Shown here in pieces: positions 1 through 64,000 of a DNA stretch of 64,000 nucleotides. A program made the position numbers and the translations under genes. Origin of the DNA: Candidatus Latescibacterota bacterium (GTDB taxonomy: Bacteria > Latescibacterota > UBA2968 > GCA-2709665); NCBI GenBank assembly GCA_965208835.1, contig OZ242358.1, positions 3,360,001 to 3,424,000 on the forward strand. Direction: 5' to 3'. Numbering within the stretch: the first letter of the stretch is position 1; each line of letters opens with the position of its first letter. The notes below the pieces were generated by a model, which was not told the origin of the DNA, did no database searches, and worked only from the letters and a program-made list of their open reading frames with translations.

Positions 1-416
1 CCAGGCCGCCTTAGGCCTGGCGCCGGAAGCCGATGTATTATGCGAGGGTTCGGCCAATAAAGTCTCTATTTGAGACGAATCGAATCTGAGCACATCACAA
101 AAACCGAACGCCCGATTCGCACACACTTCGCCGTAATCCTCGCCAAAAACCAGCGAAGTTAGCGCCTGTAGTACGCCTGCGTGTGTAACCACCAGGACAC
201 TCCCAGATTCGACGAATCTTCCAATCTCATGCAGGCCAGCCGTCACCCTGTCCAGAAATTCGGCCGTACGCTCCACGCCCGGTATCAAATCAGGAATCAC
301 TCGGTCTGTCTTTCTGTCGAAGCATTCGGGAAACCGCGCGGTCTGTTGGGCGCGGGTAAGGCCCTGAAACGCTCCCTCGCCTCTTTCAGCTAGGTTATCC
401 GATTGAAGGCCATTTT

Positions 417-554
417 CGACGTCCAATTGGCGTGACAAGAGTTCGGCCGTCTGAATGGCCCGACCAAGTGAAGAGGTCACGACTGTGCCGAAATTCTCGG
501 ACTTCAGTCTTTCACCAAGCTCGCGTACTTGACTCACGCCGACGTCGGTTAGCG
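417..554 (-). other. degenerate attC-like site
   Basis: Minus-strand CGCTAAC (548-554) with imperfect arms ggcgtga-caag / cttgactcacgcc; R' end degenerate. Confidence 0.35.
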
Positions 555-706
555 GCGAATCCAGGCAGCCTTGCGTTCGGCCCTCGACCTTCCAGACTGT
601 CTCTCCATGCCTGACGCAAGCGATGGTTCTCTTCGATGCCGCTACGGTAGGTTGAAGCCCACATGCGGACTTTGTCATTTTTTTTCGTTTTCCTTGGAGC
701 GACTCC

Positions 707-1930
707 CTAGAATGCGCAGTCAAAATCCCACATGCAGAGTTGACCTCTTGGAAACAGAGTACTCAATAGATTCGCTTCCGTTTTCTTTAGTTCTAAATTG
801 TTGGAGAATACGATATGTTCGATCCCCATATCCCCAAAAAGCAGTTTTATCAACTGTTCCTGGTTGAGGTGGAGAGTTATGTCCGGCATGACCGATTCTG
901 TCAAAATGGACAATACCCCTTCATTGATATTCAAGATCTGAATACCAGCTTCATATTGAATGGCGATAAAGCCCTTCCATTGATTGAAATCAGATTCTGC
1001 AAGCCGCAGCGTCAATAGAGGTGTGATCTTTCGCAAGATAGATTCAAAGTTGATAATCCGAACCATCATATTATTGGATTCGAGCCGGTTAACTTTGCAC
1101 CCTGCATCTTCAAACAAGCTTTGGAATTTCAATGGAACAAGAGCATCCATCGTCTCTACGCCTTCAGCCTTGGCACAAACAAATACGTGCTTGAGTAGAT
1201 TGACCAGTTCTCGATCCTGGCCTTGGGAGAACCCAATTTCGACGATATCCCAATCGACGGATCTCAGGTAAGCTGACAACTCGCCATTTCCTCTTGCCTT
1301 CCAATAGAGGGCAGGTTCATCTTTGAGATATTCTATCTGATGATCCCAATAGGTAGAATTCCTTACCACTGAACCTGAATGTAATGAGTTAAATTGATCA
1401 TAGGTTGCGATTATTCCGTTCGGATCATTTTTAAAAGAACCACAATCTATATGCGATTCATCTGGCGCTCGCAATCCGCCGTCCCTCGGAAGATCCAATC
1501 TCATGCTGAATGTCGGGTAAACGACCCAACCAACTTTCGCATAATGAGAAGGAATTCGAGTCGTTAAGAATGAAATGTCATATCCGCTTTTTTTCATGTA
1601 AGAAGCGCTAACCTTCATCAATTGCGAGGAATAGCCTCTGTGCCGATAGTCTGGCAAAGTATACACACTTCCAATACCACCCATTTGTATGACACAGTTG
1701 CCAATATGAATTGGGCGACGAAAAATCTGAACCAGGCTCACAACTTTCCCGTCCAAGAAACATGCAAGTGTGTCATCTCTTGTAATCCATGGATCTTCCT
1801 GGAGATACTTGGCTTCGCGCTTGACCTGCCTGTCGTATTCCGTCTGATCGTCAACAGACTTATGAAAAAAGCAATGCACCGTGTCCATGAATTCAGACTG
1901 ATTGCCTGGAGAACGAAACTCGACTTTCAA
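707..1930 (-). CDS. Eis-like GNAT acetyltransferase with C-terminal SCP2-like domain
   Basis: GGIGSVYTLPDYRHRGYS acetyl-CoA motif; 407 aa; MMVRIINF-type C-terminal region; AT-richer than flanks. Confidence 0.8.
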   Translation of the reverse strand: MKVEFRSPGNQSEFMDTVHCFFHKSVDDQTEYDRQVKREAKYLQEDPWITRDDTLACFLDGKVVSLVQIFRRPIHIGNCVIQMGGIGSVYTLPDYRHRGYSSQLMKVSASYMKKSGYDISFLTTRIPSHYAKVGWVVYPTFSMRLDLPRDGGLRAPDESHIDCGSFKNDPNGIIATYDQFNSLHSGSVVRNSTYWDHQIEYLKDEPALYWKARGNGELSAYLRSVDWDIVEIGFSQGQDRELVNLLKHVFVCAKAEGVETMDALVPLKFQSLFEDAGCKVNRLESNNMMVRIINFESILRKITPLLTLRLAESDFNQWKGFIAIQYEAGIQILNINEGVLSILTESVMPDITLHLNQEQLIKLLFGDMGIEHIVFSNNLELKKTEANLLSTLFPRGQLCMWDFDCAF

Positions 1931-2126
1931 ATATCGCCACCGATCTATTAAATACCTTCCCGTTGCGGGCAGTAGGGCAATCGGTTTGTGGTTTTGACCC
2001 TATAATTCTCGAGATCTGGCATTCAAACCGGCATTTTGCAGAACGCTTCGTTAACCCTCAGCAGCCCCACTCAGAACCTAGCAAGTCGCGGGCCGACGTA
2101 CAGTGCGCACCATCAGGCTTCAGATT

Positions 2127-2882
2127 CTACATGACCGGCCTGAACCTGGCTTGAAGGATCCTGTGGGCTGACAACCCACCAAAAGGGGCGCCACAACGCC
2201 TGAGGTCCTCCGCAACCTTGCGGAAATCGTAACTCAATCTGTGATTCTCCACGTGCCACTCCTGCCCATCCCACCACACGCCGGCATATCCGGCTCGATG
2301 ATCTCCGTCATACGGAAACCCGATTGAATCAATGATGCTGTATCGCTGACCGCACGGAACGCCACAGGACGCGTAGTGAAGGTGTCCAGCCACGATCAGA
2401 TTGGCCCTCGCATCCCCCAGCAGTGTCCTGGCCTCGGCTTCCGGAGTAACCGGCCGCTGACTGAACGGAACAGGTTGAAGAACCAACATACCGTTCACGT
2501 CAGCAGGCGTTGCGTGCACAATGAGAAGATCGTCCTCCGGAGACCGCCCTCCCGGCGGCGTTATCCTGTGTTCAAATGGCAGTCCCTTCAGATAGCTCAG
2601 GCCATCCGTTCCCAGCTTCTCTCTCACCCAGTCCAGTCTTTCCCCGGAATGCCGTTCATCGAAGACCAACTGGTCTGTGTTCCCGTAGATCGTGGGGACC
2701 CCCAGACTTCGAATCGCGTCAAGACTCTCGGCCGGGCGGGGTCCGCTCAGCACCAGGTCGCCGGCGACCACCAGACGATCACAGGATTGGCGTTGCAGAT
2801 CCTCGAGAACAGCGTTGAGTGCAGCCACGTTGCCGTGAATGTCTGAAATGACCGCAACTGAGTATGGCAGGGTATCATTCAT
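2127..2882 (-). CDS. calcineurin-like metallophosphoesterase
   Basis: DIHGN, GDLV, GNTD, HA, GHLH motifs; start placed at MNDTL. Confidence 0.85.
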   Translation of the reverse strand: MNDTLPYSVAVISDIHGNVAALNAVLEDLQRQSCDRLVVAGDLVLSGPRPAESLDAIRSLGVPTIYGNTDQLVFDERHSGERLDWVREKLGTDGLSYLKGLPFEHRITPPGGRSPEDDLLIVHATPADVNGMLVLQPVPFSQRPVTPEAEARTLLGDARANLIVAGHLHYASCGVPCGQRYSIIDSIGFPYDGDHRAGYAGVWWDGQEWHVENHRLSYDFRKVAEDLRRCGAPFGGLSAHRILQARFRPVM

Positions 2883-2979
2883 TTCACATCTCAAGAATCT
2901 GGCTGTGGCGGTGAACGGTAGAATGTCGAAAATCAATCATCTGCGCCGGGTCGACGTCGATTCCTCCCACCTGAACAAC

Positions 2980-3855
2980 CTATATCTCAATCGTCGTAAG
3001 CTCGTCAGGATACACGATACAGCCGCTGTATCCATTCCCATGGTAGCCTCGACGCAGCCTGCCGACGACCTCGTCACTGTGCGGAGAACCGCAGTGGATG
3101 ACCACGACCCTCGATATGCCGGCTTCATTAGCGATGTCAACAACCTCTGAGATGTCCGCGCTGACGCCCCGGATCGGATGCGAAGCATCTTCGTCATTCT
3201 CTTTGAAATTGCGCATAGAGAGCCCCGTAACGAACGTATCGACCCCCCTGGCCAATGGCCTCAGTTCGGGACAGTCCGCTGCATCGCACAGGAAGAGCAC
3301 GCTGCCGCTATCCGTATCGATCCGGTACGCCAACTCGGTCAGGTAGGGGTCGACATGAGGAACCTGTACAGCCGTCGTCTTCCAACCCTTCCCCTCGACA
3401 ACGGCTCCTGAACTGATGTCGGATACGTCGACCTTCATGCCCGGGCGGGGAAGTCTTCCGCCTCTCCCCACGTGCCCGTGGTGGCTGATGTGGTGTTCTC
3501 GACGCGCAACGATATCAGGAAGGAAGGCGCCGTCCTTGCCAAAGAGGCGATCCACGAATTCCACCGTCGGAGGCGGACCAAAGACTCTGAGGGGACGAAG
3601 ATCGCCGGGATCGAGATCGAACCGCAGCAGGGCAAAGCACGGGAAATCAACGATATGATCCGAGTGATGGTGAGTCAGGAAAACCGAATTCACCTGTGCA
3701 GGGCTCATTCCCATGCGTGCCATCTTGTAGGTTGTGCCGGGGCCGCAATCAACCATGATTCGATCGTCGCCGATCTCGAGAATGCAGGAACACCCGTAGC
3801 GTTCACCCATACGGCTGGGACGCGGACCACCGTTACCGAGAATGTGTAGCTTCAT
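2980..3855 (-). CDS. MBL-fold metallo-hydrolase (RNase Z/AtsA-like)
   Basis: THHHSDH motif, DCGPG, N-terminal LG-x-GGP. Confidence 0.85.
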   Translation of the reverse strand: MKLHILGNGGPRPSRMGERYGCSCILEIGDDRIMVDCGPGTTYKMARMGMSPAQVNSVFLTHHHSDHIVDFPCFALLRFDLDPGDLRPLRVFGPPPTVEFVDRLFGKDGAFLPDIVARREHHISHHGHVGRGGRLPRPGMKVDVSDISSGAVVEGKGWKTTAVQVPHVDPYLTELAYRIDTDSGSVLFLCDAADCPELRPLARGVDTFVTGLSMRNFKENDEDASHPIRGVSADISEVVDIANEAGISRVVVIHCGSPHSDEVVGRLRRGYHGNGYSGCIVYPDELTTIEI

Positions 3856-3910
3856 TTGACAGTCACCGGACAGCCTTTCACGTATTATGCGCTCATGTTG
3901 GTCTTTTCGC

Positions 3911-4052
3911 CGCCAACTCTCGATTGTGCGGAAGAATCCGTTCGAAAAACCCCGTATGGCTCATTCGCTTTAGTGCAGTTCCATCAAACAAAGTAAGTGG
4001 TTCAGAGGTTTTCCGGGCGGCCAGGACGGGATAACAAAACGACGTGTTATAC
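3911..4052 (-). other. attC-like site, possibly a hybrid of two half-sites
   Basis: GTATAAC just after the GNAT stop and GTTGGCG at the far end; arms pair poorly. Confidence 0.45.
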
Positions 4053-4058
4053 GACGGC

Positions 4059-4505
4059 CTATTCCGCGTCCGGATTCACGGTTCCACAATAGAACTTGTA
4101 GTATCTGTGCTGCCGCAGTCCGAGCTCCTGGTAGAACGCGGCTGCTGGCGTAGCCTCATTGGCAATCAGGGACACAGACGCGTCTGATTCCCCAAGCGTG
4201 TCGAGCAGATGACGCACCAGGCTTCGACCATGGCCTGATCGACGTCGATCAGGTTCAACAAAGAGCTCCTGCATGTAGTAGTTGATTCGGTCCTGCCACG
4301 GATAACTGTATCCGAACATCGCTCCGACGACGTTATCGTTTTCGACGGCGACGAGACAGTGCCCGGGATCGAACCTCCAGAATCGACCGAGGTAGTGGTG
4401 GGCCTGGGCGACGCTCCACGATTCCTCGTACGGCCATTCGGAGAAGACCTTTACGAATAGACGTGCACAAGCTCCCAAGTCCTCCGACGTGACTGTGCGT
4501 ATCAT
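4059..4505 (-). CDS. GNAT N-acetyltransferase (AAC(6')-like)
   Basis: PYEESWS, ELFVEPDRRRSGHG, AAAFY motifs; start at MIRTV. Confidence 0.75.
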   Translation of the reverse strand: MIRTVTSEDLGACARLFVKVFSEWPYEESWSVAQAHHYLGRFWRFDPGHCLVAVENDNVVGAMFGYSYPWQDRINYYMQELFVEPDRRRSGHGRSLVRHLLDTLGESDASVSLIANEATPAAAFYQELGLRQHRYYKFYCGTVNPDAE

Positions 4506-4663
4506 ACCTGATTTCTCCTCGGATCCCGAATGCAAAAACAGTCCTGCTGCCGGTCGTAAGACGTTCCCACGGTTGGCGAAGGCCGGGTTTGACGAGGCGA
4601 TGTCGAAGCAAGTCATCGTTCTCGCCCGCGGCGAACACTCCCGCAACGAGGCAAGGATCCTGC

Positions 4664-5977
4664 TCAAATCCGGCCCTCTTCGGGTACCTCGCGCCCGCCG
4701 TCCCAGAACCCTGGCTTGTCGGTCTCCGTCGGCCAGTACCCGCCGGCGTCTTCATTCCATTGGTTTCCGCACATCGACGAGATGATGGTCCATTCCGCCG
4801 CCCCGAAATCCGGCTCGGGATGGTACAGGAAGCGCTTCAAACCCGCCTCCCGCGAAGCAGTCAGGATACCGTAGAGATCCCGTGCCTGCATCGGGTCGCC
4901 TCCGTGGGGGCGGCGACCCGTGGACACCCAGGCGATGACCTTGTCCGGATCGCCTATGGCCTCAAGTGCCCGCCGGGTCTCGTTGTAGACCACCCTGGAG
5001 AAGAATTCGTCGGGGAAACCCATCTCCATGTCCATAAGCGAGTTGACGCCGGGCAGATCGATGCCCAATAGCGCCTTCACGACGGCGAAACACTCCGCCT
5101 CGCTCAGGGACGGATTCCACTTTCGCAACCGTCTTACCCAGCGGGATATGGTCCCGTACATGCCGTCCATGCCGCGGTGCCAGAAATAGTGTTTCGGAAA
5201 GATATAGTCGAAATACTCCGCCATCTGACAGTAGTTCTGTCCGGTGAGCGATGACCACGCCGCGGCTCGCGGGATTCCGCCCAGCTCCACCCTGCGATCG
5301 ACGGCGTCGACCTGTTCCCGCAAATACTGCCAGTCGAAGCGAGAAAGCTCCTGCCGCTTGCGCAGCCAGTAGAGCACGTCCTCGTTGACGTCGAACAGGA
5401 GCATTGCCCCCAGCATCCCCCCGTCGGCGTGGAACCGCACCAATTCCGGTGTCAGATTATGCAAACGATCCCGCATGTGGTTGATGCCGCGTTGTATTCG
5501 ATCAATCTCGGCGCCGACCTGGGCGAAGCGGGCCTCCTCACCGGGTCGGACCTCCAGGAGCTCGCCCCCGTGGTGGAAGGCCAGCTCGTAGTGGTTTTCG
5601 CCCGGACCGTCGACAATGACGCCGTGTACCTGCGGAAAGGCGTTCATCTGGTCCTGCACGTGGGCGGTCGGGCCGCCACCTGCGAAAATCAGCAGTCGCC
5701 AGCCCCGCTTTGCGGCGTTGTCCAGCATTGCGTGCAGCTTCTTCTCTTTTGTGAGGTCGCGCGGACGCTGTTCCGGGACTTCCGCCCCCAGGGCCTCGTA
5801 CACCTTCGGGTCGGGAGCCCACGCCGGAATGGTGGTGCCGTCGTCCTGGAGGAATGTCATGCGGCCCACGGCCAGACCACGCACGCCGCCGTCCTCCCAG
5901 GCGTCGAACCGCTCCTCGAACCCGTCGAGCCAGTGTTCGAACGGGCTGTCACTGCAGGTGAATACCCAGAGTTTCAT
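4664..5977 (-). CDS. conserved hypothetical protein, paralog of 7257-8633
   Basis: 437-aa ORF with RBS; shares PKHYFWHRG and IAWVSTGRRPHGG with the paralog. Confidence 0.8.
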   Translation of the reverse strand: MKLWVFTCSDSPFEHWLDGFEERFDAWEDGGVRGLAVGRMTFLQDDGTTIPAWAPDPKVYEALGAEVPEQRPRDLTKEKKLHAMLDNAAKRGWRLLIFAGGGPTAHVQDQMNAFPQVHGVIVDGPGENHYELAFHHGGELLEVRPGEEARFAQVGAEIDRIQRGINHMRDRLHNLTPELVRFHADGGMLGAMLLFDVNEDVLYWLRKRQELSRFDWQYLREQVDAVDRRVELGGIPRAAAWSSLTGQNYCQMAEYFDYIFPKHYFWHRGMDGMYGTISRWVRRLRKWNPSLSEAECFAVVKALLGIDLPGVNSLMDMEMGFPDEFFSRVVYNETRRALEAIGDPDKVIAWVSTGRRPHGGDPMQARDLYGILTASREAGLKRFLYHPEPDFGAAEWTIISSMCGNQWNEDAGGYWPTETDKPGFWDGGREVPEEGRI

Positions 5978-6011
5978 TTTCCCCTCCTTTTGGCCTGCCA
6001 GGAGCGATTTC

Positions 6012-6108
6012 CGTCAACGGCCTTGCGATACCCGACGTTTCAGGAGCGTAGCGGAGGTATTGTGCCCGGAGGGCCGAAAAGCCGGATCCGCAGCTCGACG
6101 TGGTATAT
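6012..6108 (-). other. attC-like site downstream of the sulfotransferase
   Basis: R' GTTGACG; R'' mutated to ATATACC; arms tgcggatccggc / gtcgggtatcgca; homologous to 15440-15522. Confidence 0.55.
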
Positions 6109-6150
6109 GATTTGCCAGCCGGTATGGTCTGGGGTTCCCAACGACCAGCA

Positions 6151-6993
6151 TCAGACCCTGGTTTTGAAATGCGCACCTGCATCGTCGTCACCGAATAGCC
6201 AGCCAGTGTCATCGTTGCCAAATCGTTCATTTATCTCACTGGCATTGGGTAACAACGCGTAGGATTCAGGAGTGTTTATCTTTGAGGTTCGAGGATCGAG
6301 GTGGTAGTCCAGCTCATCACATCTGGGTAACTCGAGTCCCAGGAATCCGAAGATCTCCCTGGCTGCAGCGCGATTCGTTCCGAGGTCCCCGGTGTATAGA
6401 CTCTCGTAGTTGACCTTCATGTAAGTACCGATTGCGCGCCGTTCAATCACACTGTTGTAGCAGCCCCTGAGCTCTTTCGCGTATTCGAGACCGTCTTCGA
6501 TTTTCTTCAGGGAAACTGGCTTCAGATTCCGGTAGATGTGCCTGGTTTCCTCATTTAAGTCCGAGATCTGCCAGACTTTCGTTTGTTCGGCTATGCATCC
6601 GGAGACTTCGGCTCGCAGCAGATTCGCCCTTTGCAGGAAGATGACGGTGACCTCAGGAGAAAGCAACAGATGGGTGTATAGCTCTTTTGGAAGTTGGTAG
6701 CTGAGGATCTTTATCCCGTTGTACCTGGCGAAGAGATCGTCAAGGGCTTTCTCAAGCGACGGAACGTCCTCAATGAAGTCTACGTAGTTCCTCTCTCCCG
6801 GGTTTTCCTTTGCGTATCCGTGCCAGAACGGTTCAAGCGCGACGTTCATCAGCGGATGCAGCTGCAAAATGCGGTAGAGCGTCGTACTTCCGCTTCGCGC
6901 ATGTGCAAAGATGACGGTTCTTTCCGGAGGACTTGCCATCTCGTAATTCAAGAGTGCATCTATTTCCTGGGTACTCTGAATCCGCTTCTTCAC
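6151..6993 (-). CDS. Stf0-like sulfotransferase
   Basis: ARSGSTTL PAPS loop, EPF, LQRANLLRAEVS, YESL motifs. Confidence 0.75.
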   Translation of the reverse strand: MKKRIQSTQEIDALLNYEMASPPERTVIFAHARSGSTTLYRILQLHPLMNVALEPFWHGYAKENPGERNYVDFIEDVPSLEKALDDLFARYNGIKILSYQLPKELYTHLLLSPEVTVIFLQRANLLRAEVSGCIAEQTKVWQISDLNEETRHIYRNLKPVSLKKIEDGLEYAKELRGCYNSVIERRAIGTYMKVNYESLYTGDLGTNRAAAREIFGFLGLELPRCDELDYHLDPRTSKINTPESYALLPNASEINERFGNDDTGWLFGDDDAGAHFKTRV

Positions 6994-7025
6994 GAACTAC
7001 GCCATTCAACTTAGTGGGAGGCCAG

Positions 7026-7086
7026 ATGTCCGAGGACGATCAGAGGAGTCAAGTAGAAGCTCGATGGGAACAAATCGGCGAGGAAA
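7026..7086 (+). pseudogene. 5' remnant of a methyltransferase (intact copy at 18149)
   Basis: MSEDDQRSQVEARWEQIG nearly identical to MSEEDQRSQVEARWEQIG, then homology stops. Confidence 0.75.
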
Positions 7087-7256
7087 CGCCGGCCGGGGAT
7101 CAGGGCCTGTGGCGTCCGTTGCCAGGGGTCGCGGCGGATCGGGCCTTCCGGCGCATTGGGTGAATCACGTTGTGATTAGCCGGTTTCTGGGGACGTCGAT
7201 TCCCCGAGTCGGCGAAGCGACGAATCCCGCAGATAAGTCCCGCAACGGGCGCATGC

Positions 7257-8633
7257 CTACCTGCTGAACGCGTCGGGCCTGCCGGAGTCCGAGGGCCAGT
7301 ACGCGTCGCGGCTCGGGTGCCAGCGCTTGCCGCACAGGTCGGAGATCACGCTCCATTCGGGGGCGCTCAGATCAGGGTCCGGCTGGAACAGGAAGCGCTG
7401 CAGGCCGGCCCGCTCGGAGGCGGTCAGGATGCCGTGCAGGTCGCGGGCGGTCATGGGCTCGCCCCCATGCGGACGGCGCCCCGTCGACACCCAGGCGATC
7501 ACCTTGTTCACATCCCCGATGGCCTCCAGCGCTCGGCGCGTCTCGTTGTACACCAGCTCCGAGAAGAACTCCTCGGGGAACCCCAGTTCCATGTCCGCCA
7601 GGGTCTGCACCCCGGGAAGCTCCAGCCCCAGAAAGGCCTTGACCACGGCGAAGCCGTCTGCCTCCAACAGGGTCGGGTTCCAGTCCAGGACCTGCTGCAC
7701 CCAGCGGGCCATGGTGCCGTAGAGGCCGTCATTCCCGCGGTGCCAGAAGTAGTGCTTGGGGCAGACGTAGTCGAAGTACTCCGCCATCTCGCCAAATTCG
7801 TGCCCGGTCAGTGACGAGAAAGCAGCGGTGCGCGGAATGCCCCCCAGCTCCACCTTCCCTCCCAATCTCTGCATCTGCGTGTGCACGGCGCGCATGAACC
7901 CCCGCGCCGCTTCGCGGCGGGCGCGCAGCCAGTACAGGGCATCCTCGTTCAGGTCGAACAGGTTCAGTGCCCCCAGCATGCCGCCGGACGCGTGGTAGCG
8001 CACCAGATCCGGAGTCAGGTTGTGGAAACGCTCGTTCAGGTGCGCCATGCCGCGGGCGACGCGCTCCACATCGGCGCCGATGGCTTCCAGGCGGTGCCGC
8101 ATGCGACCGTCCAGTTCCAGTAGGGCCTGACCCCGATGGAAGGCAAGTTCGTAGAAGGTCTCACCGGGCTGGTCCAGGATGACGCCGTGGGCCTGGGGAT
8201 AGGCACTGGCCAGGTCGTGCACCCCGGCGGCCACCTCGATGGCCCCAAAAGGGTCCTCCTCCTCGGCTAGGCCGCTGGTGGTACCCTGGCCCCGCTGGTA
8301 GAGCAGCCGGAGCCCGTCTCTGGAGTCGAAGATCATGATGTGCCAGCCCCGGGAGGCGGCGTTGTCGAGGAGCGCGTGGAGCTGCTTCTCCCTCTCGGGG
8401 GTGCGGGCCGTTTCCGGGGGCGGCTTTATGCCGAACGCGGCGTACACCTTTGGGTCCGCCGCAAACGAGGGGGTGAGGGTGTCCCCCCACAACGGCATGC
8501 CGGCCTCGTTCCTGAGCCACATCCGTCCCACCACGATGCCGCCCACCCCTCCCGCCTCCCACGCGTCGAAGATGCGCGGGTAGTCGTCCAGCCAGCGCTC
8601 CAGGGGATTGTGCACGAAGATCCAGGGTACCAT
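7257..8633 (-). CDS. conserved hypothetical protein, paralog of 4664-5977
   Basis: Long ORF colinear with the paralog; start at MVPWIF after RBS. Confidence 0.8.
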   Translation of the reverse strand: MVPWIFVHNPLERWLDDYPRIFDAWEAGGVGGIVVGRMWLRNEAGMPLWGDTLTPSFAADPKVYAAFGIKPPPETARTPEREKQLHALLDNAASRGWHIMIFDSRDGLRLLYQRGQGTTSGLAEEEDPFGAIEVAAGVHDLASAYPQAHGVILDQPGETFYELAFHRGQALLELDGRMRHRLEAIGADVERVARGMAHLNERFHNLTPDLVRYHASGGMLGALNLFDLNEDALYWLRARREAARGFMRAVHTQMQRLGGKVELGGIPRTAAFSSLTGHEFGEMAEYFDYVCPKHYFWHRGNDGLYGTMARWVQQVLDWNPTLLEADGFAVVKAFLGLELPGVQTLADMELGFPEEFFSELVYNETRRALEAIGDVNKVIAWVSTGRRPHGGEPMTARDLHGILTASERAGLQRFLFQPDPDLSAPEWSVISDLCGKRWHPSRDAYWPSDSGRPDAFSR

Positions 8634-8664
8634 CGCGTCACCTCTCTCTCTGCATGATGGTCGG

Positions 8665-8760
8665 TTCCTTAACTGCACATTCAATGAGCATCCACAGCTA
8701 GAAACCCATCATGCCCAAGAGGAGGACAAGCAGGATTTCCCAAAGACCTATGCCGAACAT
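8665..8760 (-). pseudogene. small membrane protein remnant (PLDc_N-like)
   Basis: GGAGG RBS then MFGIGLWEILLVLLLGMMGF*LWMLIECAVKE; in-frame TAG where Trp would fit. Confidence 0.5.
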
Positions 8761-9001
8761 TCTCGCCTCCCTTGTTTTCGGTCAATCGAATAGTTGATAA
8801 TTATCTCGGGCTTTGGATTTGGAGTGAATATTCTGGACTCGTTGCACGACATTGTCATTGCTGACACCCAGGCGTGTTGCCGGAGGCCGATGGAACGAAC
8901 GCGACCGGCGCGCACGCGGACCTGTTATGCGTCTGCACAGGTTTTCGGAGTTGCAGGGGCAAACGGGGCACCTTAAACTGAGTCTTTCCGGGTCTTGTTT
9001 T

Positions 9002-9580
9002 TCAGTCTTGTTCACCCGTGTGAGCCAAGTACTGCAGCGCCAATGAAACGGCCGCAGCCCAGGACAAGACCTTGAACTCCCCAGTCCTGAGCGCATCCTC
9101 CAGCTCTTCACGAGCAAGATGCAGAAGCTCCTGGTCCTCGATGTCATCACTCGAAGGTTCTGCTACCGGTACAGCATCGCGGGCCAGGAATAAATACCGA
9201 ATACCGACGCCGCGATTGGGATCGACTTTGTAGCTGCCGAGGTCAATCCATTCGGTCGATTGAAATCCGGTCTCCTCCAGCAGTTCACGCTTGGCGGCGT
9301 CTAGAGGATCTTCCCCAGGTTCGATCATTCCTCCTACCGGAGCCAGGGATGTTCCCTCCACTGCATACTTCGTCTGACGAAAACAGAGGAACCTGCCATC
9401 GCAAGTGATGGCGAGGACAATCGCAGCGTCAGGACCAACAATCCATGGCCAGTCAGAGATAACCTGCCCATCCGGCCATTCCACTGTATGACTCTCAACG
9501 GTCAGGTACGGACCCTGATCTATGATCGTGCGACGGGAGAGGGTCTTGAACGGCCGCAGCTCCATACCTTCGGGTTCCAT
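9002..9580 (-). CDS. NUDIX hydrolase (ADP-ribose pyrophosphatase-like)
   Basis: GMIEPGEDPLDAAKRELLEETG Nudix box. Confidence 0.9.
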   Translation of the reverse strand: MEPEGMELRPFKTLSRRTIIDQGPYLTVESHTVEWPDGQVISDWPWIVGPDAAIVLAITCDGRFLCFRQTKYAVEGTSLAPVGGMIEPGEDPLDAAKRELLEETGFQSTEWIDLGSYKVDPNRGVGIRYLFLARDAVPVAEPSSDDIEDQELLHLAREELEDALRTGEFKVLSWAAAVSLALQYLAHTGEQD

Positions 9581-9641
9581 CTGTCCTCCGACGTTTACGC
9601 CCTGTTTCGGGAGGTTTTATTACGACGCCCGGTTGCCGTTT

Positions 9642-10091
9642 TTATCGTATTGGGGCTATCTCTTTGAACAGGAAAAGCTCCCCCCGGTCGTCCTCAAACG
9701 GGAAACCTGCCAGAAACCCGCACTCGGAAAACCCCATGTGTCTATGCCATGTCTGCGGCTCGTATTCATCTACAACGCACGAACTCAACAGGATCCTGTG
9801 GCCTCGGCGCCGCAGATCGGCTTCTACGAACGCCAACATAGCCTTCCCAACACCCTTTCGCTGGTGCTCACACAATACTTTTATCAGGCTGATGAATGCG
9901 GTGCCGCCATCATGTCCTGGCCACAAAAAGCACAGGTGAAGCATTCCCACGAGTTCACCCTGCAACTCCGCGACGATCACTTCGTTCATGCCGGAGATCT
10001 GCTCGGCAAATCGATTCGAGTCCAATGTGGCAGTCTTTACACACCACTCGACGTCTGCCTTGCCAGCAAGTCTCACCAGTATGTCTGTCAT
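9642..10091 (-). CDS. GNAT N-acetyltransferase
   Basis: HQRKGVGKAML motif A; WHRHMGF. Confidence 0.8.
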   Translation of the reverse strand: MTDILVRLAGKADVEWCVKTATLDSNRFAEQISGMNEVIVAELQGELVGMLHLCFLWPGHDGGTAFISLIKVLCEHQRKGVGKAMLAFVEADLRRRGHRILLSSCVVDEYEPQTWHRHMGFSECGFLAGFPFEDDRGELFLFKEIAPIR

Positions 10092-10119
10092 GGTCCACCG
10101 TATATCGCAGGACAATTAA

Positions 10120-10307
10120 CCTCAATGGGAAAAACAGCAACGCGGCTACGCGACAAAACCCTCCGAACCGGGGCGTTATCGACGTATAGAAGGACGTTTT
10201 TTCCTACACGTCGAGTGACCTGGTGTATCCTGGTAATCCGCCTTCTAATCGCCTTTATAAACTGGCACATATTCGAATTAACGTCCGCGAAAAATGACGA
10301 ATCAAGG
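10120..10307. mobile_element. MITE family A, copy 1 (~190 bp)
   Basis: CCTCAAT...GAATCAAGG ends; flanks TTAA/TCAA; similar to five other copies. Confidence 0.8.
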
Positions 10308-10324
10308 TCAAATCTCTGCCTGGT

Positions 10325-12460
10325 TCAGTCTCCCGCGTCCGCCCACTGGTACACGTGGACCTCCAGCGGCAGGAACAGATCGATGAACTCTCGGGACTCG
10401 CTCTGCGCCATGCGATCCTCGAACAGCACCCTGGGCTGAACTGGTCGGTCGAACCGCCACGTGCCCAGGACCAGGGCCGGTTCCACGTTGACGGCGATCA
10501 GGGTGTGGACGCCGTCGTGCAGCCGCTCGATGAAGTGAATGGCGTCTCCCTCCTGCTCGAGCCGCACGCCTTGTACCTGGGTGCCCGCCGCCAGTATGGG
10601 GGCCAGATGTCGCACCTCGCTGGCGACCTTGAGCACCTCGGTCCATTGCCGCGGATAGATGGCCACGTCGTCGGTGTACTCCGTGCCGGGAATCTCGCCC
10701 CCGGGCGCGTAGAACAGCAGCCCTTTGACACCCCTCGTCAGGGCGAGGTAGTTCATGGACCGAATCTCCTCGCGACTGGGCCGGAAACCCCCTTCGAGGG
10801 TAACGACCTCGCCGCGCTTGCTGTCGAGACGATAGTCGAAGGCCTGGGAGATGAACCAAACATGCTTGCCCTTGCCCTCCACCCGCGCAGCCTCGAAGGC
10901 ATCGTCGAGGACCAACTCGTAGATCGAGGTGATCGAGTCGTCGGGCAGCAGCGGGTTCAGAATTGGGTAGCCGTAAACGAAGTAAGCGTCGCTGAGTCTC
11001 CCACCCCATGTGAGCATGAAGATGACCGGGTGGTCCGTGTCGTGCTGCCGGATGAGCTCGTAGGTCTCGGTCGCCAGGGGAGACTGGTTGTCGCTGGCGT
11101 ACTCGTTCCACCACCCCAGCATGGCCGGGTGGTCCTTCGCCTGCTGCACCACCTCCGTGAGTTGCCCGGGCTCGCCTCTGCCCAGGGCCAGCGAGGCGTA
11201 GTACACGTGCACCAGCCCCTTCATCCCGAGATCCAGCAGATCGTCCAGCATCTCCCCGGCGCCTTCGCCGATCAGCTTGTAGTTGATCCCGGCCTCGGCC
11301 GCCTGGGCGATATAGGGCATCCTGCTCGTGGGTGAGACGTTCGACGAGTAGATTCCCACCGGAAAAAAGGGCTCGCCGTTGACGCGAAACACGTCCCCGT
11401 CGAAACGCGACTCCAATGAAACCGGCTCGTTGACGCCGAAGCGCCAGCGCAGTCGATTGCCGGCGTTGCCGGCGCGGTCGTTGACGACCACCTCCACCTG
11501 GTGGATGCCGTCCTCCAGGGCTCCGATCTCCGAGAAGGTGAATCCGCCCTCCGCTACGGCGGCGCCGGCGGTGACGTCCTCGCCGTCCAGCAGGACCCGC
11601 ACGGAGGCGACGTCGATGCCCGAGCCCTCGTCATCGAAGACAGCCGATATAACCGGCGAACCGTCGACCCTCGTGTCCGGCGCGGGGCTGGGGAGCACGA
11701 GCGCCGGCGGCCTGGTGTCCCTCTCCACCACCGGCGTGGTCTGCGCCATCAGGCGATCCCGCATCGATATCCTCAGGTCCTTTTCCGCCACGTATTGAGT
11801 GACGATCTCCCGGTCTGACAGGGCGCGGTTGTACACCCGGACGTCGTCGATCTGACCCGTGAAGTGGCCGCCCAGGCCGGAGCCGTAGAAGCTGGCGCCG
11901 ATGTACATCGGCGCCTCCAGGGTGCCGGTCGCGAAGGGCTCACCGTACCGCCCTCTCAGGCCGCCGTTCACGTAAACCCTGATCCCGTCGCCGTCGTACC
12001 TGCCGGCCAGGTGAAACCAGCTGTCCTGCCGGACGCCTCCGCCGGCGGCGCTCTTGCCGTGCTCGGGACACTCCACCAGGGAGAACCGGACCGCGTTCTG
12101 GCCGAGGCTGAGCCGGTAGTTCTGGCGCAGCGTACTGCAGCCGTTCTTCGACAGTACGGTCTGCCCGGATCTGACGGACGTGTTCACCCAGCAGGTCACC
12201 GTGACCGCATCGGAGAGTCTCAGCATCTCCGAGTCCGGGATCTCCACGTAGTCATCCACCCCGTCGAAGCGGAGGGCGTAGCCCTGATCCAGTTCCACGT
12301 ACTCGGCCCCGTGAATGGCGCCCTGGAGGCCGTGGCCCGAGGCATCGCCGGCCACGGAGCCGGCCCCCTCATCGAACATGTAGTGCGCCACGAGGCCCTC
12401 CTCCGCCGCCGCGGCGCCGACGGCGAGGGAGAGGAGGATCAGCCCTATCTTCGTTCCCAT
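10325..12460 (-). CDS. secreted LamG-domain protein with Ig-like and glycoside-hydrolase-like domains
   Basis: Signal peptide; LamG motifs FDGVDDYV and FTGQIDDVRVYNRALS; C-terminal NGEPFFPVGIY...DHPAMLGW..NE region. Confidence 0.75.
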   Translation of the reverse strand: MGTKIGLILLSLAVGAAAAEEGLVAHYMFDEGAGSVAGDASGHGLQGAIHGAEYVELDQGYALRFDGVDDYVEIPDSEMLRLSDAVTVTCWVNTSVRSGQTVLSKNGCSTLRQNYRLSLGQNAVRFSLVECPEHGKSAAGGGVRQDSWFHLAGRYDGDGIRVYVNGGLRGRYGEPFATGTLEAPMYIGASFYGSGLGGHFTGQIDDVRVYNRALSDREIVTQYVAEKDLRISMRDRLMAQTTPVVERDTRPPALVLPSPAPDTRVDGSPVISAVFDDEGSGIDVASVRVLLDGEDVTAGAAVAEGGFTFSEIGALEDGIHQVEVVVNDRAGNAGNRLRWRFGVNEPVSLESRFDGDVFRVNGEPFFPVGIYSSNVSPTSRMPYIAQAAEAGINYKLIGEGAGEMLDDLLDLGMKGLVHVYYASLALGRGEPGQLTEVVQQAKDHPAMLGWWNEYASDNQSPLATETYELIRQHDTDHPVIFMLTWGGRLSDAYFVYGYPILNPLLPDDSITSIYELVLDDAFEAARVEGKGKHVWFISQAFDYRLDSKRGEVVTLEGGFRPSREEIRSMNYLALTRGVKGLLFYAPGGEIPGTEYTDDVAIYPRQWTEVLKVASEVRHLAPILAAGTQVQGVRLEQEGDAIHFIERLHDGVHTLIAVNVEPALVLGTWRFDRPVQPRVLFEDRMAQSESREFIDLFLPLEVHVYQWADAGD

Positions 12461-12687
12461 ATTGACACTCGTATCTCCGAAAGGTCTGACTTGCGTTCCG
12501 CAGAACGTCCGGGCTGTTTCTGCTCCGTCCAACGCAGCGGGGCTTACGTCGCACGACGTAAGCCCCGTTCGTTTCACCTCCTCGATGAGGTCCAACCCAC
12601 GCCACCTTCACCGGCCTTACCCCTTCCGGCACGCCATCACCCGGAAGGTCGAGGAGAAGGGCAGTGTCGACCTGCGCCCGTTTCGGT

Positions 12688-13740
12688 CTATAGCAGATGG
12701 TCCAGAATGAGATTGGTCGATTCAACGATGCGTTGATCGCGAGGCCGCAGATCCGGCTCGAATGCCTCGCTCGTTAGATGCTGCAGACCCTGAATGTAGC
12801 GGACAGCGATTTCTCCCGCCTGCTCTTCCGTGAACTGCTGGTCCTTCTCCGTAACCATTCCTCGCGCGAATTCCTTCGAAAACGAAACCGGTTTGCCATT
12901 CCGCGTCAGCGGCTGTCCGCCGCCGTCCATACGCCAGAAGCGGCTCGAGTCCATCGTGTACAATTCGTCTGCCGCCACGATCCGACCTTCTGTGTTGACC
13001 CCGTGTTCCGTCTTCGTGTCCACGAGGATCATTCCGCGCTCGGCGAGATACTGGGAGACCATCCCGAAAGCCATGATGGATGCGTTGCGGAGCTCGTTGT
13101 ATTGGCCGGGCGTGCAGACATTGTTGTCAAAGAGATACTGTGGATCGATCGTACGATCCACCTTGTCCTTGGTGCTCGGCGTATCCATCAGGTATGGCAG
13201 CACGCCATTGGCGGACAACTGATCCACGTCGATCTGATGGCCCGCATAGTCGAGCGTCGCCTCACCCGCCTCCCTGGCCTGCAGCCAGTGTTGAAAGAGG
13301 GACGTCGAGGTGCTGCTCTCGGCGTTATACATCCGAAGGACGTTCTCCACCATGATCAGCTTCAGATTCTCTGACGGAATCACCGTCGAACTGGCCTGAA
13401 GACCAGGCACCTTGAACTGAGAACTGCCCAATACGTGTTCCACCAGACGCAACATGTGGTCATGATTGGCAGCCAGCACCTGATCTTTGAACGGGATGGC
13501 CCCGCGATTCACATCGTGCGTCGATATCCGGTTGTTCCGGAACATCAGCCGGATCGGCTGGCCTTCGTTGGTCGCGAGGTTCTCGCCAAACACCGAGTCC
13601 GATACCTTCCCCTCCAGGATGGTGCAGCCATCGAGTCGCGGAAGATCACCATCGGCGATAATCTGCTTGATCGGACGCCCCTCATTGACGCGTGCCCCGC
13701 TGTCGGCCACCAGTTCTCTGATCTGGGATTCATTTAGCAT
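12688..13740 (-). CDS. purC: SAICAR synthetase (long form)
   Basis: GKV, RISTHD, IPFKDQVL, LVDTKTEHG, DELYTMDSSRFW, SKEFAR. Confidence 0.85.
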   Translation of the reverse strand: MLNESQIRELVADSGARVNEGRPIKQIIADGDLPRLDGCTILEGKVSDSVFGENLATNEGQPIRLMFRNNRISTHDVNRGAIPFKDQVLAANHDHMLRLVEHVLGSSQFKVPGLQASSTVIPSENLKLIMVENVLRMYNAESSTSTSLFQHWLQAREAGEATLDYAGHQIDVDQLSANGVLPYLMDTPSTKDKVDRTIDPQYLFDNNVCTPGQYNELRNASIMAFGMVSQYLAERGMILVDTKTEHGVNTEGRIVAADELYTMDSSRFWRMDGGGQPLTRNGKPVSFSKEFARGMVTEKDQQFTEEQAGEIAVRYIQGLQHLTSEAFEPDLRPRDQRIVESTNLILDHLL

Positions 13741-13969
13741 GGGTATGGTCCTGTTCAGGTGAAGGCCTCTGGGGGGAAACACTCAAGGGAACAGCGATCG
13801 TCGTAGAGGCTGGCTTTCGGAAGTGGATCGTCGTCAGGTCGGGGATACCATGTGGGGGGAGTACATGGGCGTAGCAAAAACCAGTCGGCTTGTTACTGTG
13901 TTTAAGATACATTGTGTGTCCGCTCAGAGCAAGGAAAACCGGCTCGGATCCTCCCGGATATACATTGAT

Positions 13970-14929
13970 CTACCCCGCAAACTCAGTCCTCAACAGCGGT
14001 TGAACACGATACCTCCATTGGCTCTCAATCAAGGAATGGTCTGGTGATTTTGCGGCTGCTTCCAGGATATTCGCAGCTGCTCGACTGGCCATGAGGGTAG
14101 GTATGTACGCTTCCAAGTCCCTGCTGAGTGAACGAACTTCACGATACCCGTTCAAAAACGCATCAGACCTCTCCTGGAAATCGGGACGACCGTAGGGGCC
14201 GGCCAGGATAACAGCGATGTCATACAGATAGTAGCCGAATCCGCAGTCGCCGAAATCAATCGCGATGGCGTGATCCGGTCGAAAGAGGACATTTCCGAAA
14301 CTGAGGTCTGCGTGAATGAGGCCGAACGTCTCTGTGTCGTCGCCCATCTGGTGTTCCGCTTCTGTTAGCCGACCATAGACCGTTTCCAGATCGCGGCGAA
14401 CAGGAGCCGGTCCAATCTCATCTAAAGGAAACTTCGAACGGGATCCGATAAGTCCCTCAGCGTCATACGTGGGTCGATCAAAACCCGTGGGTAGGGACCA
14501 AGCTTCAGAGTGATTGTGCAACTCACCCGCAACGCGGCCAAGCAATTCGAAGTGCCGAGGCGATCGGTGGTCCTGATCCAGGATGCGTCCGCTGAGCCAG
14601 GAAGTAACGGATACCGGGAATGGTCCGGGTACGCCTGGAACATCTGTCACGATAACTCTTTTGCCGTCAGGCGATTTATAGGGCCGTGGAACGGAGAGCG
14701 TGGTATCGTGGCAGAGAGCCTCCAGCCAATCCAATTCCGATTCAATTATCCGGGGCGCCTTCTTGTCACGGTGAATCCGCACTCGATACTCGCCTGAATC
14801 GCAGGTCCACTTCAACTTGCGACAACGGCATTTTCCGAAACCCAGTTCGCGGAGCGCGGCTTCTTCCACCTTGCGTAACCGGCGGATTCGTCCCTGGTGA
14901 GTTAGCTCGTCGAAGCTCCGTATGGCCAT
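13970..14929 (-). CDS. APH/homoserine kinase type II-like phosphotransferase
   Basis: LIHADLSFGNVL, IDFGDCGFGYYLYD, SELDWL. Confidence 0.85.
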   Translation of the reverse strand: MAIRSFDELTHQGRIRRLRKVEEAALRELGFGKCRCRKLKWTCDSGEYRVRIHRDKKAPRIIESELDWLEALCHDTTLSVPRPYKSPDGKRVIVTDVPGVPGPFPVSVTSWLSGRILDQDHRSPRHFELLGRVAGELHNHSEAWSLPTGFDRPTYDAEGLIGSRSKFPLDEIGPAPVRRDLETVYGRLTEAEHQMGDDTETFGLIHADLSFGNVLFRPDHAIAIDFGDCGFGYYLYDIAVILAGPYGRPDFQERSDAFLNGYREVRSLSRDLEAYIPTLMASRAAANILEAAAKSPDHSLIESQWRYRVQPLLRTEFAG

Positions 14930-14955
14930 TCCGACCTCCACAAATGCACCGTCAA

Positions 14956-15075
14956 CATCCGTTGAAGACAGACCGCAAGGGACAACACGCTATCGCCATC
15001 AACGAACAATGGCGCATCTGTTTTCGGTTTGTCGACGGGGACGCTTACGACGTTGAAATCACGGACTATCACTGA
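14956..15075 (+). pseudogene. higB: 3' half of HigB toxin
   Basis: HPLKTDRKGQHAIAINEQWRICFRF...VEITDYH matches a HigB C-terminus; N-terminal half absent. Confidence 0.85.
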
Positions 15076-15087
15076 AAGGAACATTCC

Positions 15088-15402
15088 ATGGCCATCACAA
15101 ATACACAAGAACGCGCCATCCCGCCGACTCATCCAGGTGAGATGCTGCGTGAGGATTTCCTGCCGGAATATGCGCAAACAGTGACGTCCCTGGCGGCGGC
15201 ATTGGGTGTATCCCGTCAGACGATAAATGAGCTTCTGCGGGAGCGGCGCGCCATCTCACCCATCATGGCATTGAAACTTGCCCGCTTGTTCGGGAACTCT
15301 CCAGAATTTTGGATGAGGGCCCAACACAAAAGAGATCTTTGGGAATCAGAGCAGCGACATCAAGGCGAACTGGCGAATATCGCACCGCTCGCGATTACGT
15401 AG
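15088..15402 (+). CDS. higA: HigA antitoxin (XRE HTH)
   Basis: PTHPGEMLREDFL, ALKLARLFGNSPEFW; directly follows higB. Confidence 0.92.
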   Translation: MAITNTQERAIPPTHPGEMLREDFLPEYAQTVTSLAAALGVSRQTINELLRERRAISPIMALKLARLFGNSPEFWMRAQHKRDLWESEQRHQGELANIAPLAIT

Positions 15403-15439
15403 ACGACGTTTCCCTGCGCAAAACCCTTCCCCCTTTTTC

Positions 15440-15522
15440 TCGTAACGTCTTCCGCGCCCCCGAACCGCGCTACGGTTGGGCAAGGAGCCGAATGGCCGGA
15501 TCCGCAGCCCGACGTGTTATTT
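15440..15522 (-). other. attC-like site
   Basis: AAATAAC ... GTTACGA on the minus strand; shares gccggatccgcagcYcgacgt with the site at 6012-6108. Confidence 0.55.
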
Positions 15523-15645
15523 GATTTGCCAGCCGGGGTGGTGTGGGGTTCTCAGCGCCCGGCATCAGACCGTGGTCTTAACAAGCACACCTGGGTAGCT
15601 CGAGTCCCAGGAATTCGAAGATCTCCCTGGCGGCAGCACGATTCA
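15523..15645 (-). pseudogene. 3' remnant of a sulfotransferase duplicate
   Basis: Matches ~6109-6175 and then ~6320-6376, implying an internal deletion. Confidence 0.75.
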
Positions 15646-15661
15646 TCCCAGATTGTGTCTT

Positions 15662-17950
15662 TTATTGAGTCGCTCCGTGGGCAAGTAGCAGAGCGCGGAT
15701 CTTCTCCGCCTCTGCTCTGGTCCACCCGTCTTCCCTGAACCACCCACTCATCTTCAGGGGGGTGTAGCCGTATTGCGCCTTTAAATTGACCTTGGCCCTT
15801 CGGGCGACCAGCATTTCAACGGCGTTCACCGACTGTCTGCCGACCGCTTCATGCAAGGCGGTCCAACCATCGGGTCGCTGTGCGTCGACGTTGGCCCCTC
15901 GATCCAGCAACAATTCCAAGACCGCCACCTGGTCATTTGCGGCCGCGGCGATGAGCGGCTCAGCGCTCTGGAGGAGCACGGGATCCGCGGCCAGGAGCAC
16001 CTCGACTTGCTCCACGCGTCCCAAGGCCGCTGCCGCGACTACAGTCCAAGGCGCGCCGCCCTCGACCAGGGCATCGGCGACGGCGTGCTGGCCGTTGTAG
16101 GCAACTTGACGCAACAGATCTACTTGGGTGAGTTCTTGATCCATCAGCGCTGGTTCCTCCTGCAGCAACTGGCGCACCGTGTCAGCGTCGCCGTCGATGA
16201 CCGCATTGATGAAGTCAGCCCGATAGCGGAGAATCCGGGCGCGCTCGGCCGCAGGCCGGTGCTGAAGGTCGATAAACTCCTGGATCAGCCGGGCGGTACC
16301 AGGATGCTTGCGCCGGGCTCGAGAGAGAGGCGTTGTTTCCTTTGCATCCGGACTCCCCAATTTGCAGGCCGCTTCTACATCGGCCCCATGCGTGGCGAGG
16401 AGCTCTACGATGAGGGATAGGCCTTTCTCCGCGGCGTGCGCCAGGGCCTTGCGGCTGCCCCGCGTGTGCATGGCGGCGCCTCGATCCATCAGCAGCTTGG
16501 TTGCGACTAGATCGCCCTGATTGGCAGGCCAGCCCAGCGCGAACCATGGGTTGTCCGGGTTGTTCTCAGAGGGGCTGTCCTGGTTGGGATCAGCGCCGGC
16601 ATCCAGTAGTATGGTAGCCGCAGATAGGGTGCCAAAGCGAAGGGCATGGGTGAGTGGATACGCCCACGCGGTATCCTTGGGGTCCGGGTCGGCGCCGGCG
16701 TCGAGCAGGCACCGCACCAATTCATCGTTGTGCGACCGAATGGCCAGCAAGAGTGGACTACTGTCACAGTATTCATCGGGTCGCCGAATCTCCAGCTCTA
16801 CCTGCTGCTCAAGCAGCAACTCAATGATGGGGATCGAGCCCGAGCGCACTGCCCACATTATGGGGGCCGGTCCCTTGCCTACCGGATGGGCGAGTGTCGG
16901 ATCGTCGCGCAGCAAGGCGGCGACCTGCGCTTCGTCCCTATTCGCAATGGCGCCGAAGATATCGTTGGGCACGCCGCACTGGAGCAGTTCCTGCACAGCT
17001 TTTTCGTTGTCGGCTTCTCGGGCGGCCATCAGGGCCGTGTAGCCGCGCCCGTCCTTGGCTTGCACATCGGCGCCCCGGCGCAACAGCAGCTTGAAGATCC
17101 CCTGCTTGCCGGCGGCTAAGTGCAACGGCCAATCTCCGCTGGGCAACGGTTGGTTGACCCTAGCCGGGTCCGCATCGAGTAACGCGCGGGTTTCTTTCAG
17201 CATCCCCACTTTGATGGTATGCTCCAGGCCATAGGCGGCACCGGCCTCGATCAATGCCGCAACGATGTTTCGGTGACCGTGCTCGGCGGCCTCATCGATG
17301 GGCCGACGCTGATCTATGGCATTCTCCTGGTCGGGATTGGCCCCGACGTCCAGGAGCAGTCGGATCATCTCTAGCTGCCCCAGCCAGGCGGCCTTTTCCA
17401 AGGCCGAACTCCCGGCACTGTCGCCGATCCCGCCGTTGGCGTCGATATCAGCGCCGGCCTCGACCAGCCGACGAACAACCTGCAGGTGGTCCGGTGTCGG
17501 CCGCCCTACGGGAATGGCGTGATGCAGCAAGTTATCGGTCTCGGGGCCGTCGCCCTTGACGCGGACGTGGGCCAAGCCTGGGTTCTTTTGCAAGAGGGCG
17601 TCTACGGTCTCGGCGTCACCGGCTTTGACGGCCCTGCAGAGGGTTTCAACTTCCTCAGAATTTCCCACCTCTTCAGTCGGACTGCCCGCTTGTGCCAACG
17701 CTTCGACGTGGCGTTTGAGGTCCGTCCATTCCTCGAAGCCATAGTCATGGGCAATGGCGCGTCGAGTATCCTTGAGGGCAAGTTTGGCCTGGAAGATTTC
17801 GTGATCCGACAAACCAGCCAGCTCGGGAAGCGCCCGTCGGAGCCGATTGGCCGCCTCAGAATCTCTGGCCTGGTGGGCATTGAGCAACGCCTTGGCCTGG
17901 TTTCTGAGGTGCTTGAAGTTGGGATTGGGGGATAAAGCAGAGGTAGACAT
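15662..17950 (-). CDS. ankyrin-repeat protein with an N-terminal PNxxHLRxQAKxLL helical domain
   Basis: Many ankyrin repeats (GWTALHEAV, GYTALMAA, LLxxGADxD). Confidence 0.92.
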   Translation of the reverse strand: MSTSALSPNPNFKHLRNQAKALLNAHQARDSEAANRLRRALPELAGLSDHEIFQAKLALKDTRRAIAHDYGFEEWTDLKRHVEALAQAGSPTEEVGNSEEVETLCRAVKAGDAETVDALLQKNPGLAHVRVKGDGPETDNLLHHAIPVGRPTPDHLQVVRRLVEAGADIDANGGIGDSAGSSALEKAAWLGQLEMIRLLLDVGANPDQENAIDQRRPIDEAAEHGHRNIVAALIEAGAAYGLEHTIKVGMLKETRALLDADPARVNQPLPSGDWPLHLAAGKQGIFKLLLRRGADVQAKDGRGYTALMAAREADNEKAVQELLQCGVPNDIFGAIANRDEAQVAALLRDDPTLAHPVGKGPAPIMWAVRSGSIPIIELLLEQQVELEIRRPDEYCDSSPLLLAIRSHNDELVRCLLDAGADPDPKDTAWAYPLTHALRFGTLSAATILLDAGADPNQDSPSENNPDNPWFALGWPANQGDLVATKLLMDRGAAMHTRGSRKALAHAAEKGLSLIVELLATHGADVEAACKLGSPDAKETTPLSRARRKHPGTARLIQEFIDLQHRPAAERARILRYRADFINAVIDGDADTVRQLLQEEPALMDQELTQVDLLRQVAYNGQHAVADALVEGGAPWTVVAAAALGRVEQVEVLLAADPVLLQSAEPLIAAAANDQVAVLELLLDRGANVDAQRPDGWTALHEAVGRQSVNAVEMLVARRAKVNLKAQYGYTPLKMSGWFREDGWTRAEAEKIRALLLAHGATQ

Positions 17951-18075
17951 AAGACACTCTTTCGTAGGGCCTGAGGTCCGCGTGCATCATGCAGTAAGAG
18001 TGATGGGCCTGCTTGGGCAGTTCGCTGTGCAACAGAGGCAACCTAAGGTCTTCTCGCGGACTCGGGGGCTCCCTC

Positions 18076-18116
18076 AGTGCATCCACTTCCTGGGTACTCT
18101 GAATCCGCTTCATCAC
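18076..18116 (-). pseudogene. 5' remnant of a sulfotransferase duplicate
   Basis: MKRIQSTQEVDAL versus MKKRIQSTQEIDAL of the intact gene. Confidence 0.7.
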
Positions 18117-18148
18117 CAACTACGCCGTTCAACTGAGAAGGATGCCAG

Positions 18149-18898
18149 ATGTCCGAGGAAGATCAGAGGAGTCAAGTAGAAGCCCGATGGGAACAAATCG
18201 GCAAGGAAGTCTCAAGAGCACCTGGGTACACAAATGAGATGGAAGACCTGCACGATTTCTTCGACATGGCTGCTGATATATGGGACGAGAAATTCGGACC
18301 CGGTTCAGCCCAAGTCTATGTCGAAATGGCTGGTCAGATTTCCCCCACGGAAGGGCAAATTCGAATCCTTGATCTCGGGTGTGGGACTGGCTTGGAGCTG
18401 GACCAGGTATTCCTGAGAGCACCAGACGCAAGCATCACCGGCATCGATCTTGCCGCCGGGATGCTTAATCGCCTTAGAGAGAAATATCGCTCAAGGGCCG
18501 ATCAGATCCAGCTAATCGAAGGGAACTACCTTGATGTTCCATTCGGAGAAGGCGAATACGACTACGCAATATCGAGTCTCACGACACATCACCTGCCGCC
18601 GGAAAACAAGGTCATTGTGTATCGTAAGATATTCAAAGCCTTGAAGCCGTGTGGATCCTATATCGAGGGCGATCAAACAACCTCGCAAGAAGGTGAGCGA
18701 GATGGCCTTGGTCGATTCCGACGTGAGGTTGCCAGACTTCCAGAGGCTGATCGTGCTCGATGGAACTATGACATCACACTTAGCCCAGACACCAACATGC
18801 GCTTGCTCAGGGAAGCCGGTTTCAAAGTGGTGAACCTGATACGAGACGATAAACCTGGTAGGTGTGCAGTGATCGCGGCCAGGAAGACAGCCGACTGA
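18149..18898 (+). CDS. class I SAM-dependent methyltransferase
   Basis: ILDLGCGTG, GIDLAAGML, SSLTTHHL. Confidence 0.9.
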   Translation: MSEEDQRSQVEARWEQIGKEVSRAPGYTNEMEDLHDFFDMAADIWDEKFGPGSAQVYVEMAGQISPTEGQIRILDLGCGTGLELDQVFLRAPDASITGIDLAAGMLNRLREKYRSRADQIQLIEGNYLDVPFGEGEYDYAISSLTTHHLPPENKVIVYRKIFKALKPCGSYIEGDQTTSQEGERDGLGRFRREVARLPEADRARWNYDITLSPDTNMRLLREAGFKVVNLIRDDKPGRCAVIAARKTAD

Positions 18899-19068
18899 AG
18901 TGAATTGCCTCCAATGATCGCTCAGGGCTCTTTGGGCCGAGCGTAGCGAGCCGGGGGCCATGTGTTACACGATTGCGGCGGCGCCCCCTTCACGGCGAAG
19001 CCTTTAGCGGAGCGGAAGGACAGTGTACGCCATCGATAATCGATTTCTCCCCCTTCTTACGTTTCAGC

Positions 19069-19758
19069 TCAACTCTTCGCACCTTTATGCAGTACGTAAT
19101 TCCATTTCTCCTTAAGGAATAAAACAACATTGGCCTGTTTTTTATAGGGCTCCACAAATTGCTTGTATTTCTCAAACTCTGAATCGGCATGGGCTCTTGA
19201 AAACTCGATTGTCTGGTGTCTCTTAGTGATGTCTGCTTGATGTCTTATTTGTTTTAGCTGGTCATCGCTGGTGCATATAAAAACGGAGAAGTCCAAATAT
19301 GGAGTCAATTGTTCATTCATTGAGTGCAAACCATCGACAATGAGAATGGGGCTTGGGGCGATGACATCTTTGCTCGTCGCTTTTTCCCCAATAGAATGCT
19401 CATAAGGGTAATATTCTATAGACTGGCCTTTTTTGAACCGCTTTAAGTCATTTTTCACCAGGGGTAAATCATGTGACCCTGGCTGATAGCCACTAATTCC
19501 TCCATTAATTCTATCGGTCCTTTTCATCAAATATGAATCAAGAGTCAGGTGGTTTGCTTCGATACCCTTCTGTTTAAGTTTGAAGACCAATTGTATAGAT
19601 AAATTTGTTTTGCCCAAGTCGGCTGCGCCACATATGGCAACAAGAACTCGATCATCTCTTCGTTTTAGAGACGCGATTGTATTCGCTACTTCCTTTAGTA
19701 TTTCCATCGATAATTGTGTCCCACGATAAAACATACCTTGCGACTCTGCAGAGAACAT
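19069..19758 (-). CDS. uridine kinase/phosphoribulokinase-like P-loop protein
   Basis: AICGAADLGKT, LTLDSY, LIVDGLH, FVEPYKKQA; AT-rich. Confidence 0.75.
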   Translation of the reverse strand: MFSAESQGMFYRGTQLSMEILKEVANTIASLKRRDDRVLVAICGAADLGKTNLSIQLVFKLKQKGIEANHLTLDSYLMKRTDRINGGISGYQPGSHDLPLVKNDLKRFKKGQSIEYYPYEHSIGEKATSKDVIAPSPILIVDGLHSMNEQLTPYLDFSVFICTSDDQLKQIRHQADITKRHQTIEFSRAHADSEFEKYKQFVEPYKKQANVVLFLKEKWNYVLHKGAKS

Positions 19759-19839
19759 CCGGGATATCTCAGTCGGGGTAAAACAAATTCAGCCGCAGGA
19801 TCACTCATCCGTTGTCGGTGGAGTAATTTCTGCTTTTAG

Positions 19840-20030
19840 CCTCAATCCGAAAAAAACAGCAACGCGGCGACGCGATAAAACCCTCCGAAACGGGACAATA
19901 TCGACGTATAGAATGACGTTTTTTCCCTTCACGTCCAGTGACCTGGTGTATCCTGGTAATCCGCCGTTTAATCGCCTTTATTTACAAGCACATATTTGAA
20001 TTAACGTCCCCGAAGACTTACGAATCAAGG
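19840..20030. mobile_element. MITE family A, copy 2
   Basis: Flanked by a TTAG direct repeat on both sides. Confidence 0.85.
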
Positions 20031-20198
20031 TTAGGTTTCGTGCACGGTTTGTCGGGGTGGTGTTGGCGGGTTTTGCTTTTGCGCCGCTTTCGCCTGGCGT
20101 TTTCGCCGTGCCCGAACCGCGAAGCGCTTGCGCGAAGGCGCGTCAGCGCCCAAGCCGGGGACGGACATGTCATGTAAAGTGCGCTATTTCCCTCTTAG

Positions 20199-20358
20199 CA
20201 GTCCGTTGATAAAGTCGCTCTGCAGGCGAGGCCGAGCCATTGTGGCCGAAGACAAGGCGCGCGACCGAGTCCCATCCTGCGATTCGGCGAGGGAGCGCAA
20301 CGCAGTATTTCGACCGCAAGGGCCGGCCGTAGCCCGGATGGACTTTTCCAACGGGCTG
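20199..20358. mobile_element. MITE family B, copy 1 (160 bp)
   Basis: TIRs CAGTCCGTTGATAAAGTC / GACTTTTCCAACGGGCTG; TTAG duplication overlaps the APH stop codon. Confidence 0.85.
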
Positions 20359-21153
20359 TTAGTCTACGAAGTCATGGATCCTTTGATACACGCTCAACTT
20401 GGCCGGATCCAATTCTTGTCCATACTCCCGAAAAAATAACGAAACCCACTCGCCACCCAGATTTCTGCGAATGGTATTGTACGCGGCGACAAAGTCGAGA
20501 TATCGATCTCCTATCCCTGCATAGCCCCAATCAATGTAGCCACTCAGGTGGCCATTGAGGACTATGATGTTGGGAAGGCAAAAATCCCCGTGGGTGAACA
20601 CCACGTCTTCTGGCGGCAGGTCGGCCCGTATGCTTGCCAGTTCATCCCGCAGGACACTTCTAGTGCCGCCTTTGGGGATCTGACCATCCAGCACGCCTGA
20701 ATCAATCAGGTCTGTTGCCCACGCAAAATAGCGTTCAAAGCGCCAATCCAATGGGCACGAATCGACTGGAACGGCATGAATCTCGCGAAGTCCATGAGCG
20801 AACAGACGTATCAGACCAGGGATATCCGTCCTGGCCTCTTCGTGGACGCCAGAGACGCCAGCGATTCGCGTCATCAGCAGATACTGAGTATTGTCTTCCT
20901 CGTGAAAGCAGACCATGCCAGGCACACTCAGTTTGTCGTGCAACCACGACATGGCCGCTTTTTCGGCACGAAGATCAGATTCTTGTGGCGCAGCGAGCGC
21001 ATCTCTGATCTTGAGGATCAAACCCTGCTTGCCCGGGTGAGCAAATGCAAATACATCGGCGCACGATTCAGTCTTGAGATTGTCGCCAATTGAGACGAAG
21101 CCCTTCAGACGGGCTTGGACCGGGTCTGGTAGATCCTGGACTATCAACGTCAA
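20359..21153 (-). CDS. aminoglycoside 3'-phosphotransferase-like protein
   Basis: 264 aa; VFTHGDFCLPNII, YIDWGYAGIGDRYLD, CPLD. Confidence 0.82.
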   Translation of the reverse strand: MTLIVQDLPDPVQARLKGFVSIGDNLKTESCADVFAFAHPGKQGLILKIRDALAAPQESDLRAEKAAMSWLHDKLSVPGMVCFHEEDNTQYLLMTRIAGVSGVHEEARTDIPGLIRLFAHGLREIHAVPVDSCPLDWRFERYFAWATDLIDSGVLDGQIPKGGTRSVLRDELASIRADLPPEDVVFTHGDFCLPNIIVLNGHLSGYIDWGYAGIGDRYLDFVAAYNTIRRNLGGEWVSLFFREYGQELDPAKLSVYQRIHDFVD

Positions 21154-21185
21154 CCTGCGTTCGAGAATTGCCTAAATTGCATTTT

Positions 21186-21249
21186 ACATAACGTGGGAGT
21201 GCGGGGCCGGAGCGACCGAAGGATGCGAAGCTGCAACCCGTTGTTAACC
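21186..21249 (-). other. attC site whose R'' was hit by MITE A
   Basis: TTAAC-aacgggttgcagc ... gcactcccac-GTTATGT, upstream of the APH gene. Confidence 0.7.
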
Positions 21250-21436
21250 TCAATCCGAAAAAACAGCAACGCGGCGACGCGATAAAACCCTCCGAAACGG
21301 GGCAATATCGACGTATAGAATGACGTTTTTCCCTTCACATCCAGTGACCTGGTGTATCCTGGTAATCCGCGTTTTAATCGCCTTTATTTACAAGCACATA
21401 TTTGAATTTACGTCCCCGAAGACTTACGAATCAAGG
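21248..21436. mobile_element. MITE family A, copy 3
   Basis: TTAA duplication at 21244-21247 and 21437-21440. Confidence 0.88.
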
Positions 21437-21516
21437 TTAAGCGCAGGCGGCTCAGTAGAGGCGAAGCCACACATAGGCGACCCCAGAACGCACGGTTACC
21501 CGATTCAGCTTCTCGT

Positions 21517-22329
21517 TCAGGTTGGCTTCCTGCCCATGTAAAGGATGTGGCCCGCGCCATCCACCACGGAGGCGTCCGAGGCAGTCTCTATCACGAGGCT
21601 GAGCCATCGATCCCAGGCTTCTTTGTTTTGGGCAAGCGCGTTCGTTTCTTCCTCATATCCTGTGGAAAGGCCTTCGCATCCTGCCATCTCCACGGTTTCC
21701 AAACCGGCGGCTTCGGCAAGCTCACGGATTTCGTCCGAGCGGAAGAAATGGACAGGCACGCCATTTACCGGTGCGTTTCCGGTCCTCAACAGATCAGTGA
21801 ACAAAGGCCTACCGAGATCATCTTGAAAATGCCTCAGAAGGTGACGCAGGACGGCCAGATAGCCGCGAACTGAAACGCAAACCAATCCTCCTGGAGTAGC
21901 GGCATTCATCAGCTCTGTCAGTCCCTTCGCCCTTTCAGCAGGCTCATCCAGGTTTGAGAGCGGGTCAAGACACAGGACAGCATCGAATGAGTCGCTATCA
22001 ATTGCAGACAGATCCCTGACGTCGCCAACGACTGTGTCCAACAGTCTTTCTCTGACCTCCGCAGGTTCCGCCCGAATTTTCTCTACGGCGAGATCCAGAC
22101 ATCCCCTTGAGACATCCAGTAAGACGACCTGATACCCCCTTCGACACAGCTCTACGGTATAGCGTCCCGGACCTCCTCCCACATCCAGCACTCTGCCTTT
22201 CCCTGGGAGATGCCTGGCAAGCCGATCCATCGTGACGCTGAACTCCAGGCTCTGGTACGGGGCCTTCTCAAGGCGCTTCCATTCGCGTTCCGGGTTCTCG
22301 TCATAGATACTGGCTACTGATCTCATCAT
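21517..22329 (-). CDS. class I SAM-dependent methyltransferase
   Basis: VLDVGGGPGRY, GDVRDLS, REWKRL. Confidence 0.9.
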   Translation of the reverse strand: MMRSVASIYDENPEREWKRLEKAPYQSLEFSVTMDRLARHLPGKGRVLDVGGGPGRYTVELCRRGYQVVLLDVSRGCLDLAVEKIRAEPAEVRERLLDTVVGDVRDLSAIDSDSFDAVLCLDPLSNLDEPAERAKGLTELMNAATPGGLVCVSVRGYLAVLRHLLRHFQDDLGRPLFTDLLRTGNAPVNGVPVHFFRSDEIRELAEAAGLETVEMAGCEGLSTGYEEETNALAQNKEAWDRWLSLVIETASDASVVDGAGHILYMGRKPT

Positions 22330-22407
22330 TGATCCGTAAAAATCAGGTGAACCGAGTGACCGAGTGGTTTCAGTGTCGCTTGCGCACTCGCCAACTTCCT
22401 ATCCGTT

Positions 22408-23382
22408 TCATTCCTCCCACGGCAGGAAACAGACTTTGACGGCCTGAAGGTTCTCCAGCAGGTCTATGCCTTCAGCGTAACGTTCGAGCGGCAGCTTGTG
22501 TGTGACCAGCGCGGCCAGGTCGAGCTTGCCGCGGAGAATGAGGTCGAGCGCATATTCGGCCGATTCGCGCGAGTGGCCCTTGTATCCGCACAGCCGCAGC
22601 CCGCGGTAATGCCGCGGGCTGAACGTGTAGTCTTCGCGCTGCACGCCGAACAGGGCCAGGACATCCTGAGTCCGGTCCATGAGAAACTCCACCGACGCCC
22701 TGGCGCCGACACAGTCCACGGCCGACTCGAGTTTTGGCCATTCCGGCCGCGCCGGGAATTTGCCCGACAAGTCGGCCCGCGGGTCGTAGCAACCGGCCGC
22801 GCCGAGACGCTCGGCCATGGCGCGGCGGTCGGATACGAAGTCGAACCCGTACACTTCACCGGCGCCCTCGGCTCTGGCCATCTGTAACGCCACCAGCCCC
22901 GCCGGACCCAGGCCGCAGACGCCGAAACAACGGCCCAGGATTGCGTCCATATCGCGCAGCATCCGGAAGCAGGCGCCTACGCACATAGCCAGCTCGAGTG
23001 GCGCCAGCGCCTCGTCGGGCAATTCTCCGGGGACGCGTATGACTCTTGCCGCGTCAATCGCGATGTATTGCGCGTAGCAACCCTGATGCCCCTCGCCGCT
23101 ATCGCGCCAGGCGCACACGCGGTCGCCTGCCTTCAAACCAGCCACACCTTCGCCAACAGCCTCGATGCGGCCGACGGCTTCGTGGCCGGGCCTGCCCGGC
23201 GTGAAGGGGTAGTGGAATGCATGGCCGACAAACATCGGTTCGTTGTGACGCAGGTGCAGGTCCCACTGCGGGCAAGTCGTGACCGCAGTGATACGAATCA
23301 GCACCTCGTCCGGACCGGGCTCGGGAACGGGGACATCGAGAATCTCGAACTCGCGCGGCGATGTGACCTGCAGGATCTTCAT
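22408..23382 (-). CDS. Zn-dependent medium-chain alcohol dehydrogenase
   Basis: GHE motif, GLGPAG Rossmann fold, LVTHKLPL. Confidence 0.88.
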   Translation of the reverse strand: MKILQVTSPREFEILDVPVPEPGPDEVLIRITAVTTCPQWDLHLRHNEPMFVGHAFHYPFTPGRPGHEAVGRIEAVGEGVAGLKAGDRVCAWRDSGEGHQGCYAQYIAIDAARVIRVPGELPDEALAPLELAMCVGACFRMLRDMDAILGRCFGVCGLGPAGLVALQMARAEGAGEVYGFDFVSDRRAMAERLGAAGCYDPRADLSGKFPARPEWPKLESAVDCVGARASVEFLMDRTQDVLALFGVQREDYTFSPRHYRGLRLCGYKGHSRESAEYALDLILRGKLDLAALVTHKLPLERYAEGIDLLENLQAVKVCFLPWEE

Positions 23383-23434
23383 TGTCCGCGCTCCCGGCAT
23401 GCCCATGAAGGTGCAGAAGCCTTCATCATTCCGC

Positions 23435-24382
23435 CTATCTTACGTGACCCTGAATTCGTCCGAAAAGTTCGCGCAGCTTCTCCACCCGCGGTGTATCGAG
23501 GTGCGGCGGGTCAACCACCGGCAGGTTCTCGCGAAACCGTTCCGGCCTGCGCGTCCCGACACAGCAAGTGCTCACGTCCTGCGCGAGCACGAAACGTAAC
23601 GCCGCCGCGGGCACACTGTAAGGCTTCAGGAAATCAAACAGGTCCGGATCCGTGTACGGCGGCTGGGACGGCAGATAGCCGGCCGCGACATGCCGCCGCA
23701 CGCACTCCAGCGCCGCCGGCACACTGACCAGACCGGACTCCCGGCTCGCCTGGTTCAGCGGCATCATCACCGCCGTGCCGACGTCGTGCCGGGCACACAG
23801 CGGCAGTACCGATTCCACCGCGTTTTGCAGCAGAAAATTGATCGTGAGCATGACCACGTCCAGGGCGCCGGTGGGAACCGCGCGCTTCAGGATCTCGTGT
23901 GTTCCGTCAACCGTGGAGAGCTCGCTGATACCGATGAAACGGACCTTGCCCTGCTCACGAAGCCTGGACATGGCCTCGTAGCAGCCATCGTTCATAAAAC
24001 GGTCCAGAGATTCGAGCGTGCGTATGCCGTGGCCGAGAAAAATATCGAGACGATCACGGCGCAAGCGGCGCAGGCTCTCCTCGGCAGAGGAGGTCAATGC
24101 CGCCGCTGAACCCGTGTATGCCGCATCGCCGCCCCAGCCATCGTAAGGCTGATACTTGGTCTCCACAATGATATGGTCGTGGCCCCGCAACGCTTCGCCC
24201 AAGGCGCTCTCGCTGTCACCGTTGCCGTAGCCGGCGGCGGTGTCGACGAAGTTGACGCCGCTCTCGATTGCTGCGTGTACTGTGGCAATGAACTTCGCCC
24301 GGTCCTGCGACGCGCCCCACGCTGCACCGTAACTGAGTTCCGAGACCTGCAGTTCTGTTCTTCCCAGACGGCGATACCGCAT
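23435..24382 (-). CDS. aldo/keto reductase
   Basis: MRYRRLGRT, DTAAGYG, SLRRLRRDRLD, GKVRFIGIS. Confidence 0.9.
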   Translation of the reverse strand: MRYRRLGRTELQVSELSYGAAWGASQDRAKFIATVHAAIESGVNFVDTAAGYGNGDSESALGEALRGHDHIIVETKYQPYDGWGGDAAYTGSAAALTSSAEESLRRLRRDRLDIFLGHGIRTLESLDRFMNDGCYEAMSRLREQGKVRFIGISELSTVDGTHEILKRAVPTGALDVVMLTINFLLQNAVESVLPLCARHDVGTAVMMPLNQASRESGLVSVPAALECVRRHVAAGYLPSQPPYTDPDLFDFLKPYSVPAAALRFVLAQDVSTCCVGTRRPERFRENLPVVDPPHLDTPRVEKLRELFGRIQGHVR

Positions 24383-24447
24383 GATCAGTTCCTTTGTTCC
24401 GCTTCTGGTTGGCGGGATCGGGGTCGCCGCAGCCAGGTCCCCCGGCC

Positions 24448-25431
24448 TCATTCCCGTTCGAATTGACCCGAACGAACCATCGCATGGATCAGGTTCAGGA
24501 TCAGCCGGCCGGCCGTATGTCCGCCCAGGCCGTGCAGATCGTGTTGCGGAACGAACTCAACCATGTCCATTCCCACCACGCGCCCCTTCTGCGGCAGGCC
24601 GCGGAGCAGGTCCGCTGCCTCGGCAAATGTCAGACCACCCGGCTCCGGGTGGCTCACCGCTGGACTGATGGACGGGTCCAGCCCATCAAAATCCAGCGTA
24701 ATAAAATAGTTCGCGTCGTCCGGAATCCGCTCCAGCACCGCCGCAATCCCCTGCTCGTGCACCTCCCGCTCGGAAATCAGCACATTGCCTGTTGCCAGCG
24801 CATCCTCTACGTCGTCAATGCGGCCGCTACCCGTCCCGCGCAGCCCCACCTGGACAATCTTCGCTACCCAATCCATCTCCGAAACCCGTCGCATCGGACT
24901 GCTGTACCCTTCCCGCACCCCGTCCACCTCGTCTCTGAAGTCCAGATGCTGGTCAATCTGTACGACAACAATCGGCCCGAACTCGCGGTACGCCCGAATC
25001 ACGGGAATGGGAACCGCGTCGTCTCCGCCAAACACAATCGGCACCGCGCCCCGGGAGAGGATCGTCTGTACCGCCTCCGTGGCCCGATCCACTGCGCCCT
25101 TCAGATCCATCGGATCGCCCGGTACATCGCCGCAGTCCACAATCCGGATCGCCCGACCGTCCAGCAGTGGTCCGCCAAAATCGAAACTGTAAAACGGCCC
25201 CATTGCATTGCGGTACCGCAACGACTTCTCGCGCAAATATCCGGGCGCGTCGAATGTCCACGACTGTCCCATCTCGTACGGAATGCCGTAAGGCACACCC
25301 AGAATCGCAATCTCCGCCTCCAGCGCCGACACATTCGTCTCCACCGGCGCCTGGATAAAGGAGATGAACCCGCCGCTCGCCGGTTTCCCGAGGGTCCGGT
25401 ACGACGGAATCGCGGTCAAAGGCAACGCCAT
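24448..25431 (-). CDS. agmatinase/arginase-family ureohydrolase
   Basis: DCGD, GGDD, DQHLD, DFDGLDP, EPGGLT. Confidence 0.9.
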   Translation of the reverse strand: MALPLTAIPSYRTLGKPASGGFISFIQAPVETNVSALEAEIAILGVPYGIPYEMGQSWTFDAPGYLREKSLRYRNAMGPFYSFDFGGPLLDGRAIRIVDCGDVPGDPMDLKGAVDRATEAVQTILSRGAVPIVFGGDDAVPIPVIRAYREFGPIVVVQIDQHLDFRDEVDGVREGYSSPMRRVSEMDWVAKIVQVGLRGTGSGRIDDVEDALATGNVLISEREVHEQGIAAVLERIPDDANYFITLDFDGLDPSISPAVSHPEPGGLTFAEAADLLRGLPQKGRVVGMDMVEFVPQHDLHGLGGHTAGRLILNLIHAMVRSGQFERE

Positions 25432-25641
25432 CGCGTTATCCTCCTGAACATAAGGTATAGTTTCAAGTAGCCATGCATGCGTTTTCTGATATTTCAGCTA
25501 AATAACGTATTAGCCTGGAAAATCGATAAGTCGTAGCTTATATGGGTCTGTGCCTCCCCCTTTCGTGAAGCAACGAACGTGCAGAGATTCCGCGTAAGCC
25601 TTCAGATTTTCCCCCGATGTCTCGATCTATTGAGCAATCAT

Positions 25642-25832
25642 CCTCAATCCGAAAAAAACAGCAACGCGGCGACGCGATAAAACCCTCCGGAACGGGGTGT
25701 TATGGACGTATAGAAGGACGTTTCTTCCCTACACGTCCAGTGACCTGGTGTATCCTGGTAATCCGCCGTCTAATCACCTTTATTTACAAGCATATATTCG
25801 TATTTTCGTCCCCGAAGGCATACGAATCAAGG
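25642..25832. mobile_element. MITE family A, copy 4
   Basis: Same ends and body as other copies; tandem with copy 5 across a shared TTAG. Confidence 0.85.
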
Positions 25833-25836
25833 TTAG

Positions 25837-26025
25837 CCGCAATTCCGCAAAAGCCGCAACGCGGCACCGCGACAAAACCCTTCGAAACAGGCCGAAATCG
25901 TCGTCATAAAGGACATTTTTTAATTCACGTACAGTGTCCTGGTGTATCCCGGTAATCAGTAGTCTAATCGCCTTTTTAACCGACACATATTCGAATTAAC
26001 GTCCTCGAAAAATGAGGAATCAAGG
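25837..26025. mobile_element. MITE family A, copy 5 (diverged)
   Basis: TTAG flanks; right flank contains the methyltransferase stop codon. Confidence 0.8.
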
Positions 26026-26709
26026 TTAGGCTTTGGTTGCAACGATCGCCAGCAGAGATGGGAGCGCGTCACCATCCAATTCGGCAACTGATTCGAGCCG
26101 CAAGTCAGCAGCGAGCAATTTGTTGAAGAGTTCGGCAAGAGGAACGTGCCGGACACCCACCTTCGACCGAATGCCCTCACCCAATCCAGGACCTTCGAAA
26201 ACTCGTGCTGTTTCCCGGTAACCCGGATGGATCCTGGCAATTCCCGTGTCTCTCTCGATGGTCGCAAATGGTCCCAGAAAACAGGGATGTGTGCCCAGGA
26301 TAACGAAACGCCCGTGACGATCCAGGACGCGGTGTGCTTCCGAGAAGAATGGCCCTACATCATCGAAATCAGTAAGTGTCAATACCGACACGACGCGTCG
26401 AAACGTGGCTGACGAGAAAGGCAGACTAAACGCATTGGCTTGGACAATCCTCGGAGAGCGATCACTTGCCAGTCGAAGCTGGTCCGCTGAAAGGTCGACT
26501 CCGATTACGGACCAGCCAAGCGATTGCAGTAGCTGGAGATGCACACCTGTTCCGCAACCAATGTCCACACAGAGTCCGGAGCCGGGTCCAACCAAACGCG
26601 ATAGATGAGCCGGGATGTTCTCGTAGAAAGGCATCTTGAGATATTCATCGTACCACGTCGCCCAGCCGTCGTATCGGGCACCATCTTGGTTGGAATTCAA
26701 GGAAGGCAT
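26026..26709 (-). CDS. class I SAM-dependent methyltransferase
   Basis: VDIGCGTG, GVDLSADQL, THPCF. Confidence 0.9.
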   Translation of the reverse strand: MPSLNSNQDGARYDGWATWYDEYLKMPFYENIPAHLSRLVGPGSGLCVDIGCGTGVHLQLLQSLGWSVIGVDLSADQLRLASDRSPRIVQANAFSLPFSSATFRRVVSVLTLTDFDDVGPFFSEAHRVLDRHGRFVILGTHPCFLGPFATIERDTGIARIHPGYRETARVFEGPGLGEGIRSKVGVRHVPLAELFNKLLAADLRLESVAELDGDALPSLLAIVATKA

Positions 26710-26768
26710 AGTCTCCTGCTGATTCTGGAAGGCTTCCGGTGTTTCGCACCCTTCTGAAAGCTTCTATC

Positions 26769-26886
26769 CCGTAACTACGGTATTACCGAACAGTTACGGC
26801 AATGGGTTCCCGATCCGAAGATCTGCGAACGTTAGGGAACACTCCACGATGAAGCTTGCAGCCCGAGCATGTTCATGAATGCTTCC
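26769..26886 (-). repeat. 118-bp attI-like repeat C, copy 1
   Basis: Near-identical to 28257-28374 and 33476-33593; ends TAAT-N6-GTT on the minus strand. Confidence 0.8.
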
Positions 26887-26904
26887 TGCAGTCCCAGCAA
26901 TGCC

Positions 26905-27010
26905 GCCTAACGGTTCTTGGCTTTACGACCTGGGCCAGTCCCAAAGGCCCATGGGCCCGAAGGGCCGAGCGGCAGATGCCCCGAGACGTAAAGCCAGTGT
27001 CGTGTTAGCC
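26905..27010 (-). other. attC site
   Basis: GGCTAAC ... GTTAGGC with perfect arms tggctttacg / cgtaaagcca. Confidence 0.8.
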
Positions 27011-27089
27011 GTCGTTTTTAATTCGTATCCGTCTATTGTCGGGGCCTTGTGTATCGTAATGTAGCCGCTAAATCATTCAGACAAACTTC

Positions 27090-28010
27090 TCACTCACCAA
27101 AGAACGGGTACGGTTCGCCGGCTTCCACCAGCCTTTGTACCAGACTCGAGTACTTCAACACCTCCGTCAGCCGGGCACGCCAATGCGGTGCGTAGAAGGC
27201 AACGAATTCCTGGAAGAACGCTCGCGCATCCTCACTGACGCCATCGAAGTATTGCGGCAGCAAAAACCAAGGCTGGTCACTGGCGTAGTTCAGCCCCCGC
27301 TGGCGCATCGTGAACTCTGCCGCGGCCCGTTTCTTTACCGAGATCATCAACGAGCGCCTGAGCTTGTCGGTGTGATAGCGGCCCCGATGAATGCACAACT
27401 GGGTAAACAGCACCGCGTCACCGGGTTCCTGGTGGAGACGAACGGCGCCTGGCATATCGTTCGAGCGGTTGTGGATCCCATCATCGGCGACGCAGATCGC
27501 GTGCTCTTCGGGGGAGTAGTCACGAAGGTGAGACCCCGGCACCACTTCGAGATCGTCCGTAGGGACCAATGCGATTTGCATCTGCAACCCTGCTCCGGTC
27601 TCCGGTATCCGGGATACGTCTGCTTCTGCACCGATCTTGTCCTTGTGCCAAAATCCGTCCTGGCTTTCTCCGGTCGGATTAAAGTAGAGACTGCTCAAGG
27701 CGAAGAGGAATTCTTCATCCAGGGCTGCGCTAAGCGATTCGACAACTTGGGGCGACCCCATGGCATTGAGCAGAAAGGCAAGATCGTCGGGGTGATCGCG
27801 GTGATATTCCGGGTCGTTCAGGTGCCTCATGTAATTGGCCTGGGGCCCCACCGGTGGATTGTCACAGCGAGGAGCGCGCCGCCACTGTTCCAGCACTCGC
27901 TCACAGATCTCGCGCAGCCTTTCTGTCGTCGCTGCGTCGAACAAACCGCGCACCACGGCGTAAGAGTGTTGGCGTAGCTGCCCAGGGCACGGTTCAGTAG
28001 AAATGTCCAT
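27090..28010 (-). CDS. PhyH-family Fe(II)/2-oxoglutarate dioxygenase
   Basis: WHKD, LEVVPGSH, PGDAVLF, HRG, RRSL. Confidence 0.88.
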   Translation of the reverse strand: MDISTEPCPGQLRQHSYAVVRGLFDAATTERLREICERVLEQWRRAPRCDNPPVGPQANYMRHLNDPEYHRDHPDDLAFLLNAMGSPQVVESLSAALDEEFLFALSSLYFNPTGESQDGFWHKDKIGAEADVSRIPETGAGLQMQIALVPTDDLEVVPGSHLRDYSPEEHAICVADDGIHNRSNDMPGAVRLHQEPGDAVLFTQLCIHRGRYHTDKLRRSLMISVKKRAAAEFTMRQRGLNYASDQPWFLLPQYFDGVSEDARAFFQEFVAFYAPHWRARLTEVLKYSSLVQRLVEAGEPYPFFGE

Positions 28011-28083
28011 TATATCCTCTTGTGTTGCTGTAAGAATTGCGTCGTAATTGGACATTAAAAGTACGGACAGGCTGTCTCGTACT

Positions 28084-28196
28084 GTCTAACCCTGATTCCT
28101 CAGAAATATACGGTCCAGATCATAGCTAAGTCGGGTGAAAACAGATATTTCTACTATCAAAATGCCCGTGTTCTTGCGTATATTTCCAGGTTAACG
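28084..28196 (-). other. degenerate attC-like hairpin
   Basis: R' GTTAGAC upstream of PhyH; arms gaaatatacg / cgtatatttc. Confidence 0.4.
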
Positions 28197-28256
28197 TAGC
28201 TCAGATATGCTAAATCAAGGCTAACTACGTATGGAAATCTATGCTCTATTAATTGC

Positions 28257-28374
28257 GGCCAACTACGGTATTACCGAACAGTTACGGAAATGGGTACCTG
28301 ATCCGAAGATCTGCGAACGATCGGGAACATTCCACACTGAAGCTTGTAGCCCGAGCATGTTCAGGAATGCTTCC
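28257..28374 (-). repeat. 118-bp attI-like repeat C, copy 2
   Basis: Direct sequence match to copies 1 and 3; ends GTTGGCC. Confidence 0.8.
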
Positions 28375-28594
28375 CATTCTATATCATCCGAACAAGCAGC
28401 GATGTTCCTGACTCTTGTAGACTGTGGATTATCCGCTTCAAAATTGAAACTTCCGTACTCATTTCCGAAATATCTGACATCTCTGGCGCTGTAAATTCGA
28501 CTACAAACTGTCGTCCCTAAGCCTCAATAGACAGTATTCTTAGAGTGGCCGAAACACAAAGCACCCACAATCGGAACTCTGTCTTCCTTCGGAA

Positions 28595-29551
28595 CTAACC
28601 AGATACGACTCGATAGGTCGAGTCGAAATGACTGCTGCATCTTCCGTGTTTCAATGACTGTTCAAAGATTCTATGAAACGCTCCTCGAATACATCTTGAC
28701 CGCTCGTTTTCCGTTTCAGCGTTGCCCCACCTGAACTCAATGGATATGCTTGGATCCAAATTGGCTTTGTACCTATGAATTGCGTCAACAGTATTCTCAT
28801 GACCATTCTCCTGGACGTATTTCAAACAACCGTGGAAATCCAGGACATCGCGCATTCCTGAGCCTCCAGGTTCTTGATTGAGTTCTACCAGTGTTTGCGC
28901 GGAAACGCTGCCTCTCGTGGCTCCGGTATCGTTGTTTATGAAGTCAGCGAATTCCTCCAATTTTTGAGATGACCAACCTCTTGAAAAATGTGGCACACTG
29001 ATGATTTCATGACAATTGCCCTGTATTGCGACCGTTTCTATCGCAAAATTACCGAACTCTTGAACTTCACGAGAAAAGTAATCCGCAGAATCCTTCCCGT
29101 GGGTAATGATTAAAGTGGGCTTGATTTCAGTCAGAAGGAAATGGAAGACTTCCGTAACCTTTTCTTCGATCTGAAGGTCGGTGTAATGTTCGGTGGGTAC
29201 CGAGTAGATATTCGTCTCCAATATTACATAATCTCCGACTAAATCAGCAAGTTTGTTCAAATTGCGTCGAGTAGCACCAACACTGAGACGTCTCTTTTTC
29301 CCTGGTCTTGGCGGTCGATTCTTTCTTTCATTCCTGTAAGCTTCAAACCAGGAGACTTTGTCAAATCCTGAACAGTCACTCCAATACCTCCAGAAGCCGT
29401 TCTCCATCACGGTGGCTGGATTTAGACCTACAACGAAAATCTTGCAATCGTAGGGTGAGCCCTGACACACAAAGGGTCTACAATTCTCAGGTAGAATCGC
29501 GCTAAGCTTTCTCCGAAATTCAGCATGCTTAGTCATTTGAGATGCCGCCAC
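28595..29551 (-). CDS. uracil-DNA glycosylase-superfamily protein with C-terminal extension
   Basis: IFVVGLNPA, TNIY, IKPTLIITHG and PHFS resemble UDG motifs; AT-rich. Confidence 0.6.
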   Translation of the reverse strand: MAASQMTKHAEFRRKLSAILPENCRPFVCQGSPYDCKIFVVGLNPATVMENGFWRYWSDCSGFDKVSWFEAYRNERKNRPPRPGKKRRLSVGATRRNLNKLADLVGDYVILETNIYSVPTEHYTDLQIEEKVTEVFHFLLTEIKPTLIITHGKDSADYFSREVQEFGNFAIETVAIQGNCHEIISVPHFSRGWSSQKLEEFADFINNDTGATRGSVSAQTLVELNQEPGGSGMRDVLDFHGCLKYVQENGHENTVDAIHRYKANLDPSISIEFRWGNAETENERSRCIRGAFHRIFEQSLKHGRCSSHFDSTYRVVSG

Positions 29552-29648
29552 CTATTTCCTCGCATTTTGATTTGCCAGTTCCGTCCCTCACGCGAATGTA
29601 AGGCGACAAGCTCAGGATAAACTCCGCGACGCAGCGCAAGTGGGCGCG

Positions 29649-30557
29649 TTACCCGCCGTTTCTCTCAAGCTTGCTTGCAAGAGCTTCAAGCTCATTACTG
29701 GCATCGTACAGCGAATGTGGGTGGCCAGATCGTTTTCCCGTGATGAGCTTACTTTTCAAGAGCCTTGAGTGCAAATCATCACAGATGAAATCCACGAGGG
29801 CCTCCTGTTCCCTCCTGCTCTTACTCTTGGTAAGCTCCTCCAGTGCTTCTACAACCTCTCCAGTATCTGGCAACTTTCTAAATTCCGCTGACAGCCACTT
29901 CCAATAAGGAGCATAGTCTTTCGAGAGTAGCAAATACACCGTCATTGTCCGTTCAATTAAGTTGCCCAGGCACGCCGCAATAGCGATTGGGTCCTTTCGC
30001 TTCGCCGTTCTAGAGAAGTTGTACTGTCCATGGTGCCACACTTGGAACGTCTCATCCCTTATCCGGTTGACCCATGCGTCCGTCGGGTAGTACCAGAATG
30101 CCTTCCTGCGAGCTGAAAACTCCCCGAGCGGATCGTGAAAGATCGTCATGTGCCGTAGCATGTATAGATGAACTGCCTTTGTTCGTTTTAGCCATTCCTT
30201 GCCTGACTTTGGCGGCGTGGCGCATCCAATCTCCCGAGAGAACCACCGGTTTATCGAGTCCACAGAGTAGACGTTCGGCGCCGGATGCCAGCGCACACCA
30301 AGCCAGGTTCTGGGAGCATCTGCTTGAATCGAGCGTCGAAGCTTCCTGCCAAAACGTCGCATATCCTCCCCAGTCAGAACAATCTCGAAGCCCGGTCCCC
30401 ACTCGTGGTCTCGAGAAAGCTCGTCATCGTTTCCGAGACTTTGGGAGCGTCCAAACATGAATGCGGCGACGCGTTCGGAGAGCTGCGGAAACTCCGACCG
30501 TAGGTAGGGAAGGCCCCATTGGTTGAAGTACCGGTGAGCAATCTGTAGACCGTTCAA
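29649..30557 (-). CDS. DUF4037-family (nucleotidyltransferase-like) protein
   Basis: GNDDELSRDHEWGPGF, FHDPLGEF, YAPYWKW; stop inside GGGTAAC; TTG start after GGAG. Confidence 0.75.
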   Translation of the reverse strand: MNGLQIAHRYFNQWGLPYLRSEFPQLSERVAAFMFGRSQSLGNDDELSRDHEWGPGFEIVLTGEDMRRFGRKLRRSIQADAPRTWLGVRWHPAPNVYSVDSINRWFSREIGCATPPKSGKEWLKRTKAVHLYMLRHMTIFHDPLGEFSARRKAFWYYPTDAWVNRIRDETFQVWHHGQYNFSRTAKRKDPIAIAACLGNLIERTMTVYLLLSKDYAPYWKWLSAEFRKLPDTGEVVEALEELTKSKSRREQEALVDFICDDLHSRLLKSKLITGKRSGHPHSLYDASNELEALASKLERNGG

Positions 30558-30590
30558 AGCAAGACTCCGGCTATCCTTAGGAGAAATGGC

Positions 30591-30749
30591 GAGTGACGTT
30601 CTCGGGCCTTGCGAACCTTGCGGGCCCGTCAGGGCTGGCGCGCCGGGTGCCGTCATGCTTTCCCAACCAGAGCAACCGGTGTGACAGAGGCAAGGATGCC
30701 GAAGGCCGAGGGAGCGTAAGCGACGGTAGCGCAAGGCCGCGTGTTACAT
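30591..30749 (-). other. attC-like site
   Basis: ATGTAAC R''; arms ggccttgcg / cgcaaggcc; R' degenerate (GTCACTC). Confidence 0.55.
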
Positions 30750-30863
30750 GCTGGCGGCGCCCCCTTCACGCCGAAGCCTTTCAGGAGGCAGACGTAAAGT
30801 GCACACCATAAACAATGGCTTGCTGGTTTCGATTCGTTTCTCAGGTAAACTCGCCTCCGCCAT

Positions 30864-31463
30864 TTAGAGAGGGTTCGCTTTAATGAGTTGGAACAGGTCA
30901 CCTTTCCTGATGCGCTCCGATGTCAAGATTTGAATCAACTTTGCCAAAACGTCAGTCCGGTCGAAGCGTTTGAATTCCGGGTAAAGGTCGATGCGCCAAC
31001 GGAGATAGCCCTCCAGTTGTTTCAGATCTGGGAAGATCTGTTTGGCCGTAAGGAACTCTGCCTGTAAGGCGCGGCGATGTGCGTAGGCATGCGAGCGCGA
31101 GGCCAACTTGTGCTGGATTTCCACATGCTCGTGCACTGCACACAAATGCGCGTACTGCCTGTTGAATTCGATCAGGTCTGACGGGACATAAATCGTCCCT
31201 TCCTCGTCGTAGAAGACAAAATCGGGTGTCTCGCCTTCATACCGAAACACCGCATAGGAGAGGGGAATATCAGCCACGACTGCCTGCTCGGTCCGAATGA
31301 CCTTCTGCTTAATCGCGTCGAGCGTCTTCGTAGCTTCAGGATGTGGCAGTCGAAGCAATTGGTTCGCCTCTTGGGTGAGGTTAGCCCAAGCTCTTGGGTT
31401 TTGTACACAATCAGCGGGGGTTGGGTGGCTGGATATCCTCCGCTGCTCGCGTGGAACGTTCAA
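30864..31463 (-). CDS. hypothetical protein with an HEHxE motif
   Basis: 199-aa ORF between attC-like sites. Confidence 0.6.
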   Translation of the reverse strand: MNVPREQRRISSHPTPADCVQNPRAWANLTQEANQLLRLPHPEATKTLDAIKQKVIRTEQAVVADIPLSYAVFRYEGETPDFVFYDEEGTIYVPSDLIEFNRQYAHLCAVHEHVEIQHKLASRSHAYAHRRALQAEFLTAKQIFPDLKQLEGYLRWRIDLYPEFKRFDRTDVLAKLIQILTSERIRKGDLFQLIKANPL

Positions 31464-31479
31464 GCACCCCCAAACCTGC

Positions 31480-31599
31480 TGCTAGCGCTGCGCTTGCCCC
31501 TGGCGGTTTTGGTCAAGCAATCGCCGTGACAGCAAAGTACAGGTATCGCGGAGGCGCGGAGGCGCGGAAACGCCGGAGCCGGTGGTGTCGTTGTTAGCC
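31480..31599 (-). other. degenerate attC-like site
   Basis: GGCTAAC R''; R' appears mutated (GCTAGCA); partial arms. Confidence 0.45.
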
Positions 31600-31676
31600 G
31601 CCATTACCGGGGGGTACGCCTCCCCTTGGATTCTCGCTCCCAGCGAGACTATAGCACGCACCCCCACACTCGGAAC

Positions 31677-32660
31677 TCAATCCGCTCTTACCAGAACGCG
31701 GTTCTCAAATCCACCCATCGTGCTTCCACCAACGGTCACCCTTTCCAGTGATCCGCTTCCGTCTGGCTCGAAAATGAGATCGCAGCAACTTGCTTCAATG
31801 GAGAATGCGTTCTGACCCTTTGGGATGAGCTTGGACTTACGTAGCCAGAGATTGTAGACAAAAAGGCTGCCATCCTCCAGCTTGACTTCGTGCTTCGTGG
31901 TGCCATATCTAGGCGCGCCCTCCACGGTCTCATAAGTCCCCACAAACGACCGAAGATAGCTTTCAGGCTTCGGATCATCCCCTTTGAAAGGCACCGATAG
32001 AAAGTTAAGGATTTTCCCTCGACGGTCTTCCCAATTTCCGCCCGAAGTCTCAACGCCAATTTTCAAGCATTCGAACTCCGCGAATAGTTCATCCGTTAGG
32101 CGTCTGCTGATGTGGTAGAATGCAACAAGGCCTCCGAATCCAGTTAGATTCTCACTTCGGGCGAATGGCTTGGTTGTAATCTCGTCCACGAACCAATCCT
32201 GCCAATCAGCGCCCCTTTTTCTGCAGATTTCCCTTAGCGCGAGGTCAACATCATCTTGATAGAGATAAATGAGAACGGGTTTTAAGTGCCCGACTATAGC
32301 CAGAACCGAATGCGCGAATTTCTTGATCTCGTCCCGCTCCACATTCGCCAGCAGTAGCTCTTCAATCGTACACTGGAAGATGCTGCTTTCAAGAATCGTG
32401 ACGACATCCGATTCTTCGGCTCGATGTGCGAAAGAACGCCACTTGGCGAGCGTCGTTTCGATGAATTCACGTGTATCTTGGCCGTCCTCCAGTTCCGTGT
32501 AGATGGGATGGTTGCTCTCGGATTCGTAGAACCACGTTGCCTTGAACCCATTCCGTTGAAGTTGCATGGCCAGATATTGCGCTGTTGTTGACTTGCCCGA
32601 TCCCGGTAAGCCATCAATAAGGATCAGTTTCGAGGAGTGGGTCAACGGAGTCTTCACCAT
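31677..32660 (-). CDS. P-loop kinase-like (thymidylate kinase-like) protein
   Basis: LILIDGLPGSGKSTTA, HPI, ILES. Confidence 0.75.
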   Translation of the reverse strand: MVKTPLTHSSKLILIDGLPGSGKSTTAQYLAMQLQRNGFKATWFYESESNHPIYTELEDGQDTREFIETTLAKWRSFAHRAEESDVVTILESSIFQCTIEELLLANVERDEIKKFAHSVLAIVGHLKPVLIYLYQDDVDLALREICRKRGADWQDWFVDEITTKPFARSENLTGFGGLVAFYHISRRLTDELFAEFECLKIGVETSGGNWEDRRGKILNFLSVPFKGDDPKPESYLRSFVGTYETVEGAPRYGTTKHEVKLEDGSLFVYNLWLRKSKLIPKGQNAFSIEASCCDLIFEPDGSGSLERVTVGGSTMGGFENRVLVRAD

Positions 32661-32721
32661 CAGAAATCGGCTCTTGGTCTCGTGCGTGCTGTATATGGTA
32701 TGAGGGGGATGGGGCGATGGC

Positions 32722-32808
32722 GGCTAACGTTCCGCGGGCTGCGAACCTGCCGCAGGCAGGTCTCCTACGGAGGTCGAATGGACGGAGCCGTGGGTGCTCG
32801 TGTTATGC
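32722..32808 (-). other. attC site
   Basis: GCATAAC (contains the upstream gene's TAA) ... GTTAGCC; arms cccacggct / agcccgcgg. Confidence 0.8.
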
Positions 32809-33450
32809 GCCGGCATCCCTACCTACATAAAGATATTTCAACAAAAGACGTCCCAGCTCAGTAATCCTGACTGTATTCTCCGCTCCTTCACCGCGTACTT
32901 GCGGGACGGCGTCAATCTCTGCGAGTCCTGTCATCAGTAGGGCTTGTCTGGTCTGAAGAGGGGGCTGCTGCCCTTCCCCAAGATCTCCTAGCAAAGAAAG
33001 ATCAGGCATATACGCCCGGTCTATCGAACCCGCAAGCCGCTGAAAGTCCTCATAAGCAAGTTCTTGCCGAAGATAGGCGCTGAAGAGTCGCCCAATGAGT
33101 TCCGGTTTTCCCATGTCATCAAGTCTGTCGAGCAGGAGAAGAAGATTCTCCTCAACTCTCTGTCGGAGGTCCACGTCCTCATCCATTCTGATTGAGAATT
33201 GAAGCCGTTCCCCGTGATCGAGTTCTGAGATGGGCCGAAGAAACCGTAGGATTTTCTTTACAAAGAGGTTACCCCTGATGTCATTGGCCGCACGATACAA
33301 TTTGACAGCCCATCCTACGACCGGGATGTCCCTGACAACGCCTTCCTCCAAGGCCGCATCCAAGATCTTCTCTATCCCCTCGGACGACATATCGGTAAGT
33401 TGTGGACTTGCCACGGTCCGTACGAGGGTATGTTCCTGCTCTTCGTTCAT
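32803..33450 (-). CDS. hypothetical cassette protein
   Basis: GGAGG RBS; stop lies in the attC R''; DIPVVG...KILRFL pattern. Confidence 0.75.
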   Translation of the reverse strand: MNEEQEHTLVRTVASPQLTDMSSEGIEKILDAALEEGVVRDIPVVGWAVKLYRAANDIRGNLFVKKILRFLRPISELDHGERLQFSIRMDEDVDLRQRVEENLLLLLDRLDDMGKPELIGRLFSAYLRQELAYEDFQRLAGSIDRAYMPDLSLLGDLGEGQQPPLQTRQALLMTGLAEIDAVPQVRGEGAENTVRITELGRLLLKYLYVGRDAGA

Positions 33451-33475
33451 TGATCCTCCGGTGCTCATTTTTTGC

Positions 33476-33593
33476 CCATAACTACTTTATTATCTAATAG
33501 TTACGACAATGGGTGCCTGATCCGAAGTTCTGCGAACGTTCGGGAACATTCCACGCTGAAGCTTGTAGCCCGAGCATGTTCAGGAATGCTTCC
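33476..33593 (-). repeat. 118-bp attI-like repeat C, copy 3 (head of array)
   Basis: Ends GTTATGG just before the first cassette, at the accessory/core boundary. Confidence 0.8.
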
Positions 33594-33683
33594 TATGGTT
33601 GCATCGTCTCTAATCAAAAGCTGCCTCCCATTCTTCCATCAATGCATCCAGCGAGCTCTGGAGAGTCACTCTCACAACAAGCA

Positions 33684-34430
33684 TCACCTCTCCCCCCACC
33701 GGTTCCGCAACTCGATGACGGTCAGCATGGTCACCTCACCCGTCGCTTCCAGCCCGGCATCCGCCTGAAACTTGCGCAGCGCCTCGCGGGTGGCGTCGTT
33801 CAGTTCTCCGTCAACCGGTCCGGTCTCGTATCCCATGCCATTCAGGATCATCTGCACCTCGTAGGTGTGCTCCGGTCCGGCGGCCATATCGGACGCTTCT
33901 TCGGCTTCTTCAGGTTTCTCTTCAACAACCGCCGTGTCCTCCGAGATCAGCACCCAGCGCAGGAGCCTGATTTCAAAGAAAACGGCGACGGTTCCCACCA
34001 TCCACAGCAGGCCGAACAGCAACGCAATCCCCCATCGTATCGCCAGGTCCCCTTCCCCGCCGGCCGACACGCCGGAGCGATCGAAGACTTCGGGCGCGAG
34101 CAGATAGCGCATGCACAGCCACAGCCCCGCATGCAGGATTGCGAGGACGACCGGCGTTCGGGCCGGAACCCTCAGAGGCGAACGCGAAGGACGCCAGAAT
34201 TGGGCGATTGCGAGGGTCCAGAGATCGACGAGGATCAGAAACAGGGGAAACGCCGCGAGGAAGCCCACGGCCCGGTCGGCGGCGGCGGGCTCCCGCATCC
34301 ATGCCCACCACGCCGGCCCCAGCAACGACACCGCCAGCACGATCCACGTGCCAAGGCGAAGCAGCTGCGCCGTTCTCGACCGCTCGGGAGCGGGTGCGGC
34401 GGAGCCTGTTTCTGGCTGCAATCGGTTCAC
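33684..34430 (-). CDS. membrane protein with a C-terminal peptidoglycan-binding domain
   Basis: Four hydrophobic segments; VQMILNGMGY...VDG...TREALRKFQ...GLEATG. Confidence 0.8.
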   Translation of the reverse strand: MNRLQPETGSAAPAPERSRTAQLLRLGTWIVLAVSLLGPAWWAWMREPAAADRAVGFLAAFPLFLILVDLWTLAIAQFWRPSRSPLRVPARTPVVLAILHAGLWLCMRYLLAPEVFDRSGVSAGGEGDLAIRWGIALLFGLLWMVGTVAVFFEIRLLRWVLISEDTAVVEEKPEEAEEASDMAAGPEHTYEVQMILNGMGYETGPVDGELNDATREALRKFQADAGLEATGEVTMLTVIELRNRWGER

Positions 34431-34545
34431 TTTCGTTCCTCCGCGGGGGCGTTCTTTCGTCTTGCCCTTCCGGGACGCGGATCACTTGGCTATATTGTAG
34501 AGTACACAACCCGGTCCGGACCCAATATCAAGCCGGCTGCATACC

Positions 34546-36672
34546 ATGAGTCCACAATCCGAAATTCTGGCCGTCGAACTGGTTGACGGCAACAAAATGG
34601 CGCACTATACCCGCGCCGGACGCGAGATCCATCCCTTCTCACCCTGGTTGCTGGTCGAGGCACCCGAGGAGTGCGACAGGGCGGGCCTGGCCGGCGTACG
34701 GAAGATAACTCACCTCAAGGGCGGCGGCCAGTTCCGGTTTCTGGTTCACTTCCACTCCTGGACCGATTTTCTGGATGCCCGAGGGCGTCTGTCAGCCGAC
34801 GGCATCGTCCATTTCGACTTCAACAACCCGGTCAAACAGCACCTGATGCTTTCCGGAAACACACTCTTTCGGGGCCTGCGTTACAATGACGCCCACCGCC
34901 TTCAGCTGGATATCGAGACCACCGGCCTCAATCCCGAAGCGCCGGACGCACGCATCATCCTGGTCGCGCTTTCCGATAACAGGGACTACGAGGAAGTGCT
35001 GGGCGCCAGGAAGACGTCCGAAGGCGCGCTGCTCGAGGCGCTGAACCACCGCATCCGGAGCCGCGACCCGGACATCATCGAAGGCCACAACATCTTTGAC
35101 TTCGACCTCAACTACATCCAGGTGCGCGCCCGCGCACTGAACGTCAGCCTGCCCTGGGGCCGCGACGGCTCCGAACTGAAAGCCGGGAACGGGAGGCGCC
35201 GCTACCGCGTGGGCGCCCGAAGTCCCACGTTTCGTCCCGCCACCATTCACGGCCGTCACATTATAGACACCTTTCACCAGATCCAGCGATTTGACATCGG
35301 CGGGCACCTGGAGAGTTACGGGCTGAAGAACGTCGTCCGTACGCTGGGCCTGGAGCGTGGGGACCGCGTCTTCGTCGACGGGCCCGATATCCGGAAGACC
35401 TGGCGTGACGATCCGGACAGGGTCGCGGACTACGCGCTGGACGACGTCCGTGACGTGCGCGCGCTGAGCGAAATGATCGCCACAACCGAGTTCTACCAGA
35501 CCCAGGTGCTGCCTTACCGGTTTCAGGATGCCGCAATAACCGGGCCGGGCGAAAAGATCAATGCCCTGATGATCGGCGCCTATCTCCGTCGCGGCCTTGC
35601 GGTTCCGAGGCCTGGGCACTCGGCGCCGTTCGGGGGAGGTTATACCGAACTCTTCGCCACCGGCGTCTTCAGCCAGGTTGTCAAGGCCGACGTGGAGAGC
35701 CTCTATCCTTCAATTATGTTAAACTACGGCATTCGACCTGCTTCCGACACAGAAAACGTGTTCCTGCCCATGCTGCAGCGCCTGACCGGACGACGTCTCG
35801 AGGCGAAAGCCGGCCTGAAGGAGGCGCAAAGCGATGCCGACCGGTCTTACTGGGACGGGCTGCAGGGAAGTTACAAACTCCTGATCAACTCGTTTTACGG
35901 GTATCTGGCTTACGGAAGGGCGAATTTCAACGATTACAAGGCGGCGGCACGCGTCACGGGTCATGGCCAGCAGATCGCCAGGCAGGTTGTGACGATGCTG
36001 CGGGCGAGGCAGGCACGGCTCATCGAAGCCGATACCGACGGCGTGTATTTCGTCGTGCCCCCGGGAGTCCGATCGGAAAGTGAAGAGCACGATTTCGTGG
36101 AAGCGCTGTCCCGGGAACTGCCCGACGGCATCCGTCTTTCCCACGACGGCAGGTTCCGGGGCATGCTCAGCCTCAAAGCCAAGAACTACGTTCTGGTCGA
36201 TTACGACGGACGCCTCATCGTCAAGGGCAGCAGCCTGCGCAGCCGCCGTGACGAACGGGTTTTCCGTGAGTTCGTCCGGAAGCTCGCCCCGCTGCTGATC
36301 AACCGGAAGTCCGATGCCGCTTCGGCCCTGTACACGCAGTTCGCCGACCGACTTGGGGCGGGGCAATTCGATCAGAGAGATATATGCCGCAGGGAGACCG
36401 TTACCGAGAAGACGTTTTCGAATCCGAACCTGAGGCGGCTGGCCGCCGCCGCGGAGGGATGTAAAGCGGGTGACAGGATTGCGGTGTACCAGAGAAGCGA
36501 CGGCAGCCTGGCACGAATCGAAAACTATGACAACGACGAAGACAGGGGATACCTGTTGCGCAGGCTGCACGATATGGCGGGACGCTTCCGCAGCCTCTTC
36601 GGCGACATCGAATTCGATCGACTCTTTCCACTCCGGAAACAACCCGCGGGCAGACAACTCAGTCTGTTCTAG
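34546..36672 (+). CDS. family B DNA polymerase with 3'-5' exonuclease
   Basis: LDIET, GHNIFDFD, YALDD; DVESLYPS, KLLINSFYG, DTDG. Confidence 0.92.
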   Translation: MSPQSEILAVELVDGNKMAHYTRAGREIHPFSPWLLVEAPEECDRAGLAGVRKITHLKGGGQFRFLVHFHSWTDFLDARGRLSADGIVHFDFNNPVKQHLMLSGNTLFRGLRYNDAHRLQLDIETTGLNPEAPDARIILVALSDNRDYEEVLGARKTSEGALLEALNHRIRSRDPDIIEGHNIFDFDLNYIQVRARALNVSLPWGRDGSELKAGNGRRRYRVGARSPTFRPATIHGRHIIDTFHQIQRFDIGGHLESYGLKNVVRTLGLERGDRVFVDGPDIRKTWRDDPDRVADYALDDVRDVRALSEMIATTEFYQTQVLPYRFQDAAITGPGEKINALMIGAYLRRGLAVPRPGHSAPFGGGYTELFATGVFSQVVKADVESLYPSIMLNYGIRPASDTENVFLPMLQRLTGRRLEAKAGLKEAQSDADRSYWDGLQGSYKLLINSFYGYLAYGRANFNDYKAAARVTGHGQQIARQVVTMLRARQARLIEADTDGVYFVVPPGVRSESEEHDFVEALSRELPDGIRLSHDGRFRGMLSLKAKNYVLVDYDGRLIVKGSSLRSRRDERVFREFVRKLAPLLINRKSDAASALYTQFADRLGAGQFDQRDICRRETVTEKTFSNPNLRRLAAAAEGCKAGDRIAVYQRSDGSLARIENYDNDEDRGYLLRRLHDMAGRFRSLFGDIEFDRLFPLRKQPAGRQLSLF

Positions 36673-37982
36673 GAACCTTGCCCGGCCGTGTGACCATAGG
36701 AAACCTCTCTACGGCTTCCCACAAGCCACCATAGCACAACACCCATCGCACATCCGGAGACAGCAGGAACAGACGCCGTCAACACGGGGCCCTGGTATTG
36801 GTACGCGAAGACACTCGCGACCACGCCAACGACAACCAGGACCACCATCCACAGGGCCGCACGACCCTGATCGTGGGCAGCCAGAAGCCCGGTGTGCGCC
36901 AGGCCGCACAGCACAAAGGGCGGCACGCACCACACCAGTTGCATTGCGAACGGCAGCGCAGGAAGCCAGGCCTTCCCGAGAAGCCAGGTTATCGCGGGTC
37001 CAAGCATCAGTTGAACCGCCACCGAAACCGCAATGGCAATGCCCGTCAGCGTGACGGCGGACCGGACGACGAGCTTCATGAACGCCTGCCGATCGGGCAG
37101 CCGTGTGCTCAGGGCGGGCAGCACGGCCTCGAAACTCGCACCTGTCAGAATGAGCAGCGCCGCCGCCAAGCGGTACCCGACGGCCAGGTAACCGGCTTCG
37201 GCGCCGCCTCCGGTCTGATAATAGATCGTGAGGTAATTCAGACTCAACAGGTTTATCAGGTAATACACCGCGGGGAGATGTTTCAACCCGTCCACGATCC
37301 GGCGTGGATTGAATCCAGGTCGAAGAACAGGCCCGAGTTCACCCGCCACCCTCCGGACAAAGACGTATCCGGCCGCGAGATAGCCTGCACGACAGACCAG
37401 GTAGCACGTTGCGACGCCGGCAAGACCCCAGCCGGCAAACATCGCACCGACCCCGCTCGCCAGCAGGAGAACGTTAAGCCCCATCATCAGAAGGGCGCAG
37501 TATCCGGACCGCTGGAGACCCTTGAACACCGCGTTGAGCCCGTCCCCCATGCTCAACGAAACCGTGGAAACGCCCACGAGCAGCGTGGCCAGCGTCACCT
37601 CCGATCCTGCGCCGATCGCCCAGGCAACACCAGCCATAACCGCCAGCACCGGGAGCGCCAGCGCCAGCTTGAACGATAGCGCCTCCAGGCACGCAATGCG
37701 TCCGTCCGCCGGGCTGGATGCAGAGGCCTTGATGATCCGGTTGTTCGTTCCCGCATCCAGAATCGGCACAAAAAAAGCGGTCAGGCCGATGACAAAAACG
37801 TAGTCGGCCAGTCCGCTCTCCCCGAGAAGCCGCGCCACGCCCACGAGAAGCAGCATCCCCCCAAGCAGGTGAGCGGCTTTCTCCACGGTGATATAGACCG
37901 AATTTTCCGAAACCCGCGTCAACGTTCCCTCCGACGTTGCCGGAAACAGGAAAAGCAGGTCAGCGCCTGCTTTTCGAGTCAT
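36669..37982 (-). CDS. Wzx/MOP-family polysaccharide flippase
   Basis: Many TM segments, LDAG, VFKGLQR. Confidence 0.75.
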   Translation of the reverse strand: MTRKAGADLLFLFPATSEGTLTRVSENSVYITVEKAAHLLGGMLLLVGVARLLGESGLADYVFVIGLTAFFVPILDAGTNNRIIKASASSPADGRIACLEALSFKLALALPVLAVMAGVAWAIGAGSEVTLATLLVGVSTVSLSMGDGLNAVFKGLQRSGYCALLMMGLNVLLLASGVGAMFAGWGLAGVATCYLVCRAGYLAAGYVFVRRVAGELGPVLRPGFNPRRIVDGLKHLPAVYYLINLLSLNYLTIYYQTGGGAEAGYLAVGYRLAAALLILTGASFEAVLPALSTRLPDRQAFMKLVVRSAVTLTGIAIAVSVAVQLMLGPAITWLLGKAWLPALPFAMQLVWCVPPFVLCGLAHTGLLAAHDQGRAALWMVVLVVVGVVASVFAYQYQGPVLTASVPAVSGCAMGVVLWWLVGSRREVSYGHTAGQGS

Positions 37983-38009
37983 TACCTGACAGCCCGTTGA
38001 GAATGGCCT

Positions 38010-38708
38010 TCAGAAATCGAACCCCAGACGGTCGTCCACGCGTACGGTCACGGTGTCGGGTTCACTTGTAATCGCACCTTCGGCAACAACGATATCGTCA
38101 CGGACGCGCAGTTCGAAAACAAAGTCGGCCGGCGCAACGGCCCTGAAAACCGGCATGCTGTTCTCGGCGTCGAAATCGACACCGGGACCGTCGAGCTGCG
38201 TCCAGGCATACCGGAGCGGGTCCCGGTCCGGGTCCGAACTCCCCGTTCCGTCCAATGTCACGCGGAGTCCGCTCCCGTACGCGATCGTGCGATCCAACCC
38301 CGCATCCGCCACGGGCGGTCCCTGGGTGACATGGATTTCGACCATCCCCTCCGTTATGGTGCCTGATTTTCCGTCGTCGACTTCAACCTTGAGCGTATAG
38401 ACGCCCGTCACGATAGGCGCGACCCAGACCACGGTCACCGAATCCTGAAAGAGCCCTCTCAAAGAATCCTGGTTGCTGGCCGCGAACTGCCCGCCCTCTT
38501 CCCTCTTGAGGTCCGTCCACAGATAGTCCAGTTCGTCGTTGTCCGCGTCTGAAGTGAAGAGCGTAATCTGGACCTCGCTTCCGCGTCCAACGGACGGATG
38601 GTCATCCTGGTCCGTGGTTAGCTCCACGATCTGCGGCTGTTCCTGTCTGTCCAGCAGGCCACATCCTGTGAGGATAGTCAGACAGACCAACACCAGTGAC
38701 CAGCGCAC
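38010..38708 (-). CDS. lipoprotein with Ig-like/PKD domains
   Basis: Lipobox ILTGC; PVADAG..LDGTGSSDPD..Y.WTQ..GP. Confidence 0.75.
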   Translation of the reverse strand: MRWSLVLVCLTILTGCGLLDRQEQPQIVELTTDQDDHPSVGRGSEVQITLFTSDADNDELDYLWTDLKREEGGQFAASNQDSLRGLFQDSVTVVWVAPIVTGVYTLKVEVDDGKSGTITEGMVEIHVTQGPPVADAGLDRTIAYGSGLRVTLDGTGSSDPDRDPLRYAWTQLDGPGVDFDAENSMPVFRAVAPADFVFELRVRDDIVVAEGAITSEPDTVTVRVDDRLGFDF

Positions 38709-38916
38709 GATATCCCTCGGCGAAAAATTGGCAGGCGGGACAGATCCGTGTATAGGGTCCGTCCGGGCTTCGCTGCAACATTGACGGAGCCGGGACGGAA
38801 CACCCGTTCTGACTCTCTGGCCGCTATTGAGTTCCATCAAACGCGCGGGATTGTCTGAGAACGCCGGCGCGGAAACGGGGCGTCATCACGAGGACAACGA
38901 TCGAGCTTGAGTTTAT

Positions 38917-38942
38917 CAGCCCGTTAAAAAAGTCCATCCGGG
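38917..38942. repeat. isolated end of MITE family B
   Basis: Reverse complement of the right TIR of family B. Confidence 0.55.
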
Positions 38943-38947
38943 GAAGC

Positions 38948-39580
38948 TCAGTTTCTTTCCTTCAACAACATCCTCATGTCGGGCAGGAGTTTCTTCACGA
39001 GACCGGGATCGGTCCCGTCGTAGTATGCCCGGACCCGCCCCTTTCTGTCCACCAGCGCAAAGCGCAGGCTGTGCATAATCTGGTCCGTGCCTTCTTCCAC
39101 GCCTCCCACACCCAGTTGAAAGCCGTTACGAATGACGCTGTACACACCGGGCTTCTCGCCTGTCAGAAACAGCCAGCGATCCGCATCCGCCAAGTAGCGG
39201 TCCGCATACCCGGAGAGCACCTCGGGGGTATCCCGCTCCGGATCCACGGAAAAAGACACGAGGCGCGCGTCCGGATATTTCCTCAGCGGCGCCTGGAGCG
39301 CCTGCATTTTCGCCGAAAGCAACGGACACGGACCCGCGCAGTGCGTGAAGATGAAGTCCGCGACCCAGACGCGGCCGAGCAGTTCCGAGAGACCCATCTG
39401 CCTGCCGCTGCGTTCCACGAGCAGGAAGTCAGGAACCTCGCCCAGAACCGGCATGCGCTGCGATTGGGCACGTATGGCCTTGAGTTCGCGCAGGAACAGA
39501 AACGTCCCCACGGTCAGCATCAATAGCGTCGCGCCGGCGAGCACCAGCCAGAAAACGCGAACCTGTCTGGGTACACCCAT
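38948..39580 (-). CDS. Sco1/SenC copper chaperone
   Basis: FTHCAGPCP, SVDPERDTP, HS. Confidence 0.92.
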   Translation of the reverse strand: MGVPRQVRVFWLVLAGATLLMLTVGTFLFLRELKAIRAQSQRMPVLGEVPDFLLVERSGRQMGLSELLGRVWVADFIFTHCAGPCPLLSAKMQALQAPLRKYPDARLVSFSVDPERDTPEVLSGYADRYLADADRWLFLTGEKPGVYSVIRNGFQLGVGGVEEGTDQIMHSLRFALVDRKGRVRAYYDGTDPGLVKKLLPDMRMLLKERN

Positions 39581-39585
39581 CGGTA

Positions 39586-40395
39586 TTATCGCACTCCTTC
39601 CCGCCGTCTGATCACACCCAGAGAGATGCCCAACGTCAAGAGAACGAACAGGCACGTCACAAGAAGACACACTTCGAACGGCGGGATCCCTCCCGCCAGT
39701 TCAGGCGCTTCCAGGTACAGGGCATGCCGTACGCCGGCAACACCATAGGTCAATGGATTGATCCGCATCAGCCAGCCGAGCCATTCCGGCACGCCGGAAA
39801 GTGGAAACAATGCCCCGGAGAGCGCCCACATCGGCAACAGGAACAGGTTCATAATCGCGTGGAACCCGGCCGTGGACGCCATTTGCCACGCGATTGCGAA
39901 CCCCAGACCTGTCAGCGCCAGACCCACCAGGAACAGGAACGCCACCGTTGCCGCGAGCGCAAAAGGGCTGACCGGAATGTCAAGCTGGTATACGAACAGC
40001 AGGAATACCATGCCTTCCAATACCGCCAGCGTCGTTCCGCCCATCACTTTGCCGATCACCACGCCGCTCCGCGAAACCGGCGCGACCAGCACGGACTGCA
40101 TAAACCCCTCACGCCGGTCTTCGACCACCGAAATCGTGGAAAAGATCGCAGTGAAGAGCAAAACCATAAGGAGCGCGCCCGGATAGATATATTCCAGGTA
40201 GCTCATCGTTCCCGATGTGCCCGCGGGTGCGAATGACGCGCTCATTCCGATGCCCAGCAGCAGCCAGAACACGAACGGTTGCAGGATCGCGCCAAGCAGC
40301 CGATGCCGGTCTCTGGCGAATCTCACGAGTTCCCGCTTCCACAGTGTGGCCGCCGGGAGGATAAACCCTTCGCCACGCGTTGCCTCATCCGGCAT
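39586..40395 (-). CDS. ABC-2 transporter permease
   Basis: DRREGFMQSVLVAP, SGALFP, NPLTY. Confidence 0.9.
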   Translation of the reverse strand: MPDEATRGEGFILPAATLWKRELVRFARDRHRLLGAILQPFVFWLLLGIGMSASFAPAGTSGTMSYLEYIYPGALLMVLLFTAIFSTISVVEDRREGFMQSVLVAPVSRSGVVIGKVMGGTTLAVLEGMVFLLFVYQLDIPVSPFALAATVAFLFLVGLALTGLGFAIAWQMASTAGFHAIMNLFLLPMWALSGALFPLSGVPEWLGWLMRINPLTYGVAGVRHALYLEAPELAGGIPPFEVCLLVTCLFVLLTLGISLGVIRRREGVR

Positions 40396-41326
40396 GCCCG
40401 CCCTCCGCCGTCTCGAACGGACGCCCCGTCTCCCGTATGAACACATCCTCCAACGTGGGCCGTCCCAGTCTGATTGCAGAGATCCGTTCCCGGAAACCGG
40501 CGTACAGCGAAGCCATCATCGCCTGCCCGTCGTCGCATTCAATCCGTACGGTGCCGTCCACAAGTGTCGTTGTAACGCTCACCTGCGCTTCGATTTCCGC
40601 CCTCAGTACCTCTGTTTGTTCGGCTTCGATCACCAGAACGTCCTTGTTCATCGATCGCTTCAGCTCGTCCGGCGCACCCTGCGCGACAAGCCGCCCCCGG
40701 TCCAGTATGCCCACGCGGTCGCATCGCTCCGCCTCCTCGATGAAATGCGTGGTCAACAGTGCGGTGACACCCTGTTCCTCACGAAGCTTCCGCAAATCGT
40801 CCCACAGCGTTCTGCGGGCGAGCGGGTCCAGTCCGCTGGAGGGTTCGTCAAACAACAACAGTTCCGGCCGGTGCAGCAGTCCTCTTGCCAGATCCACGCG
40901 CCTCCGAAGTCCGCCGGAAAGCTCCTCCGTCCTGTCGTTCTCGCGATCCGTGAGGCCGACGCTCCGGAGAATTGATTCGATCCGCTCTTTTAAGGCGCGC
41001 CCGCGCAGACCATACAGATGGCCCTGATGGCGCAGGTTTTCAAGAACCGTCAGCTTGAGGTCCAGGCTGGCATTTTGAAACACGACCCCGATTCGCGCAC
41101 GTATTTCCGCGGAATCACGAAGAATATCGCGGTCCAATATGCGAACGGTTCCTTCCGAGGGTTCGAGGAGCGTGCTCAGGATGCGAAACAGCGTCGTCTT
41201 CCCCCCGCCGTTCGGGCCCAGCAGGCCGTAGATTTCCCCCTTCTCGATTCGGAGGTCGATTCCGTCGAGCGCAATCCGGCTTCCGTAGCAATGGCGCAAC
41301 CCGGCAACTGCGATGGCAAGCGGCAC
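40385..41326 (-). CDS. ABC transporter ATP-binding protein
   Basis: GPNGGGKT, LSGG, DEP, PTLEDVF. Confidence 0.92.
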   Translation of the reverse strand: MPLAIAVAGLRHCYGSRIALDGIDLRIEKGEIYGLLGPNGGGKTTLFRILSTLLEPSEGTVRILDRDILRDSAEIRARIGVVFQNASLDLKLTVLENLRHQGHLYGLRGRALKERIESILRSVGLTDRENDRTEELSGGLRRRVDLARGLLHRPELLLFDEPSSGLDPLARRTLWDDLRKLREEQGVTALLTTHFIEEAERCDRVGILDRGRLVAQGAPDELKRSMNKDVLVIEAEQTEVLRAEIEAQVSVTTTLVDGTVRIECDDGQAMMASLYAGFRERISAIRLGRPTLEDVFIRETGRPFETAEGGHAG

Positions 41327-41509
41327 AGGGACTCCTCAGAAGCTGTCTTTAAACTCCCAGCGGTCTTCGCGCGGCTGCCGGAACGACGGCGCGAGACACC
41401 GGGAACGTTCAAAGCCGCCGCATGTCGGAAACCGACGCGATCCCAAAAGAGAAAGGTGATAGGCAACCCCTATCACCTGGCAATACCCGGTTTGCGTCGA
41501 CCGACCCGA

Positions 41510-42412
41510 CTACAGAAACGCATCGAGCAACAGGGCGATCCAGAGCAGAGGCAGATAGACCAGCGTCGTTCGCAGCAGCCGTCTCGCGTTCTGCTCCGTC
41601 CGGGTTCTGGAAAACACGACAACATAAAGGACGAGGCATAACCCCGCCGCCGCTGCCACGGCCGCGTAGAGCAAACCGGTCATCCCCGCAAGCCACGGCA
41701 GAAAGGAAAAAACCAGCAGGATAGCGCCGTATATGCCGATCTGCGCTGCCGTCCTTCGTCCCGCCGGATCGTCGATGGAAACCATCTTGAATCCGCCGCG
41801 TTCGTAGTCGTCCCTGTAGATCCAGGCGATAGAGAAAAAATGAGGAAACTGCCACAGAAACAGAATGCCGAACAGCAGCCACGCGCCCCAGCCGATCTCC
41901 CCCTGCGCCGCGGCCCAGCCGCCCATCGGCGGCAATGCTCCGGCAACGGCGCCCACCGCGGTATTGTGCGTCGATCTTCGCTTCAACGGCGTATACATGA
42001 ACAGATAAATAACTGATGTCAACCCTGCCAGAAGGGCCGCCAACCAGTTGATCTGCAGCCCCATATAGAGGATACCGGTTCCGGACAGCAGCAGCCCGAA
42101 CAGATAGGCCTCTTCCGCATACAGACGACCGGCAGGAAGGGGCCGGTTCGCCGTGCGCTCCATCCTGGCATCCGGCTTCCGTTCCAGGAACTGGTTCAGT
42201 ACGGCCGATCCGCTCGCGACAAGGACGGTCGCCAGCAGCGTATGCAGGAGTCGAGTGGACTCGATGACGCCGGCCGCGCCCAGAACGAACCCGACCGTTG
42301 TACTCAATACGACAAAGACGGTGATTTTGGGCTTGGTGAGGGCCACGTAATCCATCAGGCGCGCCCACGACAATGCCACGTCCGCCGTCCCGGCCTCAAC
42401 CCGCGGTTTCAT
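41510..42412 (-). CDS. ctaB: heme O synthase (protoheme IX farnesyltransferase)
   Basis: LTKP, DARMERTANRPLP, WQFPHF, DDY. Confidence 0.93.
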   Translation of the reverse strand: MKPRVEAGTADVALSWARLMDYVALTKPKITVFVVLSTTVGFVLGAAGVIESTRLLHTLLATVLVASGSAVLNQFLERKPDARMERTANRPLPAGRLYAEEAYLFGLLLSGTGILYMGLQINWLAALLAGLTSVIYLFMYTPLKRRSTHNTAVGAVAGALPPMGGWAAAQGEIGWGAWLLFGILFLWQFPHFFSIAWIYRDDYERGGFKMVSIDDPAGRRTAAQIGIYGAILLVFSFLPWLAGMTGLLYAAVAAAAGLCLVLYVVVFSRTRTEQNARRLLRTTLVYLPLLWIALLLDAFL

Positions 42413-42433
42413 AAAAACAAAGTCCTCCAACGC

Positions 42434-43426
42434 TCAGTTTTCTACCTGCACCGTTGCGACCCTGGAATCTACTGCACCGCATATCCGCCATACGCGCAGC
42501 GTCAGCACCAGGCTGGTGGCAAGCACCGTCGCACCCACGACCACGTGTAACGTCGTGATTGCGACCGCCTTGCCCGTCCAGATCACCAGGGCCCCCAGCG
42601 CCAGTTGAACGACAAGCTGCGCCAACAAAGCCACGGAGGGCCTCGTCAGTTCGGGCCGGGATCCGTGGGCGCGCAGAACGCGGCACGCGGTCCAGACCAG
42701 AACGCCGGACACGACAACGGCCCACGCCCGATGGGCAAAGTGAATGGCAACACGTGTCCGGAACGTTTCGATTGAAATGGGAAACGGGTCCGTGGCGTCC
42801 ACAGTCAATTCGGAGAACGGCGGAATCAGGCGGCCGAAGGAAAGCGGAAAATCGGGAATGGCCAGGCCGGACTCGGTATGCCGCATCAGCGCGCCGAGGA
42901 CAAGCTGGATGAAAACCACCACCGTGCCGGCGGCGACCAGCCACTTCAGCGGCGCCCCGCCCGTCTCCGAAATCGGTTCCACCGCCGCCTGCCAGCCCGC
43001 CGACGTAAACAACGCGATGCCAACGGTAACACAGAAAAAGACTTGCGCCAGGCAGGCGTGACTTACGGAAATCCACGTGGGCAGGAGGTACAGAACCGTC
43101 AACCCGCCCAGCAGGCCCTGCAGAACAACCGCGGCCAGGGCTGCAACACCCAGGATTCGCAACCACCGCCGTTCTTCCCGCCGCCACAACCAGATGGCAA
43201 GAGCGGTCGTCAGGATCCCCACGAACGTCGCCACCATCCGGTGACCGTGTTCGTAGAAAATCCCGCCGATCATGGGCGGAAACACCATACCGTACGAAAG
43301 CGGCCAGTCAGGTACCGCCAACCCGGAGCCCGTACTGCTGACCATCGCACCGGCGAAAATTAAAAAAAGGGTGGCGCCGGCCGTGAACACGGAGAACCGG
43401 TGCAGCCAGCGATACCCCTTCGACAT
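42434..43426 (-). CDS. ctaA: heme A synthase (Cox15/CtaA)
   Basis: GSGLAVPDWP, EHGHR, LQGLLGG, HFAHR. Confidence 0.9.
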   Translation of the reverse strand: MSKGYRWLHRFSVFTAGATLFLIFAGAMVSSTGSGLAVPDWPLSYGMVFPPMIGGIFYEHGHRMVATFVGILTTALAIWLWRREERRWLRILGVAALAAVVLQGLLGGLTVLYLLPTWISVSHACLAQVFFCVTVGIALFTSAGWQAAVEPISETGGAPLKWLVAAGTVVVFIQLVLGALMRHTESGLAIPDFPLSFGRLIPPFSELTVDATDPFPISIETFRTRVAIHFAHRAWAVVVSGVLVWTACRVLRAHGSRPELTRPSVALLAQLVVQLALGALVIWTGKAVAITTLHVVVGATVLATSLVLTLRVWRICGAVDSRVATVQVEN

Positions 43427-43466
43427 CGCGATATCCATTTCCGTCCGGCTCACCCGCCAACCCCGG

Positions 43467-43757
43467 TCATTCCGCGTCGGCGGCAAGCCACTTGCCGTTC
43501 AAACCGGGCATTCCCGGCCGGCCCCGGGAATTATCCAGCGCGTTACCGAAACGTCGCGCCCGGCGCACCCAGAAGATCGTCACGCCCACAATTCCGACCA
43601 GCACGGACACGACAATCCCCATCAGCACCAGGACCCCCGCCGCAGCCCCCTTCGCCATATCGGATTCCGGATTCCCGTAACACACCGCGCATGCCCGAGC
43701 CACCTCGGGAATCATAACGCCAATGGCTACGGCCGCGGCAACGCAGGCGCGCCTCAC
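43467..43757 (-). CDS. small membrane protein with a CxxC motif
   Basis: Signal-like N-terminus, ARA-CAVCYG, one TM; GTG start coupled to the upstream stop. Confidence 0.65.
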   Translation of the reverse strand: MRRACVAAAVAIGVMIPEVARACAVCYGNPESDMAKGAAAGVLVLMGIVVSVLVGIVGVTIFWVRRARRFGNALDNSRGRPGMPGLNGKWLAADAE

Positions 43758-43960
43758 AGGTAACTCCATCCCTTGAGCTTTTTCAGAAACCAAAGGCCGT
43801 ACCAGACCAGGACGCCGCACCCGGCAAAGGAAGCGACGCCGAGTCCGAGATTCGTGCCGTTGCCCGTTGCGAGGTAGTCCTGAATCGCCCAGATGCCGAA
43901 ACCCAGACAGCACAGTACGGACACGGTGCCAAAGACCACGTGGAATGTTCTCAGAGACAT
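43754..43960 (-). CDS. small two-TM protein of the oxidase operon
   Basis: MSLRTFHVVF...WYGLWFLKKLK; RBS present. Confidence 0.7.
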   Translation of the reverse strand: MSLRTFHVVFGTVSVLCCLGFGIWAIQDYLATGNGTNLGLGVASFAGCGVLVWYGLWFLKKLKGWSYL

Positions 43961-43985
43961 TGGGTTCTCCGAATCTGGACTAACC

Positions 43986-44291
43986 CTACATTTCACCCAC
44001 GCCCGAAAATTCCGTAAATGAAGGCAGCAGCATCAGTAATACAAAAAAGGCGACCGTCACCGCCAGCACCCAGTAAATAATCTGTTTCTCGGAAACCAGA
44101 TGCATGAAATAGCCGGCGACCAGCCCGCCCTTGATACTCGCAATGAACAGTGCGATCAGGACCGTTACCGCAACCGACTCGATATGGAGATAGGAGACGG
44201 CGACCGTGACTACCGTCAGCACGGCCAGCGCGGCAAACACCAGAATGTAGACCCGAACATGCTTCCTGATCTCTTCAATGCTATCGGCCAT
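43986..44291 (-). CDS. ctaF: cytochrome c oxidase subunit IV
   Basis: Three TM segments, IASIKGGLVAGYFMHL. Confidence 0.85.
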   Translation of the reverse strand: MADSIEEIRKHVRVYILVFAALAVLTVVTVAVSYLHIESVAVTVLIALFIASIKGGLVAGYFMHLVSEKQIIYWVLAVTVAFFVLLMLLPSFTEFSGVGEM

Positions 44292-44301
44292 ACCAGGCTC
44301 C

Positions 44302-44901
44302 TTACAGCAAATAAAGTATCGGGAACAGAAAGATCCAGACCAGATCCACAAAGTGCCAGTAAAGTCCCGCACACTCGATCCGGTTGGCAAACTGCTCGGG
44401 GGCGGTATGCCAGAGCTTGCTTCCCGGGAACAGCAGGTAGACATTCACCACGATGCCGCCGATCACGTGCAGTCCGTGCAGGCCGGTCATCGTAAAATAC
44501 GTGGCGTAGAAGGTGCTGGTGGAAGGATAGATGCCGAGATGAAACTTGTGGGTGTATTCGAAGTATTTAACAACCAGGAATACGAACGAGAGCAACACCG
44601 TCAGGCCAAGATAAAGCTTGAACCTGCCGAAATTGTCCATTTTCAGGGATGCCCAGGACATAACCATGGTCACACTGGACGCGATGAGCACGAACGTATT
44701 CAGCGTGGCCAGCGGTACACTCAGCAGCTCCCAGCCATGAGGCCAGGTCGGCGCACCGACCCTGAGCAGCACCAGCGTTGAAAACAGTGCGCCAAACAGC
44801 ATGACCTCGGACGCCAGGAACAACCATATCCCGAATTTCCCGTTATACACCCCCGTAATGGGGTGCGGCTCCACCGTGTAGGGGATTTCTTCAACGGACA
44901 C
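44302..44901 (-). CDS. ctaE: cytochrome c oxidase subunit III
   Basis: WLFLASEVMLF, TGLHGLHV, GLYWHFVDLVW. Confidence 0.93.
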   Translation of the reverse strand: MSVEEIPYTVEPHPITGVYNGKFGIWLFLASEVMLFGALFSTLVLLRVGAPTWPHGWELLSVPLATLNTFVLIASSVTMVMSWASLKMDNFGRFKLYLGLTVLLSFVFLVVKYFEYTHKFHLGIYPSTSTFYATYFTMTGLHGLHVIGGIVVNVYLLFPGSKLWHTAPEQFANRIECAGLYWHFVDLVWIFLFPILYLL

Positions 44902-44917
44902 CGTTTATCTCCCTTAA

Positions 44918-45107
44918 CCAGGATTCGTATGGTTTCGTGGACGTGAATTCGAACACGTTTGAGTTGACAAAGGCGATTAAACTGCGGATTACCAGGATAC
45001 ACCAGGTCACTAAACGTGAACGGTATAAATGTCTTTCTGGACGACCTCTACGCCCCGTTTTGGCAGTCTTCGTCGCGTTGCCGCGTTGCTGTTCTTGTTC
45101 ATTGAGG
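44918..45107. mobile_element. MITE family A, copy 6 (inverted, diverged) inside the cox operon
   Basis: Reverse complement of the core gtgacctggtgtatcctggtaatccg; ends CC...GAGG. Confidence 0.8.
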
Positions 45108-45159
45108 TTCGTTTTCTCGGACGGATGCCGGGGTTCCAACGTGCCCCCAAGCGGCGGGC

Positions 45160-46956
45160 CTAATCGTCGTCCGCCGGCGTTGGCGCCGGTTCGGGTTCGG
45201 GTTGGGCCACCTGCCCGTTTTCAGACGCGTATTGAGGCGTAAAGTCGCTCGAGGCACCGGGCACGCTGTATTCGTAAGGCCCCCGGTAGACCTTGGGCGC
45301 GACGGCGAAATTTCCGTGCGGCGGGGGCGTCGGCGTCGCCCACTCGAGCGTGGTGGCCTGCCATGGATTGTCCGACTCCACCTTCTTGCCCTTCCTGATA
45401 CTCATAAAGAAGTTGACGATGAAGAATATCTGAGCCAGCCCCAGCAGCCAGGCAGACCAGGAACTCATGGCCGTCAGGCCCTGTACCTGAGCCCCGTAGG
45501 CATATTGGGTCTGGTCGTAGAGACGCCTGGAAACTCCGGCCATCCCAACGAACAACATCGGCATGAAGATACCGTTCATGAAGACCAGACTCGACCAGAA
45601 ATGCAGCTTACCCAGGGCCTCGTTCATCATGCGGCCCGTCACCTTGGGGAACCAGTAATAGACACCTGCAAACAGCGCGAAAATCGTTCCCGGCGCCACC
45701 ACGTAGTGGAAGTGGCCGATCACGTAATACGTGTCGTGCAGATGCAGGTCCGAGGCCGTGAGGCCCAGCGGCAGCCCGGTCAACCCCCCGATGGCGAACA
45801 TGGGGATAAACGCCAGGCAGAACAGCATGGGAACCGTAAACCGGATGGACCCGCCATGGAGGCTCAGCGCGAATGCGGTCAGGATGATTACCGACGGAAT
45901 GGAGATAATCATGGTTGTGGCCTGGAAGAATGTACTGATTGTCGTCCCCATCCCGGTCATGAACATGTGATGCGCCCACACGATAAACGACATGAAACCC
46001 AGAAAGACAATCGAGTAGACCAGCGTGCGATATCCCCACAGCGGCCGGCGCGTGTTGTTGGCCACGATCTCGCCTACGATGCCCATCGCCGGAAGAATCA
46101 GCACGTAGACTTCGGGGTGCGCGAGAAACCAGAACAGGTGCTGCCACAACAGCGGGCTTCCGCCGCCGCTCACCTCTAGCGGCTGTCCTGTGACCACCAG
46201 GCCGCTCGGCATAAAAAAGCTGGTACCCGCGATCCTGTCCATGAGTTGCAGGACCCCAGCGGCTTCTAGCGGCGGGAACGCCAGCAGCAGCAGAAACGCC
46301 GTCACAAACTGCGCCCACACGAAAAATGGCAGGCGGAAAAAGGTCAGGCCCTCGGCCCTCATCTGCACGGTCGTCACGATGAAGTTCACCGAACCCAGTA
46401 ACGACGACGTGATCAGGGCCACCATGCCCCATAGCCACCAGGTCTGCCCCGTCGGTGCGATGACGGCCAGCGGTGGATAGGAGGTCCAGCCGGACTGTGC
46501 CGCGCCTTCCGGAACGAAAAAGCTGGCCAGCATAATGACGCCGCCCACGAAGAACACCCAGTAACTGGCCATGTTGAGCTTGGGAAACGCCATATCAGGC
46601 GCACCGATCTGGAGAGGCAGCACGTAATTCCCGAATCCGCCCACGGCCAGCGGAACAACACCCAGAAAGACCATGATTGTGCCGTGCATCGCACCCAACT
46701 GATTGTAAAACTCGGGCACCATGATCCCTTCCGGCATATTTATCGCGCCGAACAACTTCCCGATCCAGGGCATCGGCTGTCCGGGATAGGCCAGTTGCCA
46801 ACGCATCATCATCATCAGGCAGAAGCCGAAAAACAGAAAAAACAGGGCGGTGACCGCGTACTGAATGCCGATGACCTTGTGGTCGATGGAAAAAACGTAC
46901 TTGCGCCAGTAGCTCAATTCGTGGTGTCCATGATCACCGTGCGCTTGCTCAGCCAT
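45160..46956 (-). CDS. ctaD: heme-copper oxidase subunit I (A1-like, lacking the K-channel Lys)
   Basis: MHG, GAPDMAFP, HPEVY, WAHH, HFH, RR. Confidence 0.95.
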   Translation of the reverse strand: MAEQAHGDHGHHELSYWRKYVFSIDHKVIGIQYAVTALFFLFFGFCLMMMMRWQLAYPGQPMPWIGKLFGAINMPEGIMVPEFYNQLGAMHGTIMVFLGVVPLAVGGFGNYVLPLQIGAPDMAFPKLNMASYWVFFVGGVIMLASFFVPEGAAQSGWTSYPPLAVIAPTGQTWWLWGMVALITSSLLGSVNFIVTTVQMRAEGLTFFRLPFFVWAQFVTAFLLLLAFPPLEAAGVLQLMDRIAGTSFFMPSGLVVTGQPLEVSGGGSPLLWQHLFWFLAHPEVYVLILPAMGIVGEIVANNTRRPLWGYRTLVYSIVFLGFMSFIVWAHHMFMTGMGTTISTFFQATTMIISIPSVIILTAFALSLHGGSIRFTVPMLFCLAFIPMFAIGGLTGLPLGLTASDLHLHDTYYVIGHFHYVVAPGTIFALFAGVYYWFPKVTGRMMNEALGKLHFWSSLVFMNGIFMPMLFVGMAGVSRRLYDQTQYAYGAQVQGLTAMSSWSAWLLGLAQIFFIVNFFMSIRKGKKVESDNPWQATTLEWATPTPPPHGNFAVAPKVYRGPYEYSVPGASSDFTPQYASENGQVAQPEPEPAPTPADDD

Positions 46957-46968
46957 AAACAAGGCTCC

Positions 46969-47739
46969 TTAGAAGGAAAAATCGTCTTCTTCGTCCGCGG
47001 CGCCGGACTGCTCGTCGAACCAGGCCTGAAACGTCTCCTCCGACTCAACCGTCAACTGCCCGCGCATGCGGTAGTGCCCCAGTCCGCATAGCTGGGCGCA
47101 GGCGATGTCGAATGTTCCGGTTCTGGTCGCCTCGAACCAGATCCTGATGTCCTGGCCCGGAATCGCATCCTGCGTCAGGCGCATCACGGGGATTTTGAAA
47201 CTGTGAATGACATCCTTCGACGAAATGTGCGCAATGACGGGTCTGTCCTTCACAATGTGCAGATTGTTGATGGCATTGAAATCGTCGCTGCCGTCAGGAT
47301 CGTCGGGATCCAGGCCCAGCAGATTGTCAGCACTGACGAATTCGGGTGCCGTCCGTCCGAATTTTCCGTCTTTCCCGGAGTAATGAATATTCCAGGCAAA
47401 CTGCTCGGGTACCACCCGCACCACAAGCGCGTCGGATTCGTCGGGAAACGCGTGTTTGAAGTCGGCCCAGAGCGGCATGGACAGTCCCACAAGCAGTACG
47501 GCCTCGACGACGATCACGCCGTACTCCACGTATTTGGCGGTTTTTCCCTTGACGGGATCGTAGTTCGCGTCAGGGTTTGCCCTTCTCCGGTAGCGGACAA
47601 GGCAGTAGACGAAGAAGACGCCCCAACCCAGAAACAGGGCAATCATAAACACATGCAGCCAATTGATCAGCCAATCCACGGTTGCGCCGTGGGTTGAGAT
47701 GTCAATTGGCAGCCAGTAACCGTACACCTTTTCTTGCAT
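46969..47739 (-). CDS. ctaC: cytochrome c oxidase subunit II (CuA)
   Basis: Two TM segments, DVIHSF, CAQLCGLGHYRM. Confidence 0.93.
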   Translation of the reverse strand: MQEKVYGYWLPIDISTHGATVDWLINWLHVFMIALFLGWGVFFVYCLVRYRRRANPDANYDPVKGKTAKYVEYGVIVVEAVLLVGLSMPLWADFKHAFPDESDALVVRVVPEQFAWNIHYSGKDGKFGRTAPEFVSADNLLGLDPDDPDGSDDFNAINNLHIVKDRPVIAHISSKDVIHSFKIPVMRLTQDAIPGQDIRIWFEATRTGTFDIACAQLCGLGHYRMRGQLTVESEETFQAWFDEQSGAADEEDDFSF

Positions 47740-47757
47740 TCGGGACCCCTCCCGTAT

Positions 47758-47835
47758 CAGTCCTTTAAAAAACCACTCGGGCTGCCTGACAAGGCTTCAC
47801 CGGCAGGCCTGCGGAGCAGCTTTTTTAACGGACTG
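47758..47835. repeat. short element with family-B-like inverted ends
   Basis: cagtcctttaaaaaa ... ttttttaacggactg. Confidence 0.5.
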
Positions 47836-47894
47836 CAATATTCACCGGGTGGACCCGACATTCCACCCGGCACTGTCAATCCGTAGGATTGCGC

Positions 47895-48641
47895 CTACTT
47901 CTTCTTTCTCGGCTTGATCTTGAACATGAAGTCCACGGATTTGGACTCGCCGTCGGCGACTGTAACTTCCTGCGTCATCGTGCCCAGCCGCTCGCTTTCG
48001 TGCCACGCCTCGATCGTGTATGTTCCCGCCGGCAGCCCCGCGATCTCGAATTTGCCACCCTCGCCGCTGACGGCGAAGAACGGGTGATCCATCACGCCGA
48101 TATAGGACTGCATCCAGGGATGCACATCGCACTTGACCGGTACCATCACCTCCGCATTTGCGAACGAAATGCTGGTCTTCTTCATGAACTTCGGCATCGC
48201 TTTGTTGATTTCAGCCGAGTTCTGCGGCTTCGGGTGGATATTGTGGAGGGTCCCGTCGCTGTTCAGCACCGTGATCGGTTGCCCGGCCCTGACGCCCATA
48301 ACGTGGGGCACATAAATACAGCCCTGCTGGTCCAGAACGGCAGGTTCGGAAGGCGTGTCGAACTTTCTGCCCTCCAGACCCTTCTTGACGTAAACGAACA
48401 CGTTGTGCAGGCCACCGTCGTCTTCCGCCACCACGACTTCGCTCCGCGCTGGTGCGTCTGGGTGCTTCCCGGCGCAGACCGGATCGGCCGCCATCTGGAT
48501 TTTCTTGCGGCCAGGTTTCTTGCCGCCGGGCAGTTCCAGTTTGATGGTTCCGGAAACCGTCGCGCCCGCCACCGCGTCGCCGGACGCGAAACAGGCGAAA
48601 CTCAGCGCTACGAGCGTTGCGACAAAACCGTGTCGTTTCAT
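47895..48641 (-). CDS. secreted cupredoxin-like protein with a carboxypeptidase-regulatory-like domain
   Basis: Signal peptide; DQQGC.Y.PH, LHNIH, KCDVHPWM, PAGTYTIEAWHE. Confidence 0.75.
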   Translation of the reverse strand: MKRHGFVATLVALSFACFASGDAVAGATVSGTIKLELPGGKKPGRKKIQMAADPVCAGKHPDAPARSEVVVAEDDGGLHNVFVYVKKGLEGRKFDTPSEPAVLDQQGCIYVPHVMGVRAGQPITVLNSDGTLHNIHPKPQNSAEINKAMPKFMKKTSISFANAEVMVPVKCDVHPWMQSYIGVMDHPFFAVSGEGGKFEIAGLPAGTYTIEAWHESERLGTMTQEVTVADGESKSVDFMFKIKPRKKK

Positions 48642-48804
48642 CTTCTACATCCCCTCTCTTCTTCATTAGAAGCTGTCTTAAAATTCCCAGCGGTCATATT
48701 AAAACAGCTTCTTGTGGTTGCAGTTTGCCTGCCGGATCCCTGTTGCCAGGCGCCGGCTGACGTTCCTCTATTATTTCCAATCGTAAAGACGGCCTGAGTT
48801 CCAA

Positions 48805-51800
48805 CTATCGTCTGGTGAGCCGGGAATCCTGATGGAGGCCGTGGATGATGTAATCCGTAAGCGCCTCGATGACCACGTCAGTCGGCAGAACGAGAAAACC
48901 GTCCTCCGGCTTGACCCCCTCGGGCAGCTTCAGATAGGCGGCCATTTCCTCGGGAAGGTACGTCATTTCTTCGCCGAAGAACGTGGGCATCTTGGTGCCC
49001 GGCTGAAGCTTCTGCGGATCCCACAGCCAGTCCCTGATCCACGCCTGTTTCAACCGCTCCCTACCCAGCTTCAGGTCGGGCGCCCAGCTTGCCGGGTCGC
49101 CCGTGGGCTTGATATCGCCCTGCTGGTGGCAGGTGAAACAGTTGTAGATGTCCTGACTGAACAGTTTTCTTGCACCGATCATCTCTTTTGAATTCAACCG
49201 TTTATGTACAAAAGTCGCGTACGGAAACTGTTCCTTGTCCAGTCGGGAAAAATAGGTGACCAGGTCGATGGCGTGCTGGTCTTCGAAGCCGAACGTGGGC
49301 ATCCGCGTCTCGAGCCAGGGCCGGATTGGCTCCACATTCTTCAGGAAAGCGAAGAACCAGTCCGGCTGGACTTTCCTGCCTTCGCCGTTCAGGGACGGCG
49401 GCACGTAGCCCTCGGCGTCGGACGCGGAGACTTCCTCGGCACCGTAAGCCTTCACGAGAGGATCCCGGATCGCCCCGCCCTGGTTCTCCACAACGTGGCA
49501 CCCTTTGCAATTCCTGTCGTATACCAGCCAGCGTCCCTTCTCGATGTCGACTTCGTCGGGCTCCAGGCGTTTGACCGCATCGGTGCCCACCTGGCTCCGG
49601 TTCAGGCTCAACAGCGCTGTCGTCAACGCGTGCGCGTCTGCATCGCTCAGGCCGAACTGCGGCATACGCAGCTTGTCGTCGAACTGCCTTACTTTGCCCT
49701 TGTCGAAGACACGGGGCTGTTTGAGCTTCTTGAAGAGCCAGTCGTGACGCGTGTAGGGAATGGCGTCCGGATCGGTGTTGTAGGCGCCAGGTTTCCTGGC
49801 CAGCAGACCGAAATCCAGCTTGTCCACGTCCTTGCTGCCTTGCTCGGTCAACTCCGTGCCGATGGGCTGGGTATCTTCGAATCCGGGAATGAGATGGCAT
49901 CCGAAGCAGCCTTGCCGGGAGATGATCTTTTCACCCAGCCAGATGTCCCGCTCGTGACTCGACATCTCAGCCAGTTGCAGCTTCGCGGTCTTCACGGGCA
50001 ACCGGCTTCGCAGATAATTCAGGACCAGGTCGTCGCGCACCTGCGCGTCCACCGCGGCCACCTGCCGGGCTTCAAACTCCGTATTCCGAAGCGTCAGCAG
50101 ATACGCCGATATGTCTGCCGCCTCACGGTCGGTCAACCTCAGATTCGGCATGCGCGTGTCCGGGAAATAGGCCGTGGGATCCTTCAACCACGCGTAAAGC
50201 CAGCCCTCGGACAGCTTGCTGCCCACGTCGTTCAGGTTCGGCCCGAAATTCCGGAGTCCATATTCCTGGCCCAGACGGTCGTCTGCGCCCACCACGTGGC
50301 AGGCCTTGCAACCCACCATTTCGACGAGTCGCTCGCCCCGCCCGGCATCGCCTTGTACCGGCGGCGACGGGTATTCGGGCCGCTCGGACTTCTCGAAGAT
50401 ATACGACACAACGGCATTGACCGCGGCCGTATTGCGCGCGATATCCTCCGGCCCGCTCACGTTGGCCAGATCGAAGATCTTGGGCATCTTGGTGGTTGGC
50501 CGGAACCCCTTGGGATCCCGGACCCACTTGATGGCCCAGTTTCGATCCAGCTTGCCTGCCGCCTTTCGCAGGTCCGGCCCGACCTTCCGCTGATCCTGCA
50601 GGGTATGTTTCGCGATTTTGTGGCAGCCGGCACACCCCAGCGTACGAACGAGATGGAGGCCGCGATTCAGCCGGTCCGCTTCAGGGACGTCCACAACGCC
50701 CGCGTGGCACTGGGCGCACGAAGCTTCCACGTAGCGGCCGGGCAGCATGGGGTGGTCCCAATACTTCATCTTCTTCCAGCCGTACAGCTTCTTCCAGCGG
50801 GCAGCCTCGACGTCGTCGCTCGGGGTATGGGCCGTATTCTTGAACGTCACGCCCCGATCCCTTCCGAGGTGACAGGTGGTGCATCCGGACTCGGAGAGGG
50901 GATGGGGAGAGCCGCTGCTCAGGAAGAGGTCCAGTCTCGGATGTGTGGCGAACGTCCTGGTGCGCCCAAGCCGGACGTCGTCTTCCGCGTAGACCGTTTC
51001 CATGTAGGTTTTCAGCGTCTCATCCTTGAACCAGCCGGTTTCCGGATCGAGCTCGTAACCCGGTCGATCGATGTTCACGTGGCAGGTTGTACAGCGGTCC
51101 ACCCGGGGAACCCGGGTAAAGTTGAGCTCGTTTCTCAGGTCGGCCAGAACGACCTGCCTGACCTTGATGGAAGGATCGATAAAATCGACCATCGGCAGGT
51201 TTCGGAACACGTTTGGGAAACTGGGAACGAGACCCGTCAGCTTTCGCCTCAGGTTATCTTCATCCTTGTGTAGCGCGCGACGACGGGACTCCAGGGCCTG
51301 TCGCTGCCCGGCCACTTCGTCGATGATCTTCTGCTGCGCCTTCTGCTTTTCCTCCACGGCCTCCCTGGTCAGCCGGAACTCGTACATCCGGGCTTCCATG
51401 GCTTTCATCTCGGCCTTTTTCTCTGCCGCCGTTTCGTCATGCCCGGCTTTGGCAGCGTCTTCATACTCAAACTTCGCCACATCGTACATCGCTTTTTCAA
51501 ACTTAAGCCTCTGATCGGCGCTGTACCACTCCGCCTGAGTGAGGCGCTTCAATTCGGTCGTCGCCGCGCCCACACGTTCCTGGTGTGCCCGAATCGAGGC
51601 CTCTATTCCCGCGAGTTCATCCTCAATCGCCTTCAGCGCGCCCTGATCGACGTTCTGCTTTGCCAGCTCGATTTCGGCTTCGGTCTTGAACGCCTCCAGC
51701 GCCATCGCTTCCTTCTGAAAACCCTTCCATTCGCGGTCGTAGTCATCCCAGACCATCCAGATTACGGACAGAACCAGCACCACGCTGGACAGGGCGAAAA

Positions 51801-51858
51801 TCATGTTCATTTTGTCTACATTGTAGACAAAATCGATGAAGCGTTTCGGCTCATTCAT
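48805..51858 (-). CDS. membrane-anchored octaheme cytochrome c
   Basis: Eight CxxCH motifs counted; N-terminal TM plus coiled coil; repeated W..DP....P.T.MP. Confidence 0.9.
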   Translation of the reverse strand: MNEPKRFIDFVYNVDKMNMIFALSSVVLVLSVIWMVWDDYDREWKGFQKEAMALEAFKTEAEIELAKQNVDQGALKAIEDELAGIEASIRAHQERVGAATTELKRLTQAEWYSADQRLKFEKAMYDVAKFEYEDAAKAGHDETAAEKKAEMKAMEARMYEFRLTREAVEEKQKAQQKIIDEVAGQRQALESRRRALHKDEDNLRRKLTGLVPSFPNVFRNLPMVDFIDPSIKVRQVVLADLRNELNFTRVPRVDRCTTCHVNIDRPGYELDPETGWFKDETLKTYMETVYAEDDVRLGRTRTFATHPRLDLFLSSGSPHPLSESGCTTCHLGRDRGVTFKNTAHTPSDDVEAARWKKLYGWKKMKYWDHPMLPGRYVEASCAQCHAGVVDVPEADRLNRGLHLVRTLGCAGCHKIAKHTLQDQRKVGPDLRKAAGKLDRNWAIKWVRDPKGFRPTTKMPKIFDLANVSGPEDIARNTAAVNAVVSYIFEKSERPEYPSPPVQGDAGRGERLVEMVGCKACHVVGADDRLGQEYGLRNFGPNLNDVGSKLSEGWLYAWLKDPTAYFPDTRMPNLRLTDREAADISAYLLTLRNTEFEARQVAAVDAQVRDDLVLNYLRSRLPVKTAKLQLAEMSSHERDIWLGEKIISRQGCFGCHLIPGFEDTQPIGTELTEQGSKDVDKLDFGLLARKPGAYNTDPDAIPYTRHDWLFKKLKQPRVFDKGKVRQFDDKLRMPQFGLSDADAHALTTALLSLNRSQVGTDAVKRLEPDEVDIEKGRWLVYDRNCKGCHVVENQGGAIRDPLVKAYGAEEVSASDAEGYVPPSLNGEGRKVQPDWFFAFLKNVEPIRPWLETRMPTFGFEDQHAIDLVTYFSRLDKEQFPYATFVHKRLNSKEMIGARKLFSQDIYNCFTCHQQGDIKPTGDPASWAPDLKLGRERLKQAWIRDWLWDPQKLQPGTKMPTFFGEEMTYLPEEMAAYLKLPEGVKPEDGFLVLPTDVVIEALTDYIIHGLHQDSRLTRR

Positions 51859-51960
51859 CGAACGGCTCCGGGGCGGTGGCGTACACCCTGAGTGCCGCCA
51901 CCAGCCCAATCAGATATACCACGGAATGTTGCGGCGGCGCCGGAAACCAAACGAGAACCC

Positions 51961-53037
51961 TCAGATATTGAAGAAATACTCCGGTATGGCGACAATGTAC
52001 TTCAGGTTGAACAGCCAGCGAAGCAGCATCTTGATGGGGAGGGCAACCATACAGAGGAAGAAGAATATCATCACGCTGTAGCGTGCGAATCCCATCGTCT
52101 TGTAGAATTCCTTGAACACGGTCTGCGCAAGTAAGGGCGGCGGCACCAGAAAATACAGGATGACCACCAGAAAACCCCATATCTCGCGCGTCAACCAGAA
52201 CGATGGCAAACCCGTTCCAAGCCACTGGACGTAGATGTACTCCGACATATTGACGTTGACAAGGGCTTCCAGTTTGTGCACGTCCCAGAATTCGTAGGGT
52301 CCGAAGAAGTTCCAGTTCGGGCCGCGCAGAAACGTGCCAATCATGATCAGCAGCACCCACAGCACCACAAAACCGAATAGAAATACCGTAATGGCGAACC
52401 GGCGTTCCTTGAACGTGTAATAGCCCAGCCCCTTGGGATTCCGGTCGATATACGGAATGGCCATGAGCCCCACGATGACAAGTGTGGGAAGGACAACCCC
52501 GGCGATCCATGGATCGTAATACACCAGCATTTCCTGCAGCCCCAGGAAATACCAGGGCGCCTTGGAAGGATTGGGTGTTTTCGCCGGGTTGGCCGGCTCC
52601 TCGATGGGCGCCTTGATGAGCACGGACCAGAGAACCAGGAACACAGTAGCCAGGGTCAGGCAGATCAGCTCCGTGTAGACCAGATGCGGCCAGGTGAGGA
52701 CCTTTTCCTTGAATTCGGCTTTCTCTACCGGACCTTCTCCCCTCGCGATGCGATCGTCGTTATCGTACCCCTGTTTCAGACTGTACCAGACAAAGAAACC
52801 CACCAGAAACAGCAGCATGACAATGGGTATATTGTCTCCCTTTGTCACAATGATGCGGAAATTCTCGTCCTGAAAACTTACAAGGAAAAACACAATGGAG
52901 ATGATCAGGGCGGGGAGGCCGAACCGGACCGTCCAGACCCAGCGGGTCCGCAAGGCCAGGAAAAAAAGCACGGCAAACAACGGCAGGAAATATTCAGGCG
53001 TGAGAAGCCAGTTAACGAAGCCTTTCAGAACGTCCAT
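51961..53037 (-). CDS. cytochrome b subunit IV-like protein (extended)
   Basis: ANPAKTPNPSKAPWYF (PEWY variant), PYIDRNP; extra TM segments. Confidence 0.85.
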   Translation of the reverse strand: MDVLKGFVNWLLTPEYFLPLFAVLFFLALRTRWVWTVRFGLPALIISIVFFLVSFQDENFRIIVTKGDNIPIVMLLFLVGFFVWYSLKQGYDNDDRIARGEGPVEKAEFKEKVLTWPHLVYTELICLTLATVFLVLWSVLIKAPIEEPANPAKTPNPSKAPWYFLGLQEMLVYYDPWIAGVVLPTLVIVGLMAIPYIDRNPKGLGYYTFKERRFAITVFLFGFVVLWVLLIMIGTFLRGPNWNFFGPYEFWDVHKLEALVNVNMSEYIYVQWLGTGLPSFWLTREIWGFLVVILYFLVPPPLLAQTVFKEFYKTMGFARYSVMIFFFLCMVALPIKMLLRWLFNLKYIVAIPEYFFNI

Positions 53038-53082
53038 CGTCTACCTCGAAGATTCCCCGTTTCTGCCACACCGGGGACGTTA

Positions 53083-53868
53083 CTACATCGGGCCGGAAAT
53101 CCCTCCGTCTTTTCGGACCCGCCAGAAGTGGACAGCCATAAGGACAGCCGCAACGAACGGGATGAAGAGACAATGCAGGACATAGAACCTCAGAAGCGCG
53201 CCTTCCCCGACGAACCGACCCCCAAGCAACGCGAAACGGGCATCGTCGCCGGCGTGGACCAGATTGATATCACCAAGCATCAGGAACGCCGCCCCCGGAC
53301 CTTCATGCCCGAGAAACGGGGTTGCCCGCGCCATATTCGCCCCTACGGTTATCGCCCAGATGGCAAGCTGGTCCCAGGGCAACAGATACCCGGTAAAACT
53401 CAAGAGCAGCGTCAGCAGCAACAGAATGACGCCGATCGCCCAGTTGAATTCCCGGGGAGGCTTGTATGATCCCGTCATAAACACGCGCAACATATGCAGC
53501 CAGACCGTAATGATCATCGCGTGGGCGCCCCAGCGATGGATCTCCCGCATGATTCCCAACGGCACCTGCTCGCCCAGGTCGATGATGTCGGTATAGGCGT
53601 ATTCGAGCGTGGGCCGGTAGTAGAACATGAGCAGAATGCCCGTTATGGTCTCGATCAGAAAAATAAAAAAGGTGAGCCCACCCATACACCACGTGTAGCG
53701 CACCCGGATTCCTGATTTCGGGGTCCGAACGGGATGCAGATGCAGGAATACGTTCGTCAACACCACCTGCGCCCGGCCGCGTTCGTCTCTCGGTACGTCG
53801 TGCCGGAAGACGGACTTCCATATTTGAGAGCGTTTTGTCCGGTCCAGGAGGCCGGAAAATTTCGGCAT
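53083..53868 (-). CDS. cytochrome b6-like N-terminal cytochrome b
   Basis: WCMGG (heme ci Cys), IHRW..H...[24 protein letters not shown]. Confidence 0.93.
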
Positions 53869-53895
53869 ACCGTGTTCTCCCGATTATACCGCTAT

Positions 53896-54055
53896 CAGTC
53901 CGTTGATAAAGTCGCTCTGCAGGCGAGGCCGAGCCATTGTGGGCGAAGACAAGGCGCGCAACCGAGTCCCATCGAGCGATTCGGCGAGGGAGCGCAACGC
54001 AGTTTTTCGACCGCAAGGGCCGGCCGCAGCCCGGATGGACTTTTTTAACGGGCTG
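53896..54055. mobile_element. MITE family B, copy 2
   Basis: Near-identical to 20199-20358; CTAT duplication. Confidence 0.88.
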
Positions 54056-54151
54056 CTATGCTGAAACTGACAAGAAAACCGCGTAAAGGAGGCTTCAGAA
54101 GTGTACCTGCACCCCCGCGAAAACCGCGGAGGTGACTTTTCGACAGCTTGT

Positions 54152-55102
54152 TCAGATACGCAAAAAGGACTCCGGGTTGTCCCAATGCCCTTTTTCATAC
54201 TGGAATTTCCGTGTTTTGTCGACCAGTACCTGGCCGTCCTCGGCAAGTACGATGCGCGCCCTTTCCAGCGGACGCGGGGCCGGACCCTCGAAATTGATGC
54301 CCGTCATATAAAAACCGCTGCCGTGACAGGGACACTTGAATTTCTGTTCGTTTCCAAGCCAGTTGGGCGTACAACCCAGATGCGTGCAAACCGAAATGAG
54401 CGCGAACATATCCTGCGTGGTTTTTACAATCCAGACGCTGAACTTGTCTTTCCAGCGTTCATCCACACCCAGGTCGTAGTCATCCGCGAACCCGATCTTG
54501 AATGACTGGGGCGGCTCGAACAGCACATTCGGGAACAGGAAGCGTGCGAAACCCAGAAGTCCCGCGGTCGAAGCGACCGCAAATGACGCCCACGCCAGGG
54601 TCAGCCACGTAAAAAATCCGCGGCGGGTGGTCATGCCACCTTCGGCCACGGACTGTGTTCTCTCCGGCCCGGGGCGAATCGCGGGCGGGGCGGGCGACGT
54701 CTGCACGATCACGCGTTCCGCAGCCGGCTCGTCGGTTTTCTGCGTTAACGCGCGGGCGGCCGCGGCCCTGTCCGCGGTGGTCGCTGCTTTTTTGGCAGGC
54801 GCGCCTGCCGGCGCGGCCTTGCCGCCACCACGGGCCTTGCGTATCAACTCCGCCTTGGCCTTCGCGCGGGCAACGCGATCCTGGATATCGTCAAGCGACG
54901 AAAGATCCACCTCGGCGGCTTCGGTATCGCCACCGGAATCGTCGGCGGCCTGCGCGGACGCTCCCTCCGCCGGCTCTGCCACGGACTCATCGCCCGCGGC
55001 GGCCTCCCGGGCCTTGCGAATCGCTTCCGCTTTCGCCTTGGCCCTGGCCACCCGATCCGGAATTTCGTCGAATTCCGACAGATCGATTTTGTCTTCCGAC
55101 AT
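54152..55102 (-). CDS. Rieske 2Fe-2S subunit with a long N-terminal extension
   Basis: CTHLGC, CPCHGS, GPAPRPL; internal Tat-like TRRGFF plus TM. Confidence 0.93.
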   Translation of the reverse strand: MSEDKIDLSEFDEIPDRVARAKAKAEAIRKAREAAAGDESVAEPAEGASAQAADDSGGDTEAAEVDLSSLDDIQDRVARAKAKAELIRKARGGGKAAPAGAPAKKAATTADRAAAARALTQKTDEPAAERVIVQTSPAPPAIRPGPERTQSVAEGGMTTRRGFFTWLTLAWASFAVASTAGLLGFARFLFPNVLFEPPQSFKIGFADDYDLGVDERWKDKFSVWIVKTTQDMFALISVCTHLGCTPNWLGNEQKFKCPCHGSGFYMTGINFEGPAPRPLERARIVLAEDGQVLVDKTRKFQYEKGHWDNPESFLRI

Positions 55103-55225
55103 GTTATCCCCCGGAAACCTGCCGAGCGGTTTTCGAGCGGAAACACTTCAGGGCTTGGTTATACGTGATATAAGACAGGGAAATACTGGAAATTGAATCA
55201 CTTACAGCGCAAAATACACCGGCCA

Positions 55226-55254
55226 AATATATCGAAATCATCCCGAATTGTCAA
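55226..55254 (-). promoter_or_regulatory. sigma70-type promoter for the bc-oxidase operon
   Basis: TTGACA-17 bp-TATATT. Confidence 0.65.
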
Positions 55255-55361
55255 GCGGGATTTTCCGTAGATACGGACCTCCCGGGGACGTAGAAAAAGG
55301 GACCCGACAGGCACTCATAAAGGGCCGGATCCCCCGCTGCAATACCGTCTGTTCGCGCTGT

Positions 55362-56270
55362 TCATTTCTTCCCCCATACATTCAGAATTTCTATGGCGGC
55401 CTGCCGGACACGCAGGTCCGAATCCTGTTCGCGCAGGCGCTGCAGCGCGGGGGTCAGGGACCTGGCGTTGAGCATGCCCACGGCCCTGATCGCCTCGACA
55501 AGGATATTGCGACGGCCCTCGCCACTTATCCGATCGAACCCTTCCAGGTATCCCGGGCTCAACATCTCCTCCAGCACCTCCAGGCCCGCATTATTTCCCG
55601 CGACGGCCAACTGCAGGGCGGCATTCCAGCGAACGTCGGGCGCGCGGTCGTGAAGCGCCTGTTCCAGCGCCGGCGGAACGAGAGGGTCGTCCAATCCCCC
55701 CAGAGCGTATACCGCGGCCTTGCGCAATCCCGCGTCGTCGTTCGATGCGATTCTGATCAGGTGCGGCACGGCGACCGGGTCTCCCTGCGCCCTCAGCGAA
55801 AACATCGCGTTGATCCGGGTTTCGTCGTCAGGGTCTTCCAATGCGGCGATCAGAACGCCGACGAGTTCGGAATCCTGTACCCTTCCCATGGCCGCGGCCA
55901 GAAAACGCCTGACTCGGGGGTCGTCCGACCGGGAAGCCTCGAACACCCGGATCAACTTTCCGACAAACCTGCGGCCGATCCGACCTTCGCGCTGCTCCTG
56001 GTCCAGGACGGTGGCCAGTTCGTACGCGGCCTGCCACCGGCTGTTGATTCCGCCCACCCGAATTGTATTGAGATAGTCTTCCGCCGTCTTTCGCTCGACC
56101 GTCAACAGCCCCAGTCCCAGGTATATTGCAAGCCCGACCAGAATGATCGCCACGGGAAAAATGACGAACTGCGAGACCAGTCTCGCCCTGGAGACGTCCG
56201 CGTCCGAAACCGGAGCGGTGGCGTCTTCGGCGATTTTTCTGAGTTCCTCTTCGGGAGTCTGCTGGTCCAT
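55362..56270 (-). CDS. membrane-anchored HEAT-repeat protein
   Basis: N-terminal TM; repeats D..VR..A..ALG. Confidence 0.85.
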   Translation of the reverse strand: MDQQTPEEELRKIAEDATAPVSDADVSRARLVSQFVIFPVAIILVGLAIYLGLGLLTVERKTAEDYLNTIRVGGINSRWQAAYELATVLDQEQREGRIGRRFVGKLIRVFEASRSDDPRVRRFLAAAMGRVQDSELVGVLIAALEDPDDETRINAMFSLRAQGDPVAVPHLIRIASNDDAGLRKAAVYALGGLDDPLVPPALEQALHDRAPDVRWNAALQLAVAGNNAGLEVLEEMLSPGYLEGFDRISGEGRRNILVEAIRAVGMLNARSLTPALQRLREQDSDLRVRQAAIEILNVWGKK

Positions 56271-56300
56271 ACGACAACCCCTGTCCAAAAAACACCTTAA

Positions 56301-56624
56301 CAGTCCGTTGATAAAGTCGCTCTGCAGGCGAGGCACGGTGTCCCGTCCCGGAAATATGTCACCATTCATCCGCCGATTCATCCCGTCTGGTGGCGTTGCC
56401 TTCGCTCGGCGACCACGGACAGGTCTCCTTGCTCAGGCGCCTTGCCAGCCGGGTGACTCGGCGGTCGAATTTCGGCAATCTATTTCCGGGTCGGAACACT
56501 TGCCATTGTGGCCGAAGACAAGGCGCGCAACCGAGTCCCATCCTGCGATTCGGCGAGGGCGCGCAACGCCGTATTTCGACCGCAAGGGCCGGCCGCAGCC
56601 CGGATGGACTTTTTCAACGGGCTG
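56301..56624. mobile_element. MITE family B, long variant
   Basis: Both TIRs present, with extra internal sequence. Confidence 0.8.
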
Positions 56625-56654
56625 TCAGAGCCGACGCGCAAGTACACAGGGTCC

Positions 56655-56684
56655 AATATAACCAGAGGCCACACACGCTGTCAA
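56655..56684 (-). promoter_or_regulatory. possible sigma70 promoter for the HEAT gene
   Basis: TTGACA-18 bp-TATATT. Confidence 0.5.
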
Positions 56685-56735
56685 GATCGGTGTCATGACC
56701 CGCGAATTCCTGACCATTCAACCGCCGATTCACCC

Positions 56736-56764
56736 TTGACAACCCTGGTGAAAGACCTTATTTT
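56736..56764 (+). promoter_or_regulatory. sigma70-type promoter for the ferredoxin gene
   Basis: TTGACA-17 bp-TATTTT. Confidence 0.6.
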
Positions 56765-56822
56765 AGCCTTGGATGGCATGACTCACGCAGGCAGGCACAT
56801 TCTAACCGGAGATTACGACTCA

Positions 56823-57557
56823 GTGAACGTAGACCTTACCCAGTTTGACAACATCTCCGACCGGGTGGCTCGCGCCAGGGCCAAAGCCGACGCCGTGCGG
56901 AAAGCCAAAGAGGGCGCCGGCGACGCCGCGGAAGCCGCGTCCGACGCAGCCAAAGCCGCACCGGAAGCCGCGACCGCCGTCGCGGAAGTCGAAAGCGAAC
57001 CTGCCGGCCTTGCCATTCTCGAATTCAGGCCCGGCATGCATTTCAAACTGAACGGGCGTGCCGGACGGACCGTGGGTATCCGCTACGACCTGGTCAGCTT
57101 CGTTTACGATGACGACCCCGACCAGCTCATTACCGCGGACCGGTACCGCCTCAGCCACGCGCACGCGGAGGGCACGCTGGAATTCGCCCCGAAGTCAGAA
57201 GTCTACCGTCCGGAGCGAGTCTCCAGGAAAGAACGCGTCGACTATCACGAACACCTCTGGCTTGAATCCCGCTCCGGCATGACGGCCAAGAAGAAGCGGC
57301 CGCGGCATATCGCCATTATCAACCCGGACTATTGCACAGGCTGCAACGCCTGCATCGAAGTTTGTCCAACGGACTGTATCGAGGAAGTTGACGTGGCCGA
57401 CGCCGGCCTGGACGGCATCGGCACGTTCTGCGAAGTCCGGCTGGAAGACTGTATCGGATGCATCCAGTGCGTACATATCTGCCCGTGGGAAGCCATCGAA
57501 ATGGTGGGCACCCAGCAGGTTGAAGAGGCGTACGGCATCCCCGTGGGGACATTGTAG
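56823..57557 (+). CDS. 2x[4Fe-4S] ferredoxin-domain protein with N-terminal extension
   Basis: CTGCNACIEVCP and CIGCIQCVHICP; GTG start after GGAG. Confidence 0.88.
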   Translation: MNVDLTQFDNISDRVARARAKADAVRKAKEGAGDAAEAASDAAKAAPEAATAVAEVESEPAGLAILEFRPGMHFKLNGRAGRTVGIRYDLVSFVYDDDPDQLITADRYRLSHAHAEGTLEFAPKSEVYRPERVSRKERVDYHEHLWLESRSGMTAKKKRPRHIAIINPDYCTGCNACIEVCPTDCIEEVDVADAGLDGIGTFCEVRLEDCIGCIQCVHICPWEAIEMVGTQQVEEAYGIPVGTL

Positions 57558-57583
57558 ACCGTCATTTACCATCTGTCAAAGGG

Positions 57584-57620
57584 AAGAGCGCCAACCCGAT
57601 CCGGTTGACGCTCTTTTTTT
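57584..57620 (+). terminator. intrinsic terminator
   Basis: aagagcg-c-caacc / ggttg-a-cgctctt hairpin followed by a T-run. Confidence 0.75.
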
Positions 57621-57648
57621 GTTTCAGCCACCAGACTGCGCTTTTCCG

Positions 57649-58617
57649 TCAGCAGCAACCGGATGAGAGCAGTTCCCGGACACGGCGCATGTCCTCAGGC
57701 GGTTCCGCGTGGAACTCGAGCGCTTTGCCCGTGACCGGATGCACGAATCCGAGGGATCCGGCGTGCAACATCTGCCGGTTCGCCAGATTCAGGGCCGCCC
57801 CGGCCGCAATCCGGAGGGTCGGCGAGATGCCTCGAATTCGTTTCGCACCCCCTCCGTAGGTGGAATCACCAAGAATCGGATGGCCGATGTGGGCGAGATG
57901 GACGCGAATCTGATGGGTTCGCCCTGTCTCCAGGCTCAATTCCAGCGTCGACGCGAATCCATTGAATGCTTTTACCTCGTACCGGGTGGCGGCAAAACGC
58001 CCTCCGGTGTCCACGACGGCCATGCGCCGGCGGTCTCCAGGACTCCGGCCGATGGCCGCCTCGATGCGACCGTGTTGCGACTGTGGCTGACCCCATGCGA
58101 AGCCGGTATAACGCCTCATCGCCGTGCGCGCCTCCAGTTGCGCCGCAAGCCCCCGATGAGCCGCGTCGTCCTTGGCCACCATGAGCAGGCCCGATGTCTC
58201 TCTGTCCAGCCGGTGTACAATTCCCGGACGAAGTACGCCGTTGATCCCGGAGAGACCGTCGCAATGGGCAAGGAGACCGTTTACCAGCGTGCCCGATCGC
58301 ATCCGGCCCGTGGGGTGTACAACCAGGCCCGCCGGCTTGTTCACGACAAGAAGATGCCCGTCTTCAAAAAAAACGTCCAGAGGAATGTCCTCTGGATCGA
58401 GTCCGGCGGGTTCGGGGTCCGGCAGACGAACCACGATCTCTTCGCCGTCCGAAACCCTGTAGCTGGATCGAACCCGTTCGCCCCTTGCAAGTACTTCCCC
58501 GGAGGCGATCAACGCCTGGATTCTGGACCGGGAGAGCGGTTCGCAGACGGCCGCCAGCATCCGGTCGAGTCGACAGCCCGCGTGTTCCGGAAGGACGGTG
58601 ACTTCAAACTGCCTCAT
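57649..58617 (-). CDS. rluD: RluA-family pseudouridine synthase with S4 domain
   Basis: NKPAGLVVHP, RPGIVHRLDRETSG, TGRTHQIRVH. Confidence 0.9.
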   Translation of the reverse strand: MRQFEVTVLPEHAGCRLDRMLAAVCEPLSRSRIQALIASGEVLARGERVRSSYRVSDGEEIVVRLPDPEPAGLDPEDIPLDVFFEDGHLLVVNKPAGLVVHPTGRMRSGTLVNGLLAHCDGLSGINGVLRPGIVHRLDRETSGLLMVAKDDAAHRGLAAQLEARTAMRRYTGFAWGQPQSQHGRIEAAIGRSPGDRRRMAVVDTGGRFAATRYEVKAFNGFASTLELSLETGRTHQIRVHLAHIGHPILGDSTYGGGAKRIRGISPTLRIAAGAALNLANRQMLHAGSLGFVHPVTGKALEFHAEPPEDMRRVRELLSSGCC

Positions 58618-59068
58618 CCTTTCCGCCCTTGAGTAAGCCACAACCCAGTATCAACAGCCCGGCGCCAAACGTGACGGAAGCGTCGGCGACGTTGAACACC
58701 CACCACCGAACGGACCCGAGTCCGAAATCCAGAAAATCGACCACAGCGCCGAATCGGATCCGGTCGATGACGTTGCCGACAGCCCCGCCCAGCACAAGCG
58801 CCAGACCTGCCGAAGCCACCCGCTGGCCGGGCGGCAGACGGAGCCACATCACCGCCACGATAATCAATGCCGCCCCGGCGAACACGAGGTGTGCGACATT
58901 TCCCCCCAGCCTCAATCCGAACACGGCGCCGGGGTTCTGTATATAGGTCAACCTGAAGAATGAGCCCAGTACGGGAATCGAGTCTCCGAGGACCATCGAT
59001 TCCATCACCATCCGCTTCGACACCTGGTCCAGAACGAGGACGACACCCGATATCCAGAGGCTCCGCAC
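58604..59068 (-). CDS. lspA: lipoprotein signal peptidase II
   Basis: DQVSK, NPGAVFG, GNVIDR, VVDF, FNVAD. Confidence 0.95.
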   Translation of the reverse strand: MRSLWISGVVLVLDQVSKRMVMESMVLGDSIPVLGSFFRLTYIQNPGAVFGLRLGGNVAHLVFAGAALIIVAVMWLRLPPGQRVASAGLALVLGGAVGNVIDRIRFGAVVDFLDFGLGSVRWWVFNVADASVTFGAGLLILGCGLLKGGKDEAV

Positions 59069-59128
59069 AACGGCCTCCCCTGGCGACGGACCGATTGAGC
59101 CCGTTCACCCGGAAATGCAGCAAGTGAA

Positions 59129-59512
59129 TTATTTGGCGCGAACACCCCGCCGCTGTTCGCCTTCTTTGCAGGGCACGCACAACCTGGTTGTGGGAACGGC
59201 TTCCAGACGCGCTTTCGGGATCGGCTTTTCGCAGATCCTGCATGCTCCAAACGTCCCGCGCTTTATGCGCTCGAGCGCGTCCTCCAACTGTGCCAGATAC
59301 GCGCCGTCCCGGGAAGCGAAGAGGAACGCCTTCTCCCGCTCGATCGAATCGCTGCCCAGTTCCGGCATGTGATCCGAGTAAATCTGCCCGCCCGATGCCT
59401 CTTCGGAGGTTGCATGCATGGATCGCTGCTCGAGCATCCCCAGATCCTGAACGATGGACAACCGCTTTCTTTCCAGGATCTCCTGGAAGTATTTCAGATC
59501 TTTCTCGTTCAT
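59129..59512 (-). CDS. TraR/DksA C4 zinc-finger protein
   Basis: ALERIKRGTFGACRICEKPIPKARLEAVP..RLCVPC. Confidence 0.9.
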   Translation of the reverse strand: MNEKDLKYFQEILERKRLSIVQDLGMLEQRSMHATSEEASGGQIYSDHMPELGSDSIEREKAFLFASRDGAYLAQLEDALERIKRGTFGACRICEKPIPKARLEAVPTTRLCVPCKEGEQRRGVRAK

Positions 59513-59581
59513 CGTCCTCTCCGCCTGTCTATTCAAAACGCGCGCACGAGCCGGACGCCGCCGCCCTCTTGCGTGCGTTAG

Positions 59582-59710
59582 CAGTCCGTTGAACAAGCCG
59601 CTCTGCAGGCGAGGTATGCTGTCCCGTACAGCGATTCGGCGAGGGAGCGTAACGCAGAATTCCGACCGCAAGGACCGGCCGTAGCCCGGATGGGCTTCTT
59701 CGACGGGCCG
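59582..59710. mobile_element. MITE family B, short diverged variant
   Basis: cagtccgttg ... cgacgggccg ends and shared body. Confidence 0.75.
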
Positions 59711-59743
59711 TCAGGCCCGGAGCGTATCATTCCTGAGAGAATT

Positions 59744-62700
59744 TCAATTGCGTGAAACGCCGATCTTGCCGCGCAGCCCGTTCACCTGCCACTCCCTGGT
59801 AAACTGGCAGGAAACCGGCAGTTGACCCACAAGCAAATCCTGTGCGAGCGTCTCGCCGCTGACGTATGCACGATAGCGGTCAACCGCACGCTCCAGACTG
59901 CCCTCTCCCGTTACGCCAACGTGAATGCGGTCGACAACCTGCAAACCCATCTCCTTGCGCATATTCTGTACCCGGTTGACGAATTCGCGCGCCGTACACT
60001 CGTCGATCAGTTCATCGTCGAGGTGAACGTCCAGCCCTACGCACAGGTTGTTCTCGACGGCCACAACCACGTCGTCTTTCTCCCGCCGCTGGACTTCCAG
60101 GTCCTCAAGAGCGATTTCACCTCCCGCAACCGCGAGCGTTTCCCCCGTACGCAGGCGTTCGATATCCCCGGGGGCCAATTCCTCGATGCGACCTGCCACC
60201 TCGTTCATGCGTCTTCCGAAACGCGGCCCCAGCGCCCTGAAGTTGGGTCTGTATGAGATTTCGCTCAACTCGGTCTCATCCTCCACGAACACGACCTCTT
60301 TGATATTCAGCTCTTCGGCGATCAGACCCTGCATTGACGTCAGCGCTTCGCGTCCGTCGGTATCCGGCGGAAGCAGGTAGACCCGCCGCAACGGTTGACG
60401 CACTTTGAGATCGTGACGGTTGCGAAGCGACCGGCCCAGAGCGACCGCGCGCATCGCCAGATGCATCTGCGCCTCGAGTTCGGGGTCCCGCAACGCCTCG
60501 TCGGCCTGCGGCATATCGCACAGGTGGACGCTTTCGGGGGCCTCCCTGTCCGCCCTTCTGACCAGATTCTGATAGATACTCTCGGTCACAAACGGCAGCA
60601 CCGGCGCCATCGCCTTGACCAGCGTAACCAGCACCTCGTAGAGCGTCTCGTAGACTGCCGCCTTGTCCCCGTCGTCTTCCGACTTCCAGAAGCGGCGGCG
60701 GCTGCGGCGGATGTACCAGTTCGTCAGCTTCTCCACAAACGAAACCATGACCGGCACGGTCCTGTACAGCCGGTATGCGGCCATCTCGGCATTCATTTCG
60801 TGCAACAGCGTCTGCAATTCCGAGAGGATCCAGCGGTCCAGTTCGTGCGTGCGCGCCGCCCCGGCGGCACTGGCAGGCGTCCAGCCGTCGATATTGGCAT
60901 AGGTGACGAAGATTCCGCCGTACGCATTCCAAAGCGGAATGATGACCGAACGAAGACTCTCCTGTATTCCCCGTTCGCTGATTCTCAACTCTTCGGCCTT
61001 CAGCGCCGGCGAGTTCAGCAGATACAGCCTCAATGCGTCAGCGCCGTACGCGTCGAGCATTTCCGTGGGTTCCGGATAGTTCTTCAACCGCTTGCTCATC
61101 TTGCGTCCGTCCTCTGCAAGCAGCATACCGGAAACAATGCAATTCCTGAACGCAGGCTCCTGAAACAGCGCCGCGGCGAGGACCGTCAATGTATAAAACC
61201 AGCCCCGGGTCTGATCCAGCCCTTCGGAAATGAAATCGGCCGGGAAATTGGCCTCGAAAAACGACCGGTTCTCGAACGGATAATGTGTCTGGGCATAGGG
61301 CATCGAACCGGACTCGAACCAGCAATCCAGAACCTCGGGAACGCGCTTCAACATGCCTCTTCCGGTGGGGCTGGGGATCTCGATGTGGTCGATCAGATGC
61401 TTGTGCAGGTCCTCCACCTTCTGCCCGCTCAAACGCTCCAGTTCTTCACGGCTTCCGACGCAGATCGTCTCCTTCGTGTCCTCGTTGCGCCATACGGGCA
61501 GCGGCGTGCCCCAATAACGGTTCCGGCTGATCGCCCAGTCGCGCGCATCCTCCAGCCAGCGGCCGAACCGTCCGTCCTTGATATGTTCCGGCACCCACCG
61601 GACTCGCTGATTCGAGGCGATCATCTTGTCCTTGATGGGTTCGATGGCCACGAACCAGGTAGAGATTGCGCGGTAAATCAGAGGAGAATCGCACCGCCAG
61701 CAGTACGGGTAACTGTGAACCAGCGTACCCTCGGAAAAAAGGAGACCATCCGTTCGCAACCGCCGCACGATCTCGCGATCGACATTCTTTACGAACTGTC
61801 CTCTATATTCTGGTATTGCATCTGTAAACGCGCAATCCTCGTCAATCGGACACACAACCGGGATGCCCTTCTCAACACCCAGTTGATAGTCATCTTCACC
61901 GAAACCGGGAGCGACGTGTACGATCCCGGTACCGTCGTCGGTGGACACGAAATCGGCCGCAACCACGCGAAACGCGCCCTTGTTCCCAAGATCCGAAAAA
62001 TGGCGGAACAGCGGCTCGTAACGCATTTCCAGCAGCGCCGCGACCGGCTCCTTCTCCACCCGCACCACCTCCCCGTTGCGTCTGCCGAACAGGGAGTCGA
62101 ATCGCGGTTCCGCAAGGATCAACTGTTCTCCATTTTCCATGTGAACGCGTACGTACGGGATGTCGTCACCGACGGCAAGCGCCATGTTTGAAGGCAGCGT
62201 CCACGGTGTGGTCGTCCAGGCCAGAATCGACGTATTCTCCTGTCCCCGAACGCGGAATCGCACCGTGATGGAAGGATCCTGGGTATCCCGGTATCCTCCG
62301 AGATTCACCTCGAAATTAGAGAGCGGCGTGGCACACCTGGGGCAGTATGCGAGCGAATAGTATCCCTCATACACCAGGTCCTTGTCCCACAAGCTCTTGA
62401 ACACCCACCATACGGACTCCATGAAGTCCGTATCCATCGTCCGGTACTGGTGGTCCCAGTCCACCCACCGCCCGCACCTCTGGATGACCTGCTTCCACTC
62501 CGCCGTGTACTGCAGCACCTGTTCACGGCAGAACTCGTTGAACCGATCCACGCCGAATGCGAGGATGTCTTTCCTGGACTTCAGGCCCAGTTGCCTCTCG
62601 GCCTCGTTCTCCACCGGCAGCCCGTGACAGTCCCAGCCGAAACGCCTGTCCACCCGGTATCCGCGCATCGTCCAGTACCGAGGTACGACGTCCTTGATAA

Positions 62701-62914
62701 TCGACGCCAGCAGATGCCCGTAATGCGGAAGCCCGCTGGCGAATGGCGGACCGTCATTGAAGATGAACGAATTGGATTCCGGTCGGGTTGTCACCGACTT
62801 CGCAAACGTGCGGTTTTCCTCCCAGAACCGAAGGATCTCCTTCTCCATTCCAGGAAAATCCATCCCGCCGGAAACGTCTTCAAATACCCTGTCTGTCTCT
62901 TTAACCGTCGACAT
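59744..62914 (-). CDS. ileS: isoleucyl-tRNA synthetase (type 2)
   Basis: DGPPFASGLPHYGH, GWDCHGLP, SRNRYWGTP, DQTRGWF, KMSKR. Confidence 0.97.
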   Translation of the reverse strand: MSTVKETDRVFEDVSGGMDFPGMEKEILRFWEENRTFAKSVTTRPESNSFIFNDGPPFASGLPHYGHLLASIIKDVVPRYWTMRGYRVDRRFGWDCHGLPVENEAERQLGLKSRKDILAFGVDRFNEFCREQVLQYTAEWKQVIQRCGRWVDWDHQYRTMDTDFMESVWWVFKSLWDKDLVYEGYYSLAYCPRCATPLSNFEVNLGGYRDTQDPSITVRFRVRGQENTSILAWTTTPWTLPSNMALAVGDDIPYVRVHMENGEQLILAEPRFDSLFGRRNGEVVRVEKEPVAALLEMRYEPLFRHFSDLGNKGAFRVVAADFVSTDDGTGIVHVAPGFGEDDYQLGVEKGIPVVCPIDEDCAFTDAIPEYRGQFVKNVDREIVRRLRTDGLLFSEGTLVHSYPYCWRCDSPLIYRAISTWFVAIEPIKDKMIASNQRVRWVPEHIKDGRFGRWLEDARDWAISRNRYWGTPLPVWRNEDTKETICVGSREELERLSGQKVEDLHKHLIDHIEIPSPTGRGMLKRVPEVLDCWFESGSMPYAQTHYPFENRSFFEANFPADFISEGLDQTRGWFYTLTVLAAALFQEPAFRNCIVSGMLLAEDGRKMSKRLKNYPEPTEMLDAYGADALRLYLLNSPALKAEELRISERGIQESLRSVIIPLWNAYGGIFVTYANIDGWTPASAAGAARTHELDRWILSELQTLLHEMNAEMAAYRLYRTVPVMVSFVEKLTNWYIRRSRRRFWKSEDDGDKAAVYETLYEVLVTLVKAMAPVLPFVTESIYQNLVRRADREAPESVHLCDMPQADEALRDPELEAQMHLAMRAVALGRSLRNRHDLKVRQPLRRVYLLPPDTDGREALTSMQGLIAEELNIKEVVFVEDETELSEISYRPNFRALGPRFGRRMNEVAGRIEELAPGDIERLRTGETLAVAGGEIALEDLEVQRREKDDVVVAVENNLCVGLDVHLDDELIDECTAREFVNRVQNMRKEMGLQVVDRIHVGVTGEGSLERAVDRYRAYVSGETLAQDLLVGQLPVSCQFTREWQVNGLRGKIGVSRN

Positions 62915-63064
62915 GATTGCTATTCGTCGTCAATGTTTTGCCTGAAATTGCGGATCATTGCCCGTCGTCGTCGATTCGATACGGGGACCGCGTCCGTCCC
63001 CGGTCCTGTCGCCCCGTAACGCAGAACGGTTCAGGCGGAAGTACTCTGCCGGGAGTCGCCGGTT

Positions 63065-63535
63065 TTATGGATCGGACTGACCATTCACCGCCGCGACGAT
63101 CCCATGCTCGTTCTCCCCCAACAAGGCCTTCTGCTCCGGCCACATCATCACCGGCAGCCGGTCGATCGGAAACCAGTCCACGACTTCGTGGTTCTCGAAG
63201 TCGGTGGGCACGACGTCCACCTGCTCGGTCCGATAAAGGAAATAATGCGTGGATTTCCATTCCGTCCGACGATAGTTCATCCGTGCCCGAACGCCCATCG
63301 GCCGGATCAACTCCAGTTCCGTAAACCCCGCTTCCTCCTCGATTTCCCGCCGGGCCGCCTCCTCGATCGACTCGCCCTTGTCCACGTGTCCCTTGGGGAG
63401 CGCATATTCCTCGTACGACTGCTCGCGAATCAGCGCCACCATCACCTGTCCGTCCTCGACCCTGACGACCACACCCCCCGCGGAAACGGCTTCCGGCACG
63501 CCGTCGGGTCTTCGGTACCATTGTTCGTCGATCAT
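63065..63535 (-). CDS. NUDIX hydrolase
   Basis: LPKGHVDKGESIEEAARREIEEEAG. Confidence 0.9.
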   Translation of the reverse strand: MIDEQWYRRPDGVPEAVSAGGVVVRVEDGQVMVALIREQSYEEYALPKGHVDKGESIEEAARREIEEEAGFTELELIRPMGVRARMNYRRTEWKSTHYFLYRTEQVDVVPTDFENHEVVDWFPIDRLPVMMWPEQKALLGENEHGIVAAVNGQSDP

Positions 63536-63999
63536 CCTGTCCCGTCCAGATAGTGTCCATAAAGGACGCTCAGCCGGTGCTTCGCCTCATCGGAAATGGC
63601 GCCGGGCGCCGTAATAATCGCATCCCGCGCCGCGCGGAAACACTCGCAGTCCGAAGATTCGGGCAGCAGCCCGGAAATCTCCTTCACCACCGCATTGGCC
63701 ATCCGTGTATTGGCCTTCAGGATGGCCAGTACGGACTCGATGTCGACATCGCCTTCCTGTTCGTGCCAGCAGTCGTAATCCGTGCCCATCGAAAGCACGG
63801 CGTAACACATTTCCGCCTCACGGGCCAGTTTGGCCTCCGGAAGCGCTGTCATCCCGATCACAGTGGCATCGGCGGCCCGGCGATAAAAGTGCGACTCCGC
63901 CCGGGTGGAAAACTGCGGTCCTTCCATGCAGACGTACGTGCCGCCCTCGTGGACAGCAGCACCTCTTGTCTTCGCCGCCCGGGCAATCAGGGCGCGCAT
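63532..63999 (-). CDS. mtnP: 5'-methylthioadenosine phosphorylase (partial, window edge)
   Basis: EGPQFSTRAES, GMTALPEAKLAREAE, TDYDCW. Confidence 0.92.
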   Translation of the reverse strand: MRALIARAAKTRGAAVHEGGTYVCMEGPQFSTRAESHFYRRAADATVIGMTALPEAKLAREAEMCYAVLSMGTDYDCWHEQEGDVDIESVLAILKANTRMANAVVKEISGLLPESSDCECFRAARDAIITAPGAISDEAKHRLSVLYGHYLDGTG

Positions 64000-64000
64000 T

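Follow-up and report, generated by a model that had tools for sequence, protein, structure and literature searches.

A peptide tag common to a Rieske protein and a neighbouring ferredoxin in Latescibacterota suggests a ferredoxin tethered to a b6-type complex

Why should the Rieske subunit of a cytochrome bc complex and a divergently encoded ferredoxin carry the same short peptide near their N termini? The two proteins are encoded in a 64,000-nt stretch of Candidatus Latescibacterota bacterium (GCA_965208835.1, contig OZ242358.1, positions 3,360,001 to 3,424,000 of the forward strand), hereafter the window. Our tentative answer, in which we place slightly less than even confidence and which is drawn from sequence comparison, is that the peptide is a lineage-specific docking tag that would keep an SH3-ferredoxin module next to a b6-type complex, on its haem-cn side.

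The tag in three copies

The tag has the 25-residue consensus DLSxFDxIxDRVARAKAKAEAxRKA and occurs three times in the window, twice in the Rieske protein and once in the ferredoxin (Table 1). The peptides quoted from these proteins in an initial annotation were letter-perfect, and a six-frame search of the whole 64-kb window with the core regular expression [DE]R[VIL]A[RK]A[KR]A[KR]A returned exactly the same three copies. Across aligned 36-residue segments, the three copies share 16 invariant positions. Because pairs of copies differ by 10-12 synonymous codon differences (versus 5-9 amino-acid changes) and are identical at only 48-55 of 75 nucleotides, they do not stem from a recent DNA duplication. 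Copy 1, with its own signature of F at position 5 and P at position 9, is kept in 28/28 related genomes; copy 2 is found in 20 of 29 loci (window included) and is missing from the nine that have a single-copy Rieske protein. Signatures specific to each copy recur from genome to genome, which suggests distinct, non-interchangeable roles.

Table 1. Features of the tagged locus, in window positions
Feature	Positions	Strand	Basis and remarks
Multihaem cytochrome c, 1034 aa, final gene of bc operon	48805..51909	-	Pfam cytochrome c families; syntenic in related loci
Subunit IV-like C-terminal half of cytochrome b	51961..53037	-	Pfam Cytochrom_B_C, E 3e-8
Cytochrome b6-type subunit	53083..53868	-	Pfam Cytochrome_B, E 5.4e-41; PDB relatives cytochromes b6, E 8e-41
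Rieske [2Fe-2S] subunit, 316 aa	54152..55102	-	Pfam Rieske, E 7.5e-8; NCBIfam b6f PetC-like, below cut-off; orthologues
Twin-arginine motif TTRRGFF and hydrophobic signal anchor	54533..54631	-	T158, T159, R160, R161, G162 and F164 invariant in Rieske alignment
VIVQTSPAPPAIRPGPER segment of Rieske arm, residues 131-148	54659..54712	-	Columns invariant or nearly invariant in Rieske alignment
DRAAAARALT segment of Rieske arm, residues 111-120	54743..54772	-	Conserved in Rieske alignment
Tag copy 2, DLSSLDDIQDRVARAKAKAELIRKA, Rieske residues 66-90	54833..54907	-	Regular expression and alignment
Tag copy 1, DLSEFDEIPDRVARAKAKAEAIRKA, Rieske residues 7-31	55010..55084	-	Regular expression and alignment
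HEAT-repeat protein, 302 aa from ATG 56270	55362..56270	-	Pfam HEAT_2, E 1.3e-25; one N-terminal TM helix
Tagged ferredoxin, 244 aa: tag, linker, SH3-like barrel, connector, 2x[4Fe-4S]	56823..57557	+	ORF, Pfam, model
Tag copy 3, DLTQFDNISDRVARARAKADAVRKA, ferredoxin residues 4-28	56832..56906	+	Regular expression and alignment
Variable Ala/Glu/Gly-rich linker, residues 31-62	56913..57008	+	Pairwise identity 0.33; pLDDT <50
SH3-like small beta-barrel, residues 63-125	57009..57197	+	pLDDT 77-91; >90 in anchor protein
PsaC/NuoI-type 2x[4Fe-4S] domain, residues 166-244	57318..57554	+	Pfam Fer4 families; net charge -14

Among 18 ferredoxin orthologues, pairwise amino-acid identity is 0.82 in the tag, 0.33 in the adjacent linker and 0.88 in the Fe-S domain; judged by these alignments, the tag is conserved about as strongly as the Fe-S domain. 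Third codon positions agree less often in the linker (0.34) than in the tag, barrel, connector or Fe-S domain (each ~0.49). The acidic half, DLSxFDxI, varies as little as the basic helix, and the invariant positions are common to three protein classes. Such constraint speaks against an inert low-complexity spacer of the RnfC/RsxC-tail kind, with no specific partner. The tag is indeed rich in Ala, Lys and Arg, and its RVARAKAKA core resembles the AIARAKARK of six RsxC tail repeats, a likeness that had been pointed out at the outset; the RnfC/RsxC tail, too, repeats helical stretches rich in Ala, Lys and Arg, and it belongs to a membrane redox complex, on a cytoplasmic Fe-S subunit. RsxC lacks the acidic half, however, and a tag HMM built from 72 instances found no match in E. 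coli K-12 RsxC (hmmsearch with filters off: E = 5, full score -53, best domain -2.4 bits), so the likeness did not hold up. With a true spacer of far lower identity lying alongside the tag, we consider an inert role very improbable indeed.

AlphaFold2 predicts two helices around copy 3, at residues 6-10 and 14-33 (pLDDT 73-79), and the tag can be pictured as two helices with a kink between them, the first short and acidic (DLSxFDxI), the second basic and rich in Ala (DRVARAKAKAEAxRKA). The basic helix carries a charge of +4 to +5. Across the three copies its muH is only 0.10-0.14 and its mean hydrophobicity is negative (-0.12 to -0.27), values on which we rejected a lipid-binding amphipathic helix. 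Pfam, NCBIfam and the PDB contain no entry for the tag, which on this evidence is a compact, highly conserved peptide module new to all three.

A b6-type complex, a HEAT protein and an SH3-ferredoxin

The locus reads cytochrome c, subunit IV, cytochrome b6, Rieske, HEAT and then the divergent ferredoxin. Among 28 related genomes, this order is complete in the 25 contigs of sufficient length and is kept over the covered part in the other three, with the HEAT gene between the two tag carriers in 28/28. Cytochrome b is split over two ORFs, b6 and a separate subunit IV (from Pfam, with b6 as best PDB relatives). In the b6 subunit, the YTWCMGG stretch around Cys61 (codon 53686..53688) aligns on FYCLGG of b6 chains 7r0w_I and 2zt9_A; according to PMC7908018, Cys35 of cytochrome b6 is the covalent attachment site of haem cn. 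Cys61 thus aligns as the equivalent of the haem-cn cysteine, the haem itself being predicted. The split b6 and subunit IV, the Cys35-equivalent and the twin-arginine-anchored Rieske protein are all as in b6f/b6c-type complexes. Unlike those, the complex of the window has a 1034-aa multihaem c subunit, a tagged Rieske arm and dedicated genes for HEAT and tagged SH3-ferredoxin proteins, and its setting is not photosynthesis: an aa3-type oxidase operon lies immediately downstream. Such a setting is that of a high-potential aerobic chain, where textbook schemes offer no obvious place for a low-potential ferredoxin, a point that counts against docking.

The Rieske protein, whose cluster-binding boxes CTHLGC and CPCHGS are invariant among orthologues, has an N-terminal arm of ~155 residues that is predicted to be cytoplasmic and lies ahead of the twin-arginine signal anchor. 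Both tag copies precede TTRRGFF and the hydrophobic anchor, which makes the earlier suggestion that the tagged N termini face the cytoplasm plausible. Farther along the arm, the DRAAAARALT segment (A114, A116, R117, L119 and T120 invariant, R112, A113 and A115 nearly so in the Rieske alignment) is possibly a decayed basic half-tag.

We place the start of the ferredoxin at GTG 56823 (VNVDL...), which has GGAG 11 nt upstream and matches orthologues that begin MNVDLSQFD; the start of the longest ORF, GTG 56508, was rejected on the same grounds. Foldseek returned weak SH3/KOW/Tudor-type matches for the barrel, every one at E >0.001, with NdhS (6khi_S) at rank 29 and PetP not among the matches listed. 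A profile of 17 barrels gave 0 matches at E <= 10 against all PDB sequences, and the barrel matched no Pfam family at E <= 0.1. The Fe-S domain has polyferredoxin MvhB, FwdF and PsaC as PDB relatives and NuoI as its best NCBIfam match, below cut-off; AlphaFold2 modelled it poorly (pLDDT ~30), which counts against the docking reading. Two genomes have a split variant, in which a tagged, membrane-anchored SH3 protein accompanies a small untagged ferredoxin of 105 aa encoded beside the anchor gene, so that tags and SH3 barrel stay together on the anchor. The membrane-anchor proteins carry 2-3 tags, and since one member is without any cysteine, Fe-S cluster binding by the anchor class is unlikely.

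The HEAT protein has its TM segment at residues 31-58; a longer ORF (to 56381) extends into a repeat element. Mean K+R in the TM flanks is 2.86 versus 1.97, with the C-flank richer in 23/29 proteins, a weak charge bias that would place the HEAT domain in the cytoplasm; its weakness counts against docking. The best NCBIfam matches of the HEAT protein are bilin-lyase-type repeats (CpcE, E 8.7e-10; NblB, 9.8e-9), far below cut-off. These matches are part of the case for another explanation, in which the tags are an assembly or maturation handle read by a dedicated biogenesis factor and the SH3-ferredoxin is a reductant for cofactor insertion, not a stable subunit. The factor might be a CpcE/NblB-like HEAT chaperone or lyase, or might retain the Rieske precursor in the cytoplasm until cluster insertion, ahead of Tat export. 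Such a handle would suit Rieske tags that lie in the n-region before the twin-arginine signal, a b6 subunit with a cysteine requiring a haem-cn attachment system, and fixed carriers that are both Fe-S proteins. However, the lyase-like matches amount to generic HEAT-repeat similarity, the substrate of haem-cn attachment is cytochrome b6, itself untagged, and the anchor variant has 2-3 tags, with a member in which Fe-S binding is unlikely; further, distant tag relatives described below belong to NuoI, a protein that Tat does not export. We regard an assembly role as unlikely, though not negligible.

Distribution of the tag and its distant relatives

To survey the tag at the DNA level, we scanned genomes of 185,579 species, one per species (596 Gb), with the back-translated core. 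Matches fell in 29 contigs, 28 of which are the same locus in Latescibacterota-type genomes; this concentration in one locus indicates that the tag is more than chance. The 29th contig, from Maricaulis, matches without the DLSxFD half and was judged a chance match. When 1.84 billion representative proteins were searched with a tag profile, 25 matched at E <= 0.001, every one a Rieske, ferredoxin or anchor protein of the tagged type or a Marinimicrobia NuoI tail. Random occurrence on non-redox proteins, one of the outcomes that the initial annotation had named as fatal to its docking idea, was therefore not seen. Nor was another, absence from orthologues: a tagged Rieske protein occurs together with a tagged ferredoxin or anchor in 29/29 loci (28 genomes and the window), and 44 of 46 ferredoxin-family proteins have a recognisable tag. 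Because the tag is restricted to few proteins, and many carriers would be expected of a general sorting or membrane signal, such a signal is disfavoured. Restriction to a single locus, presence in orthologues and HEAT synteny fit a tag that would link the ferredoxin to the bc complex. Copy number varies, with two Rieske copies and one on the ferredoxin in 20 loci, one and one in seven, and one Rieske copy with two on the anchor in two; such numbers do not point to a set stoichiometry (a three-helix bundle, for example), which counts against docking.

The sole other tag-like carriers in the protein search are C-terminal repeats of Marinimicrobia NuoI (E 1e-5 to 9e-4; P0060-P0063). The label Candidatus Marinimicrobia / Fidelibacterota comes from the source names on 5/20 matches, and the sequences are uncharacterised database proteins (P0060-P0080). 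By hhalign, the NuoI repeat matches the tag with a probability of 97.3% (E 1.7e-11, 32 columns), and the first ~32 residues of the repeat (DLSxLNxIxDRVxRGxAK...) are homologous to it. Two or three repeats, on Ala/Pro/Glu-rich linkers, follow a cytoplasmic-side PsaC/NuoI-type 2x[4Fe-4S] respiratory subunit. Unlike the tag, the NuoI unit is ~65 residues long, has two extra helices, is C-terminal and belongs to complex I, not to a Rieske protein or a free ferredoxin; in Latescibacterota, conservation of this unit is limited to its first half, the second being ...EVAxxVKxALEEAGKLTPEVAxxVAxLA. A single BLASTP comparison aligned ferredoxin residues 3-63 with P0060 residues 244-310 (37% identity, E 1e-6), in which the poorly conserved linker, modelled as disordered, weakly matches the second half. 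On these alignments, distant relatives of the tag are again found on a PsaC/NuoI-type 2x[4Fe-4S] subunit of a respiratory complex, which counts in favour of docking. These NuoI relatives, the SH3-like domain, the split variant and the haem-cn cysteine of cytochrome b6 are four features absent from the initial annotation.

Proposed docking of the ferredoxin module to the b6-type complex

On our reading the tag, borne on long flexible linkers, would be a protein-protein docking element, and in Latescibacterota its carriers would be only cytoplasm-facing partners from one respiratory locus. One partner would be the Rieske N-terminal arm in a Rieske/cytochrome b complex of b6 type with a predicted haem cn; the second would be the SH3-like barrel with its PsaC/NuoI-type 2x[4Fe-4S] ferredoxin or, where the gene is split, the membrane-anchored SH3 half. 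The tags might unite these partners by binding one another or by way of a common adaptor, for which the obvious candidate is the HEAT protein, membrane-anchored and encoded between the two. The ferredoxin module would then lie at the n-side, where haem cn would be exposed, and could serve there as a wire for electron entry or exit, in the manner of the ferredoxin sites of PsaE/PsaC and NdhS/NdhI. Docking is favoured by the placing of the tags at predicted cytoplasmic termini, on variable linkers of low complexity, by the split variant, in which tags and barrel remain on one anchor, and by the haem-cn cysteine of the b6-type cytochrome b.

The same basic helix could act by charge alone. As an electrostatic capture arm, the tethered helix would bind an acidic surface and not another tag, concentrating partners at the membrane surface; its targets could be the very acidic Fe-S domain of the ferredoxin, the anionic head groups of lipids or some other acidic redox partner in solution. 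The opposite charges of helix and Fe-S domain (+4 to +5 and -14) favour such an arm, as do long disordered linkers that suit fly-casting and a split variant in which the free ferredoxin is untagged and its anchor partner has 2-3 basic helices. Yet simple electrostatics would not need the equally invariant DLSxFDxI, the muH and hydrophobicity values are not those of a lipid-binding helix, two of the carriers are already membrane-embedded, and in most genomes the ferredoxin is itself tagged. We consider a capture arm distinctly unlikely.

Docking at the n-side would have parallels. In NdhS/NdhI of NDH-1 and PsaE/PsaC of photosystem I, an SH3 fold is paired with a 2x[4Fe-4S] subunit. In cyanobacterial b6f, the SH3-fold protein PetP is described as binding on the cytoplasmic face, where it lies no more than 16 A from haem cn, at a proposed Fd-FNR site (PMC9342900). 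PetP, NdhS and PsaE are all small SH3-type barrels on the cytoplasmic side of membrane electron-transfer complexes, the place proposed here for the SH3-like barrel. The latter has no sequence similarity to them, however, and its fold matches are generic and weak, which counts against docking. It also differs in being fused to the ferredoxin, with tag and linker, whereas PetP, NdhS and PsaE have no peptide tag in common with a Rieske subunit.

The question whether haem cn in b6-type complexes receives electrons from ferredoxin or another soluble donor on the n-side has long stood open in photosynthesis research (PMC7908018; also PMC9342900). Here, in a non-photosynthetic lineage, a dedicated SH3-ferredoxin shares a tag with the Rieske arm and is encoded in the same locus as the complex, offering a natural system for purifying, imaging and measuring a putative connection from ferredoxin to b6. 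If the tags serve assembly instead, they would still be markers of new biogenesis factors for Rieske/b6 complexes. The homologous form of the tag on complex I in a second candidate phylum raises the possibility of a general means of tethering Fe-S subunits. A tag common to a Rieske protein and a neighbouring ferredoxin in this little-known phylum suggests that the ferredoxin is tethered to the complex. A bolder version, which we hold to be doubtful, is that Latescibacterota have a haem-cn Rieske/b6 complex with its own n-side ferredoxin-type port, an SH3-positioned 2x[4Fe-4S] module leashed by the tag to the Rieske arm, with the HEAT protein as organiser. Were it true, an arrangement only hypothesised for chloroplast b6f would be realised in Latescibacterota, and the Marinimicrobia NuoI peptides would belong to a wider set of docking modules wiring cytoplasmic Fe-S subunits in FCB group phyla.

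Three copies of a peptide on a Rieske arm and a ferredoxin

The initial annotation had described a peptide motif present twice on the Rieske protein and once on the divergently transcribed ferredoxin, and a six-frame regular-expression search of the 64-kb window found this to be accurate: the core of the 25-residue peptide (hereafter the tag) occurs in exactly three copies, with no further one, namely DLSEFDEIPDRVARAKAKAEAIRKA at Rieske residues 7-31, DLSSLDDIQDRVARAKAKAELIRKA at Rieske residues 66-90, and DLTQFDNISDRVARARAKADAVRKA in the ferredoxin. The three aligned 36-residue tag segments share 16 invariant positions. The true start of the ferredoxin is GTG 56823, with GGAG 11 nt upstream and a product of 244 aa; an M/V-N-V-D-L opening is common to this protein and its orthologues. 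Because the tag copies differ at the DNA level by 10-12 synonymous codon differences against 5-9 replacements, they are, judged by their codons, old paralogues maintained by selection on the peptide, with no recent duplication.

The tag opens with an acidic half (net -5) in which L, F and I share one face; its second half is Ala-rich and basic (net +5 across residues 17-33 of the Rieske protein). Because the three 18-residue basic helices of the tag (net +4 to +5) have a very low hydrophobic moment (0.10-0.14), we ruled out a lipid-binding amphipathic helix. The tag could also be read as an electrostatic arm that captures acidic partners, which we consider quite unlikely; the PsaC/NuoI-type 2x[4Fe-4S] domain of the ferredoxin is itself acidic (net -14).

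The ferredoxin comprises five parts: tag, linker, barrel, basic connector, and 2x[4Fe-4S] domain. AlphaFold2 models its tag as two helices (residues 6-10 and 14-33, pLDDT 73-79), residues 31-62 as a disordered, variable Ala/Glu/Gly linker, and residues 63-125 as a confident small beta-barrel (pLDDT 77-91); the Fe-S domain is of poor model quality. When models of the ferredoxin and of the anchor protein (a tagged SH3-like protein at two other loci) were compared with the PDB by Foldseek, the barrel grouped with SH3/KOW/Tudor-type barrels, all of them generic small folds, with no match at E <= 0.001. Sequence profiles revealed no relative of the barrel in the PDB or Pfam (the barrel profile found nothing among PDB sequences), and no Pfam or NCBIfam family covers it.

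Features of the window and of the split-gene regions at two related loci
Feature	Position	Strand	Remarks
Two paralogous genes	4664-5977, 7257-8684	minus	stretches (repeats D4, D7) of 72-74% DNA identity
Second intergenic repeat, ~195 nt, direct	10117-10311, 19840-20034, 21246-21440, 25642-25836, 25849-26033		five copies
Second intergenic repeat, ~195 nt, inverted	44915-45096		one copy
762-aa protein, almost all ankyrin repeats	15662-17950	minus	Ank_2, E 2e-72
Intergenic repeat, ~120-170 nt	20196-20361, 53893-54058, 56297-56627, 59548-59713		four interspersed copies, 62-94% identity
Family-B DNA polymerase gene	34546-36672	plus	
aa3-type cytochrome c oxidase operon	38948-47739	minus	directly downstream of bc operon
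SCO1	38948-39670	minus	
CtaA	42434-43486	minus	
COX3	44302-44901	minus	
COX1	45160-46962	minus	
COX2	46969-47739	minus	
Multihaem cytochrome c	48805..51909	minus	1034 aa
Subunit IV-like protein	51961..53037	minus	
Cytochrome b6-type subunit	53083..53868	minus	
Rieske ORF	54152..55102	minus	316 aa
Membrane-anchored HEAT-repeat protein	55362..56270	minus	
Split-gene region, locus L019	6974-8311		
Split-gene region, locus L043	~7100-8275		

The cytochrome b has its nearest relatives in the b6 of cyanobacteria and chloroplasts (E 8e-41), and its Cys61 aligns with b6 Cys35, the residue of covalent haem cn attachment (PMC7908018). Among NCBIfam models, those of the selenite/tellurite-reduction operon rank above the b6 and subunit IV models: ExtP is best for the cytochrome b (268.8 bits, cut-off 290), as is ExtQ for subunit IV. 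A weak positive-inside bias would place the HEAT domain in the cytoplasm; the best NCBIfam models for this protein are bilin-lyase-type repeats (CpcE, NblB, CpcF), far below cut-off. Because its gene adjoins that of a b6 with the haem-cn cysteine, a role for the HEAT protein in haem-cn attachment is conceivable. The tag itself may serve as a handle for assembly or maturation, a reading we hold to be unlikely.

Since the aa3 operon comes immediately after the bc operon, the two may form a single aerobic respiratory super-operon; an ABC-2 transporter pair is interposed among the oxidase genes. One copy of the ~120-170 nt repeat lies within the bc operon, between the cytochrome b6 and Rieske genes, and another separates the divergent HEAT and ferredoxin genes and makes the longest ORF of each too long; the repeat has no Rfam family, and an Rfam scan of the whole window gave no matches. 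Elsewhere in the window, the ankyrin-repeat protein and the family-B DNA polymerase gene are both unusual on a bacterial chromosome segment, and the two paralogous genes have no Pfam match.

Distribution of the tag and selection on its sequence

To survey genomes, we scanned one per species (185,579 species) with the back-translated tag core, a pattern that misses variants such as AKAKSEA and was applied outside metagenome and viral contigs, and found 47 loci on 29 contigs. The match in Maricaulis is due to chance, as the acidic half is absent. The remaining 28 contigs (among them, by label, 20 Latescibacterota/Latescibacteria and 6 Gemmatimonadota/Gemmatimonadetes/Gemmatimonas) all carry the same locus, and wherever the contig suffices, tblastn with the window proteins recovers the gene order cytochrome c, subunit IV, cytochrome b6, Rieske, HEAT, divergent ferredoxin. 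The nearest locus to that of the window, L004, has 97-100% amino-acid identity.

With the window included, the tag is found on both the Rieske and the ferredoxin side at 29 of 29 loci: two Rieske copies and one ferredoxin copy at 20, one of each at seven, and one Rieske copy with two on the anchor at two (L019/L020 and L043/L044). Since seven loci hold two tags, we rejected a constant sum of three per locus. At the last two loci the ferredoxin gene is split. The anchor protein, which no Pfam or NCBIfam family covers, combines the same barrel with a C-terminal transmembrane hairpin and bears two complete tags, plus a decayed basic helix as the third; its gene is followed by one for a separate 105-aa 2x[4Fe-4S] ferredoxin without a tag, and the Rieske protein bears a single tag. 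The strict tag pattern occurs in 41 of 46 ferredoxin-family proteins from the databases (at least 211 aa, E below 1e-95), and clear variants in three more; in the other two, the N-terminus is replaced in one and the tag decayed in one.

Across 18 ferredoxin orthologues, mean pairwise amino-acid identity is 0.82 in the tag, 0.78 in the barrel, 0.88 in the Fe-S domain, and 0.33 in the linker, and identity at third codon positions is 0.34 in the linker and ~0.49 in the other four parts; that the tag is an inert spacer is highly improbable. Each copy also keeps its own signature across genomes (F5 and P9 in Rieske copy 1; L5, Q9 and AEL in Rieske copy 2; Q4 in the ferredoxin). The copies thus group by position, not by genome, which led us to reject concerted evolution or gene conversion and argues for distinct roles.

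Relatives in protein databases

We built a profile from the three copies in the window; against 1.84 billion representative proteins (a 50%-identity library) it gave just 25 matches at E <= 0.001. Of these, 21 are proteins of this locus type (Rieske, ferredoxin or anchor) or fragments of such proteins; the other four (P0060-P0063) belong to another family, NuoI of complex I, whose PDB relatives are NDUFS8/TYKY. The NuoI carriers (P0060-P0080), labelled Candidatus Marinimicrobia or Fidelibacterota where named (5 of 20 matches), have a C-terminal extension of two to three repeats of ~65 residues each, for which we found no covering Pfam model or solved structure. The first half of this unit is homologous to the tag (hhalign 97.3%, 32 columns). 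A pairwise BLASTP match raises the possibility that the ferredoxin linker, a stretch variable among orthologues, is a decayed remnant of the second half.

No Pfam or NCBIfam model covers the tag, its profile gave chance matches alone against PDB sequences (E above 1), and the ESM Atlas held no usable look-alike for the NuoI repeat or for tag plus barrel. No description of the module turned up in the libraries searched or, in a limited check at title/abstract level, in the literature on Rieske extensions, Latescibacterota respiration and RnfC/RsxC repeats; PMC5449189 proved unrelated to it.

A putative docking element at the Rieske/b6 complex

Because it is conserved, flexibly tethered, and restricted to two cytoplasm-facing proteins flanking a conserved HEAT gene, the tag would most simply be a specific protein-protein docking element. 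The initial annotation had proposed such a docking function together with a likeness to RnfC/RsxC: the restricted, syntenic and conserved carriers (29/29 loci) agree with the former, and we rejected homology to RsxC, as the tag profile has no significant match in the E. coli protein (E = 5). The reading we tentatively favour is that the tag, on its flexible tethers, links the SH3-ferredoxin module to the Rieske arm, by direct contact or via the HEAT protein; the ferredoxin would then be held at the n-face of the haem-cn-bearing complex. In two complex predictions, made without controls, residues 60-302 of the HEAT protein and 1-125 of the ferredoxin were combined with residues 1-36 of Rieske as partner, each under a separate alignment; both scored 0.00 and have no bearing either way on binding. 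The probability left after this reading and its three rivals falls to partners we have yet to consider.

The Rieske/b6 complex is of a known class; new are the putative docking peptide and the putative tethered accessory ferredoxin. Photosystem I and NDH-1 carry SH3 plus 2x[4Fe-4S] pairs, which parallel the SH3-ferredoxin of the window. A further parallel is PetP, an SH3-fold protein that lies within 16 A of haem cn, where the Fd-FNR site is proposed to be (PMC9342900). By analogy with these systems, an electron-port function for the ferredoxin at the complex would be attractive.
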